Positions 1 to 64,000 of a DNA stretch of 64,000 nt are shown here, one piece after another. Source of the stretch: Lepidodermella squamata (Eukaryota > Animalia > Gastrotricha). The notes beneath the pieces are model-generated. The model was not told the DNA's origin. It saw nothing but the letters and a program-made list of their open reading frames with translations, and ran no database searches. Position 1 is the first letter of the stretch; the number at the start of each line of letters is the position of its first letter. The stretch is taken from contig JBLDXI010000046.1 of the NCBI GenBank assembly GCA_047495785.1, positions 186,001 through 250,000 of the forward strand. The letters run 5' to 3'. The position numbers were made by a program, and so were the translations under genes.

Positions 1-3000
1 CTACGACAGTTTTAGAATTGAAAATGAAGCGAATAGGTACACACTGCGACTCGGCAACTTCATATGCGGAAAGGCCGGTAGGGACTTTCGCAACACTATC
101 ATCCGCAGATATTGTAAAGGGATAGATTTTAAGGCGATTCGTTCTCGTATCAAAACAACATGGGATTTCAAACAAAGGACAACCAAGGCGGTTCGAATTG
201 CGTCTCAAGATTCAACGGCGCGTGGTGGCATAATGCTTGCCATCAGAGGTAAGCCTGAAATATTTTCTAAAGCAGTTGGGATATTATCTTCCTATAGCAA
301 CCTGAATGGGCTGTATGGATCGAAGACCTTTGGGGTTGGTATAAACTGGCTAACGTTCAAAGGCTACTACGAGTCGAATAAGGCCACGCGAATGATGATT
401 CGCCGCTCGCCATTCCTCTACTCGCTACCACGTAAGGATTCAGGTAATATAAGATGGCTCTTCTTAATGCAGACTATTTTCCAGCCTTTTTACCGACCTA
501 TACTTACCCAACTGACTGTCAAGATATCCTACAGAATGACCCGCTCTCTGGTTCGGGAGTCTATCGAATCTACCCAGCTGAGACTCCTCTATCGACCGTA
601 GTAACCGTTTACTGCGATATGGCTGCTCTGGGAGGTGGCTGGACCTCAATTTCTCGAAATTTCGACTCGACTGGAAATTTCAGCCAAAACTGGGCAGCTT
701 ACGCTAAGGGCTTCGGCGACCCAAGCGGCAATTACTACCTAGGAAACGAAGCTATCTCTCAAATGACGAATTTCCAAAAGTCAAACCTACCGTACAATCT
801 TGCTGTTGTGCTTGAGGATTCAAGTGGCGACAAACGTACGGCTTACTACACCAATTTCTATCTAGGCGATGCCACCGCGAATTACCAGCTTAATTTTGCC
901 AGCTACGTAACGAATGATGTGGATCTACCAGGTATGAAATAGCCCTAATGAAAATTAAGCTGTATTAAGGATGATCTCTCTAAATGAAGGTGATAGTTTG
1001 ACTGCTCACAAATCACAAAAATTCAAGACTATCGATAAGCAAAACAATGACATGTGCCCACAAAGTCGCAGCGGTGGGTGGTTTTTCAATCAAAACCTGT
1101 ACGCAGAAAACAGTGGCTATTGCCTCGAGGCAAATCCCCATGGCCGGTACGGCAACAACGATTTCGAAATGGGTCTCAATTGGGTGACCTGGAAAGGTCG
1201 TTACGAATCACTGAAATCGATAATTTTGATGGTGAAACGGCCTAGTAAGCGCTATTTGGCTTCATTTTGGGTACTAATACAGAGATTTTTTTAGATGAAA
1301 AACCGATCGATTGCCAACATCTCCTGACTCAAATCGGCGGGACAGCTACGGATAAGGCTTATTGGGTGTACCCATTTAGACAACCACCTCTTTTCGTGTC
1401 CTGCCAAATGAGTGCCGATATCAATGGAGTTACTGGTTGGACGGTACCTCGACCACCAATTCAACCAACTTTAAAGCCTAAAAACCTTTGTTTTTCAAGC
1501 TTATTCAGCGGAGGAAGACCAACAACATCGACTTCACCAAGACGTGGGCTCAATACAAGGTAGGTTTTGGAAACGGGGGCGCATCTGGTTCGGATTTCTG
1601 GATAGGTAAACGTCACATTGGAAAAATAAAAACAGAATAATTTTGAATCCCTAGGAAATGATGTCCTGAACGTTTTGACAACAACGGCATCTTACATGCT
1701 AAGGATAACGGTTGTAGCTCAAAACGGGTCATCGTTCTGGGCTCAGTACAACCATTTTAGGATTCTGAGTGAAAGTGATGGCTATCGATTGCAAGTTTGG
1801 GCATATTGGCCGAATAGTACTCTCCGTAAGTCTTTAAGCTTAACAGCTAGTTCTAATTAATCTATCGAATTCCAGCCGAGGCTTTTAACTGGCACCATGG
1901 CAATACTTTCTCCACAATTGATCGTGGCAATACGGCTTGCGCTAATTCCTACAAAGGCGGATGGTGGTACCGTAGCAGTGAATGCTACCGCGTCAATTTG
2001 AATGGGCAGCTAAATTCACCGACTAATTCATCGATTATGTGGATCACGTTATCAAATACATCAAGTTTGACTGAAGTAACAATGGCGATAAGGCGTAGAT
2101 GTAAGTAGAAAACTTGTTGTTAGGTTCTTAGTTGAAAGTTCTCCTTACTCTAGCGACTATCGAAGTCCTCAATACTGCATCAATCCAACAGTGTGGCTCG
2201 AGTTATGTTCTTCAACACACTTGCAGCCACCCTAACACCGCCGCCGGTGAGGGAGATTCAATCCGAATGCCAGTCCCGAGATACGGAGTTGGGGTTTTCA
2301 CTGGGACCGACTACAAGTGTGTCTCGCAAGCCCAACCTCAAGATTGCTCCTATTACCAAGCTGCGGCAACTGGAAGCGCTAAATTTTTCTCGACAACTTA
2401 CAACAACTTATACAGCTCCGTTGGCGGTAAATTTTAGGATTTTTCCTGTAATTTTCCTAAAATTGGATTTTTTAGGAGCTTTCAGCGCGTATTGCGATAT
2501 GGAAACTATGGCTGGAGGTTGGATGTTGATACAAAAGAGGATTGACAACCGGCAAACCTTCGCACAGGACGCATCCGGGTATCAGACTCCATTCGGAGCC
2601 TACAAGCAAAACTTCTGGCTTGGAAACGCCATGATTCAAGCTGTAACATCCGCAGCTGTATACGAGCTCCTGGTTGAGATGCAGGATAGCAATCTCAACT
2701 ATGCCTTTGCTTACTACACCTACTTCTATACGACTAGTTCGATGAACACCCTTAAAATCAGTGGTTATCAGAGCTGCTCAACTGCAGGGGATTCTCTGAC
2801 TGTCTTGAATGGGAAATGGTTCCAGGTAAGTTTTTGCCCTAATTCTGACCTGGATTGAGCCTTCATTTCATTTCCAGGTTGATGATTGCAGCACCGGGGG
2901 TTGGTGGAGGAGTGCAAGCTGTCAATGGCCGAGTGGAACGTCAAACCTCAACGCGGCCTATGGCACGCAATCCTCCTGCGAGCGAGGGATCTTCTGGTGG

Positions 3001-4432
3001 ACATACAACAACAATTACTGCCCATCGCTTACAATGACGCAAATGAAGATTCGAACGCGATCAACCCGGATTCGTTACGTCAAGGCGGCGAACTTTTCCT
3101 GCCCGAGTGCTCCAGTCGCAAGCGTTACAGCGGTTACTTCAGACGTTTGTACAGCTCAATGCTCATCAAAGTGGAATTGTGCCGTCGCGAATTATTTCGC
3201 AGCAACCCAAACTTGCACGCTTCATTCGCAATACTGTGTCCCAGGCGATGGTATCGGCTTTGTAACCAACAATACCGATACTTACTTCCGAATGGATGAT
3301 TGTGACAGCGTTTCACCGAGTTGCGGACCACCTCCCTCTATGGTAAGCAATTTCGAAAATCGAATTAAATTTTGCTTGAAGTTTGTTTTAGGATGGAACG
3401 ACGCAAGAAATCATCAATATGCCGACCAGTTTGACAGTCCGATACAAATGCTTGCTTGGTTACATAAACGCTGCTTGGAATGGCGATAATACAACGCTAA
3501 CATGTATAGCGTGAACCAAATCCGAAGTCCTGCTTGGTAATTTGAGAACATTCGATTTCTAGGTAACCAGACCACTCGCCGCTGGGTTGGGCGTTTCTTG
3601 GACTGTAGAACGCTGTGCGGCGTGTATCCCGATATAGATAACGCCCAACTGCAGCCCGACGTCACGATTGTCGACGGAACTTTGACGTTGTACTACAAAT
3701 GTAACCAAGATTACGAATGGGTTTCAGGAGATTTGACGCGAACCTGTGGTATTTGACCTTATTCTAACCTTTGAACCTCTCTATACCTATATTTGAAGCT
3801 CCGCCGTATGCCGGTTTTCAAGGCGAGCCTTTGAACTGTACATCGACAAGATGCTCCACTCCACCTATTGTGGACAAATCTACGCGAAACACGACTGACG
3901 ATGGATCGCCGGATAATAGGCGTTACACGATTTTGAATTATACTTGCAATGCTGGATATTTGTTTGATCAAACTCTAGCGAAATCTTCATTGATACAGTG
4001 CGACGAAGCTAGTAACTGGGTACCTGCGATATCCAACTGCATTCGTAAGCGATCCTATTCCCTGAGCCTAATTTTCAAATTTCCTCCTTCGAACTTGTGG
4101 AACCTCGCAACAAAAATTAGAAATATTTTTTCAAAATTGAATTGAATCAACAACTGAAAAAATTGAGTTAACAAAATGTTAATTAGCTCTGCACTGCACG
4201 ATTTCGCCCTATGTTGACAATTGCATCATTTCTCCGGATGCGGCTTCGAAGCCTGGGATATGGGAACTTCAATCTCGCGTGCTGTACATTTGCAAAAATG
4301 AACAAGTGATCGATCCACTCGGCTGGGACAACAACGTAACAATATCCTGCGCGGCAAATGAAACATGGGTCGTAGTCGATTACGTCGGCCCAGGAGGCCC
4401 TCGGCCAACATGGCTGCCGTCGTCGTGTAGAG
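1..4432 (+). CDS. Multi-exon extracellular protein, 5'-partial: at least 4 fibrinogen C-terminal (FReD) domains + PAN/Apple domain + 4 sushi/CCP domains
   Basis: Spliced by hand across ~15 short GT-AG introns (e.g. 78-133, 249-297, 432-484, 932-989, 1444-1499, 2427-2476, 2826-2877, 3504-3562, 3749-3798, 4045-4186). Repeated FReD motifs: VYCDM..GGGWT, GFG...G.YWLGN, GDS....N...F.T.D, GAWW...C..SNLNG.Y, W..WKG..ESLK...M.IR. PAN-like C-x3-C...C near 3090-3240. Four C..PP...Y.C..GY...C...W..C sushi units from 3320 to 4430. The last exon is uncertain (possibly 5531-5631). Confidence 0.88.
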
Positions 4433-4684
4433 GTAAAAGGGTTGAAAACAGCGACGGTAAGAAAATGGGGCCGCAAAACAAACAACGCCGAAAAGGGGCT
4501 TTTTATGATTTGCTCATTTCGTATTTTTCGGTTACTCCCCGCTCGCACGGGAAGCTAAGGTGATTTACCTCCACGTGGTGCTTCCTGGGTTCGCCCTCAG
4601 CGGGCGGAGCTAAAAAGTCACCGAATGGTTTACAAATCTTTCTTTTATTTTACTTCTACGTTCAAGACTAGTTACGGGTGTTTT

Positions 4685-5050
4685 TTACGCGTTGATTTTA
4701 CGCTTTGACTTTCGAAAATTGATAATAGCAGATTCCAGGTCTTCCAACATGCATTTAGTAGCTGTAGCTCGATTGACACAAATGCCCTCATCCGCAGCAA
4801 AATCTTCAGAGCCGCAGCATTGGTTCTCAGGATCCGGGCAGTCCTCCTTTGTTAGACAACGGCGATCTGATGCGCATCGTATTGGTTTGAAGCTGTATAT
4901 GCAGAGGTTGCTACAGCAGCGCCGGAATGGCTGGCCTATCGATGAAGCCATTGGGCAGTCGTTTGAGTTTTGACAACTGCGAACCATGCGACCTTGAATC
5001 ATCGCAAAGGTAAGAGCGAATATTAATGCGTAAAATAGCCGTATAATCAT
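4685..5050 (-). CDS. Small secreted cysteine-rich peptide (two C-x5-C...CC...C modules)
   Basis: Single-exon 121-aa ORF with a signal peptide (MIIRLFYALIFALTFAMIQG), then CQNSNDC...RRCCSNLC and CLTKEDC...QCC...GIC modules. Confidence 0.75.
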   Translation of the reverse strand: MIIRLFYALIFALTFAMIQGRMVRSCQNSNDCPMASSIGQPFRRCCSNLCIYSFKPIRCASDRRCLTKEDCPDPENQCCGSEDFAADEGICVNRATATKCMLEDLESAIINFRKSKRKINA

Positions 5051-6414
5051 TCTATATATAGCAGAAAAATTTGGGTATATGTCACTAAGTAAAATTCAAA
5101 ATTAAGTATAGAAGATAGTAGCTCGATCCCTACCAGGTGTAAACAAATACCATATACAAGTATATATACAAAATTCTAATATAGTTAGAAGCTTTTCAAT
5201 TTCGTATTTATTATGAAGCAATTTCACTGGTATTCCGGCGGGCCAATGTGTCAACATGCACTAACACTATCTGGTGCATGGAATTTACTAGAAATTTCTA
5301 CATAGTCTATTGTCAATGTATTTCGCAGATGAACTTTTAAGATAAAACGAGCTTGTTACGCATCAAATCTTGAGTTCATGGCCTCACGCTTACCATTAAA
5401 CATACTTAAGCATAATTGTAGGTAGAAATTAATCTTCGCAGAGGTGGATAGAAAAAGTTTAATAGTTTGAAAAAGTTAACTGAAAAGCCGGATGAGTCGT
5501 CGTAAACAGATTTTTTTGTGAACCGGACAGCTTTTAGTGACTCCCTCTGGGCCACTGCTGGGCTGGTGGTGGTTAAACTTCTAATGGCCTGGCCCGTGTA
5601 CATAATTCGCACTGAATATCCGCGATTTTAAGTATACCGCCGTTGTCCGTTGTGTGAAGACTTCATTTTTATATTTTTTTATAATTATGAAATGGCTAAA
5701 AGCGTGGTGGCGCTGATGAATTATTAAAGACATGGGGTAGCCATCCCCAGGGGCTTTGTCGCATTAGTTTTTCTCTCAAGTAAAAATCCGCGCCAAGTTT
5801 TTTTATTGAAAAAGCAAGAAAAACATTTTTCTTGCGCATTTTCTGGGGTTATCAAGGATAAACGTTTGTCATTTAACAATGCTGATGTCAATTTTCAGTT
5901 CCTACCCCATCAATGAAAAAGTGAAAAATCACCGCGTTGGAACGCTTTGACCTCGTTATGACACACCGATTAATGATACCTTGCCTTTGATCAGAAGTTA
6001 TTCATACAAAAAACTCTTTTGAGTCCAAGAGAAGCGATTTTTCTCTGGCAAAAAATGGAACACACCGTTCTACCGGCTGCCGGCTCTAAAAGAGCGCATT
6101 TTCAGTTACAGCGGCTTGAAGTCGGTGGTTTTTGTGCGTCATGAAAAGGGGTGGAATAAAAAGAACCGGCCTAATGTGCAGAATGTGACATATGACGCAA
6201 AGGGGTATGCGCAGTTTCTTAATTTGTACACTCGATGCGTTGAATGAGCTCACTCAAGCGTGCCTGATGTGTCCTTTGGAAATACCATACCTGCGGTAGA
6301 AAAAATCAGTTAATTAATGTTCTCATTTTATTCCAGTATTTTGTAATAAATTTTCATCAGCAAACATCTTCAGATCATTATTTTGAGTTCTATTATATAT
6401 CATTTCGGATATCC

Positions 6415-7791
6415 ATGGCGAATAAGAACCGACCAGTTGCGCCGAAACCTAACTCTCAACCACCCGCAGACGGTAAATTTAGTTTCGCTGAAATCAGTGT
6501 GCGGAGTACCGGGTATTGTACCTTAAGTCGCAGAGCAAAAGTTAAAATCTCTGGAAAACCACAGGGGGACCCTTTGGCCATGAAATTTTCATAAAATATC
6601 CCCTCCGAGGATCCCGCACTTTGCGCACTGGCTGAAAGTGATCTGTGTTTCCGATATTCAAATTCAAGCCATACAATTTATTCTTAAAGAGGACATTCCG
6701 ATAAAACTTCACGTGGCCGCGGCGAAAGGCGATTTGGCCACAATCCAAGAAATTCTATTCCGACCCGGTTTTACGGCCGAAATCCGGCAACAGCTAGTCG
6801 AACATCAGGACGCGGGTAACTTCAACCGAACCGCCTTGATACAAGCAGCTCGAAGCGGGCATCTTGCTGTAGTCGAATACCTAGCCCGTGAAATGAAAGC
6901 CGATTTGCTGGCACGGGACAGTCACGAACTCGGCTCAATGGCCATTCATTTCGCTGCTGAATTAGGTCGGTTGGAAATCGTCAAGTTCCTCGTCGATTTC
7001 AAGCCGGACCTCGTTGAAGCCCGCGATCTCTTCGGCTCAACTGCTCTCAATTTAGCCGCATTCGCCGGGCAGTTGAAAGTCGTCGAATACCTTGTCGATG
7101 AAAAATCTGCGAATATCGAAAATGCAGGGGCTTTCAATCGAACTCCCTTCCTCTCCGCTTGCGAGCAGGGCCATTTAGCTGTTGCTCAGTTTTTGATGAA
7201 AAAAGGCGCAAATCTAATAGCGAAGAGCAGTCAAGAGTCTAATGAGGATATGGCGATTCATTTAGCGGCATTTTTCGGCCATCTGAAGGTTATCGAGGCT
7301 TTACTAGAGGCGAAGCCAGATTTCTTGGAGCTGAAAAACGGAACTAATGAAACTGCCCTGAATCGAGCTTCGATGGGTAATCAAATCAAGGTTTGAGATT
7401 CCAACAATGTTTTTTAATTTTCAAATAAACTCAATAAACTCAGGTTGTTGAATATCTGATCGATGTGAAGCACGCAAATATCGAAAATTTAGGCGAATTC
7501 GGCCGAACACCTTTGTTGCAAGCCGCAGACGAGGGACATCTCGATTGCGTTAAATTGTTAGTGGAGCGAGGCGCAAATCTAGCCGCTCGAGATAGCCAAA
7601 ATGGCGACTCAGCCCTGCATCTAGCGGCCTATTTCGATCACGTAAAAATCGCAGCTTATCTCCTCTCGCTGAATGCTTCGGGTCTAACCGAATTAACAAA
7701 CAAACAGAACCTCACTCCACTTGGTCTAGCTAAAAGGCAAAATAATCAAGAAATAATTGCCCTTTTCATGGCTAAAGGGATTAAACATTGA
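6415..7791 (+). CDS. Ankyrin-repeat protein (~10 repeats)
   Basis: Exons 6415-6472, 6690-7390, 7444-7791 with compatible phases. Many G-x-T-[AP]-L-x-x-A-A-x-x-G-H-L-x-V-V-x-x-L repeats. Confidence 0.9.
6495..6630. mobile_element. Short non-autonomous element (hAT-like MITE) in intron 1 of the ankyrin gene
   Basis: Imperfect TIRs CAGTGTGCGGAGT...ACTTTGCGCACTG, flanked by near-identical 8-mers GCTGAAAT/GCTGAAAG. Related sequences start at 24292, 37579 and 40317. Confidence 0.6.
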
Positions 7792-8003
7792 AGAACGCCC
7801 AGGTTATCAGATTTCTGAATCCTCTTTCAAATGATAGCTGGTTTATCATTTGCTTTCCCCGGTTTTTTCAACCCGGTCCTCGAAACAACCTTTCTTCTAA
7901 AATCAATAATTTGATTATAAAAATATTTAAAAATGAATAAAATCATTTACCGCGGTGTAGCATCTTAGGTTTTTATTGAGATAATTTCATCATTCATCAT
8001 TCA

Positions 8004-8995
8004 TCAGAAAATCATTGGGCTGAAAATGTAATTAATCGGAAAGTGAGTGTATTCGTCGAATGGGCGCTGGAATCGCGCGGGATTGTGTGTGTTCACCTTG
8101 TTAAAATCTACTGCAATGCCACTGTGCCGGCCATTTTTCATTATTAAAACCGAACCCGGGCGAATTTTATCTGCTGAGCATTGGCCACTGCTAAGCGTGC
8201 GTTGCCGGTTAACGTCGGAGCTAAATTGAGTCTCGTTGGCCTCAATGAACGGAGTACAGGTGTATTTCTGCCACCGATTCGGTTGATGCTCCAGGAATTC
8301 TTTCAGCCCGAGCATACCAGCTTTCCGACTAGCAAAGCCGATGTTGAAGTAGTAACCGTCTAGTTCGTAATTGACTAATTCGCTGATTTTCGATTTGTAG
8401 GGATGTATGTTTGGCAGAAGGCCGGCAGCTGCGAGTGAGCGAGATACGAACTCAGCGCATTGGAAGTTCATTTGAGCGCATTCTTCCTCGCCTCGGTAGG
8501 CGCAAAATCGGGGCACGGTCCGCTTACAACGTAAATCGTGGCATTTCCAGTTTTTATTCGCAAAAGAGAAGTCTGTAAGAAAGAAAAGGGGAAAATTCTG
8601 AAAAATAGGATGTGAGAAACAAATAAACATTGGCAATAAATGCATTTGGGCTAAAATCGATTTTGGCGACAATTCAGCAGGTGACTTACAACAAATGAGC
8701 CAAATTTGATAAAAGCTCATTTTTTCAAGGGTCAGGGTTAGGATTAGGGCTGAACGTTGTATTAAATTGTCTCTTGTAGTGTTTGCTTACGTCGTTTTAG
8801 AAGCTCAGCACTTGGTCCAAAAACGAAATTCGCGACAAAACTGCAGTTGTAGTTGTCATCTGGGCACGACATGGGGATTCCCTCGCTGCTTACCAGTGAA
8901 TATTGATCCAAAGGCTGAGGTATCGTGTTACATTGAACGTAAGCCAAATACAACAGCTTTATCAAAAATAGAGTTTCAACAACTTTTACGGGCAT
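8004..8995 (-). CDS. Secreted NlpC/P60-fold (Amidase_6/CHAP-like) putative peptidoglycan hydrolase
   Basis: Exons 8995-8791 and 8572-8004 (phase-1 GT-AG intron). N-terminal signal peptide. FANKNW...QCAEFVSRSLAAAG resembles the 'DCANFVSQ.L.AGG' catalytic-Cys motif. Downstream PGSVL...RHSGIAV...THN supplies the His residues. Confidence 0.7.
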
Positions 8996-9403
8996 TTCAA
9001 ACTGTAATTATATCAATCCAAGAAAAAAAACTGATGAGTTTTTTTTCACTGGTCAGCAAAATGCAACTATGAACTTGACGCATCGTTGATTTAATTGTAG
9101 TACATTTCTAATTTTTCAAGCGGCCGGCGGGCGTTTTTTTTCGCCCACTACCGGTGCTAAGCTAATTTTCAGCAAGACCAACGCTGGCCAACGCATTTTT
9201 TTCTGCTGTCTGCGGGAAATGCACTCAGCTGCGCGAAAAAAAACCCAGATTTTTAAGACAGACTTTTACAATTTCGATCGGGTATCCAGGTGCTAGAGCT
9301 GTCTAGCCCTAACGAAGATTCACAATAAAATCACGTTCTCAAGTTTAAAATTAGATCTTCGTGCGTCAGAGAGAACCCGCGGGCAGTTGCTGAATGCTGA
9401 AGG

Positions 9404-11707
9404 ATGAATATTTCTGAACATTTCCGAAAGATGCTGTCAGCTGCACTTGTAACAGCCACCTTGCTATCCGGAGTTTCAAGCTCTGAGAAACCTAGGAAAC
9501 TCTCGATATACAGCTCCTTCCCGATAACTGGAGCTGAACCATCGACATCGCAATGCTGCATTGCCGCGACTCAATACGTCATTGACAATGTCAACAATCG
9601 CAGCGATATTCTGCCTGATTACAAGCTGGAATTATCAATTTTCGACGAATCTGCCTTCGCAGTATTCGCCCCAGGCCATATCATGAGATTCATCGAAGGC
9701 AGTAAAAGAGACTCAACGCCTTCACCAGTTCTTATTGGCCCGCAATTTGTTTGTAATTCGATTTCCATGGCAACGAGAAATGAAGGCTATACTCATTTCT
9801 CAACGGGATGTAATGGTCCGAAGATAGTTATGAACCGAAATCTCTACGACAATATCTACAGCGTTTACGGGAGCTCAATGGAGCAAATTTTAGGATGGGC
9901 GTTATTCGCGCGGGATGTCGGAAAGTGGCGTAGGGTCGGGTTGCTACAATCTGCTGCTAATGTCAACGACTACCTATTCGGAATGCGACTGTACCATATG
10001 TTCTTAGAAATGGGGATAGATGTCGCTTATTGGGACATGACCCCAACTTATACCGATGCCTTCATGTTAGCGGCTAGTAAAGGCCGGGCTCGAATTCTGT
10101 ACGGAGGGTCATCCAACATCGCGGTATGCATGGCTTATCTTTGTTTGGCCCATAAATACGGGATGAGACCACCTCAATATGTGTTTGTCATGGCGGCACC
10201 GTGTAGCGTTGATCCTGCGTTGATCAAAACTTGCACTTACGACATTTTGGTATCGCAATTACGCGCGGCCTTCTTTGTCGGTTCTTTTTCCTCAGAATCA
10301 TTTGCCAATCAGGAAACCTTGACCACATTAGGTTACCCAGCTTCAAAGTTCGACTCTGATATCCTGAAGCTTTTAAATAACAAACTATGCGCTGATTGGG
10401 ACTATCGCCGACTCTGCCATGACGTAGCACTTCTCTCGACTATAGCCCTGGATAATACGGAAAAAACACTTCGTTCCAGCTATAATATGACCCTTGCCGA
10501 TTTCCCAAATAATAGAAAGTTCATTGGGAAAATTGTCAATGAAAGCGTGGCGAAAATTGATGTAATAGGAACCTTCCAAGGTCGTTTGAGGTACGATAGC
10601 AATCAGGACCTTCGAGATGCGGCTCTTTTTGTTAGCCAAAGATGGAGTTCCTCGCCACCCAAGATTTCTTATCGAATGGAACAAATTGGACCGGAAGTTG
10701 ATTTGAAAAACTACCGAATGGTGCCCCATCTTGCTAAGGAGAAGATTGTTTGGCTTACAAAATACGGGAATCCACCTAAAGACTTGTCAGAGGTCGAAAT
10801 TCGATCAAACGGTGTTTCGCTAACGACTCTGATCCCAATTGTTACGATTGCTTCAATGTCAGAAATTTTTCTTGTGATTACCTTTGTTTTCAATCTAAGG
10901 CAATGTCCCAAAAGGATACGGAGGCTGCGTCGAGATTTTTTTGACTTTTCGATTAATTTATTCTTGTTATTCGGGTGTTTTTTCCTGGTCTTGGAATCGA
11001 TATTAATAATGATCGGCTATTATGCATTTCTCAAGGTTTTTTGTCCTTGGCGGCATGTTTTGCCTATATTAGGCGTTTCCCTCGTCAACAGCGTGTTGAG
11101 CTTCACATTGATCCAAATGAACACATTTGCGTTGAATTTAGCTTCATCACGACTATCGAGGAGGCTCACTAATTTTGGCTACCAGAGTGATAATCCAAGG
11201 GCCCGGTATGATTCATACAAAATTGGACTTCAAATGGCTATTCATTTTCTAATTTCTTGCGTTATCGCCACAGCTTGGCCATTTTTTCACCCAGCAAAAT
11301 CTGTACCAATGATTTCAGAGGTTTTTTGGGACGAGTTTGGAGATACATATTACCAGACTACAGGTGAATTTTGCGAAGGTCCCTACCAGAATTATTGGAC
11401 CGCTGCTGTGTTGATTCTTGGCATTTTCCCGCTCTTCATCGGCTGTTTCTACGCTTATGAATTGAGGAAAGTTGTTATGCCGGAAAAATATCGCCTACAT
11501 TTCAAATTAGCTCGCTTGGCGGTTGTGAATGCTACTACGCTGAGTGTTGCGGCGATATCTGTAGTCTATGCGACGTCGAATAGTGGTCAAAGCCTGCAGG
11601 CAGTGATTTTTGGAATAAGCTGCTTGGTTTATGGGACAGTAACGCCTGCAATAATTTTCTATCCAGTTTGGCTTTACTCCTTGAACCGCACGGCTATTTC
11701 ACAGTAG
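9404..11707 (+). CDS. Class C GPCR, GABA-B-like (Venus flytrap + 7TM), intronless
   Basis: Signal peptide, VNNRSDILPDY.L VFT motif, W...G.PPKD linker, 7 hydrophobic segments, GCFYAYELR motif, no cysteine-rich domain. Confidence 0.9.
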   Translation: MNISEHFRKMLSAALVTATLLSGVSSSEKPRKLSIYSSFPITGAEPSTSQCCIAATQYVIDNVNNRSDILPDYKLELSIFDESAFAVFAPGHIMRFIEGSKRDSTPSPVLIGPQFVCNSISMATRNEGYTHFSTGCNGPKIVMNRNLYDNIYSVYGSSMEQILGWALFARDVGKWRRVGLLQSAANVNDYLFGMRLYHMFLEMGIDVAYWDMTPTYTDAFMLAASKGRARILYGGSSNIAVCMAYLCLAHKYGMRPPQYVFVMAAPCSVDPALIKTCTYDILVSQLRAAFFVGSFSSESFANQETLTTLGYPASKFDSDILKLLNNKLCADWDYRRLCHDVALLSTIALDNTEKTLRSSYNMTLADFPNNRKFIGKIVNESVAKIDVIGTFQGRLRYDSNQDLRDAALFVSQRWSSSPPKISYRMEQIGPEVDLKNYRMVPHLAKEKIVWLTKYGNPPKDLSEVEIRSNGVSLTTLIPIVTIASMSEIFLVITFVFNLRQCPKRIRRLRRDFFDFSINLFLLFGCFFLVLESILIMIGYYAFLKVFCPWRHVLPILGVSLVNSVLSFTLIQMNTFALNLASSRLSRRLTNFGYQSDNPRARYDSYKIGLQMAIHFLISCVIATAWPFFHPAKSVPMISEVFWDEFGDTYYQTTGEFCEGPYQNYWTAAVLILGIFPLFIGCFYAYELRKVVMPEKYRLHFKLARLAVVNATTLSVAAISVVYATSNSGQSLQAVIFGISCLVYGTVTPAIIFYPVWLYSLNRTAISQ

Positions 11708-12316
11708 TCGATGAAAATGAGAAATTTCATGTTTTTTTACATGTTAAAATTGGCGCAAATAGAATGAAGTCGGAAAAATAAACAGTGGAAAGGGATCGGA
11801 AATCGGAAAGTCGAAGGCTTAAGAGATTTCCAATTTTTTGGTCTGATAATGTTCCAATAGAGTGAACAGAATGAAAAGTAATCTGAACAGAAAAACAGGA
11901 AATTTACAGGTAGTTTTCGGTGAAAGACGAATCTTCACCGGTGGAGATGAGAGATGAGAGAAACAATACAAGATCTCGAAGTCAGCAGCAAAATCTTCGA
12001 GAAATTCTGAAGTAAAGAGTTGCGTAACATATGAGAAGTTATCAGACACTGGTTTGCTTAAATTAGCAAGTCATCCCTTGGACCAAACAAGTTCTAATTG
12101 AAAGTACGTGACGCTACTGATTTCACGCGTAAGAGAGCGTTTTATCGATAAACCTCACCCCTGAGATTCTTTAGACGATCTTCTTTAATGAAGTGGGTAA
12201 GGTACATCGCATGTCAGGTTATACTAATATGATGAATATTTCTGTCTTCCTCATAATATTTAATGGCTTGGTCGTAGTATACACTATAATTTTGCTAGCG
12301 AAACGTTATCTTGGGA

Positions 12317-14725
12317 ATGATCTTTGGAAACGCCTATTTTCACCTCCTTGTCCTTACTGGATTAGCATTTAAAAATGCCGAATCGGTTGTTTCGAAGCCA
12401 TACCGGCTTTCAGTGTTTAGCTCCTTTGTCATGACGGGAGCTGAACCTTCCACGTCCCAATGCTGCGTATCGGCTACGAAATTCGTAGTTGAAAATGTCA
12501 ACAATCGAACCGATATCCTGCCCGATTACCACCTCGATCTGTTTGTTGAAGACGAAAAACTGACCAATTGGATGGGGCCAAGGCTTTTTATGAAGTACCT
12601 TGACAACTATTACGCAAAGCAGCCAGCGGATGGTCGGACTTACTTATCCCCTGTTATGCTAGGTCCAATGTCTGTTTGCAACAATTACGCTCTTGTGGCT
12701 AAGGCCTTTGGATTTTCAATGTTTTCCTCTGCCTGCAACGGACCTCAAATCGGTTGGAGAAGGTGGCTGTATCCAAATGTTTACAGCAGCCGAAGTTCAA
12801 CTGATGAGTACATGATGGCTTGGATAAAGGTGGTTAAAGAGGTCGGAAATTGGAAGCAAGTCGGAATTCTCCACAACGCGGGGAACCCTAGCGACGTGTC
12901 TTACACCCTGGTCCTCGAACGACTTTTTGTCCAAAACGGGGTTGACGTCATCTATTCAGACGTGGCAAATCTTTTCTCGGAAGAGTTTGTAATTGCTGCG
13001 AAACAGAGCAGAGCTCGTATTTTCGTGATTGGTTCCTCGCAGCTATCTCCGTGCGTCAATTTTCTGTGCTGGGCGTACAAGCATGGGATGCGAGCTCCCC
13101 GTTACGCTTTCATCGCTGCTTACTTTTGCTACATCCACCCAGATACGGTTACACAGTGCCCTGTTGAACATATTATAGCAATGTTGAGGATCACTTTTTA
13201 CGTCGGACTATTTACAAACCCTCTACGGCCGTTGGACATTACAACTAGCTTAGGTTATACAGCACGGCAGTATGACGAAGCATTTTTGAGGTATACCAAC
13301 TATACAAAATGTATAGATTGGGAGTATCGACTCAGCTGCCATGACTCAGCTATGGCTGGATTGATCACCTTAGATAGGACTGAAGAATTTCTGAGGCGGA
13401 ATTTCAACACAAACTTGCGAGATATCCAAAGTGATCTGAAAATAATGCCAGAATTGGTAGGTAACACTGTCAAAAGGTCCGAGATGATTGGCGTGCTTAA
13501 AGGTTCGATGCGATACGCACAAACTGGAGACCTAATTGGGGATGCTATTTTCATAGGACACCGCTGGTCTCAAAACATATCAAAATTTTACTATACAATG
13601 GAAAGAATCGACCAGCGAATAACAGATCCTTTTAATTACTCGAATTTCGAGCTGAAAAGATTCCCGACAAATGATACTTTGGTTTGGTTTACAAAGTCCG
13701 GCCGACCCCCGAAAGACCTCTCGGAAATTCAGCAGAGGAAAGTCATTTACCCTTTTAAAACTATGACTGCAGTGACTGCTATTTCCGTGGCATGTATCCT
13801 TTACCTTCTTATTTTGGCCGTTTTAATGGGAAAGAGTCAGACGGACATTGTAACCAAAAAATATTTCGATTATCCTAGCAATTCGATCCTATTAGCTGGT
13901 TGCTTGTTTATGGTTATTCAGTCGCTTTTAATGGCTATTGGAAATACTCACTTCCCAGAGGCATTGTGTAGCTGGCGGAAAGTTTTCCTTCTACTTGGCC
14001 TGGCGCTTGTAAACGGGGTGATATGTTTTCGAATTATTTTCTTGCCGAACTTCATTCGAAAACATGCAAAGCGCAGGAAACGTCGATCAAGGGCTATTAG
14101 GCTCAGGATGTATGTCTTGAAGAGACCTGTTGAGGAGACTAAGTCCTCAACTCTAGTTACTGAACCAAAACGTTATCGTTTTACTTCTTTACTCTGCTGT
14201 GCCAGATCGCCCAAGACTGAGGGAACTTCAACGACAAATCATTCGACGGGAGATCAAAAAACTGTATTAGGAACAATAGTTTTACTTTCAATTACTCTTC
14301 TCTGTGTGCTCGCTTGGTCAATTTTGCACCCTGTCAAGCTGATATCACGAATTTCGCCGCCACAGTTTGACGACGAGATGGATACTTATTTCGAAATTCG
14401 TGATGAATTCTGCTATTCACCTTTTCAAATTTACTGGATAGCAACATTTCTTGTCATTCACGTTTTCCTTCTAATTATTGGATGCTTTTTTGCATACGAA
14501 ACACGTCACTCGAAGGTGGGCAAGGCGCTTGTGATGCACGTTAGATTGGCCAGGTTGTCTGTTTTGAATGCTACAACTATGGTTTTGGCTACAATTCTGC
14601 TTGTGTTTTCGGTGCCTGACGCGGGAGTCTACCTTCAGGCTACTGTGTTTAGTATTTGCTGTTTGATATACGCTGTGAGCTCCGCGACCATTTCTTTATT
14701 TACAATTTTGAAGTATCATCCGTAA
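12317..14725 (+). CDS. Class C GPCR, GABA-B-like, intronless
   Basis: Same motifs (NNRTDILPDY, GRPPKD, GCFFAYETR). ATG at 12317. Confidence 0.9.
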   Translation: MIFGNAYFHLLVLTGLAFKNAESVVSKPYRLSVFSSFVMTGAEPSTSQCCVSATKFVVENVNNRTDILPDYHLDLFVEDEKLTNWMGPRLFMKYLDNYYAKQPADGRTYLSPVMLGPMSVCNNYALVAKAFGFSMFSSACNGPQIGWRRWLYPNVYSSRSSTDEYMMAWIKVVKEVGNWKQVGILHNAGNPSDVSYTLVLERLFVQNGVDVIYSDVANLFSEEFVIAAKQSRARIFVIGSSQLSPCVNFLCWAYKHGMRAPRYAFIAAYFCYIHPDTVTQCPVEHIIAMLRITFYVGLFTNPLRPLDITTSLGYTARQYDEAFLRYTNYTKCIDWEYRLSCHDSAMAGLITLDRTEEFLRRNFNTNLRDIQSDLKIMPELVGNTVKRSEMIGVLKGSMRYAQTGDLIGDAIFIGHRWSQNISKFYYTMERIDQRITDPFNYSNFELKRFPTNDTLVWFTKSGRPPKDLSEIQQRKVIYPFKTMTAVTAISVACILYLLILAVLMGKSQTDIVTKKYFDYPSNSILLAGCLFMVIQSLLMAIGNTHFPEALCSWRKVFLLLGLALVNGVICFRIIFLPNFIRKHAKRRKRRSRAIRLRMYVLKRPVEETKSSTLVTEPKRYRFTSLLCCARSPKTEGTSTTNHSTGDQKTVLGTIVLLSITLLCVLAWSILHPVKLISRISPPQFDDEMDTYFEIRDEFCYSPFQIYWIATFLVIHVFLLIIGCFFAYETRHSKVGKALVMHVRLARLSVLNATTMVLATILLVFSVPDAGVYLQATVFSICCLIYAVSSATISLFTILKYHP

Positions 14726-14909
14726 TTCCAAAATAAATAATCCGTGAGGACTTGAGACAAAGGTATCTTGTAGGCAATGGAAAATGGAAGAAAGAATTGT
14801 GCAAACAACGATCAATCAATGAAACAGTTTGAGAGATAATGAATTTACTGAAACATGGGTGGAAATGAAGTATTGTTTTTGTATGCTATTACAGCATAAC
14901 GCATAAACA

Positions 14910-14987
14910 GCCTTTTTTACCTCCTTATCCTGATTGAAATGGCCGTTAAAAATGGGCAGTTCGGCAGTTTCGAAGCCTTATCGACTT
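14910..14987 (+). pseudogene. 5' fragment of a GPCR paralogue
   Basis: GCCTTTTTTACCTCCTTATCCTGATTGAAATGGCCGTTAAAAAT...TTTCGAAGCCTTATCGACTT matches 15907-15984 with an indel, then breaks off. Confidence 0.75.
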
Positions 14988-15891
14988 ACACGGTGTTTTC
15001 ACGGCTTAAAGGACGATATCAGAATTTTGTACTTCGACAGTGACAGTAATTTCAGCTAGACCTGTTGTGTTAGGGATCTTCATGGGAGTAATTTAGAATC
15101 TGAAAATACCTATGATGTAGGTATTGTAGTCAGGTACTAAACAATCGGCTGAAATCAGCTGGGATGATATTGGTGATTGATACCCTTTTTCGCACACGTT
15201 CTTACCAGAAAAGCGGGTTTCAAACTCGTGTTTGGGGTCTCCGAAAAAAGCTAAGAATAAGAAGCAACGACTAACCATTCTACCGCCCAAATACTACCAC
15301 CTTGCAACAACATTCATTCGAGCTGCGATACCTACAATGCCCTACTGCCCAGTCTCAAAAGCCTCGCAAAGATCTAACATGAGATTGGCCTGAAGGACGA
15401 ATATCCATCGATATAACCGATGTGTAATCCGCCTGATTTTGCACTGATTTTGAGGGTCCTGCAGTGTGGAGCCAACCAGCCACTGCAGCCGCCGGTATCT
15501 GTACAATTTGATTGTTTTTCCGGAAGTAAATCTGTTGGTCAGAATCAGAACACTGATCAGCCGCTCTTAAATGTAGCAAAATTGTAAAATGGACTTCTCA
15601 GTCGCGTTTATTTTTACGTTGTGTTACTTGAGTTGAGCAGCCTGTAATGTGTAACATTTTGCTACGAATAGCTAAATCAATTAATAAATGCGTGATACTA
15701 ATGATTTCACGCATGTTAAGAGAGCCATTAATCGATAAACTTACCCCTAAGATTTTGTAAATATATGATCTTCTTAAATCGCATGTCGGGTCTAACTAAT
15801 ATGACGAGAATCGTTTTTTCCTTATAATATTTAATGGTTTGGACTTGATATACTTGATTTTGCTCGTGAACTGTACAATAATATCTCTGAA

Positions 15892-18279
15892 ATGATTCTA
15901 GAGAAGGCCTTTTTTCACTTCCTTTTCCTTACTGAAATAGCCGTTAAAAATGCCAAATCGGTTGTTTCGAAGCCTTATCGACTTTCAGTGTTTAGTTCCT
16001 TTCTCATAACAGGCGTAGAGCCGTCAACATCCCAGTGCTGCATAGCCGCCACAAAATTCGTTGTTGAAAACATCAACAATCGAACTGACATACTACCAGA
16101 TTATCATCTCGATTTGTTAGTCGAGGACGAAAAGTTCAATAATTGGATGGGGCCAAGGCTTTTCATGAAATATCTTGACGACTACGAGAAGCAAGCCTCA
16201 GATGGTCGGACATACTTGTCACCCGTCACGCTAGGTCCAATGTCGGTTTGCAACAATTATGCTCCTGCGGCGAAGGCGTTGGGATTTTCAATGTTTTCCA
16301 CGAATTGCAACGGACCTCAAATCGTGAGGAATAGATGGCTGTATCCAAATATCAACAGCAGCCGAAGCTCAAGCGATGAGTACATGATTGCGTGGATTAA
16401 GGTGGTTAAAGAGATTGGGAACTGGAAGCAAGTCGGAATTCTCCACAGTTCGGCAAACCCTAATGATCTCGCTTACACCTTGGTCCTCGAGCGGCTTTTT
16501 GTCCAAAACGGGGTTGACGTCATCTACTCAGATGTGACAAATCTTTTTTCGGAAGAGTTTGTTATCGCTGCGAAGCAGAGCAGAGCTCGTATTTTCGCGA
16601 TTGGGTCTGGTCAACTTCCTCTATGCGCAAATTTGCTATGCTGGGCGTACAAGCATGGTATGCGAGCTCCTCGATACGTTTTTATCCTATCATACTTTTG
16701 CTATATGCCCCCAGATACGGTGACGCAATGCCCTTTGGAACACATTATAGCTATGCTGAGAATAACTTTCTTCGTCGGATTTTTTACGAACCCTCTACGG
16801 CCATTGGACATTACAACTAGTCTCGGCTATACCGCCCGGCAGTATGACGAAGCATTTTTGAAGTATATGCACTATACACGATGCATAGATTGGGAGTATC
16901 GCCTCAACTGCCACGATTCAGCTATGACAGGTTTAATCGTCCTAGATAGGACTGAAGCTTTTTTGAAGCGAAGTTTCAACAAAACCTTGCGTGATATCCA
17001 AAGTGATTTGAAAATGATGCCAGAAATGGTTGGTAAAATTGTCACTGAGTCTGAAATGTTTGGTGTGGTTCGAGGTTCCATTAGATACTCCTCACTAACT
17101 CGGGACCTAATCGGGGATCCCGTTTTTATAGGACATCGCTGGACTCAAAATGTATCGAAATTTTACTATACAATGGAAAGAATCGACCAGCGAATAACAG
17201 ATCCTTTTAATTACTCGAATTTCGAGCTGAAAAGATTCCCGACAAATGATACTTTGGTTTGGTTTACAAAGTCCGGCCGACCCCCGAAAGACCTCTCGGA
17301 AATTCAGCAGAGGAAAGTAATTTACCCTTGGAGAACTATGATAGCTGTGACTGCTATTTCGGTGGCATGTATCCTATATCTACTGATTTTGGCGGTTCTA
17401 ATGGTAAGAAGAAGGAATGGGCATGTAACTAGAAGATACTTCGATTATCCAAGCAATTCGATCCTCTTAATTGGTTGCTCATTTATGGTGATTCAGTCCG
17501 TTTTAATGGCTCTGGGTAGTACTTACTTCCCAGAAGCGCTGTGTAGCTGGCGAAAGGTTTTCCTTCTACTTGGCCTGGCTCTGGTTAATGGGGTGATATG
17601 CTTTCGAATGATTTTCTTGCCAAGTTTCATCCGAAAACATGCGAAGCTCGTGAAACTTCAAACAAGAAGTACGAATTTCAGGATGAGTGGTTCAGATAAT
17701 TCAGTCAAGTCGACTAAACCAAAACTTTATCGTTCAGCTTCTTTACTTTGCTGTGCAAGACCGGCCAAGCCTGAGGAGATTTCAACAGTAAATCTTCTTG
17801 CGGGAGATCGAAAAACTGTAATCGGCACTTCGCTGCTGTTTGCGGTCACGCTTTTCTGCGTTATCGCCTGGTCTATCTTGCACCCAGTCAAGCTGATTTC
17901 ACGCTTTTCCCCGCTTCAATTTGACGACGAGGGCGATACGTATTTTGAAGTTCGTGACGAATTCTGCTATTCACCTTTTCAGATCTACTGGATAGCAACA
18001 TTTCTAGTGATTCATATTTTCCTGCTAATTATCGGATGCTTTTTCGCGTATGAAACACGCCACTCGAATGTAAGCAAGAAGCTTGTCATGCACGTTAGAT
18101 TAGCCAGACTGTCTGTTGTGAATGCTACGACCATGGTTTTGGCTACGATTTTGCTAGTGCTTTCAGTCCCTGACGCAGGAGTTTACCTTCAGGTTACTGT
18201 GTTTAGTATTTGTTGCTTAATATACGCCGTCAGCTCAGCGACAATTTCACTGTTTACTATTTTCGAAAGATGTACGTAA
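15892..18279 (+). CDS. Class C GPCR, GABA-B-like, intronless; close paralogue of 12317-14725
   Basis: Collinear protein sequence. Upstream region 15690-15870 is homologous to 12105-12300. Confidence 0.9.
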   Translation: MILEKAFFHFLFLTEIAVKNAKSVVSKPYRLSVFSSFLITGVEPSTSQCCIAATKFVVENINNRTDILPDYHLDLLVEDEKFNNWMGPRLFMKYLDDYEKQASDGRTYLSPVTLGPMSVCNNYAPAAKALGFSMFSTNCNGPQIVRNRWLYPNINSSRSSSDEYMIAWIKVVKEIGNWKQVGILHSSANPNDLAYTLVLERLFVQNGVDVIYSDVTNLFSEEFVIAAKQSRARIFAIGSGQLPLCANLLCWAYKHGMRAPRYVFILSYFCYMPPDTVTQCPLEHIIAMLRITFFVGFFTNPLRPLDITTSLGYTARQYDEAFLKYMHYTRCIDWEYRLNCHDSAMTGLIVLDRTEAFLKRSFNKTLRDIQSDLKMMPEMVGKIVTESEMFGVVRGSIRYSSLTRDLIGDPVFIGHRWTQNVSKFYYTMERIDQRITDPFNYSNFELKRFPTNDTLVWFTKSGRPPKDLSEIQQRKVIYPWRTMIAVTAISVACILYLLILAVLMVRRRNGHVTRRYFDYPSNSILLIGCSFMVIQSVLMALGSTYFPEALCSWRKVFLLLGLALVNGVICFRMIFLPSFIRKHAKLVKLQTRSTNFRMSGSDNSVKSTKPKLYRSASLLCCARPAKPEEISTVNLLAGDRKTVIGTSLLFAVTLFCVIAWSILHPVKLISRFSPLQFDDEGDTYFEVRDEFCYSPFQIYWIATFLVIHIFLLIIGCFFAYETRHSNVSKKLVMHVRLARLSVVNATTMVLATILLVLSVPDAGVYLQVTVFSICCLIYAVSSATISLFTIFERCT

Positions 18280-18643
18280 TTTATTTGTAATAACGCATGG
18301 ACGAAAGGTAACTCGATTGGATAATTGAATTTGAAGCAATGAACTTGAGGGATTTTTTTTGAAAAAGCTAGAAAATTAGATAAGTATTTTTGCATACATT
18401 TTCAGACAGCCGAACCATATTTCCATCTTGCAAATCCTATTTATTCCACATTAATCGGATAATTTATCTTACATTTTCTTCACATTGTGATAAAGCCGGT
18501 TTGAATTATGCTGATAAGAGGTTTTTATCAGGATTTTCGAGAATTCTAGAACAATTTTTTACTTGGGGAAAACTTTATTGGAGCCCTATCTTAAGGTAAC
18601 AGTCAGTCTTCAAGATAAAGTCAAGTCGAAGGTTCACACTATT

Positions 18644-19954
18644 TTAAACTAATTGCGAGCCAAACAAAGAAACCATAGTGATTACAGCAAAACTAAAGAA
18701 CTGTCCAGCCGCGCCACTTGTTGTGGTAGGAATAAATGGCGTGGTTCCTTGGTCAGAAGTTGGACCAAATGCGTAGATGAAGCCATCAGAGCCCTGTGCG
18801 TAAATTACCCCGGCCGAAAACGCGTAATGACAATTGAGAAAAAATCCAGGATCAACAATACTGATAGTCGAAGCAACAGTTCCGTCATTTTTGTCGTAAA
18901 TCACAAAACCAGAATACGATTGGCCGATTACATAGTCATTCAAAACTATAGGATTGCAAGCTGTAGGCGCAGGCGGGTCAGACGCTGCAAGGCTAATTGA
19001 CGTAATAAAATAGCCACTAGCAACGAGAAACTTCCCAAGAACAAAATGATCACCCTTCTGGCATCTGCGGTATACAACTTCGCCATCGGTGGCATAACTG
19101 AAAAAGCTGTCGCAGATTAAGCCGTCTTCATCTGCCGTCCATTTCCAAGCTTTTTTATCGATATCAATAGCTATCATTTGAGTTTTATTCCTCGTAATTG
19201 CGATATTCCCGGTTATCATAGGTGCTTGATTTGCTGGGCTGTCTTCAAGTGGGATGTCAACACTCCACAGCTTATTGCCATTCTTCGTTGCGTCATATTC
19301 AGCGACAGCATCGTTAGTCGAGCTCGCCGTCAGTCCGATCAATCGATTATAGTGCGAGAGGGATAGGTAATAAGGAATATCGAGAGAAGAGACACCAAAT
19401 GGTGTTCTCTGCAGCCCTGTTTGGAAGTCCAGTCCGACCAACCCACCGCTTATCCCATCGGCTGTATAAGCGACGACTAGATCTTTCAACCCTGTAACTG
19501 GCATTATATCGCGAATACGACCCGGCAGTTTTTGAGACCATATGACACCCTCCTTCCCAGCGACAAGGCTGATTGCGACAATTTGCCCGTCAATATCTGC
19601 GAGGAACATGAGTTGACTTTCAGGCTCAATCACCTGATACGATGCTGTCCAGTTCACCTTGACCTTGATCTGATTGATAAGAGCACCGTCTTTAGAAGCG
19701 ATAATTGCCAAATCGCCGTCGCCCGTTGTAGCGTAAATTTTCTTGTTGAGGACAAAAACTCGACTAAGGCCTAGCAGGGTAGACACGGGCTTGCGAGTCC
19801 ATAAAATGTCAATTTTGTTAACAGGGCCCAAGGTAAATGGCTTGAATCCTGTATGGGCGTAATCGCCTCCCTCGTCGATCCAATCATCAACAGCCGCGTG
19901 TGCCTGGCACAGCAAAGGTATCAAGAAAATGGTAGATCCTAGACTTAGTCTCAT
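18644..19954 (-). CDS. Secreted, probably GPI-anchored PQQ-like (BamB-type) beta-propeller protein, intronless
   Basis: Start MRLSLGSTIFLIPLLCQAHA (signal peptide). W...GGD..HTG N-terminal motif. Repeated G.l.a.d..tG...W blades. Thr-rich linker and hydrophobic C-terminal tail (SGAAGQFFSFAVITMVSLFGSQLV). Confidence 0.75.
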   Translation of the reverse strand: MRLSLGSTIFLIPLLCQAHAAVDDWIDEGGDYAHTGFKPFTLGPVNKIDILWTRKPVSTLLGLSRVFVLNKKIYATTGDGDLAIIASKDGALINQIKVKVNWTASYQVIEPESQLMFLADIDGQIVAISLVAGKEGVIWSQKLPGRIRDIMPVTGLKDLVVAYTADGISGGLVGLDFQTGLQRTPFGVSSLDIPYYLSLSHYNRLIGLTASSTNDAVAEYDATKNGNKLWSVDIPLEDSPANQAPMITGNIAITRNKTQMIAIDIDKKAWKWTADEDGLICDSFFSYATDGEVVYRRCQKGDHFVLGKFLVASGYFITSISLAASDPPAPTACNPIVLNDYVIGQSYSGFVIYDKNDGTVASTISIVDPGFFLNCHYAFSAGVIYAQGSDGFIYAFGPTSDQGTTPFIPTTTSGAAGQFFSFAVITMVSLFGSQLV

Positions 19955-20559
19955 TTTTTGCCAGTCAAAAAAGTTATTCCATGAACTGAAATACATAGAA
20001 TAGTCGCCCGGTCTCTCAGCCTTATCAAATCTTATCTGAATAAGGCCATCCGCTAGAAAAGGAATGATAATATATGTCGGTGATTTGATTTGTACAGCCC
20101 AGCGTAGTGGCATTTCAAGTGTGACTTGTCGCGCAAGTTATCAGCAATATCATTGCGGAGTGATAACTAAAAGGCCAAGCAATTAAGTGCGTAGAAACAC
20201 TTTTTTGTTGGAAGGCGGACAACGTTATGTTGTCATTTCCATTTTCAGGTCAAAAACGTGAGTTATGCATATTGGGGCGGGAAAAGTTTTGAAGTTATGC
20301 ATCAAAACGGCCCCAATGGTGCATAATCGTGGCTCACTTCGGCTGATCAACAATAATGGCTCATCGGCAATATGTTGCATGATCGTGTGCTTTTGTGGGG
20401 TGACTAACGGCTGAAGAGAAACAAATTTTCAAAATGTTTACCCGGCATTTATGCATCATTAGGAGAGGAGAGGAATTACTACACATTTTAAAACTTTCAA
20501 TTTTGTGGCTATGCTTATTTTATCTGTTACATATCAAATTGTTAAGAGCGCCAAACAGC

Positions 20560-21300
20560 TGCCAGCTTTCGCTTGGCGAGCTTTGATTTCCTCGTCCATT
20601 TTACCGTCTGATGTGATGATGCTACAGATGATGTAACCTTCTCCAATAATTTCCCATCTAGTTCCAGTTGATAATTTTCCTAGCGCGCGACTCTAGTGGA
20701 TGTCAAAAAAGTGTTTTTCATAATTTTATATTGTTCGCTGAGGCTTTTAGGTTTCGATGCTTCATCTGCCGCGTTCAAATTGTGGGTCCCATGAATTTGT
20801 TCGTTGTAGAAAGCCTTAAACTTATCTTGGCGCAAAATGTTATTTTTTCTACTTTGCCAGTAGTGCGCCCTAGGTCTGCTGTAGTAGCACGGGAATTTGA
20901 ATTTAGCAACCACAAGCCGGTGATCTGATTCCAGTATCGGTTCCTGAATGATTTGGCACGATTAAATTTGTTGTTTGTTATCAACAGACGTTAATATGAA
21001 ATCAATCATAGACTTGTATCTACCGTCACCTGACACCAATGAATACCCGCAGTTTGGGAAAAAAGTATTTGTAAAACACAAATTATTACTCGCTGCAAAT
21101 TCAACTCAACAGTTTCCATTCGAGTTTGCAGTTTTGTTTGCATATTCACCAACGATTTTCGAATTCAGTTGGCTTTTTACCTGGCCGTTAAGGTCTCCCA
21201 TGATACCAATTTTACTGGATTTATTCAGTAACCTGTTGTATTCCACGTTTTATTCCACGTGAAAGTCTCACGATAGATCCTAAGCCTGACCGACATATCG
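20560..21300 (-). mobile_element. Degenerate non-LTR (LINE) retrotransposon APE-endonuclease remnant
   Basis: Minus-strand translation through stops and frameshifts gives IGIMGDLNGQV...NSNG...FAASNNLCFTNTFF...DGRYKSMIDFIL...ESDHRLVVAKF, the canonical APE motifs GDxN, IDxI and SDH. No RT is visible. Confidence 0.8.
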
Positions 21301-21329
21301 CTTATATGTCTTATGTCAGCAAATTGTTA

Positions 21330-22016
21330 TCATTTTGCGTCGCCGAAGTAGGCCTGGGCAAGCTGGCCCATGAGTCGAGCGTACGGAAACGGGAGTCCGA
21401 ATGGCTGGAACTGGGTCGCTGGATGTCCTTGAAAGGAGTCAACTGGATGCGTGACTGGCAAAATGGCGTGTTCAAAAAACCCAGCCGTGCTGGCGGCATT
21501 CTCGTGCAATGTGACTTGGATTTTTGCACTTGAAGCACCTGAGATCAGGACAGTCGCGTGCGTAGTGGCCAGATTTATGGCACGTGCGGCATTTGTGTCC
21601 TCGTTTCTTCTGGACATCGCCAGTGTCCTCGTTTTCGCCGTCCGATTCACTGTCCTCATTTTCAGACACGTCCTTTCTTCTGGACATCGGTGTCCTCGTT
21701 TTCAGACACGTCGTTCTCCTCGTTTCCAGACGCCGGGGGGAGCGACCGGTGGTCGAGACGGGCGAGAGACGAATGAAACGAATGAAATCGAGGCGGAACG
21801 AGCCGGTAGGCGAGTCGAGACGAGATTTTACGAGGTGAATGGAGTACTCGATCTATACGATCGCTAATCTCCAGCGATTGCACCATTCGGTGACCCGCAG
21901 GCGCCTTTGCAGGCGGCGTAGTTCACACCATGCGCCCAGTTGAGCGCTTCGTCGGCAAATGTTCCCTTCGCGACGCGATGGGAGCCGTCGTCTGGCTTGG
22001 AATCCTTCGGCTGCAT
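21330..22016 (-). mobile_element. Degenerate gag/ORF1-like region with two CCHC zinc knuckles
   Basis: CRTCHKSGHYARDC and CFKCKNPSHIAREC. Upstream acidic tandem repeats (21595-21735, TGTCCTCGTTT.../CTTCTGGACATCG). Frameshifts and stops. Confidence 0.75.
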
Positions 22017-22244
22017 TTCTGCAGCGTAAAAAAAGAATAGGAGGGGTGAGACGTCAAAACTGCATAAATTTTTGACATTTTTCCTGCGGTTCTTTTATTT
22101 CTTGTGTCAATTATACCGCAATGTTAATAATCCGTTTAATAATTATTCACATTAGTTGGTTTTATTCAGTTACCTACTGTTGCACCAATTCCTCTCTTTC
22201 ACTATCTCTCGCTCTCACACATATTCGCAACTTCAACAGCAATT

Positions 22245-22959
22245 TCAGCTTGCAAATGGTGAAACCGTGTACGTTGCCTGATAAATCACATTGTTACCCG
22301 GAAGTGGGCTGCAGGCTGGGAACAGCTGACACGTTGCTCTAATCGTAGAGTGAACGAAATTAACACACTTCGGGTTCCTGACACAGAGCGTAGCGCAATC
22401 AGCCGGATTTGCCATGGCTGCGTGAAATGAAAGCTCAGGGTTCGAGCAGAAGCTGCCAGCTTTCTGGAAGTAGCTCATCGGAACACCGTCTATACGCGAA
22501 GGAAATGTAAGCATAGTTCAGTTCAACAAACAGTCTTAGCTTACTGTAGCCCCCAGGGTGAGTAGCGTAGTTGGCCTTGTAGCCATCTAGATATGGAGCT
22601 CCCGGGGTTAGCCTCCTATCCAAATTCATGTTAGTGACAGCTGTCGCGGCAACAAGTCTATCGTGGCACTTGGGGAACAGCATGCAGAACCCGTCATGCT
22701 TAGTGTACGTGAAATAGAAGCATCTGTGGTCGGCCAAGCACGCTTTTGCGCAGCCATCGGGTTGTGGTGTGAACAACATTTGCAAGTGTCCCTTAGCGCA
22801 ACGTATCATCGTCTGCTTCGTGAAAAGGCTGAGTGGCTGGGCTAAGAGATACAAACAAATGATCTATATCTGATCAGGAATTAAGTAAAAATTCAACTTA
22901 CTCTGCGCCAAGGTTACCGCTACCAGAGCCGAGGCAACGAATGTTAGCTGGAAAATCAT
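22245..22959 (-). CDS. Small secreted double PAN/Apple-like domain protein
   Basis: Exons 22959-22902 (signal peptide MIFQLTFVASALVAVTLAQ), 22841-22545, 22489-22245. Two C...CA..C.....C..F.Y.....C.L...C modules. Confidence 0.82.
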
Positions 22960-23310
22960 CGTGACGTTGGAATTAACGGAAAATTAAAATGTTGAGAATA
23001 TTCGAAAAAATGCTTTGAAGTGTTCTATGCCAATTGCACGAGCGGTAAATTGTTTGTTTAAACATCTGGCAATGTCTTTTTTCTTCGCCTTAAGCGAAAT
23101 TTCTGAAACGCATGTGATGACGGCGCCTTGGTGAAAGGCCAGATGTTCAAACAAACAATTTCCGCTCGTGCGATTGGCATAGAACACTTCAAAGCATTTT
23201 TTCGAATATTCTCAACATTTTAATTTTCGGTTAATTCCAACGTCACGATGATTCTCCAGCTAACATTCGTTGCCTCGGCTCTGCTAGCGGTAACCTTGGC
23301 GCAAAGTAAG
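22897..23310. repeat. Inverted repeat (~173-bp arms, ~68-bp spacer) carrying the promoter and exon 1 of both flanking genes
   Basis: 22897-23070 is the near-perfect reverse complement of 23139-23310. Confidence 0.95.
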
Positions 23311-23898
23311 TTTGAATCCTATTTATACCTGTTCGACTATTGAATGCGATTCGGTAACTTAGCAAGCCCGCTCAGCTCCTTCACCATGACGCCGTCTCGC
23401 TGTAGTGTGCAGAATTTCAGATCGTACTCTGGACACAAAACGGCCGACAGTTGCGCCCAAGCCTGCCTGTCTGACGCCAGATGTTTCTTTTTCCTATACT
23501 ATTCGAAGTTGACGTATTGTTTGCTGTACCCCAATTGCGACAACAACCTGGTCGCTTTAGGAACGCAGGAGCAATCAACAATGCTTGGCTACAAGGCAAA
23601 CTACGCAACTCACCCTTTACTTGCTACTACAACTACGGAGAAACCCGTTCAAGTCACACTTCCGATGACTTATTTCCAGACGACTAGCAACTTCTGCTGG
23701 AATCCAGTGTTGGCAACAATCAACGGAGTGAAAGACACCGCTGTTTGCGCTACGCATTGCTTGAAGAACACGAACTGCGTATTTTTCGCTCTCTCTGCGG
23801 ATAGTGCCACGTGTCAGCTGTACCCAAGTTGCAGCCAAATCCCAGGCACCCATGTTGCTTACCAGGCAAAGTACAAGGTTTCACCTCTAGGCCGCTAA
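23248..23898 (+). CDS. Small secreted double PAN/Apple-like domain protein (inverted paralogue)
   Basis: Exons 23248-23305 and 23363-23898. Shares GYKANYATHP and YQA.Y.VSP with the minus-strand gene. Confidence 0.85.
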
Positions 23899-24657
23899 AA
23901 AGGCCCGTAAAATAAGCCGGGAGAGTGTGAGAGATTGAGGTTGCGAAATGGGTTGAAAAATTGTAGAAATTGTAAATGAATAAAATCTGGAGTGTCGCCT
24001 TTTCTACTTTTTCACTTTAAGTTTATCATGTCGAGATTATAGGCCGGATTGGCATGCCATAGGTAAGTTGGCTAGGATACTTGTATTCGACCTTCATTAT
24101 CCGCATCCTGTCCGGCCGATGGAAATCGTCGAGGAAATAGACGGCGAGTTGATCGAGATAGAAAAAGCTCACAACCATCAGGGTGGCTTATAATCAATTA
24201 TCGATTTCTATTATCGATAGAACAATGTAAAAAAGGCTTTCACAGCTATCAACTGCGCACACTTTGATTTTAATTCAAAAGACTCCAATGTCAGTGCGCA
24301 AAGTAGGATGCTCGAATTGGGGGTACTTTCAGGCATTTTCAATCCCCAAGTTTTTCAGACCAAAAGGTCCCCCTGTGGTGTTTTCGGATATTCTTGCCGA
24401 GACGTCTCCATACGCCCGGTACTTCCGTTACTTCTCTCACTGGGCCGTACAACCTGGAGCCTTTGGCTGTGAGGAGTTTCTTGGCCAGGTTGTTTGAACA
24501 AAGCGAGCCAAGATCGATATATATATACTGACATTATTCATGCATGAAGATGAATCATAACTCGCCATTCTTAACTCGCCATTAATTTTACCGCCATCGA
24601 CCTTGCTCTCAGTCCGACCTACTGTTATTTGAAAACCTTTCAGCTTTATTCTGGAAA

Positions 24658-25482
24658 ATGAATGACTCTGAGTTTCTTAAAATTCTACGAAAACTGGAAA
24701 ATGACGATCGATCCTTACGAGAGATAGATTTGTCTGATTTCACAATCGAGTATGTTGTTACCAAAATGGATCATTCTGGTAACCCAATTTCGAAAAAAGA
24801 AACAGATGCACCTGCAACTAAACAACGTCAGCAAAAAGTTCTCAGGGCCTTGGAAAACAACACGGTGGTAACAGAGTTGAAAATTGGCGATGGTGAAGCT
24901 TGCATTAATGAGGTTTTGCGATGTCTACAAAATAATGCGCACATAAACTCATTGAGCTTGCACGGTGCAACAGTTGGGAGGAATCTCGCTGCTTTCGCTG
25001 GCCCTTTGGTTGGTGCGGCTGCATTTGGCGGCATCGGTGGTTTGCTCGGGGCAGTAGCAGCGTCGGTAGGTACTACTAGCCAGGTATCTTCACTGTGCTC
25101 GGTACTCCAACAAAACACCCTAACTAAGTTGGACCTCACCTGGACTGGCATTCACGACGAACATGCAGCGCAGATTTTCGCTTCTATACCTGTTCGCGGT
25201 TGTTTGAGCGTGTTGATACTGGACAGGAACTGGATAAAAGACGCGATTGTATCCGGGTTGTGTACATTTTTACGGAAGAATGCGTCTGTGGTGACCCTTT
25301 CAATCAAGCAGAATAATCTTAGTAAAGCTTCGGGGATCCTGATGGCTGATGCTATTCGCAACGGCTCTGGTATTCTGCATTCAATAGAACTTGGTGGCAA
25401 TACCAATCTTGATGTGGCAAATTCGGAATTGAAGTCCTTGCCGCAAGTTCGTGTCGACGGGGCGGCGTGCAATTTGATGTAA
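24658..25482 (+). CDS. RI-like leucine-rich-repeat protein with a Gly-rich hydrophobic insert and a C-terminal CaaX motif
   Basis: L..L.L..N.I repeats (NTVVTELKI, LTKLDLTWTGI, LSVLILDRNWI, VVTLSIKQNNL). Ends in CNLM*. Confidence 0.8.
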   Translation: MNDSEFLKILRKLENDDRSLREIDLSDFTIEYVVTKMDHSGNPISKKETDAPATKQRQQKVLRALENNTVVTELKIGDGEACINEVLRCLQNNAHINSLSLHGATVGRNLAAFAGPLVGAAAFGGIGGLLGAVAASVGTTSQVSSLCSVLQQNTLTKLDLTWTGIHDEHAAQIFASIPVRGCLSVLILDRNWIKDAIVSGLCTFLRKNASVVTLSIKQNNLSKASGILMADAIRNGSGILHSIELGGNTNLDVANSELKSLPQVRVDGAACNLM

Positions 25483-25715
25483 TTCAAACGAAAAATCTAC
25501 TTAACAGATTCATTTTGCTTTTACCGATAATTATTTGAAAATTGATGATTTATTGCTAATTAGAGTTTGGCAATAAAGATAAAGCTAAATTTATCTCCTC
25601 CATTCATGTTTCATCACCGACAAGCCGAACGTGATTTATTTGCATATGTTGACGTAACCCGTGCAAAATTGATAGTATTCAATTACAAGAAGCGCCAGGA
25701 GAAGAAGTTATAAAT

Positions 25716-27794
25716 ATGCTTAGTTTGTTCAAAACCATTGAAATGATATTTCTCGCAACGCTAGCTCACCTATTGCTTCTCAATGAAGCATCAAACGGCC
25801 AGCAGGCAATTCCCAAGCCATACCGTCTATCAGTGTATAGCTCTTTCATGATGACTGGGCTTGAACCTTCGACCTCGCAATGCTGCGTCTCTGCTACAAA
25901 ATACGTTGCCGATAATGTGAACAGCCGGTCGGACATTCTACCCGACTATCACCTCGATCTTTCAATCGACGACGAAAAGCTCAATGGATGGATGGGGCCG
26001 AGGCTTTTCATGAAATACCTGGAAAACTACGAAAAGCAAGCAGCGGATGGCCGGACCTATCTATCTCCAGTTATGCTTGGCCCGATGGGGGTTTGTAACA
26101 ACTTCGCTTTAGCCGCTAGGACCTTGGGATTCACGATGTTTTCGTCGGGTTGTAGCGGCTCCCAAATCTCGTGGAAAAGATGGTTATACCCGAATGTCTT
26201 CAGCATCCGTAGTCCAGGCGATGAGTACGCGATGGCGTGGATTAAGGTGGTTAAAGAGGTCGGAAAATGGAAGCAAATCGGAATCCTTCACGGCTCAGCG
26301 AACCCAAGCGATCTCGCCTCTACGTTACTCCTCGAAAGACTCTTCGTCCAACATGGTGTTGATGTGATCCACTCAGATGTAGCAAACGGGTACACCGAGG
26401 ATTTTGTAATCGCTGCCAAGAAAAGTAAAGCCCGAGTTTTCATCATTGGAGCTTCGCAACTAGGGTCATGTATTAACTTACTTTGCTGGGCCTATAAGCA
26501 TGGCATGCGGGCGCCTCATTACGCTTTCATCACCTCATTCTTCTGCTACATCCACCCGGATGCGGTAAACCAATGCCCGGTTGAAAATATCGTTTCAATG
26601 CTGAGGATTACTCTCTACGTCGGGTTTTTCACAAATCCAGCCAGGCCAATGGATGTACAAACCACTTTGGGGTACACAGCTCGACAATACGATGAGGCCT
26701 TTCTGAGATACGTCAATTTTACTAAATGCTTGGATTGGGAATTCCGACTTAACTGCCACGATTCTGCTATGACTGGATTGATCGCCCTCAATAGGACTGA
26801 AACATATTTGAGGCAAAAGTTCAACAAAACCATTCGGGATTTCAAAAACGATCCAGCTTTTATCACGCGTTTAATTGGAGCCAGTGTTACCGAGTCTGAA
26901 ATGATTGGGGTAATCCGGGGCCCGATAAGGTATTCGAGCTCACAAGACCTTATCGGCGATGCTGTATTCGTGGCACATCGCTGGTCTCAGAATTTAACAA
27001 AATCTCTTGTAAATGGGGTGCTATGTTTCCGAATGATTTTCTTGCCAAGTTTCATTCGGCAGCATGCAAATAACTTGAAGTATCAATCTAGCGGAGCGAG
27101 ACTATCGATTTTCAGAGCTGATACCGCGATGCAACCTGTTACCAGGACGAATTCGTTCGCCCCACTCACTAAGACTAATTCCTTAGCCCCACTTGTCAAG
27201 ACGAATTCGTTAGCTCCTCTTGCGAAAACTCCAAGTTTACGTACAAATTCAGCATTAAGGAGGCTCAGTTCAATCATACCTGAGGGGATCATGAACATCA
27301 TCAAACTGCAAGAGAGCCAGAAAGTTCAATATGGAACTTCTTTAATCTTCGTCATTTCACTCATTGGCGTGATCGTTTGGTCTTGTGCGCATCCCGTCCA
27401 GCTAATCACGCGCGTTTCGCCGCTACAGTTCGACGAGGAGGAGGATTCGTATTTTGAGATTCGAGACGAATTCTGCTACTCGCCGTATCAAATCTATTGG
27501 ATAGCTGCGTACCTTGTCATACACATTTTCCTGCTAATTATCGGGTGTATTTTCGCCTACGAAACACGTAAAGCTGATGTTAACAAGGAGTTTGAGATGC
27601 ACGTTAGATTAGCTAGATTGTCTGTTGTTAATGCTACTACCATGGTTTTGGCGACGATTTTGCTGGTGTTTTCGGTTCCAGGAGCTGGGGTATACTTGCA
27701 AGTAACAGTTTTCTGTTTCTCCTGCCTAATCTATGCTGTAAGCTCTGCGACCATTTCGCTTTATCCTGTATTCAAAAAATGTGAGAGGGTTTAG
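25716..27794 (+). CDS. Class C GPCR paralogue with an in-frame internal deletion (linker, TM1, TM2 and most of TM3)
   Basis: HRWSQNLTK joins directly to SLVNGVLCFR at ~27003. The ORF is otherwise intact. Confidence 0.85.
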   Translation: MLSLFKTIEMIFLATLAHLLLLNEASNGQQAIPKPYRLSVYSSFMMTGLEPSTSQCCVSATKYVADNVNSRSDILPDYHLDLSIDDEKLNGWMGPRLFMKYLENYEKQAADGRTYLSPVMLGPMGVCNNFALAARTLGFTMFSSGCSGSQISWKRWLYPNVFSIRSPGDEYAMAWIKVVKEVGKWKQIGILHGSANPSDLASTLLLERLFVQHGVDVIHSDVANGYTEDFVIAAKKSKARVFIIGASQLGSCINLLCWAYKHGMRAPHYAFITSFFCYIHPDAVNQCPVENIVSMLRITLYVGFFTNPARPMDVQTTLGYTARQYDEAFLRYVNFTKCLDWEFRLNCHDSAMTGLIALNRTETYLRQKFNKTIRDFKNDPAFITRLIGASVTESEMIGVIRGPIRYSSSQDLIGDAVFVAHRWSQNLTKSLVNGVLCFRMIFLPSFIRQHANNLKYQSSGARLSIFRADTAMQPVTRTNSFAPLTKTNSLAPLVKTNSLAPLAKTPSLRTNSALRRLSSIIPEGIMNIIKLQESQKVQYGTSLIFVISLIGVIVWSCAHPVQLITRVSPLQFDEEEDSYFEIRDEFCYSPYQIYWIAAYLVIHIFLLIIGCIFAYETRKADVNKEFEMHVRLARLSVVNATTMVLATILLVFSVPGAGVYLQVTVFCFSCLIYAVSSATISLYPVFKKCERV

Positions 27795-28141
27795 CCATTC
27801 GAAGCGGCAGTATTAATTATTAATATTCATACAGCAAATTATTCATATTGGAAACTGATTGAGTGTCTTGCGATTTAATTTATTTGATTGGAAAAATGAA
27901 CTGGCGAGTAAACTCAGTTTTTCTCCTCCGACGTGCTACGAGGGCGGTAATTTGTCTAGATTTAGCGAATATATATATGCCTAATCCAAGTGCCAAAATA
28001 TCAGGTTACGTTATGTAATCTCAATATCTCTAGCTAATCAGAAGGACTGACAAATTACGAAACATGTAAAAGACTCGATTTCACAATCATCCAAAGTCAG
28101 TTCGTCATCTTTTGCCAAATCATAAAATCGAGTTTCTAGAC

Positions 28142-30478
28142 ATGCGGCGTGCTGCATTTTTGTTTCAAGTTTTACTGGCTCTATTCGAAACTTTGAACGG
28201 CCGAGCAGCTGTTTTAAAGCCGTATCGACTATCAGTGTACAGTTCGTTTCTCATAACAGGTGCGGAACCTTCAACCTCACAGTGCTGCATAGCCGCCACT
28301 AAATTTGTAGTTGAACACATCAACAATCGAACTGACATTCTACCGGATTACACTCTCGATTTGTTTATCGATGACGAAAAGGTCAATAATTGGATGGGGC
28401 CAAGGCTTTTCATGAAATACCTTGACAACTACGAGAAACAAGCCGCGGATGGTCAGACCTACTTGTCACCAGTTATGCTAGGTCCGATGTCGGTTTGCAA
28501 CAACTTCGCCCTAGCTGCTAGAATATCAGGATTCTCCATGTTTTCAACACTGTGCAACAGCCCTCAAATTGCGTGGAGGAGGTCACTTTACCCGAATGTT
28601 TTCAGCAGCCGATGTCCTGCCGATGAGTACGCGTCTGCCTGGATCATGGTCGTTAAAAGGATAGGACGGTGGAAGCAAATCGGGATGCTTCACAACTCGG
28701 CTAATCCTAACGACATCGCTTCCACGCTACCCCTCGAACGATTCTTTGTTGAACATGGAGTCGATGTTATCTATTCGGATGTCACGATTCTTTACTCTGA
28801 CGATTACGTAATCGCTGCGAAGCAGAGCAAAGCTCGGATTTTTGTTGTTGGCTCATCGCAACTCGCGTCATGTGTTGCGTTGCTGTGTTTGGCTTACAAG
28901 CATGGGATGCGAGCTCCTCATTACGTTTTCATTGTCAATTTCTACTGCCACTTCCAACCTGAATCTGTCACCCAATGCCCATTCGAGCATATCATCGCAA
29001 TGTTGAGAGTAACTTTTTACGTCGGTACTTTCACGAATCCCTTGAGGCCATTAGACATGAAAACAAGCTTGGGATACACAGCTCGGCAATATGAAGAAAG
29101 GTTTTTCAAGTACGTAAATTATACTCGTTGCTTTGATTGGGAGTTTCGACTCAGTTGCCATGATTCAGCTATGACTGGGTTGATAGTTCTTAATAGGACT
29201 GAAACTTATCTGCGGCAAAATTTCAACAAAACCATTCGTGATTTTAAGAATAATCCGGAATTATTCACTCGTATTGTCGGCAACAGCGCAATTGAGCCTG
29301 AAATGGCGGGGGTGACTAGAGGTCCAATAAGGTATTCGAAATCCCGGGACATAATTGGGGATACGGTCTTCATAGCACAACGCTGGTCGCAAAATTTATT
29401 GAAACTATACTACACGATGGAAAGAATCGACCCAAAGATAACCTTGCCAACAAATTACTCAAATTATGAGTTGAAGCGATTCCCGACAAATGATACGCTG
29501 ATCTGGTTGACCAAGTCAGGCCGGCCCCCGAAAGATCTATCAGAAATTCAGCAAAGGGTAGTTGTCTACCCGGTGAAAACTATGATTGTAGCCATAGTGA
29601 TCTCAGGAATTTGTGTAGTTTATCTCCTTCTTTTGGCCGCCCTTTCGCTAAAGAGGAAATTATCCCGGCAATCTTCCTGTTACTTTGATTATCTTAACAA
29701 CGCAATCCTCCTTATTGGATGTCTATTCATGTGTGTCCAGTCAGTCTTAATGGTTGTTGGTATGAACTATTTCCCTGCGGAGTTGTGTAACTGGAGGAAG
29801 GTTTTCCTAATGCTTGGTCTTGCTCTAATCAACGGGGTTCTGTGCTTCCGAATGATATTTCTGCCAAGTTTCATCCGCCATCACGAAAATGGCAAAAATC
29901 CTCAGAAAAACGGTATGAAGAAAGATAATCGGCCATCATTTCGCTCCAATTCAGCACTTGGCGGCAGAATTTCAGTGATGAACGAGAATATTTCTGGAAA
30001 ATCAGGAGAAAAAAATGTCTTCTATGGCACTTTGTTCATCTTTGTACTGACGCTCGCTGGCTTGATCGTTTGGTCCGTAATACACCCAGTTCGGCTGTTA
30101 TCACGTATTTCGTCCCTTCAGTTCGATGACGAGGAGGATACGAATTTTGAGATTAGAGACGAACTATGCTACTCTCCGTATCAAATCTACTGGACAGCCG
30201 CATTTTTAGTCATCCATGTGTTCCTTCTAATTATCGGATGCATTTTCGCCTACGAAACACGTCATGCTAAAGTTGTCCTCGAGTTTCAGATGCATGTTAG
30301 ATTAGCTAGGTTGTCTGTTGTTAATGCTGCTACCATTGCTATGGCAACCATTTTGCTGGTCTTTTCGTTACCAGGAGCCGGGGTCTATCTTCAGATTTCT
30401 GTTTTAACTTTCTGCTGTTTGATGTATGCCACTAGCTCTGCGTCTATCGTCTCATTCCCAGTTTTCAAGGTTAAGTAG
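28142..30478 (+). CDS. Class C GPCR, GABA-B-like, intronless
   Basis: Signal peptide MRRAAFLFQVLLALF. All array motifs and 7TM present. Confidence 0.9.
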   Translation: MRRAAFLFQVLLALFETLNGRAAVLKPYRLSVYSSFLITGAEPSTSQCCIAATKFVVEHINNRTDILPDYTLDLFIDDEKVNNWMGPRLFMKYLDNYEKQAADGQTYLSPVMLGPMSVCNNFALAARISGFSMFSTLCNSPQIAWRRSLYPNVFSSRCPADEYASAWIMVVKRIGRWKQIGMLHNSANPNDIASTLPLERFFVEHGVDVIYSDVTILYSDDYVIAAKQSKARIFVVGSSQLASCVALLCLAYKHGMRAPHYVFIVNFYCHFQPESVTQCPFEHIIAMLRVTFYVGTFTNPLRPLDMKTSLGYTARQYEERFFKYVNYTRCFDWEFRLSCHDSAMTGLIVLNRTETYLRQNFNKTIRDFKNNPELFTRIVGNSAIEPEMAGVTRGPIRYSKSRDIIGDTVFIAQRWSQNLLKLYYTMERIDPKITLPTNYSNYELKRFPTNDTLIWLTKSGRPPKDLSEIQQRVVVYPVKTMIVAIVISGICVVYLLLLAALSLKRKLSRQSSCYFDYLNNAILLIGCLFMCVQSVLMVVGMNYFPAELCNWRKVFLMLGLALINGVLCFRMIFLPSFIRHHENGKNPQKNGMKKDNRPSFRSNSALGGRISVMNENISGKSGEKNVFYGTLFIFVLTLAGLIVWSVIHPVRLLSRISSLQFDDEEDTNFEIRDELCYSPYQIYWTAAFLVIHVFLLIIGCIFAYETRHAKVVLEFQMHVRLARLSVVNAATIAMATILLVFSLPGAGVYLQISVLTFCCLMYATSSASIVSFPVFKVK

Positions 30479-30589
30479 CTGAAGACTGAAGATTAACTCA
30501 GATTTATTGTGATAACCGCTTTTTTACGAGTACACTATCAGGTTGCTAATGAAAATAAAAAGGATGGAAATTTTCTAGTGTCTATATAG

Positions 30590-30873
30590 ATCACTTTGTC
30601 ACTATCGTGGCTAAATTTGTCTCTATTTTATTTCTGGCGTCTCTATCCATTTTTGTCTCTATAAAAGAGAGGTTTGTCATTATCTCTTCTAGCATTATTG
30701 TGCGACATCTCGATTTCTATAGCGACAACCTTTCATGCGGTGACAAATTGTTCCAACTTAGAGATTTGATTTAGTCGAGATAGTTACAAACCACTCTTTT
30801 ATAGAGACAAAAATGGATGGAGACGCCAGAAATAAAATAGAGACAAACATAGCCAAGATAGTGACAAAGTGAT
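30590..30873. mobile_element. Foldback/MITE-like element with ~88-bp inverted arms
   Basis: ATCACTTTGTCACTATC...TATAAAAGAG.GGTTTGT (30590-30677) pairs with ACAAACC.CTCTTTTATA...GATAGTGACAAAGTGAT (30786-30873). Confidence 0.8.
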
Positions 30874-31460
30874 TTTCCATAGTGACAAAAACATTTCGAG
30901 CCAATAAAAAATATGATCTTTAACAAGTGAACAAGTTTGGACATCGTGAGATTTTGATACCGCCAATTTCAAGGTCAACGAATAACGAGTCGACCTCTAT
31001 CAAAAATAATCGGAACGCAAATTTAACGAAACTGAAAATGTTTGTGTCTGTCGTAGAGTAAATGTTTGTCCAATGATACCCCTCGTTACAAGATCTCAAT
31101 TCATACCCCTTATCAGTTGCTAAAATGGGTTGCCGCCGCAGTAATTATAGTGAAAAAATTGGGTATATTAGCATGTGAAGTATGAATAATAATATTGGGT
31201 AAAACATCATGTGACTCATGTTGAAGAATTGTTGTCAGATAATGTATATAAATTCTTATCTTTTAGCCTTGATATCGTGAGTTCCCAGTCCTAAACAGAC
31301 AAATGATGATGTAAAATAAAAAAATGATAAAAGCAATCTACGCTTTCCACAGCAGAATGCACAATAAATAATAAATAAAAATGAATCATCTTCATTATCC
31401 CAAAGACTAGAAGTAACCGAAACTTGTATAACATTTCATTATAAAATTCCGAATTCTAAA

Positions 31461-32860
31461 ATGGCTTCCCTGTTACCTGCTCAAACTGGTTAGAGTTTTT
31501 CACAAGTCGTCGATCCTTTTTTCAATAAATTGATGATGTTTTCAGGCTCTGCCGTCGCAGATCGAGCTGACAATGAAGATGATGTAATTTGCGATGACAA
31601 CAAGGGCGATTCTTTTGAAAGCTCAACGATCTCTTCCGTGCCAAAGCAAGTCTCCTCTATCGGTGGTGAGGCGCCTCGACCCTTTTTAATTGCTAAACGT
31701 CGCAAGACAAATTGCAACAATAAATCAGTGTATCAGTGTGTATCTAGCGCAACCGTTACCACGGTAAGTCTTCAATTTCTTCTGAAGTTGTGCAATCTTC
31801 TACATTTTTCTGCCGTTTCAGAGTAACAGAAATCAAGGACTAAGCGAGGAGAAAAGAAACGGTATCCAAAATCAATTGATCCTGATTTTGCATGCTCATA
31901 AGTGTGAAAAACGAGATGCTATTGCAAAGTCTATAGCAGCAAGTGTTGCTGGTACTGCAACAAACCAGACTTTTCCGGACTGTAGAATCTCTCATTGTCG
32001 ACTAATGAAAGACGTGATCGGCCATCTGAAAAGCTGCAAGGATGATAAGTATTGCACCTGTAAGTTAAAGTTTTGGATTTAATTTTGAATATTTCCCAAG
32101 ATTGCATCGATTTTAGACAAAAAATGTTTGTCGACGCGGCAAATAATTGAACATTGGCAGGTGTGCAGGGACGAGGAGTGTCCGGTGTGTGCGAAAGTTC
32201 GGGCGCAGAGTCTCTTGCGGAAGCCTGTTTTCGATTGGAAAGTTTTCCGAAAAACATCTTGTGATAACGACCCTGGAGGCTGCGGCACCGTTATTCCCAT
32301 TCAAGCTAGTACATCAACTTGGCAGAAAGAATTCGGCACTGAAGCTAGGCAGGCTGCTCTCAATCAATTCATGCAAGAATTAAGGGTGAACAGTGGGGGC
32401 TACAGTGACTTGGAGGCTTTGCGCAAGTTTGCCGTTCAAACCGAAGCTGAAATTTTCACCCGATCTGATAAATCTGAGCAGTACTTTTTTTTACTGGCTG
32501 AGAAGCTCTACACTGCCTCGAAAGAACTCTTGCATACTGGAGGAAATGGTAAGTGTTGAAGACATTTTTGTAAACACTTTTACATGTTTTGTTTCTTACT
32601 CCTTAAAGCGGAAAATATAAATGGTGAGACTTCTCAATGCACGATTTGTTACTTGGACATCGTAAAACTCGGTTGCAGTTCGAGGCGATTGATTTGTGGA
32701 CATGGTAAATTTGAATTTGCATTTCTTCACCTCATTTCCTTATATCGATGTTTATCATCTAGCTTATCATATGGCATGCATCAACCGCTGGCTGAGAGAG
32801 AGTGACAATTGCCCAACTTGTAGAGCTATTGTACAGTCGCACTCAACAAGTAAACTGTAG
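31461..32860 (+). CDS. TAZ zinc finger + KIX + RING-H2 protein (CBP/p300-derived domains fused to an E3-type RING)
   Basis: Exons 31461-31488, 31546-31763, 31822-32059, 32117-32548, 32609-32704, 32763-32860, all GT-AG and in phase. TAZ1: EEKRNGIQNQLILILHAHKC...CRISHCRLMKDVIGHLKSC...C..KKCLSTRQIIEHWQVC...CPVC. KIX: WQKEF...QYFFLLAEKLYTASKEL. RING-H2: CTIC...CGHAYHMACINRWL...CPTCR. Confidence 0.85.
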
Positions 32861-34712
32861 TTCTTGCGCGTGCTTGAAATCTTGAAATTCTAGCAATAAT
32901 TTGAATATCATCATTGTGATTCTATTATTATTCAATATGAACTGATTGAAAACATGTTTGCAGTCGGAAATAAATTACCCAAAATTATGAGTTTTCAATT
33001 TGACATTCATTCATTCATATACCATAAAAGGGTTCACATCATTCGTACGAACGATGCAATGGCATGTTTAATTTCCTTGCTCTAGTTCAGTTTTACAAAA
33101 GCCCCCGTCGGGTTACCTTCATCTAGCCCCTACTCTCGGGGGTGTGGGGGCGAAGCCCCCAAAAGAAGAAAGGGGGCAAGGGCCTGACAAGGGAAAACAA
33201 CGTGAAATTTGAATTCCACGAATCCCTGCCAAATCCCACCAATCTTCAGCTAAAACATTGGCCAGTTCAAAACATCTCACATCATTCGTATCAACGATAT
33301 GATGGCATAACTAATGCCAAACCTTAATCCTGTCAAAAAATGCTCACATCATTCGTAAGTATGATGCGATGGCTTACCCGAATGCCGTACTTTGGCTCTC
33401 TCCTGAAAATACACCGCGGACTGAAGCCGAAACATGGGCCAGTTGAAAAAATCTCACATCCTTCCCTATGAACAATATGACGGTATGTAATTTTGGTTAA
33501 CTCAGGCAATCGTATGAGAACCTTATGAGTTCGCCAAGTAGAATAGTCGTAACTCTGGCAGTCGTAGGAGTGCCCAAGGGGTTGACTTGAAACATATCTG
33601 GCTAAGGTAGCTCGCAAATCGCAAGCATCTGATACGTGTCTCAATCGAATTTGAATTATGAAAAATCAGCAATTAGAAGACACGCGCTTCTCAATACGGA
33701 ATTTCTCAGATTGAATAACTGGAACATTTATACTGAGAGCAGTGCTATTTGTCGCAAGATTCGATACAGGTAAATGCGAGCCCATGCGAGCAACATTCGG
33801 GCCTCTAGACCACGGTAATCGAATTCGCCGACCTTGATTTACCCACTCCTATAACGACAGGCAAAATAACATTTCTGAAAGCACTCATAAGACACTTTAG
33901 GGTTTCCCGTCTTTTGATGAGGATGTAAGTCTCCTAGATTTTTGAATTTTGCACAATTTTTACCATAGCCGAGAAAATCACACAATAGAGCAATCAAATT
34001 ACCCGCCCAATGCATGAGAAAAACCTTTCGGGCCGATAATTTTTATTTCCAATATGAAAAATATTCGCCGAAAAATCCGTTCGCGTTCAATTGATCTAAT
34101 TACGGGCACTATTGTGAGATTTTCCCGGCCTCGGTAAAAAGTGGCTGCGCTATGTGTAAATTCAGAATTCTGAAGAAAAGCTGCGTTGAAACTTATTGGA
34201 ATCCAAGAATCGTCCCTCTTCAAGCCAACACACATTTTGTGCTGGAAAATAAAGAAACTTCACCAAACTCACCCCACTTTTCACTTGTCAAGGGCAAATC
34301 ATAATATTATCAAAAATAATTTCCATTCACATAATTGCACGCCGGTAGAATATATATTACGTTGTCTGGTTTAGTACGAATCTAAAAAATGGCATCTCTC
34401 ACTGAGACAAGCCGGTTATATACTGTGCATTTTTTTCGTTTCGTCAATTACTTTCCAGTTTATTTTCTTAGTTTGAGGTTTGCACCTTGGTTGATGTTTG
34501 GACATCCTTACTTATATATCCAGCATTAATCTTCGATAATTGCCGCTGAGAGTAAGAGCGGGCGGTACGCTCTTATATTATCTTTCTAAATTCCTTAAAG
34601 TGGGAGCCCAGACAACAACAAGAAACCGAAAACATTTTAGGGAAAATTACTCGGACTCGAACTCGTACGAAGTCCCGTCTCAGAAATCCAACTCCCTTTC
34701 AGAGGCATAAAC

Positions 34713-37227
34713 ATGAAACTTTTAGCGATTGTCTATTTTCAACTGATAACATGCGGTTTAGCCCTAAAACCGTACCGCCTCAACGTTTTGAAAATGATAC
34801 CGTTCACAGGTAGTTGATCTAAGTAAACAAATCCCCCTAGACCTCAGTTTCTCATTTGATACAGGAGCGGAGCCCAAGAAAGGGCTAAGCTGCCGTGATG
34901 GAGCAAGCGTGGCGTTCGATTTCGCGAACAGTCGCCCGGACATTCTGCCAGACTATCACATCGAGGCTCAGTATGAGGATGAATTCGTCGGAAACACTGC
35001 TGCGAGAGCTACGATTTCATACGCCAGAAGCTTCGAAGCTTCAAACCCTCGTAACTCATCGAATTTAGCTCCGGGTTACCAATCACCCATAATTCTAGGG
35101 CCCCATTACACTACAGGGTGCAAGGCGGTTGGACCCCTGTTGACCCACATTAAATCCGTCGGGGTTAGTACGTACTGCGGGGCTCCTTTCCTCTCCGATC
35201 ACAGTTTGTACCCAAATTTATACCTGATGATCCAAACAAACCGCTTCACTGCTTTCGTTTACATTCGATTCCTGCGTGAAGTTGGAAAATGGAATCGTTT
35301 CGCTTTAATAACCAACGCTGCAAGTGTGAATGACTATCTAACAGCGATATTCGTTCAAAAAGCCGCCTTGGAAAACGGATTCTCCGTACCCTGGTTCGAA
35401 ATTGTCACTGACATCACCGATGAAGCGGCTTCAAGTCTGAAGTCCGGCGATTTTCGAGTTATAGTCATGTTTTCAGCCTCCGACCGTTTTACATGGCGAC
35501 TTTTGTGCCAAACCTACAAAGTTGGTATTACAGGACCGAAGTACGCCCTTGTTGTTACCTACATCACCTACAGTGACCCATACGCCCTACCAGACGAGCC
35601 GTTTCCTGGCTGTAAACGTTCAATGATCATCGAACAGTTGAAAATAACGTTCTGGCTAAGTTTTGTCCTTACCCCTGAAGACATGAAACTGACCTCACAA
35701 CTCGGGTATAATGTAGCTGAGTTCGAAGCAATGTTAGACGAGAAGACCAACAAATCGCGCCCTGCCGATTACCAAAACCGGTTCTTATGCCACGATACTG
35801 CATTGAAGGGAATCTATGCGCTGGACGATGCTGAGAAACGTTTGAAGGCAATGAATCTATCGCTGCGAGACTTTTCGAAATACCCGGACTTGGTCATGCA
35901 AGTCGCGAATATCTCAGTCCAAACGACCCAGGTTAACGGTTTGAGAGTTGGCCCGATGAGGTACGGGAAGACTTTGATGCAGGAAACCGATGCGGCCATT
36001 ATTGGCTACTGGAATCCAACAAGGGGCCTAGAGTACATGGGGATGATAAAACAAATCCCTGATACCCCGGAATTTGTCTACTCCAGCTATTCAATCCAAT
36101 TGTTGAGACCCATAGTTTGGCTAACGAGAAACGGCCTACCCCCGAAGGACCAAATCACAGCTAGGAACATCATCGCCGAAGTCACATCCAGTACTTTGAT
36201 CGCAGTCTCATTTTTCGCTGGAATCATCGGTTTCGTTCAAGTCGTCTTGCTAGCAATCACTTTGTGGATTCGTGAAAAGGAACGATGTATTAAACGCTTC
36301 TCAGACAGTAAGATCCTCGGCCTATTGGGCAGCCTGATAATCGATGCTTCATCGATTTTGTTCTGCATCGAGACAAACCCATCGCCCTATCTACTTTGGG
36401 TCCTTCGATTAGTCACGATAATCGTTGGGCTTTCCATTATCCACGGTGTATTCATTCTTAGACCTACGACAATCAATCGTTGGTTCAGTAGTAGAACGCA
36501 CCGTGCGATTGGCCCATCGAAATCGAGGAAAAGTGTTTACGGTGGTAAGGAAGACACAGCAAATAGCCAGCAGTTGAGCTTCAACGACTTGAAACCCCCG
36601 GAAGAAACGCAGAGGAAGTCCATCATCAACTCCCCACTCCCGGAAGCGGATGTCTCGCGATTGAAGACGCCGTCACGTTTGAGTACGGTTGGCAATAATT
36701 TGAAGCAGTCGAAAAGTGTTGCGTTGATCCCGGATGAAAGCTGGCGCCGATTTGATACTTACACATGTATCGGAACTGTGATTTTCACGCTTTTCAACGC
36801 AGTCCTATTCTTCATATGGCTGGTTGCTGATCCTTTGATCTGCGAACTTGTGGAGGCGGGGTCTTACTACATCGAACAGGAAGATACACTGGTAGAAGTA
36901 CTTAATTCCAGCTGCCGTGGTAAATCGATGCTGGCCTGGATGTTGTCTTTCGTCTTCATTCACATCGCTTTTCTCTTCTTTGGAGTGTACAAGTCGTACT
37001 ACCTTGGCAGGCAGAATGGGAGCATTCTCGTCCCAGAGTTTGCAATGTTACGATTTGGAATTGCTAATGCTACCACGTTACTATGCGGAATTCTGTTGAT
37101 TGTCATCATTATTCGAAATTTGATCGGTCAGCAAATCGCCGTGGCGGTTGGGTTGCTTTTAACATCTGCATTCACGACCCTCAGCTGGTACATTCAGTTC
37201 GTCCGTGAAAAGATGTGGCGATCTTGA
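34713..37227 (+). CDS. Class C GPCR, GABA-B-like, more divergent, one intron
   Basis: Exon 34713-34809 (MKLLAIVYFQLITCGLALKPYRL...PFTG), intron 34810-34864, exon 34865-37227. NSRPDILPDY and NGLPPKD motifs, 7TM. Confidence 0.88.
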
Positions 37228-37908
37228 AGTCTCGGGACAAAGTTGTTTTTCGTAATCTGAAACTAATCTTGCCGGTCTCATTAGTCTTAATGTTGTTACT
37301 TTGCACCTAAAAGCATCAAAATAAAGTTTACATTAGCGGTATTTATATCAAGTAATCTCTCGTTGCAGACACCTCATTATTTAAATGGCATTTTACGCCT
37401 ATACTGAAGTCTTTTAATTATTAGAAGAGGAATTAATGGCGGTCTCTCCAGTACTCATTAAAAGAGTATTAAAGAATCGATCTAGGATCCAGGTTTTCAG
37501 TCCGTTGCGAACAAACATGTAACATGAGTTCCTAGAATATAGTCGAAGAGATGAACGGACATGGATAAAATGGGAAATCAGCGTACAAAGTAGGATCCTT
37601 GAGCTAGGGGTCACTCTCGGCTATTTTTGGCCCAAGAGGGTTGTCTATTGCGCTGGGGGTGGGGGTACGGAACCCCTCGTACTTCGAATCAATCGAAAAA
37701 CATCGGGTTTCTCTTTGGGATGTTCAGCTTTCATGGACGGAATTCTCGTATGGCATTCGAAAGCATATAAATTATTCTGAAATCTGGAAGTTGAATAGTA
37801 GTAAATTTCTAAATGTTTCCAGCCATCACTATAACCTGATAATATCATTGGGGTAATTTATTATATTCTAAAAAAAAACTTCCGTTAAGATTTGGTACTA
37901 ATTAGTAA

Positions 37909-40062
37909 TTAGTCTCTACAGAAAGGAACAATCCATTTGTCATCACCAATATGCTCACAGATCAGCAGTACTGAAGCCGCCACTTTTGTGCATTTCGGAT
38001 AGTCGCTCAGTACAAATTCCTTTTTACCATCACATAACTTCGGCAGTGCCATAGGATCGCTATTGCGTGCTATCGTTTCAATAAATTGACCACTTGCTAT
38101 CAATACAGACGGTCCAGTTTCATTACGAATCCCGCAACCACCGATTAGGTAAGACGCATCTTTAACTGCAAGACCTTGATCCAAGGCCTTCGGATTTGGG
38201 AGAAGTTGCGTCTTAGAAATATCTCCACCAATTGACAGGTAGAAAACCAAGGATAGCTGAAATTTCATATCTAAAATAGTTTGAAGACAGTCAACTTGAG
38301 TTTTCGCTTCTAACGCAGTAACTCCCCAAGTTTCGACTAGAGGCACAAATTCAGCAGGGTGGATACAGAATATACGCCGGCTGAAGTAAGGCCGATATAG
38401 ATTTTCGATGTTAAACGCTTCCCGGCCGGAATTATGACCAAGCCAAACGATTAGAATTGCAGTTTTAGGTTTGATCAGAGGTTGAATCGTAGGATCAGAA
38501 ACATTTGGGCATTGCTTATTGGCAGCCTCACCAGATTTGAGGTAAGATGTTGCGGCAGTGTTTTTCGAGGTCTGATTCGATGATTTAATCAAAGGCTGTT
38601 CGTAAGGGTAGAACTCAAGCAGGGTTTTCTCATTCTCACGGCAGTCCAGCCGTTCACTACGCTGCGGGTATTCGTATCCAACCCTCCTTAAATCTTCCAG
38701 CCAGGCTAATGAGATCTTTGGGTCATAATCCTCCGGCATGGACTTCGATTTAGCCAGGTCTTTGAACAGTTTTCGACAGCATTGCACGAAGCTTAATTCA
38801 GCCGGCTTGCATTGCCAGTTGGATAGAAATTTGATAAGTTTGCTCGATCGGCCGTGGAAATCAATTTCAGCGCCTAAATCCATTGGGTTCTCGCTAGGGG
38901 TTCGAATCGCATTAGGAGGTGTGAATCCTATTCTAGCGCCGGAGAGCCATAACAAAGGTTGATTGATATACGAGCGGAGAATATCAGCCTCTCGATCATT
39001 CTTAACATTGCAAAACAATTTCATCATTCATCTTTCATAACTAGTTATCGAAACTTACAAGTTTATCGAATATCGGGAAGAAAAGAGCAGGGAAAGCGTC
39101 GTAGGTGAACAAAGTGTTCTGTGAGTTGGAAAGCGCGAAGAAATTCTCCGGCACAGCAACTTTTGTAGATTCATCAAACGAGTAAGCTTGCTCTGGATCG
39201 AATTTCTTCCTCAGAACTGCGAGAACCCCGTCAAGATCAACATCTCCTTCAGTCAAACCTTGTACCCAAGACGGCGGTCTCGAATCGCAAAACTTGTACC
39301 GCCTCAGCACAGGCTTAGCTATCTCTTGAAGTGGGAAACCACGTGGCCATAGGCTAGACTGACCGAAATGAGGTAGATGATTGATGACAGGGAGTGACTC
39401 GCCCTGTTTCTGAGCATCAAAGTACAGCATTTTGACCTGCTTCGACCGAGCGCCATTCTTCTCGTGTCCTGTTATATCAAGCAGGGATTGAAGACTGTCA
39501 GCCACCTTTGTATAGTTATCAGTGTCGTAAATCAATTTCGCACCATGCTGAATTGCGAACAGATAAGCCGAATTCTTTATCGAGGCGTAGCCTTTCGTAC
39601 TGTTATGGTTTAAGCTTTTGAAACCGAGAGTCCTGGCCTCTTCGAAGGAAAGAAGACGAATGTGGTCGGGTGGGGACCAGCCCTCTGGTTTGTCACCGGC
39701 TACGAGTAACCGCCAACTAGTTGATTTCGATAACTCAACTGGATGCTTCAAATGTTCTGCCGAGCACTGGAAATTAAAAACACTGTTTAAAATCGGAGAT
39801 TTCCCCAAAATCCAACCTTGCAGCAAACTACGACGATCCAACGTTCGGAGAGCTTTTCATTCGGCAGGGGTTTGAGAGATTGGCTTGAGTTGCTGATGTA
39901 ACTGTCGTTGATTTCATTGAAGGTTTCGAGAACTGAGATTGCTGGAGGGCCCTCCGATAAGTCTTTGTTATAACTTGTGATGTAGTGGAGAAAAAGTAAG
40001 ATAACTAGTAGATTCGGCAGTGCGATTAAGAGTTTTTTCACCAGTTGGTTCTTTCGTCGCAT
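37909..40062 (-). CDS. STELLO-like (DUF288) putative glycosyltransferase, type II membrane protein
   Basis: Exons 40062-39817, 39766-39059, 39000-37909. N-terminal TM. Motifs WIVV, W.LLVAGD.P..W, KN.AYLFAIQHGAK.IYDTD, HFGQ..LWPRGFPL, NSQNTLF, DI.RSY..Q.LLW. Confidence 0.85.
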
Positions 40063-41432
40063 TCTCCGCAGAGTAAATCATTGTCTGGCAATCATGAGCT
40101 TAGCTTGCTATCAGTTATGCACTGGTAGTGAAAAAAATCGATTGAATTCTGTGGCTCACTGCATTATTCAGCAATGAGCACTTACAAACAGATGCTGAGT
40201 GCTGACAACTATGTGAGCCTGACTTTACTTAATCGATCTCGGATATTGCGGTATTGATTGCATCTGTGAACTCAATCAGCTTAGGAATGGTGGGAATAAG
40301 GCAACAATAAGCGAATCAGTGTGCGAAGTAGAATGCTCCTCGAGCTAGGGTACCTTAAGGTATTTTTGGCCAGAATATTGAAACAAAGGGGTCCCTCGGG
40401 AGGTTAGTCCTCTCGATTTGGCTTTAATGTTTATACATTCTGGCGGTCTCCTTCTGATTCGAGGAGATGCAGGTTTGGGAAGGGTAGATTCAATACATCT
40501 TCAGCAAGGAACTATCGAAGCCTGACTTTTTAGCAAACGTAATCAAGGCTCCATAGAAAATTAAGAAATTGTCAGTTTCTGCGCAGGAAGCTCGGCATGT
40601 TTTGCAGCCCTGCTTTATTTCGATGGTTATAGTTACGTCATTGCTTTTACTCCTGAAATGTCTGCTAATACATCCTTCTGCAGGGGCACAGCGTCATTCG
40701 GCCATCCTTTTCGCAAAGCATTTTGACGAGAAGCCAATGTTAGAGCCATAAATTCGTAGAAAGTACTAAGTACGTTTTATTGATTTTGAAAGAATCATGT
40801 TGTCGACTCATTCGCAATTTACGGCATTTTTACAAGTTGGCAAAGAATGTGTTTAAGCCAACTGGAAATTTTTATCAGAACTCGGTCATTACTCATTTTG
40901 AGTATGACTCTGATCTGTTATCTGGATATTTTCTTCCACTGTTCACCCGCTCGATGACGTTTGGGGGTTTCAATTTAATTTCTTTAATTTCTTCAACTCC
41001 ATAATAATAGATTGGGACCAAACTTTCGCAAAAAAACGCAAAACCTAGCGCCAAATGATATGGAAATCTTAATAAATGCTCCCACTCTATTTAATCACTT
41101 CTCAGCTTTAGCTGATAACGGTGGCCCCAGGCGCGTAATTAGATGACCAGAAACTGATTTTGTATTCTCAAAATTGCATTTATTGAGGCAAGAATGCGCG
41201 GCCTCATTTTTATCACGGCCCACACATGAACAGATGAGATGGGCGCGGCCGGTCAGAGCCGTGAATTTCGCACGTTTAAGTAGCCACAGTTCATTCGCGC
41301 ATTTTAGTCCACCCCAGGTAATTTGCATCGCCACCTGCCGCCACCAAACGTACTATGAATTCAGCTTTCATCCTTTTTCTGCTGGCGAATAGTTTCCTTC
41401 GCGTTTCATCCTTTCTACCGCGCAATATACCA

Positions 41433-41777
41433 ATGGACAAAATTGTAGAAGATCGTAAGTGAAAAATTGAAAAATTCCTCCTTAAAATGCATATTTTTCA
41501 TTTTTTCACAGTCAGGCAGCGCCTGGTGAATCTTGTCGATAACTGTTCCCTGGAGGAAATAGTTTCCCATGTAGAGCTGCTTCAGTCAGCGGAAGAGGCC
41601 GAGTTCCTTCAAGAATGCGTGCATAAATTCATGTTCTTCTCAATATGCTCGCAATCGACAGCATTCTTCATTTGGCAACAAGATGCAGTGGGTAAAATGC
41701 GGCAGCAAATGATGGAAAAAAATCGAGCCAGCCTCGGTGAGATTCTCAAAAAGCTCGATCACTGTTCGAACGACTAG
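41433..41777 (+). CDS. Small helical protein of unknown function
   Basis: ATG at 41433, GT-AG intron ~41455-41510, in-frame second exon (LRQRLVNLVDNCSLEEIV...KLDHCSND). No family recognised. Confidence 0.4.
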
Positions 41778-42104
41778 TCGGAGGAAGCGAACGGCGAATT
41801 TTATTTGAAATTTTGTTATTTTTACAAAAATAAGCTGTGCTTAATTTAGTAGATAGCTATATTCAACCCGGTCATGCTGGCTCATGATCAAGCCACGTTT
41901 TCACTTTATATGAATGCCTAGCTCAAATCATTTGTTGATCTTGTTGAATAAATACACAGCATTATTGCAATAGTTCACGCGTTGTTATTGATTTTGAATT
42001 CCCACCGCGCAATATGACTTTAGTTTATTTGAGCACCGACATGTTTTGAAATCGCAGTCAAAACGAAAAATCTCTTGTGTTTTTTTACCGTCAGTCGTAT
42101 AATA

Positions 42105-43368
42105 ATGACGTTTTGCTCCCGTTTGATCTTTGCTTTCGCGTATCTTTCGCTCGCAGAGTCGGCGAACCCGGTGCCTGAGGACGAATTTTGCGGCTGGCTC
42201 TTCGATAGATGCAGCTATTTGGCTAGCCCACGTGGCCGGCCAGTCAGCAATCAGTCTGACGTAGTATCACTCCGACTCGATTTCTCCGTGAAACGGGTGG
42301 TAGAAATCGACGAAGAGAAGCAAATGTAAACTTCATCGATTCCCTAAATATACCCAACAATAACGAATTTATCTCTTAGAATGGTTCTACAGGCCGTTTT
42401 CAACATATATTGGTTAACAGGGGAATGTGCAAACTATTCGAATTATGCCTCCGATCTCGAAGCCTCTGAACTGTCGACCGAGGCGAAAAAAGTTGATATG
42501 TGCCTCGTTCCAGTATCTAATACTTGGTACCCCCGAATAACTGTGACCAACGGCGTTGAAAACAAGATCAGAGTCGAAGATTATGCTGACCACATTCTGT
42601 TATTGCGCGACGGTTTCGCGAGAATGACCTCAGTCGGAATTTTCAAAGTCCTATGCTCATTTAATTTTCAGGTATTTTATCCTACATTGAAAGCATTGAT
42701 CTTCACTTTTGTTGTTACAGAAATTTCCGTTCGACTCCCAAATCTGCTACGTGGAAGTGAGCGAAATTTTAGGACGGGGCGATTTAGCCTCTATCGATAT
42801 GTTCAGCCTTATCTTTCTCGAGCATTTCTATCCCGGAATCCGGTTTCTTGAAGATGCTGATATATGGAGGATTGTGGACAATGGCTCTTATCAGCTGGTA
42901 GCAACCGATAGCAGTTTAACTCGATTTTACTTCAAATTCAAGCGCCAGCATCGCTATTACTTGATGTCGATATTCGTGCCTAATACCCTTCTAGTCCTAC
43001 TTCAGTTGTTTTCAACGTTCATTCCACCTGAAAAATTGGAGAGACCAGCTTTTATGGCGTACATTTTATTCACCTACGTGACAGTTTTCCCGGTGATTGT
43101 CGACAACATCCCGAAAACGTCACAGCGCATACATTTGTTTGAGTACATTGCATCATGCATGTCGCTGTGTGTGATGAAAACAATTTACACAGTGATAACC
43201 GCTGCGTATTACGAGAAGCCGTTTCTGAGGCAACATGTCACGTGGTGCAAAGGCTATGCGATAAAGCGAGTTCGAATTATCGACTCGATTGCTGCCGCCG
43301 TTGAGGTGCTGGTTGTGGCTCTCATCAATTCGGCATTCTTTTCTACAACGCTGCTCGCTGAAGACTAG
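42105..43368 (+). CDS. Cys-loop ligand-gated ion channel subunit (divergent nAChR-like)
   Basis: Exons 42105-42325, 42380-42671, 42721-43368. Signal peptide, V.EIDE..Q, W.P.I...N, Cys-loop CSFNFQKFPFDSQIC, 4 TM, IPKTS M2-M3 loop. Confidence 0.9.
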
Positions 43369-43454
43369 AGCATATATATAATGTTTATAAAGTTAACGCG
43401 GATTCATTAAACTCGCATTCAATTATGAGTATAATTTTACGGACAATTCAAGCA

Positions 43455-43525
43455 GGGTCGAGAGCGTAAGGGTCCAGCTGAATGATCAATGCTGAGAGTT
43501 TTTGATTCTTCGTTGAAAATTCCTT
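43455..43525 (-). pseudogene. Short VFT fragment of the minus-strand GPCR subfamily
   Basis: NQKLSALIIQ matches NQRLSALIIQ of the 55095-55790 copy. Shared DNA CTGAATGATCAATGCTGAGAGT. Confidence 0.6.
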
Positions 43526-43646
43526 CATCTCAGTGCCAAGTATTGTGAATTTCAGAGAATGCATGCAGCAAAGAATCGAAGCATTAGGGACAGAATTACG
43601 GTAATTTTTAGTCGTAGGATTTGATGGAAAAGCGATATCATAATTA

Positions 43647-43910
43647 TGACTCAAAAATGAAAAACCAGTCGCCTAATCCGACATGTTTCAGCTTTTATTC
43701 AGCCATCTTCAGGGTCTGACAACAAGTAAGGAAATCAACAATCAAGTTTCGAGACTAATATTAAAACAACCAACAAAATTGGTAAACTTGTTTTAATATT
43801 AGTCTCGAAACTTGATTGTTGATTTCCTTACTTGTTGTCAGACCCTGAAGATGGCTGAATAAAAGCTGAAACATGTCGGATTAGGCGACTGGTTTTTCAT
43901 TTTTGAGTCA
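43647..43910. repeat. Perfect palindrome: 123-bp arms, 18-bp spacer
   Basis: 43647-43769 reads as the exact reverse complement of 43788-43910. Confidence 0.95.
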
Positions 43911-44095
43911 GAATTACGGTAACTTCTTGTTCGAACGATGCTCACTGACAGTTTCCGCTTGACTGTCTAATGGTGCTATCGGTCAGCTCATTTTTAAATG
44001 TAGGCTATTACACCCCCTTCCTTTTCATCTATAGAATCTGGATCACTTAACAGGCATCAGAATACCTTATCGTCATCATTGTCGTCTTACTCAAA

Positions 44096-44722
44096 CTACT
44101 TAGCAAAACAAGCCATCGGAATCGTCATTGCGCTTCCGTTTTGAGAAATAATTAGTCCAATAAGAATAGCTCCAAAAATAAATTTCACCAAGCCATGAAT
44201 GACGTAGCTACATATCTTAAGCTGGATTTTAAGTGCATTAACTTTTCTAGAACCCCGTAAACCTCGCAAACCTTTTATAATCGATGAGCATTTCAAAGCT
44301 GAGAATATAGGCTCGAAGCAACTCAATAAAAGGATGAAGGATGCAATTAAACTTTTGACGCAAAAATCTGCATCACATCCTATTCCACTGCAACGTAGTT
44401 TTAACTTGAGGCTCTCATCGAAAGGCGAGATTAATGTGTGCAAGATTTTACCCCGACTGCTCATCGGTGAGGATATAATAGCATCTAGGAACATCAATAA
44501 AGAGGAGATCCCAGCAAATACTGGGTAAAAGTTGTTGCGTAATCTTCCCGTCCTGCTTTCAGCGGCCACAGTGATTGTATGTGAAACGGCATTCCAAGTT
44601 AGATTCAACCTGCTGTTGTACATCAGAAATTTCGTTGACTTTCTAGCATTGCACACACCCTTAGCGATAGCTTTCCTCAGCTTGTTCTTCCGCAGTAAAA
44701 GACCGTAAGCGCTCCAGTGCAA
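44096..44722 (-). pseudogene. Truncated 7TM fragment of a class C GPCR (paralogue of 46883-47853)
   Basis: Aligns to the last exon of the 46883-49594 gene (SRLN.T..AVS.T.T.AA.S..G.LRN, SPFDESLKL, LKIQLKICS). No 5' part and a premature stop. Confidence 0.8.
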
Positions 44723-44840
44723 ACTCAGCTACTCGACTTTTTTGGTAAGGCATCACTTCATGATGATCGTAAATTTTAAGCTGGGGGCGAATTTCATTTC
44801 TGCTATTTCTCCTCTCATATTATTGTCCCCTTTGGTGAAA

Positions 44841-44996
44841 CATAGACCCTGGGCATTTCAACACTTGTATAAGGAAAACACTTACTTATACCAGTGTGTT
44901 CAATTGATCTTATTTCCAATTTCCTGAGTCAACAATCTGTGCTCGATACCAATGTAATAATTTTTGGCATTTCTTTCCGACTCTATAGCGATGAAA
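44841..44996 (+). repeat. Diverged direct duplicate of the promoter and start codon of the LGIC gene (45261-45413)
   Basis: CATAGACCCTGG.CATTTCAA...CCAATTTCCTGA.TCAACAAT.TGTGCTCGATACC...ATGAAA is present in both. Confidence 0.8.
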
Positions 44997-45407
44997 TGAG
45001 ATGAGATACGTCATTTGCTGTTATGACTACGAGTATTTTGTGAGATGAAGTATGCTGCGTATTAATAGCGAAATAAATGCAGGCATAATCAGATAAATCA
45101 GAAGTCATATTAGAGAACAAAGATCTGTGATCAAAAGACAGAATTATTCGAGAACTCGGGAGCCATCACACAGAGTCTATTCGGAACCACACTCGAAATT
45201 CGCCTAAAATCGCTCCAGATCCTGAAAACCCTCTATGATGGAAAACCATAGATATTAAATCATAGACCCTGGCATTTCAAACACTTTTGTTTAAAGGAAA
45301 ACACTACCAGTGCTTTCAATTATTCCTATATCCAATTTCCTGAATCAACAATATGTGCTCGATACCGATGATATCATTGTAGACATTCAATCATTTCGAC
45401 TCAAGCT

Positions 45408-46544
45408 ATGAAAGTGTTGAATAAAGTATTCATGGTAGCTTTTCTAGCTACTTTTTCTAAATCTGTTTATTCGCTGGAAGATCCAGTCGAGATACTCCTG
45501 AGAAAATGTCGAACGCATCCTTTCATCAACTCACTCGGCGAAGAATCAGGCAAATCGACCCCGGTAGATATAAGCTTCAAACTCGATCGAATACTTGCGA
45601 TCGACGACATCCAGGAGGCGACGCTGATGATTGGCTTGGTCAGAATGGAGTGGTTTCAACCTTGTCTCAAGGAAGTAGCTGCCGAAGTCTTCAATGAAAC
45701 AAAAATTGAGGTGCTGCAATTGAACGGCGAAGACGTCTATAGATTATGGTCGCCGCCCATCAACCATCGCAACAGCATGGAAGACATTGCGATGAGTGAT
45801 AAATTTGCTAAAATTCGCCGAGTTTTCTTCAAGGACGGGTTTAATACTATGCAGTTTTCAGGGACATTTTACTCATACTGCGATATGGACTTTCGCCGGT
45901 TTCCTTTCGATAAGCAAACGTGCAATGTTACAATTTACACGGTGGCATTCGGGAACGCCTTGTATGTACGCCTCAATTCATCATCGTTAGATAGATTCCG
46001 CAACAATATGGCTATTATGCCTGCCGGTTCGATTTGGCAGTTGGTTGGGAACCCAAGTCGCATAACAGGTGGAGATAAAGTTGATTTCTGCGTACAACTG
46101 AAACGAGATTCTGACTACTTCATTATCAACATTTTCACGCCGAGTTTTCTTCTCTGCGCTCTGCAGCTATCCTGCTTCTTGCTGCCGGCAGAAGGCGAAG
46201 GAAGGTCAAACCTTGGCTGTACTATCATGCTGTCAATCTACGTACTGCAAAGCCAAGTTTTAGGAATTTTACCGAAAACAGCTCAGCCGATCTTGGCGGG
46301 TTATTTCTTTCTAGGCCAGACAATTTTCGCAACTGTATGCATAGTCTATTCTGAGGCGATATGTCTCTACATTAATGCCTATCCGGCGCAGGCCAATCGT
46401 AAAATTGTCCTCAAGTGCAAGTTTCGAAAATTTGGCGAAACTACCTATTCAGCGTTGGTCGATGGCGTATGCATTGTTGTGTTCATATTGGCGCTTGGGC
46501 TGTTCTGGTGCGCCCTTGCAGTCGCTTTTTCATACACGAATTGA
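45408..46544 (+). CDS. Cys-loop ligand-gated ion channel subunit, intronless
   Basis: Signal peptide, LWSP.I...NS, Cys-loop CDMDFRRFPFDKQTC, 4 TM, LPKT motif. Confidence 0.9.
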   Translation: MKVLNKVFMVAFLATFSKSVYSLEDPVEILLRKCRTHPFINSLGEESGKSTPVDISFKLDRILAIDDIQEATLMIGLVRMEWFQPCLKEVAAEVFNETKIEVLQLNGEDVYRLWSPPINHRNSMEDIAMSDKFAKIRRVFFKDGFNTMQFSGTFYSYCDMDFRRFPFDKQTCNVTIYTVAFGNALYVRLNSSSLDRFRNNMAIMPAGSIWQLVGNPSRITGGDKVDFCVQLKRDSDYFIINIFTPSFLLCALQLSCFLLPAEGEGRSNLGCTIMLSIYVLQSQVLGILPKTAQPILAGYFFLGQTIFATVCIVYSEAICLYINAYPAQANRKIVLKCKFRKFGETTYSALVDGVCIVVFILALGLFWCALAVAFSYTN

Positions 46545-46882
46545 AGAATCTTTATTGAAATATACTTTTCACTTACTTACATAACTTTACCTACGATGAT
46601 TCTATTGATCGTTATTTCCTGAGTCTGTATTCTGCAATATTTGCGATCATTCGCAATTTTAATTTTCATTACTGTTTAGAGAACTTTGTTTAAATAATAA
46701 ATTATTTGTTCTGAACAATTTTTTACTTCGAACTCGTCTGCAACAAACCTAACATTAGGATCCCGTTGAGATCAATAAAGATCATAGATCTGAATGCTGG
46801 AACACGATGCAAGCCGCCGTTTCTGTTCGCAATACAGCAAATCGGACCTGTTCACTGTTCGAAATCACAGTTATAGAATGTT

Positions 46883-49594
46883 TCAATGCCCCTGCGGCCC
46901 AGTGAGGCCATGGGACACGCGTGTATCGGATAAGGGTTGAACATGCTTTGAAAATGCGAAGTAAGCTATCATGCTAGTACTTGAAATGCCAACAACCAAA
47001 GCGAAACAAGCCATCAAAAGTGTCATAGAGCTTCCATTCTGGAAAATGATGAGTCCAATGAGAATACATCCAAACATGAATGTAATCAAGCCATGAGTGG
47101 CAAAGCTACAGATCTTGAGCTGGATTTTGAGAGTTGTGACCTTTGCTGAAACTATTATGCCTCTCATCATCGATGAGCAAGTGAGAGCTGTGAAAGTTAG
47201 CTCGAAGCAGCTCAACAGAAGGATGAAGGCTGCAATGAGAATGAAAGCAATCGAAAGGTTTGTTCCAAAAATCTCGATAACATCACATTCCATGGTTGAA
47301 TACTGAAGTTTAAGGCTCTCATCGAACGGCGAGAAAACTGTCTGTATGATTTTAGCCCGACTCTTCATCGGCGAGGAAATAATTGCGGAAAGAAACAACA
47401 AACAGGATATTCCAATCAATACAGGGAAAACGTGGTTGCGCAATTTTCCCCTTTTGCTTACAGCAGCCATAGTGGTTGTACGTGAAACAGCGAGCCCGGT
47501 TACATTGAGTCTACTAGGATACATCTGGGCCTTGCTTGACTTGGGGGTGTAGATAAACAATTCATTAGCGATAGCATTCCTCAGCTTCTTCATTCGAAAT
47601 AAGAGCCCAACCAAAATCAAGCTTACTCCTGTCCAGGACATGATTGACATTGCTGAGCAGTAGTTCTGATTGAGGAGATCCGATGATGGGCTATGTGGTA
47701 TTATGAAAACATGAACAAGAAGAATTATATCTCCAAGAGCAATCAGAATATCAGATAAAGTCGGTGCATTGAATTTTGCTGAAACTCGCGGTAGGTTGAG
47801 CCATTTCATCGTAAGGAGGAAGCAAAGAACCAATACACTGACGACGCATAGTCCTATAAATAAAACCAGTAAAAAGAAGTTCTTCTTTCAAAGATTATCA
47901 TACCTTTCATCAGAATATCAACTTGAGCATCGATAATAGGAGTAGGAACAATTCGGATTCGTACCTCATCTTTAGGAGGCATTCCGTCATAAGTATTCCA
48001 CGATAGGGCATTTTGGTAGAGGACCAATCGATTAGCAGGCCTCAGGTTTGACTTGTAATAGCCGACGGATTTTAGGTAACTGAACATCGCGCTTGTATTG
48101 CTTCTATCTATGACCACCTGCTGATACACAACAGGCATGCTACCGGATGACCAAGCTGTGCTTCGATCGAACGAGTATTCACCCTTTAATCCCGTCATGG
48201 AAAAGTTGTATATTTCATCTTGAATAATTCTTAGAATTCTTCCTGGATCAATAGCGTAGTTACTGTTGTTTATAAACCAATCGGCTAGAGTCATATTGTC
48301 TGTTAGAAGTCAAGTTAACAAACCCAAAGTTAGCATAGAGCTTTGCTTACCTTTCCTCAATGTTGCCTCTGTTTGATTCAAGATTAGGCCGATGGCTATG
48401 TATTTGTCGTAGTAAGCGGGTATCCAATAATCCCAGCCGAATACTTCATCCGGGTTTTCGACCTCATCTCTTATTCGCTGGATTAGGTCTCCCAAAGTGA
48501 TACCTGTTACATCCGAATAGTTCGACCCGTAAATATCGGCTAAAGGTGCGTCTCCAAGGAAGAAAGTCGAGCTCAAAATGTCCAATAGCCAGTTTGGGGT
48601 ACACCAAGGCGAGAGATGCGATGGTAGTTCGCCTGTATTATCGAAGTTACTCCAGGTGAACGAGATCAATACGAATCCTGGACCGTACAGCCCGTGTTTG
48701 TGAAGGTAACAAGCAACAGGAACGTTGAAAAAATTTAATGAGACGATGATTCGAGGCTCTCTAAGCTTGAACTCGCTGAATAGCGATTCTAGCTCGTAAG
48801 AATCATCCGTGTTCGCCCTCAGCCTTCCAAGGTAAGCCAAGCTCACGTTTCTTTCATCCACGTTGGCAATCAAGCTTTTTTCTAGCTGAAAGGGAATTTA
48901 GGAATTTTCGAGTAATCTACCTAATTCCTTGTTCTTACCATTTCATTGTACGAATCGGAGTCGCTAATGACGGAAATTCGCTTCCAACCATTTCTAACGA
49001 TAAACTCAGCCAGCGCGTCAATGTAGTAGTCTGCTCTACCGCCGAGTGAATAGAAGTTGCGGTATAACTCTCGATTTTCATAGAACTTGATATCGTTCGA
49101 GTACGTTGATATAGCTAGGATTTTATGGGCTTCAGCGAACAAAGCCGATAAAGTCTGAGAGGCACCAGTACACTCCGTCAGAGCTAGTATCGGCAATCTT
49201 GATTCTGAGTTAGATTGTTGATCCAGCTTTGGGATCAGATTCTTTGTGACAACAGCTTCATTGCACTGAATAAAACTTATATAATCGTGCTAATAGGTTT
49301 CATGAGACTTACGTCATCTTGCACAAGCTCGAAAGCGAGGTCGTAGTTTGGGAGCCAGTTTTCAAGAGATCGCAGGCGCTCGAGTGCGAACTCAGCCACC
49401 ACGCTGGCCATTGGACCAATCGGAATGTATCCTCTGTAGATTGTTGATGCAAGGACTTTGATTGTCTGACGGGCGTCAGATGAAGAGTTGAGTCTAACGA
49501 GATCTTGCATTTCTTCGGTCAAATTATGCTTTGCTGAAGAATTGTCGATCGTAAACAGCCACAGGAAAATCAGTGATTTGGTTTTAAACCCCAT
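46883..49594 (-). CDS. Class C GPCR (second, intron-containing subfamily)
   Basis: Exons 49594-49313, 49265-48939, 48885-48351, 48299-47904, 47853-46883. Signal peptide, WLPNYDL, GWKRI.VISD, W...DGMPPKDE and TM segments. Confidence 0.85.
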
Positions 49595-50435
49595 TTTGAA
49601 GATAGATTGAAATATTTCCTCTGAAGCAAAAGTGTAGTTAACAACCTGCAGCGGACTTTATCTTGCAAGATGAGATCATTTTGCATCCGGGAGAGCGTGG
49701 AACATTCACTCAACACCCTAGGAACCGCCGGTGATAGGAAAATTGTTATTATATACTGATTTTCCTTCCTGTGTTCAGATAGCTCAGATCTTCACCATAA
49801 TTCTTGAATATTAATTTCTGGCGCTGAGCTGGAATTTCTTGGCAGAGGAGCGTGGGATTTTACTTCTGACAGTTTTTTTAAGAGTTATATTTATACGTAG
49901 CCGCCGCGCTGATTTTCATGTGACAGGAAGCAGAACTAAGAGGTTTTCGTTCACGCTTCAGTCAGACGAATGAAAAGCAAATTTCATCATTTCAAATTTC
50001 ATGAAATGACGTAACAAGTGAAGATGGATTAAGCGACAATTTAACATCGCGAGTTTTTGATGCCCCTTTCAAGGTCAACGAGCATTAAAAAGAGGTATTA
50101 AAGAGATATTAAAAAGAGGTTTTTCAGGTTTGCTGACGAGGCTTCAAAGCTATCAAAGGAAAAAGCTACTAGTAAAAATCAAGAGGGCTGAATTTTTGTG
50201 AATTTAGGATTCATTGTTTCGAATTCGTTGGTGGCATAGCTCGCCAGGGCTTCCTATTTGGGCTTCCTATTTGACCAATCCAGAATCCAGGGCACCGGGA
50301 AAGTGTAACTTTTTGAGCCCAAAGGCCCGCTCTTAACTTGCACTTCATGAGCAACATTCCCGGAATGAACGGTAATGTCGCCTTCGCCATTTACTCTTTG
50401 TTGGTGTTCGATTTATTCACTGAGTCTTCGTTCTC

Positions 50436-50573
50436 TGTGCGAGTCTGGGGGGCATCAGATGATGAGTTGAGTTTAACAAGATTAGGCATTTCTTCGGTCA
50501 TGTTATACTTTGATGAAGACTTTTCGATGAGAAAGAGCGATAAGATAACAATAAGCCTCATCTCCGACTCCAT
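50436..50573 (-). pseudogene. 5' remnant of a paralogue of the 46883-49594 GPCR
   Basis: SSSKYNMTEEMPNLVKLNSSSDAPQT vs SSAKHNLTEEMQDLVRLNSSSDARQT. The upstream DNA is also homologous. Confidence 0.75.
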
Positions 50574-51402
50574 TTTTGAAACAGCAGTTTGAAAGCTGTT
50601 TCTGATAGACGTCTGAAAATGTAGTTTTCAAACTGCCGCAGACACCATCATGCAATATGAGATGCAAGTTTTGAAAGGTATGCTAATGGAATATAATTCA
50701 CTCCCGATGAACTTTCGCACCGATTTGAAAACTGCCGTTTCGCTCGATATCCTTCCTGTGCTCTGATAGCTCACGCTTAATGAAGATCAATTCTGGCGTG
50801 GAGCTGGAATTTTGCAGGAACAGTAGCCTGGGTTTGTTACTCTCGGCAACGATTTCTGAAGGTATTTTAGAATTTAGAAAAATCGAGAAAAGATGAGAAG
50901 TCTCATTTCTCACGAGGCCTCAAGCTATGAGCTGATCTTGTGCGTGTTTCTTGTTTCACGTTGAGCGAAAAACGCCATAGTGATTACTACAGCGACGTCG
51001 ACGTTTTCAGCTGCCCCGGCTTGTTTGAACTGCATAGCTACGAGCACTGCCCTCTTGATGGAATTATTCGCTAGTTTTTGACAAACACAACTGACGTCAA
51101 ATGCTTGAAGGAGTCACTGAAGGAATTTGGCATAATTATGTCGTTTTTCTTATATTCACAGTATATCATAACTTTATTAGACTTGTTATGATCACTAGTT
51201 TACCATTCCAAACAAATTATTGAAAATAAGCGATATATGTTTTTGCCGCAAAGACCGCGTGATAGAGCAGCTGGCAAAGCATTCGATAGGCAAAGTTAGA
51301 TACGGGAGCCTAACAAAGCGGCGGTAATTTGATCAATTATTTTTAATTGTTATTAGGCTTTAGTTTTCCCCTTAGTATTTATTTCAAAATATCTATCAAA
51401 CC

Positions 51403-51998
51403 ATGTTGAGCCACATTGCTATCGCTCTAACCCTTGCCGCGGTTGTTGGTAACGCGGGGCTCATTTCATAGCAAAAGTGGCAATAATTCTCATGTTTTAT
51501 AGGAGCCGTTGTTGATGACTTCGTTCGCAGCAAAACAACTTGTTCGCCAATCTACAGCACGCGGAATGGCGAGACCATTGGTTCCTGTAAATCGGCATGC
51601 GCGAAAGCCGGCTCAGCCTGCCAGGGCTTCACCTTCGACCAATTGAAGGGAGCGTGCAATCTAGCCTCGGCTTGCGACCCCAAAGCCCCAGCTGCCAGCG
51701 CGCAACTCATAGTCATGGTCAAAAATCCAGGTTTGAACTAATCATTCGTATGGCTTCTACCTTTATTTTGACTATTTTGCCAGTTCTGGCCAAGTACATT
51801 CGGCACGAATTGATGTGCGCTGCGAATTATGCCATTGTTCAAGTCACCACGTTTGCAGACTGCGCTGCTAGGTGTTCGAAAGACGCCATGTGCAAAGCTT
51901 TTTCTATGGCACCTTCCGGTACCAGCTGCGCCCTCAGCAGCCAATGCACCACGGGCGGGCGTTCTCTACCTGCTGGCTACACGGTGCTCAAGCTGTGA
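51403..51998 (+). CDS. Small secreted double PAN/Apple-like domain protein
   Basis: Exons 51403-51448, 51503-51730, 51784-51998. Signal peptide MLSHIAIALTLAAVVG. Modules CKSAC...CQGFTF...CNL...C and CAARC...CKAFS...CAL...C. Confidence 0.85.
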
Positions 51999-53721
51999 AC
52001 GCCGAGGTGATCGTAGCGACCTGTGAGAAATATCAGTTGATGGACCTCGATAATGATCATATTATTAAGCGCTGCGTAGTCGCTGATAAAACGAGGAATA
52101 AAAAGGAAAATTCAGCCATTGGGCAGGTTTCTAATATCATAAAAGGGTTACTGTAAAGGGTTTCTCCTTTCGCAAAATCTTCAAATGTTGCGGTCGCAAA
52201 AGGCAGCCCTGCCCACCTCGAAGAACTGGATATTTCACATAATTTTGTTGAAATTTGAAATTATCCGGATCTTTTCATTCTTGAACAATGTGCATAGCTG
52301 ATATAAGCATTTCCATCTATGACATTTATTCAGAGTGAAGCACATTCCTTCAAGCATTTGACGTCAGACGTCATGTTTTTCAGAAGTTAATCAACGATTA
52401 CGGCGATACGGCAAAGCTCGCAGCCACGTAGTTCAAACAAGCCGGGGCAGCTGAAAACGTCGCTGCACCCAAGTCGCCGTAGTAATCGCTCGATAAAACA
52501 CATGCGAAAACATCTCGATGCAATGGGAGAAATGCGGGTTCCATTCATTTCTCGAGCCACATAATTATTTCTGATCAGAGATAATAAGGACTGAATACCG
52601 ATGACCTTACGACCAGGTGCGAGCATCCGGCAAACTTTTTCATCGCCACCTCTATTCTAACAATCAACGAACATAACTACGCAATAATTACATTGGTTAG
52701 GGTAGACGGTGGAAAGTCGGAACAAAAAAAAAATGATCACCCAACTTTGAGCGATCACAGTTTCCATACTGTTTGATCGCGTACTCTCCAACTTCAGCGT
52801 AGTCACCTGGCAACATATTGACATGTTGAACTATGGGATTTCACGCACGGCTGCCGCATCTAGGCGCAAAAACGGCCTTACAAAATTTGTAACTCGCACT
52901 GTGCCGGTACAGCGGAACAATTGTAGATTGAATACAACTTGCCCTGCCTAATTTCGATACGCTGATTACAATTGTGAAAACCGCATCTTCCTATCTATCT
53001 CCGAAACCCGTCCTGAACTAAACACCCTAGAATGCTCCAAACAAGATAATCATGTTCAGAATGCGATTTTCCTGGATTCGGTAAACAGTGACTGCGCTAT
53101 GCTAAAAAATCGGCTCTTTACCCTGTGAAATCCCCTCAATTATGGCTCACTGAGGATCCTAATTCACCGATTTTCTGAATTTATGCTTAAAATAAGCCTA
53201 ATTCATTAACCGAAAGCATGAATTCAGAAGCTAAAACGGAATTGATGCTTTCGGTAAATGAATTCGGGTGATTTCAACTGAATTCGGTTGACTTTTAGAG
53301 TTTCAGATCAATTTATTTGAAAAAATGAAAAATATTTTGTAGCGAGAATATTTTGCTGTCACTCCATTTTTTCAAATAATTAAAAACAAAGAATGGCTAT
53401 TAATGAGGATATAAAAATGCCGCGGCTTAGTAAGCGGCTTAATTTTGCTAACTGTATATAATAACTGTTCTCTGTACTAGAGGCGTGTTTTGATCATTAT
53501 TATGATGCGCCTCACATGCTTTACTATTCAAACAAAAGTTTGAATATTAGCGATATGTTTTTGACGCAACGACCGCGTGACAGCAGCTGGCAAAGCATGT
53601 GATAGTCAACGTTAGATCCGGGAGCCTATAAAACTGGCAGCAGTTTGGTTAATTTTTGTTAATTGCTATTTGGCTTCAGTTTTACTCTGGATAATCATTG
53701 CAAAATATTTTCCATCTAAGC

Positions 53722-54314
53722 ATGTTGAGCCACATTGCTATCGCTCTAACTCTTGTCGCGGTCGTTGGTAACGCGAGGCGGCTCATTTTTTTTTTAAAAA
53801 TTGATGATTCTCCTCATGTCTCACAGGGGCCGTTGATGACTTCGTTCTCAGCAAAGTAACATGTGCGCCCATCTACAGAACGCTTCGTTACGGACAACTT
53901 GCTTATTGCGAAGCGGCTTGCGTCAGAGCCGGCTCGGCCTGCCAAGGCTTCACGTACGTCAGGCCAGATTGCAATCTGGCCTCGGCCTGCGACCCCAAAG
54001 GCCCGGCTGCCAACCCGCAATTCACCGTCAAGAGCAAAAATCCAGGTAATCGATCGCATCTCTACCCATTGCTCACTATTCTATGATGTTCACCCATTTT
54101 AGTCCTGGCCAAGTTCAAGCGGCACGAATTCATATGCGGGGACTATTATACCTCTGCGAAAGTGGCCACGTTTGCTGATTGCGCCATTAAGTGTTCGAAA
54201 GATGCCAAGTGCAAATCGTTTATAATGTCCGACAATAACAGCTGCGGGCTCAACAGTGAATGCAACACGTCAAAGTATCCTGTACCTGATGGCCACAAGA
54301 TATTCAAGTTGTGA
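53722..54314 (+). CDS. Small secreted double PAN/Apple-like domain protein (tandem paralogue of 51403-51998)
   Basis: Exons 53722-53767, 53827-54045, 54103-54314. Same intron positions and Cys spacing. Flanking non-coding DNA is homologous. Confidence 0.85.
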
Positions 54315-54984
54315 ACGTCAAGATGATCATGGCGACCTGTCGAGACTGGGAGTAGATGGATCACGATAAGTGTAGATCCGTGCGTGGTCGCTGATAATAT
54401 GATAAATAAAATGCTACTAGGATAAATGTGGTTGAGTATCATGCAATTTCAGCCACTGACACATTGGGCAGGTTAAAAAAAATTTCGTTACGGCGAAGTC
54501 TTTAGGGATTCAACAGATGTTAATTTGATCTCGGGGCCAGATGCGGTCGCCATGGAATGGATATTTCACATGATTTTATTGAAAATATCCGGATTTATTT
54601 CAGTCTCCTTGGCTATTAGCATTGTTGATTATCATTTCAATATGACAGTTTCATTTTAATCCTATTTCAATAGCATTAGAACTTGAATGACTTTTAGCTG
54701 ACGTTTAGCGTTTCACAAAAGCTGCGTATGCGCATGACAGCTTAGCCAACGCCTGTAAAAAACGCATGTCATTTGGAGGTTGGAGGCAATTTGCAATTAG
54801 GAAATTGAATTTCTCTATGGGTAGAATGAATTTCTCTATGGCAAACAAATAATTTATTTAGATGGCTGGAAACTGTCACAAATTTGAGCAGCATTTTGCT
54901 CGGAATTGGTCTCGAAACCCCCAGAAATCGCATTTTCCCGTGAATCTTAGAATAGTCTCAAACAGCGAAAATCTCAATTCCACT

Positions 54985-55790
54985 TCACAGTAATTTCACG
55001 TAGAAAAATTTGAGACTTTGATAGAAAGAGGTAAAATTCGAGGTCGGTGAACCAATAATCTTTTGTAACAGGGATTGTTCCGTCTGAAATACATTTAATA
55101 TATTGAAAATAAGGTGGAAAAGCGCCAAAGTCTTACGAATTCATTGAAGCTGTTGTTGTCGCTGATTACTGAAACCCGCTTCCATCCCATTTTCACCAGA
55201 AACCGAACCAGAGCGATTACGTAGTAGTCCATTCTTTCTCCGAGAGTGAAGTAGGATTGATTAATTTTTCGACGTCTATACAGCCCCAAGTCCGTTGAAT
55301 ATACAGTCAAACCTACGTAGTTGTATGGCTGAATGATCAATGCTGAGAGTCTTTGGTTTATTGTCGAGCATTCTGGAGCAGCGTATAAGGGAAATCTTCC
55401 ATCCACGTTATTTTTTTCCTCCAGCTTCGTTATGAGATTATCTCTCATGTTAACAGGTTCGCACTATGTACAAAATTTCGATATTGTTAGAAATTATATG
55501 AAATACTTGAAACTCACATCATCGACCACAGTCTCGAAGACTATGTCATAGTTGGGTAACCAATTTGGCAGGCTTCTCAGCTGTTTCAGAGCGAATTGCG
55601 CTATTGCAGTGGAAGTCGGACCCAGGTTGTAGAGACCGCTGTATAGTGTCGATGTCAAAATTGTCATAATCTTCCTTGTTGAGTTGTCGTTCGTGAGACC
55701 AATTATGTCTGGTTGAGTTTCATTCAGCGGCATTTTGGTAGATCCAGCAGCAATGAAACTAGTTACCAAGATCAAACTTACAAATCCCAT
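54985..55790 (-). pseudogene. 3'-truncated class C GPCR paralogue (exons 1-2 and the start of exon 3)
   Basis: Same intron positions as 46883-49594 (VDD/CEP, NEF/TEQSL). Exon 3 hits a stop after ~30 codons and no further exons are visible. Confidence 0.7.
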
Positions 55791-57749
55791 TCTGGTTTCT
55801 CGAAGGATTTGTGAACTCGAATAAAGTGGGCTATTAGTTCGATGTAATTGCTAAACACTTGCAATCTATCGATTTGCAGAGCTACAGTAGGCTGAGATAA
55901 ACAGCAATAACTAACTAATTATGTCAAATATTCTGAAGAGGCGTTCATAAAATTAGCTCCTTCAGACACCGTATTTTCCGTTATGAGAGCATCGGGCCTT
56001 ATATTCTCAAAATTTTTAAAATGGGGGTTGTAAACGAGCATGCGGCTTTATTGCGTCAGAGCAGTTTTCAGGTGAAAATGTGTGTAAAAATCAGTACTAC
56101 GAACATTTTTAAACCAGATAATCGGTACAGTTATTCGTCAAAATCAAACAAATTGTTCTCATTCGTTTAGTTTTCTTCCATTTCTTTCCTAATAGTGCGA
56201 TCTCGCAACAATTTATCATGGTTTTTTTAAGATTTCGTTTGGTGTTTACAAAATCGGTTTTGGTGTTTACACATAAAAACCATGAAAACTTGTGAATCAG
56301 CTTGTGAATCCATAAATTTTTCGGGGGATCCCAGCTTCAGCAAGTCAGAAGTCTCATTGGACCTGCCTTGGTTTTTTTTTTGCCGATGTTCAAGACATGT
56401 CCAATAACTCTTAAACCTAATCATCAAACCAGCATGACCTTTAACTTGGGTATAATCGCTGATCTTACGAAACGAATTCTTTGATTATTCATCCCGATGC
56501 TAACATGTTTGCCAGGCATCAGTCGTAACAGCATGAATTGAAACAAGAACAGAGTAAAACACTGAGCAACACTGATTGATGGCGAAGACGACGCTAACTA
56601 GCATGAATTAATGTCGATTCGGATACAGATATAATCAAAGTTGTTGTTTCCAATACATTTCCCATAGTTCCAGGGCGAATGATTGATTCGAAAAAAACTA
56701 AATTTAGGGGAAAAAACACAAGTCGCACCCCGAATATCCAAGCGTTGCCATGGCAACAGGGCTAAAAATAGTAACTCAACCAAAACGAATAGCCCAAGGT
56801 TATATGAGGAATCGCAGTTATATGTCAAAATAATTAAGCTGTAATTTTCCCGTAATTTTTAGAGGATGATGATTACTTTAAACGGAGTGCCTATATGTGG
56901 TATTTTTTCCCTATATTTGTACATAAATATGTGGTATATTTTTCCTATGTGTTAATAATTTTCTATTCATTGTTTTTACGCTAAAGATTGATGTTTTATA
57001 TATGGGCGATTCCGCGAGTTTGTCGCAAAAGCAGCCAAAAAAAACCAAGCGATATAGCCCTCATATTATATATATTCGGATAGCCCAAGATGTGATCTTT
57101 CATAATTTATAACTTTTACAAGTTTTGTGTTTATTTTTCCAACCCGTTGTTATGTAATAGCGAAGCTGTCTGATCAAAGGTCAAATTTGGCCTTTTGTTT
57201 GATTTTTGATGTCATTAAAGTGTGCCAATTACTTGCCTAAAATCACGATGTTATTGTATATTTTACTAGCTGGGTTACTCAGCATAAAAAATCACCAACT
57301 CCAAATTTACATGCCACATGCGTAACGGTCAAATTCTGTCAACAAATTAATCTTTCAAATTGTCTGTCCGCAACAGCAAATATTAAGTTTTCGCTTAATA
57401 TGCTTCTAATTGCTCTCAACCAGCCCCCCGTTAATTTTGCTAAGTCAGCAAATTGAAGATCCTTCGATTCGGCGATATAAATGCAGAGTGACAAATGATT
57501 TCGGCGTCAAAACACTTGTTGCGGACAGACATTTTTCGTTGCGGACAGATGTTGCGGACAGACAAATCAGATTTTATAAAAAATAGAATGGAAAAGTAGC
57601 GTCTGTCGCTGTAAAACCTATGGAAATAAGTATCATAAAACAATTTTCGAGAGGCTCAGAAGGAGTCGTAGAGGAGTGGTTATCATTATCAACTGTACAC
57701 AGGGTCAAAGTCGGACATTAATTTTCTCATTCTCATTCTCCTGTATGCT

Positions 57750-57857
57750 ACAGGGAGTCCGTAAAGTCGAGGCAATATAAATATGTAGCATAGTACAGTA
57801 GCAAGGGAAAAATCGATAATCTTGTTTTTTTTCATCGATCGTGATATAATAATAATA
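57750..57857 (+). mobile_element. 5'-truncated copy of the SINE at 60724-61130
   Basis: CAGGGAGTCCGTAAAGTC...GCAAGGGAAAAATCGATAATC...ATAATAATAATA is the reverse complement of 60724-60841 and ends in a (TAA)n tail. Confidence 0.75.
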
Positions 57858-59617
57858 TGACTGTGAGAAAGACAGAGGCACTGAGCACTGCATGGCCGAT
57901 CAGAGAATCCACTGTCACAGAGGAACGTACTGCTCTGAATACAACAGAAGCAAAAAATGAAGGGACCAAAAAGACGTTTTTTTGCGTTTTCTTCAATACT
58001 GCTGAAGATTATACTTTCCCCATTCCGTATGAATTTGCGGAATGAAAGATGCGCGCATAAGAATTTCTAAGCGTATGTAATCGTAGTGCGCACGCGAGAA
58101 AAAATATATGAATTATCCTCAAGAAACGACCATATACACATACTTTTATCAAAAACGCATTGCCGCCATTTTCTTCTCGTCTATAAAAGATGACAGAGAG
58201 GTAGCTTCTAGAGCTTCCAGGCTTGATTGTTCCGGTCAGTTTTTGTTGGACTACAATCGTGGATAAATAAGGATTGTGGTCACATGGATAAATAAAGTAG
58301 GCTTCTGCTGTCGTTCGTGGATCGCTTCCTATTCGAAAACTTGCAGCTTGCTCTGACTCCCTAACCAGTTCTTTATCGCTAAAAGTTTAAGGACGCAAGG
58401 ACAGTGAGAGTTAGGACGCATCTCCGGCAGGTTGGGTGCTGGATAATCGAGTCGTACCTGCTAAGGCAGTAGTACTCAAAGTCTGCCCCGCGGGGAGGGA
58501 TTCAGGGTCATGGCGCGAGAATCAGCATATTATTTTAGGATATTTTCAGCCAAAATTAAGGTAAAATACCGTTAGCTAAAGCTCGCTTTGCTCACAGGTG
58601 TAGCTAAACTCACGCTTTCTGGAGTCTAATGTGAAAAGCTTGAGCGATTTTTTTTCTAATTATTGGCTAATGAGAAAATAAGAAGAACAACATTTTTACG
58701 TGAAACCAAGTTGTGACCCGTGGGGAATTCAGCAGTTTTAGCAGAGAGCGAAGTACCACCAGGGATGGTAGGAGTCATTCCTACCAGTTCAATCGGTTCG
58801 CAAAGTCGAAGACCAATGATTTTCAACATCTTAGCCACTTCTGCTGTCCTACTTCGCTCTCAGGTTGAAGGAAGCAACCTTTTTACCTCAGTAAATCCGC
58901 TTTGGAAGATGAATTCCAAAGCTCGTCACGCGTATCGCATACGATTATTCCTGCTGCAAGAGTAATTGGACGAGTCTAACACGACGGAGCGAACGAACAA
59001 TTCATACAAATTGGTGGTTTCAAGGTCGAATACCCTTAATAAATGAAAACCCACCGGCGGGATTTTGAAATCCTACGGTGCTCGGTCAGATTACACCGCG
59101 AGTAATCTTTCTGAAAATTTTCAACCCGTTTCACCGTGCATTTAATTATTATTTCACTGAAAACCAGTCCTGGGTGAACAATTGCCCGCAGGACACACAA
59201 TTTTCCGATGCCATTTGTTCAGCGAATGAAATATCAAGAATTCCCACGGTAAATAGCCGCATCCTTCATTGCAGAGGAAAACAAGCCAATAAACGCGGGT
59301 ATTTGCCGCATTGAATTTCGGGAAACTGCGTTAAGTTGTTGCAAAAGCTACGTATTCCAGTTCAAAAAGAATAAGTTCACATTTTACCCAGCATACTCCT
59401 TATTATTATATCCTAATCCATACAAAAGACGCCTTATCGATTTTTTCAGCGCGCTTGTTTTTTTAGCAAAATATGCAGATATGTTCTAGAGCGCTGCACA
59501 AAATTTCGAGGTAAAAACCTGGCCCCTTTGCGAACCGCACGGTAGAATTCCCGTTACAAGGAGATTAATGTTCTTTGTAGTAATTCTTATACTTTCACCG
59601 AAGGAAATCTGAAAATA

Positions 59618-59766
59618 CACGGTGAAAGTAACGGACGAAACCAATTTTCACCAGCTATCTCCATTAGGTTTGAAAGTATTTCTGTGATCATCAGATGTGT
59701 TCACGGTAAAAATCGGTTAAACTTGGCCATCCACGAAGATGAGATGCAACAAATGAGTTGACCGTG
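59618..59766. mobile_element. Possible small MITE (TA-CACGGT...ACCGTG-TA)
   Basis: Short terminal inverted 6-mers with TA on both sides. Other CACGGT/ACCGTG ends occur nearby and at 14989. Confidence 0.4.
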
Positions 59767-60030
59767 TACAATTAATTAATTCAAAGTGGAACGCTTGGAA
59801 CCAAGTGGTATTTGGGACATAAACTCATTCCATCCGACATTAGATGTCTTCTTCAATCAACTTTTAAAATTTCCTTCGGTGAACATGTTAAGCTTATTAA
59901 CAAAATCACTTTGGCTACAAAAAAGAATGAATCTACCGTCATGACTAGAATGATATCGCTGTTTTCCGGTGAGAATTCGGTAAAAGCAACCTGGTTTTTC
60001 ATGGTGTTCGCCTGGTTCGTACTTACATTA

Positions 60031-60723
60031 TCTCTCCTTTGAGCATTGGTTGTGCGCCACCTTGACCCGGTGCTCAATTTCGTTGAGCATCTTTGAGCAT
60101 TCCGTTAAGCACTGTTGAGCACTCCGTTGAGCAGCGTTGTGCACATTGAGCACAAAATGAGACATTTCTTTAGGCACGTTGTGCTTCTTTGAGCAGCCTT
60201 CGAGCACTCGTTGTGCGGCTCTTGAGCATCGCGTTCAGCGCCAGATTAAGCACCAGTCGTCAATGAATTAAAAAAAATCAGTCGCGGGCAGGAATTGAAC
60301 CAGTGATCTTTGCTCTCAAGCCCGCAATCAAATCCATTGCGCCACTGGCTCCTCATAAATGGATACTATCAAAATCGACTTATCAATAATTCCATTTGTT
60401 AACAATTTTGCAACTTAGGCAGTTTTTTTGTAATTGCAACCGAGCCATTTGCAACTGAAAAAATATAATTGGGGAAAAATATTAAAAAAAACAACCAGTC
60501 AGGGGCGGGAATCGAACCAGTGATCACTGCCCTCACACTCAATTTTGTCATCTTTGGAGTGCTCAATGATAACCTGTTATCCTGTTGCGCACAAGTTGAG
60601 CACTTTCGATATGTTCCGGCTGACGTTGAGCATAATTTGCGCTCAAATTGAGCACCCATTGAGCAATCATTGAGCATTTTGAGCACAAGTTGTGCAATTG
60701 AGCAAAAGTGCTCAAAGGAGAGA
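60031..60723. mobile_element. MITE with 15-bp perfect TIRs, TA target duplication, many TTGAGCA subterminal repeats and internal tRNA-like units
   Basis: TA|TCTCTCCTTTGAGCA ... TGCTCAAAGGAGAGA|TA. Confidence 0.85.
60281..60352 (-). pseudogene. tRNA-derived sequence (tRNA-Arg-like 5' end) with A and B boxes and a T-run terminator
   Basis: Minus strand: GGAGCCAGTGGCGCAATGG...GGTTCAATTCC...TTTTTTT. The acceptor and anticodon stems are degenerate. Confidence 0.65.
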
Positions 60724-61130
60724 TATTATTATTATTATTATACGATCCAGAAAAAATGCTGGATTATCGATTTTTCCCTTGCTATATAATGTACTATGCT
60801 ATATATTTATATTGCCTCTATGACTTTACGGACTCCCTGTATTTTACGTTGGCATACATCTACCTCAGTGTGCCGAACGCCGCGTCCCCTCGACGCTATC
60901 CTGGGCCACGACACACCTTGATTCCTGCGCCCTCTTCTACAGCTTACATCCCATATCTCTTGCCCCAGAGAGCCCCGAACAATTGCTTCAAATTGCACTA
61001 GAGTATAGAGTAACAATTTGTTTACTCACCAGTGGATTGCTAAACCACCGTCGGGCTACGTCAGCGGGCGTTGAGCCCACGACCTCATGCACATAGGCTA
61101 GCTTCCTTATCCACTAGGCTAGCGCTCCCC
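60724..61130 (-). mobile_element. tRNA-derived SINE (~400 bp) with a (TAA)n tail
   Basis: Head GGGGAGCGCTAGCCTAGTGG (A box)...GGCTCAACGCC (B-box variant), then body and TAA tail. A second partial copy is at 57750. Confidence 0.75.
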
Positions 61131-61884
61131 ACTTTATTATTATATTATTATAATCGAATTATTATTGAAAATTACTTCATCATTCTGCAAAGCTTTAGTT
61201 TATATTCAACTATCTACGAGCTGAGCGTTCGGCTAATGTCAGGCTAATTACTCAGAGGAGAAAAAAAGAAAAGCTGTTCCAAGAAATGCAGTTTGCAGCT
61301 AACGACCGCGATTGACAGCGATCGAAAGGCGACCTTAAGGCTCCTAATTCGATTGACCTTTTGATCAATAGATAATTCTTTGAGCAAAGACTAGTTGAGT
61401 TGAGAAATGTTAGGAATATCGTTTTCGCTCTTTTCAAGCGAGTTGAAAAATGCACTTCTAAAACCGGCAGAGCCGGTCGAGTTTGACTTCCACCATTCGC
61501 AGGTCCTTTACGGTCATGGACTGGAGCTGTCTCGTGAAATGTCACCATCACGCTCATGCGGTCATGGAATATTTGAGCTATGAGCTATCGTCAAATATCA
61601 AATATGTTTTTGAAATATTTTTCAAGTTAATTCTGAGCTGAGACACAAACGTAAACTATCGTTTTGCGGTAAACTACTGCAGCAAAAACACTTATTGCAA
61701 AAAATGTTATGGATCGCACGGCCATAATGTTTCATCCGGTAGTCATAGCAACGATCGACCAATCTACGTTTTAGCTCAAGCACAATGGCCTCTTGCATTC
61801 GGGTAAAATTGTATTTTTTTCAAAAGAATAGGCCTTAGAATAAGCATACTTCAACAAGATAGATGCACACGATTTGAAGACAAC

Positions 61885-61965
61885 TTGCTTGCTTAGTGGT
61901 TCCAGCACTAGCACTCGAAACGAGAGGTTGATAGTTCGACTCCAGCTCATATCATTTTTTTTTAT
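61885..61965 (+). pseudogene. tRNA-like Pol III remnant
   Basis: TTGCTTAGTGG (A box), AGTTCGACTCC (B box), then a T-run. No intact cloverleaf. Confidence 0.5.
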
Positions 61966-62514
61966 TTTTTCTAAGTTTTTTCGGACTTTTGGAAGTTTTT
62001 CAAAGTGACGAATTGACGAAATGACGAAATGACGAAACCACCACCAACTTAACAACAAGCAACAACTTAAAAGTTTAGTGTTTTGATCACACGTTTTGAT
62101 CACGTGTGCACGTGTGACCTTTGACCTGCAAAACAGGAGTATAATGGTCCCTGTCAAAAAAATCGGAACAGCAGGACCCCTCAGGTGAGCAGATATTAGG
62201 AAATACACGAATCTCGTATTTTCGCTTCGCGTATGTTTCAACAGCTAAAAGATTTGCACAGGCAGAATGCGTGATATATCTCGGATATCTAGCTTGGACA
62301 GTGGAAAGCTTTTTATTTTTTCCTCTCTTAGTAACGAATGACAATTATTACGTCATGAAGGGAACTTTTATAGACTATTCGGTTGCTAAGTAATTTTTTC
62401 TTTTATCAGTGTTGTATATAGTACTTAACATATTTAATAAATACATTAATAATAGCATAATACTTCTTGAATTGCGCCTAACAATGTAACTTCCGATTTG
62501 AATAACATTATTGT

Positions 62515-63568
62515 TTATGCATGGCACGACTCAACAGTGGCACCATTGGCGGTGACCGTGTCTGTAGTTACAACGCCAGGTAAGGGTGATATAAGCATGC
62601 AGCAATCGACGTAGGTTGCAGCTGAGTAGGAGTAGTCTTTAGTACGCTAAGTGCCAAAAGAGAGTACAACGATAAAGATGAATCATTTAAAACTCTACCA
62701 GGTCTCCAACAACATTTCCATAAGAGCTGCCACCAGCCGTATAAGGAAAGCGTACACAACCAGGACGTTCAGATCCATCAACGTACGCGGATGTTACTGC
62801 GTACGGTTGTCCAAAGCCGATTTTTTGAATACATACTGTGGGTTGACACCTACTTTAGTTCCGCCAAAAGGAACCATCTCCATTAAGACAGTATCAGCAG
62901 ACCCTTTCGCGGCATTACAGCAATCATCAAATGAAGAAAACGTATTTGGTGAAGCAGAAGATATCTTAAAAAAGATCAACAACCAAGTAGGGACATTTTA
63001 GTGTCAACAGCTCAGGCTTACTGTTGTATCAGTTGTAAGGACTGAGTTACATGCCCCAGCATTCGATGTGCAAAACATAACATTGGTTTTCGTGGAAGAT
63101 GAATCGCCAGTTGTTTTCGTTATCACGCACAACGTGTAGATAAGCTGGTTTATCATAATTCAGTTAAACTCCCGAGTGGGAATGAATAGTAATATAAGTT
63201 ACCGGGGTGCTGCAAGCTTGTCCACCTGGGCATTGATTAGCGCTTTTCAAGATGCAGTTCTTAGTGGATGCGTCGCAAATGTTCGCAGGAGGTGTACAGG
63301 TTTGACTGCCGGGACACGAAGGGGCTGGCGATCCAGATTTTGCAACACAATTGTTTGATGCTGCATCACATACCTTAGCCGATGTTACACATGAAGACCC
63401 AGGACTGCAAGGATTGGTGGTCGTATAGCAGGACTGGCCATTTGGACAAGTCGCCACTGGGGATTCTGTGCCGGCTGTTGACCTCGGGCACGGGGTGGTG
63501 GACGTTGGAGGGCACGCACTGGCAACGGCACAGAAAGCGGCAAGAATGATGAGGATTGAGTAATCCAT
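62515..63568 (-). CDS. Secreted Cys/Ser/Thr-rich protein with repeated CP.GQ.C..P...CDA...NC modules and an unrecognised C-terminal domain
   Basis: Exons 63568-63203, 63144-63022, 62964-62699, 62646-62515. Signal peptide MDYSILIILAAFCAVASA. Exon 3 needs either a +1 base or a weak 53-bp intron to stay in frame. Confidence 0.7.
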
Positions 63569-64000
63569 GAAGAAATGTTGCTAACAAATCCTGAAGAAAC
63601 TGAGCGAAAAACGAAAGGAAAATTCTGCGAATGGCTCATTTCTGTCCGCTTAAATAACCACCTGGGACGCATGTGTTTGTTGAACTCTGTCCAATTTGTT
63701 TCGGCCCGCACAAGGTTACCGAGTTCGACTCCATGAAAAAATGGTAGCCGGGCGGCAATAGAATCATTAACCAACTGAAAGTTTCAAATCAACTCTACAC
63801 TATAGCCAGATGAATTTTTGCCTTGGTTTGTTTCAGTTAATTGCTTTTTTCCACATCTAAGCCTTAAATGTCAATAGCCAACTCCGCGATCAACCTGTTT
63901 CATCTGCGGTGACGCCTGAAATGGCTTAATCCTGTTGCACTGCTGGAAGAACCGAATGCAGCTAATGTCACTAGCAAATCTGTCCTCCGCCTGCGCTTTG

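What the first reader, a model, noticed from the sequence alone, without database searches (positions are those of the whole stretch)
31461..32860. CBP/p300 TAZ1-KIX module fused to a RING-H2 finger: candidate decoy co-activator E3 ligase
Seen: six in-phase exons encode a ~370-aa protein. It has a full TAZ finger closely following CBP TAZ1 (EKR..IQ.QL.L.LHAHKC; HC..MK.V..H...C; RQII.HW..C....CPVC), then a KIX domain (W....R......A...E..I........Y..LLAEK.Y...KEL) in the same order as CBP, then a C3H2C3 RING and a stop. Known: in CBP/p300, TAZ1 and KIX bind activation domains (HIF-1a, CITED2, CREB pKID, Myb, p53) and are followed by bromo/HAT domains. RING-H2 domains recruit E2 enzymes. Inference: a partial CBP duplicate gained a RING and may ubiquitinate or sequester activators, inverting CBP function. 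I do not recognise this architecture from a named gene. The ORF track splits it into five unrelated pieces.
Basis: partly seen in the sequence, partly recalled or inferred. Interest (0 to 1): 0.85.

Follow-up and report, generated by a model that had tools for sequence, protein, structure and literature searches.

The report
CBP docking domains fused to RING ligase
A small, expressed animal gene joins the two domains by which the coactivator CBP/p300 grips transcription factors (TAZ1 and KIX) to a standard ubiquitin-ligase RING finger. It probably tags activators, or proteins next to them, with ubiquitin; I found this design in no paper, and its activity is untested.

Summary
Six GT..AG exons (31461-32860, + strand) give a 369-aa protein. 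It has a CBP-type TAZ1 with all 12 zinc ligands, a KIX domain and a canonical C3H2C3 RING-H2.

- **Splicing:** RNA-derived contigs of one public run splice out all five introns exactly where predicted, including both KIX-to-RING junctions.
- **Relatives:** the spliced protein aligns in one piece (E 2.5e-54) with uninterrupted TAZ-KIX-RING reading frames on metagenome contigs of other small animals. A kinase-fused relative has introns at the same place and phase as window introns 3 and 4.
- **Origin:** on a TAZ1+KIX tree the RING-fused proteins form one branch (100/99). Their sister is a true CBP from the same metagenome sample.
- **Selection:** purifying, with ratios of about 0.16-0.36.
- **Rarity:** among 1.84 billion representative proteins only three clusters share the architecture. 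All are unnamed, and no paper I could search describes it.

The scan had already noted this family on other pieces of the same genome, which is probably the gastrotrich Lepidodermella squamata.

The function is inferred, not shown: a nuclear E3 ligase recruited through activation domains. The closest analogues are the plant BTB-TAZ adaptors of CUL3 ligases. I rate it a new variant of a known kind, of moderate to high interest.

The parts
31461..32860 (+). Whole coding region: six exons, 369 aa, ATG 31461 to TAG 32860
   Evidence: Searches give the exon and intron model. One search shows RNA contigs splicing all five introns. One search places the nearest upstream in-frame stop at 31365, with no ATG between it and 31461.
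31461..31763 (+). Exons 1-2 (31461-31488, 31546-31763): N-terminal acidic and Ser-rich region with no Pfam match, probably disordered
   Evidence: One search finds no family. One search shows the intron 1 joint 31488/31546 in RNA.
31695..31706 (+). KRRK (aa 60-63), a candidate nuclear localisation signal
   Evidence: Searches give the motif and its coordinates. The role is an inference from the motif alone.
31840..32211 (+). TAZ1 zinc finger, aa 89-193, split by intron 3 (32060-32116)
   Evidence: zf-TAZ; only CBP/p300 TAZ1 chains are hit, E about 1e-11; all 12 His/Cys ligands align with CBP/p300-type TAZ1. The loop after helix 1 is 13 residues longer than in p300.
32302..32541 (+). KIX domain, aa 224-303, wholly within exon 4
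   Evidence: KIX_2 at 35 bits. AF2 pLDDT 85-96 with a three-helix bundle; the best fold matches are CBP/p300 KIX structures, target TM 0.68-0.78; the Trp591, Arg600, Tyr658 and Lys662 equivalents are kept.
32638..32821 (+). RING-H2 (C3H2C3), aa 316-357, split by intron 5 (32705-32762)
   Evidence: Searches give the pattern C-x2-C-x15-C-x-H-x2-H-x2-C-x10-C-x2-C; the family profile hits Arkadia, RNF165 and RLIM RINGs at E about 3e-16.
32969..32974 (+). AATAAA poly(A) signal, about 110 nt after the stop
   Evidence: One search gives the position. In one search the RNA depth of X1 ends before 33000.

Best explanation
The gene encodes a small, probably nuclear RING-H2 ubiquitin ligase. Its substrate-recruiting part is a copy of the TAZ1-KIX module by which CBP/p300 binds the activation domains of transcription factors. 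The likely mechanism has three steps. TAZ1 and KIX dock on amphipathic activation domains. The C-terminal RING binds a charged E2 enzyme. Ubiquitin is then passed to the bound activator, or to itself or a neighbour, so that activators are marked in proportion to how exposed their activation domains are. The protein would also compete with CBP for the same sites. What is shown: the gene structure, its expression, the three folds, the intact metal ligands, descent from CBP, and purifying selection. What is inferred: nuclear location, E2 binding, which activators bind, and what ubiquitination does to them.
For: - **Gene and expression:** all five introns are spliced in RNA contigs, some with no mismatch to this locus.
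- **TAZ1:** the TAZ matches only CBP/p300 TAZ1 structures, with 12 of 12 zinc ligands.
- **KIX:** it passes the Pfam cut-off, folds at pLDDT 85-96 and superposes on CBP KIX. The helix-3 core Y-x-x-LLAEK-x-Y-x-x-x-KEL keeps the Tyr658 and Lys662 equivalents that contact phospho-CREB in CBP (the residue roles are from my own knowledge).
- **RING:** it is canonical, with 8 ligands and the Ile (CxIC), Trp, Pro (CPxC) and Arg after the last Cys that active RING-H2 ligases use on their E2 (roles from my own knowledge). Its nearest solved relatives are active ligases: Arkadia, RNF165, RLIM, RNF38.
- **One polypeptide:** five clusters of uninterrupted TAZ-KIX-RING reading frames exist in other organisms, and the spliced protein aligns with one over aa 75-361 in a single piece, E 2.5e-54.
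- **Single origin:** the RING-fused proteins form one branch at 100/99 on a tree that excludes the RING columns.
- **Selection:** pN/pS is about 0.36 among the variants laid on this locus. For a relative pair dN/dS is 0.31 overall, 0.16 in KIX and 0.19 in the RING.
Against: - No biochemical datum exists: E3 activity, E2 choice, ligands and localisation are all untested.
- Helix 1 of KIX has small residues where CBP has Leu599, His602 and Leu603. Binding of pKID or Myb may therefore be altered or lost.
- TAZ1 carries a longer loop after helix 1.
- The RING region of the relative's model is only moderately confident (pLDDT 66-75).
- Foldseek E-values are weak (0.02-0.2) because the domains are small.
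- The selection estimates are crude. One uses only the 39 differences listed by read laying; the other uses a pair near saturation (dS 0.63).
Confidence: 0.55

Rival explanations
1. Recruited ligase. Transcription factors are the recruiters, not the substrates. TAZ1-KIX brings the RING to enhancers and promoters, where it ubiquitinates histones, CBP, Mediator or polymerase components. The protein would then act as a co-regulator, positive or negative.
For: It rests on the same domain evidence as the main reading. In CBP itself TAZ1 and KIX are recruitment modules. p300/CBP is reported to have ubiquitin-ligase activity of its own toward p53 (PMC12547938), so acetylation-independent outputs of this scaffold have precedent.
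Against: Nothing in the 369 aa binds chromatin or other machinery; there is no bromodomain, PHD or HAT. With very short linkers (31 aa between TAZ1 and KIX, about 12 between KIX and RING), the bound activator is the closest lysine source.
Confidence: 0.15
2. Pure decoy. The protein competes with CBP for activation domains and so damps transcription. The RING serves only its own turnover or dimerisation.
For: Short TAZ1-KIX-only proteins without any RING exist in other animals (Rotaria sordida, Aphidius gifuensis). A stand-alone docking module can therefore be kept by selection.
Against: The RING is as constrained as KIX (dN/dS 0.19 against 0.16). It keeps every E2-contact hallmark across members that are only 27-38% identical. 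The fusion has persisted through deep divergence.
Confidence: 0.15
3. Conflict module. The family is a bait ligase aimed at foreign proteins that mimic activation domains, such as those of viruses or mobile elements, or it is otherwise engaged in an arms race. That would explain the many paralogues and variant fusions.
For: There are many paralogue contigs at 90-99% identity, several loci in this genome and kinase-fused variants. A family-type TAZ1-only reading frame lies on a virus-like contig with a protein-primed polymerase B and RING proteins, and it nests inside the family on the TAZ tree at 98/82.
Against: Selection looks purifying, not diversifying, on the crude estimates. The virus-like nature of that contig rests on gene density and one polymerase match only. 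No infection data exist.
Confidence: 0.1
4. Artefact or dead gene: a chance concatenation of exons from two genes, or a decaying CBP fragment.
For: The bacterial-style ORF list splits the gene into pieces, and no annotated protein of this genome is in the databases.
Against: All five splice joints are seen in RNA. The frame is open. All 20 metal ligands are intact. Intronless collinear homologues exist, two intron positions are conserved, and selection is purifying.
Confidence: 0.03

Closest known systems
CBP/p300 (KAT3) coactivators
   Same: The TAZ1 and KIX domains have the same order, fold and zinc ligands. One alignment piece covers both domains: 30% identity to a vertebrate p300-like protein (E 6e-36) and 33% to a metagenome CBP (E 8e-43). 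The tree places the family as sister to a true CBP.
   Different: The protein has 369 aa instead of about 2400. It has no bromodomain, no CBP-type RING (PF06001), and no PHD, HAT, ZZ, TAZ2 or IBiD; it ends in a canonical RING-H2. The TAZ1-KIX linker is about 31 aa, against 60-228 aa in most CBPs.
Plant BTB-TAZ (BT1-BT5, MdBT2) adaptors of CUL3 ligases
   Same: The logic is the same: a TAZ protein-interaction finger joined to a ubiquitin-ligase module that selects substrates, many of them transcription factors (PMC11101318, PMC8774732).
   Different: BT proteins use a BTB domain to reach CUL3 and have no KIX and no RING of their own. They are confined to plants. Here the ligase module is a RING in the same chain and the docking part is the animal CBP TAZ1-KIX pair. 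The two arose independently.
Arkadia/RNF111, RNF165 (ARK2C), RLIM/RNF12 and RNF38 C-terminal RING-H2 ligases
   Same: These are the closest solved RINGs (E 3e-16 to 1e-13; rmsd 1.4-2.0 Å to the model of a family member). The RING sits at the C-terminus. The Ile, Trp and Pro E2 contacts and the Arg after the last Cys are present. Several of these ligases act on transcription regulators.
   Different: Their substrate-binding regions (SUMO-interaction motifs, basic regions) are unrelated to TAZ1 or KIX.
Unnamed metagenome reading frames P0002, P0079, P0080, P0010, P0014
   Same: They have the same three domains in the same order, are collinear with the window protein at 27-38% identity, and share one branch on the tree.
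   Different: They are intronless, 305-320 aa long, lack the long N-terminal region and come from other, unidentified small animals (contig GC 37-39%).
Teleost LOC115377643 (Myripristis murdjan), 'p300-like': TAZ1 + KIX repeats + SOCS box
   Same: CBP docking domains are joined to a ubiquitin-ligase recruiting element, here a SOCS box.
   Different: The ligase link is a SOCS box, an adaptor for cullin ligases, not a RING. Its TAZ1 and KIX are vertebrate p300-like and lie outside this family on the tree. It is a RefSeq prediction from one species.

Membership tests
CBP/p300 (KAT3) acetyltransferase family | TAZ1 zinc finger with three HCCC sites | tested here: met
   zf-TAZ; only TAZ1 chains are hit; 12 of 12 ligands align.
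CBP/p300 (KAT3) acetyltransferase family | KIX three-helix bundle after TAZ1 | tested here: met
   KIX_2 at 35 bits against a cut-off of 25.6; the fold matches CBP KIX.
CBP/p300 (KAT3) acetyltransferase family | Catalytic core: bromodomain, CBP-type RING, PHD and HAT | tested here: not met
   The frame ends at aa 369 straight after the RING-H2. No such Pfam hit appears on any exon, whereas the true CBP fragment P0003 shows Bromodomain, PF06001 and PHD_P300.
RING-H2 (C3H2C3) E3 ubiquitin ligases | Eight zinc ligands with C-x2-C...C-x-H-x2-H-x2-C...C-x2-C spacing | tested here: met
   the regular expression matches aa 316-357; zf-rbx1 and zf-RING_2.
RING-H2 (C3H2C3) E3 ubiquitin ligases | E2-contact residues (Ile in CxIC, Trp in the helix, Pro in CPxC, Arg after the last Cys) | tested here: met
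   The alignment shows all four in the window protein and in the metagenome members. Their roles are from my own knowledge of RNF38, Arkadia and RNF4 structures.
RING-H2 (C3H2C3) E3 ubiquitin ligases | Ubiquitin transfer with an E2 in vitro | not testable with these tools
   This needs a biochemical assay.
TAZ1-KIX-RING family (unnamed; metagenome ORFs and paralogues in this genome) | Collinear TAZ1, KIX and RING-H2 in one polypeptide | tested here: met
   a single tblastn piece over aa 75-361, E 2.5e-54; alignment.
TAZ1-KIX-RING family (unnamed; metagenome ORFs and paralogues in this genome) | Common descent of the TAZ1-KIX part, apart from canonical CBP | tested here: met
   one branch at 100/99 with the RING columns excluded; 100/99 on TAZ alone.
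Plant BTB-TAZ (BT) CUL3 adaptors | N-terminal BTB/POZ domain | tested here: not met
   No BTB hit appears on any exon. This is a functional analogue only.

The most novel reading that the evidence does not exclude
Gastrotrichs and some other tiny animals have evolved and expanded a class of 'activation-domain reader' ubiquitin ligases. These are CBP's own TAZ1-KIX docking pair wired directly to a RING, in some members also to a kinase. They would make an exposed activation domain act as a degradation signal in trans. The family may also be caught in a conflict with virus-like elements that carry a stolen family-type TAZ1.
Probability: 0.25. Interest if true: 0.8.

Novelty: new variant of a known kind. 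Interest (0 to 1): 0.62.

Why it matters
Activation domains and degradation signals have long been known to overlap in transcription factors, but the ligases that read activation domains as such are poorly defined. A natural protein that joins the two best-studied activation-domain receptors (CBP TAZ1 and KIX) to a working-type RING would be a direct, testable form of that link. It would also be a natural counterpart of engineered degraders. It is small (369 aa) and built of well-behaved domains, so binding and ubiquitination assays are simple. It also shows that parts of CBP can be reused outside acetylation, in a barely studied phylum whose genome has no published gene annotation that I could find.

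Tried and rejected
- **Whole protein in the remote tools:** the spliced 369-aa protein could not be handed to them, because there is no reference for a spliced product. Pfam, PDB and folding were run on the exon pieces and on the intronless relative P0002. Whole-protein comparisons were done locally.
- **KIX against PDB:** a single-sequence phmmer search of exon 4 found only the TAZ1 tail, not KIX. KIX appeared only with the family profile (E 3e-7) and by fold.
- **ESM Atlas:** the feature search with P0002 gave no usable hit, which shows nothing either way.
- **Foldseek:** no match reached E 0.001. I relied on rank, probability 1.00 and TM-scores normalised to the target.
- **Paralogue in the window:** none was found.
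- **RNA genes in the window:** no tRNA or Rfam hit.
- **Literature:** searches for the architecture and the planarian CBP family paper gave only full-length CBPs. Nothing has TAZ + KIX + RING-H2.
- **Organism:** I ran no further search on it. The identification rests on earlier notes plus matching published assembly figures.
- **Rejected, RING inherited from CBP:** there is no PF06001 signal, and the nearest RINGs are Arkadia-like.
- **Rejected, TAZ2 identity:** no TAZ2 chain appears, and the TAZ2 superpositions are much worse.

Full report
**What is there**

On the + strand, six exons (31461-31488, 31546-31763, 31822-32059, 32117-32548, 32609-32704, 32763-32860) join into an open frame of 1110 nt, 369 aa.
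- Every intron starts GT and ends AG. The introns are 57-60 nt long.
- The nearest upstream in-frame stop is at 31365, with no ATG between it and 31461.
- An AATAAA lies at 32969, about 110 nt after the stop.
- Pfam on the exon pieces gives zf-TAZ in exon 3 (E 1.7e-8) running on into exon 4, KIX_2 in exon 4 (E 1.3e-8, 35 bits against a cut-off of 25.6), and zf-rbx1 and zf-RING_2 in exon 6. Exon 5 holds the first half of the RING.

**Is it transcribed and spliced as predicted?**

Two public runs hold this stretch.
- X2 behaves as genomic DNA. Its contigs run through the introns and the flanks.
- X1 covers only 31404 to about 33000. Its contigs skip 31489-31545, 31764-31821, 32060-32116, 32549-32608 and 32705-32762, each with GT..AG ends. 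These are exactly the five predicted introns.
- Some X1 contigs match the locus without a mismatch, for instance the one that crosses intron 5 and runs to 32945.
- The weakest join is intron 4 (KIX to RING). The exact-locus contig has 29 letters on its short side. Two further contigs, from diverged paralogues, cross the same junction with 23 and 31 letters.
- These are contigs, so they show presence and splicing but not expression level, and no single contig spans the whole mRNA.

**The domains**

TAZ:
- Exon 3 matches only CBP/p300 TAZ1 chains in the PDB (1l3e, 1u2n, 1r8u, 1l8c, 7qgs; E about 1e-11) and no TAZ2 chain.
- All twelve His/Cys zinc ligands align with those of p300-type TAZ1.
- The loop after helix 1 is 13 residues longer than in p300.

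KIX:
- An AlphaFold model of exon 4 gives pLDDT 85-96 over residues 65-140, with the short helix plus three long helices expected of KIX.
- Its best fold matches are CBP/p300 KIX structures (6dmx, 1sb0, 1kdx, 5svh, 9jej), with target-normalised TM 0.68-0.78 and rmsd 2.2-3.9 Å. The Foldseek E-values are weak, about 0.15.
- In the alignment the equivalents of Trp591, Arg600, Leu653, Ala654, Tyr658 and Lys662 are kept. Tyr650 and Tyr631 are Phe. Leu599, His602 and Leu603 of helix 1 are Ala (CBP numbering and residue roles are from my own knowledge).

RING:
- It is a canonical C3H2C3 finger, aa 316-357. It has Ile in CxIC, a Trp in the helix, CPxC, and Arg after the last Cys.
- The family profile hits Arkadia, RNF165, RNF4, RNF126 and RLIM RINGs at E 3e-16 to 1e-13. 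It also hits CBP TAZ1 at 2.6e-18 and CBP KIX at 3e-7, in that order along the profile.
- It is not CBP's own atypical RING. PF06001 is found in the true CBP fragment P0003 and does not appear among the families listed for this gene's exon pieces.

N-terminal region:
- The 88 residues before TAZ1 have no family match. They contain a KRRK run, a possible nuclear signal. This is inference.

**A family, not a one-off**

An exhaustive HMMER scan of 1.84 billion representative proteins with exon 4 found 63 hits. The best is only 38% identical, so this genome's own protein is not in that library.
- Three hits (P0002, P0010, P0014; 305-314 aa) have zf-TAZ, KIX and zf-RING_2 in the same order.
- A word-indexed search of 5.8 billion clusters with a family profile added only P0079, P0080 and a 97-aa TAZ-only protein, P0081.
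- All of these come from metagenome or run assemblies, and none carries a name.
- On their contigs the genes are single uninterrupted reading frames among animal genes: Cys-loop channels, fibrinogen/PAN, DEG/ENaC, galactosyltransferases.
- The spliced window protein aligns with one of them over aa 75-361 in a single piece, E 2.5e-54. This supports the exon joins independently of the RNA.
- One metagenome sample holds at least two family members and a true CBP fragment.
- A further relative, L008, is a kinase-TAZ1-KIX-RING gene. It has introns at the same place and phase as window introns 3 and 4, and its RING lies in one exon.

On a tree of TAZ1+KIX columns only:
- The six RING-fused rows form one branch (100/99).
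- The true CBP fragment P0003, whose TAZ1-KIX linker is also short, is their sister (98/94).
- A TAZ-only tree agrees.

In the window's own organism, many contigs at 90-99% identity lie on the locus in both runs, so close paralogues or alleles exist. Earlier notes of this scan list the same architecture, and kinase-fused forms, on other pieces of this genome.

**Selection**

- Of the 39 single-base differences that read laying listed inside the exons, 17 are synonymous and 22 are not. The gene has 242 synonymous and 865 non-synonymous sites, so pN/pS is about 0.36. No zinc ligand is changed.
- For the relative pair L001/L003, Nei-Gojobori dN/dS is 0.31 overall, 0.35 in TAZ1, 0.16 in KIX and 0.19 in the RING.
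- Both figures are crude, but both point to constraint on all three domains.

**How it most likely works**

The protein probably acts as a RING-H2 ligase whose substrate-recruiting part is the CBP docking pair.
- TAZ1 and KIX would bind activation domains. The RING would bring a charged E2.
- With linkers of only about 31 and 12 residues, the bound factor is the nearest target.
- The protein would also compete with CBP for the same sites.

Shown here are the structure, the expression, the folds, the ligands, the descent and the constraint. Binding partners, E2 use, localisation and outcome are inferred.

The rivals are:
- recruitment of the ligase by activators to other targets;
- a pure decoy whose RING only controls its own level;
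- a role in conflict with foreign activation-domain mimics.

The last is prompted by the paralogue number and by P0081. This family-type TAZ1-only reading frame lies on a densely packed contig with a protein-primed polymerase B and RING proteins, and it nests inside the family.

**Comparison with what is known**

- **Not a CBP/p300 member in the enzymatic sense.** The catalytic core is absent.
- **Member of the RING-H2 ligase class** by sequence criteria.
- **Closest functional analogues:** the plant BTB-TAZ proteins, which are substrate adaptors of CUL3 ligases (PMC11101318, PMC8774732). They have BTB instead of RING, have no KIX, and arose separately.
- **p300/CBP itself** is reported to ubiquitinate p53 (PMC12547938).
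- **One teleost RefSeq locus** joins TAZ1 and KIX repeats to a SOCS box.
- **Literature:** full-text searches for the TAZ+KIX+RING combination found no description. The planarian CBP family paper reports full-length CBPs only.

**Organism**

- The window has 42.4% GC. It carries animal genes: a run of intronless class C receptor-like ORFs, a Cys-loop channel and a STELLO-type transferase.
- Earlier agents of this scan took the genome for the gastrotrich Lepidodermella squamata.
- The published assembly of that species has 122 Mb, 157 contigs and 43% GC, and its completeness was measured with BUSCO in genome mode (PMC11660948).
- That fits the scan's 1994 windows on 148 pieces, and would fit the absence of this protein from the databases. 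It is consistent, not proven.

**Limits**

- The spliced protein could not be submitted as such to the remote tools, so domain tests used exon pieces and an intronless relative.

Noticed in passing
window 9404-11707, 12311-14725, 15892-18279, 25716-27794, 28112-30478, 34909-37227 (+ strand): A same-strand run of six intronless ORFs of 690-800 aa, each with an ANF_receptor ligand-binding domain and one also with a 7tm_3 match. This is a tandem family of class C GPCR-like receptors. The TAZ-KIX-RING gene sits between the last two.
   Followed up: partly
window 31656-31739 (inside exon 2): In the DNA run X2 this ~80-nt piece has about 100 times the depth of its flanks (4883 against about 50; 18 contigs), with loose ends on both sides. 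In the RNA run it is only modestly raised. It therefore seems to be multi-copy elsewhere in the genome, but the window holds no second copy. It encodes the stretch around KRRK. Unexplained.
   Followed up: partly
L005:4903-5196 and the rest of L005 (Logan contig of 34,960 bp): A 97-aa TAZ1-only reading frame is 45% identical to the window TAZ1 and nests inside the RING-fused family on the TAZ tree. It lies among tightly packed same-strand ORFs that include a 955-aa protein-primed polymerase B and two RING proteins. This may be a virus or a Polinton-like element that captured a family-type TAZ1.
   Followed up: partly
L008:1191-3000 (ENA metagenome contig, GC 34%): A kinase-TAZ1-KIX-RING gene in another organism. 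It has introns at the same position and phase as window introns 3 and 4, but its RING lies in one exon. It matches the kinase-fused forms that earlier readers noted in this genome.
   Followed up: partly
P0005, P0028 (Myripristis murdjan LOC115377643 isoforms): Teleost RefSeq models join p300-like TAZ1 plus three KIX domains, or four KIX domains, to a C-terminal SOCS box. This is an independent join of CBP docking domains to a ubiquitin-ligase adaptor motif, seen in one species only.
   Followed up: partly
P0004, P0007, P0050, P0022, P0024: CBP docking domains are reshuffled in several animals: three TAZ1 in a Watersipora subatra protein, two TAZ1 plus KIX in Homalodisca vitripennis, four KIX_2 repeats in unnamed proteins, and short TAZ1-KIX-only proteins in Rotaria sordida and Aphidius gifuensis.
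   Followed up: no
window 18644-20113 (-), 37909-39027 (-), 45408-46544 (+): Other long ORFs: a PQQ_2-type beta-propeller, a STELLO-type glycosyltransferase piece, and a Cys-loop channel ligand-binding domain. They are ordinary animal genes and served here only to judge the kind of organism.
   Followed up: no
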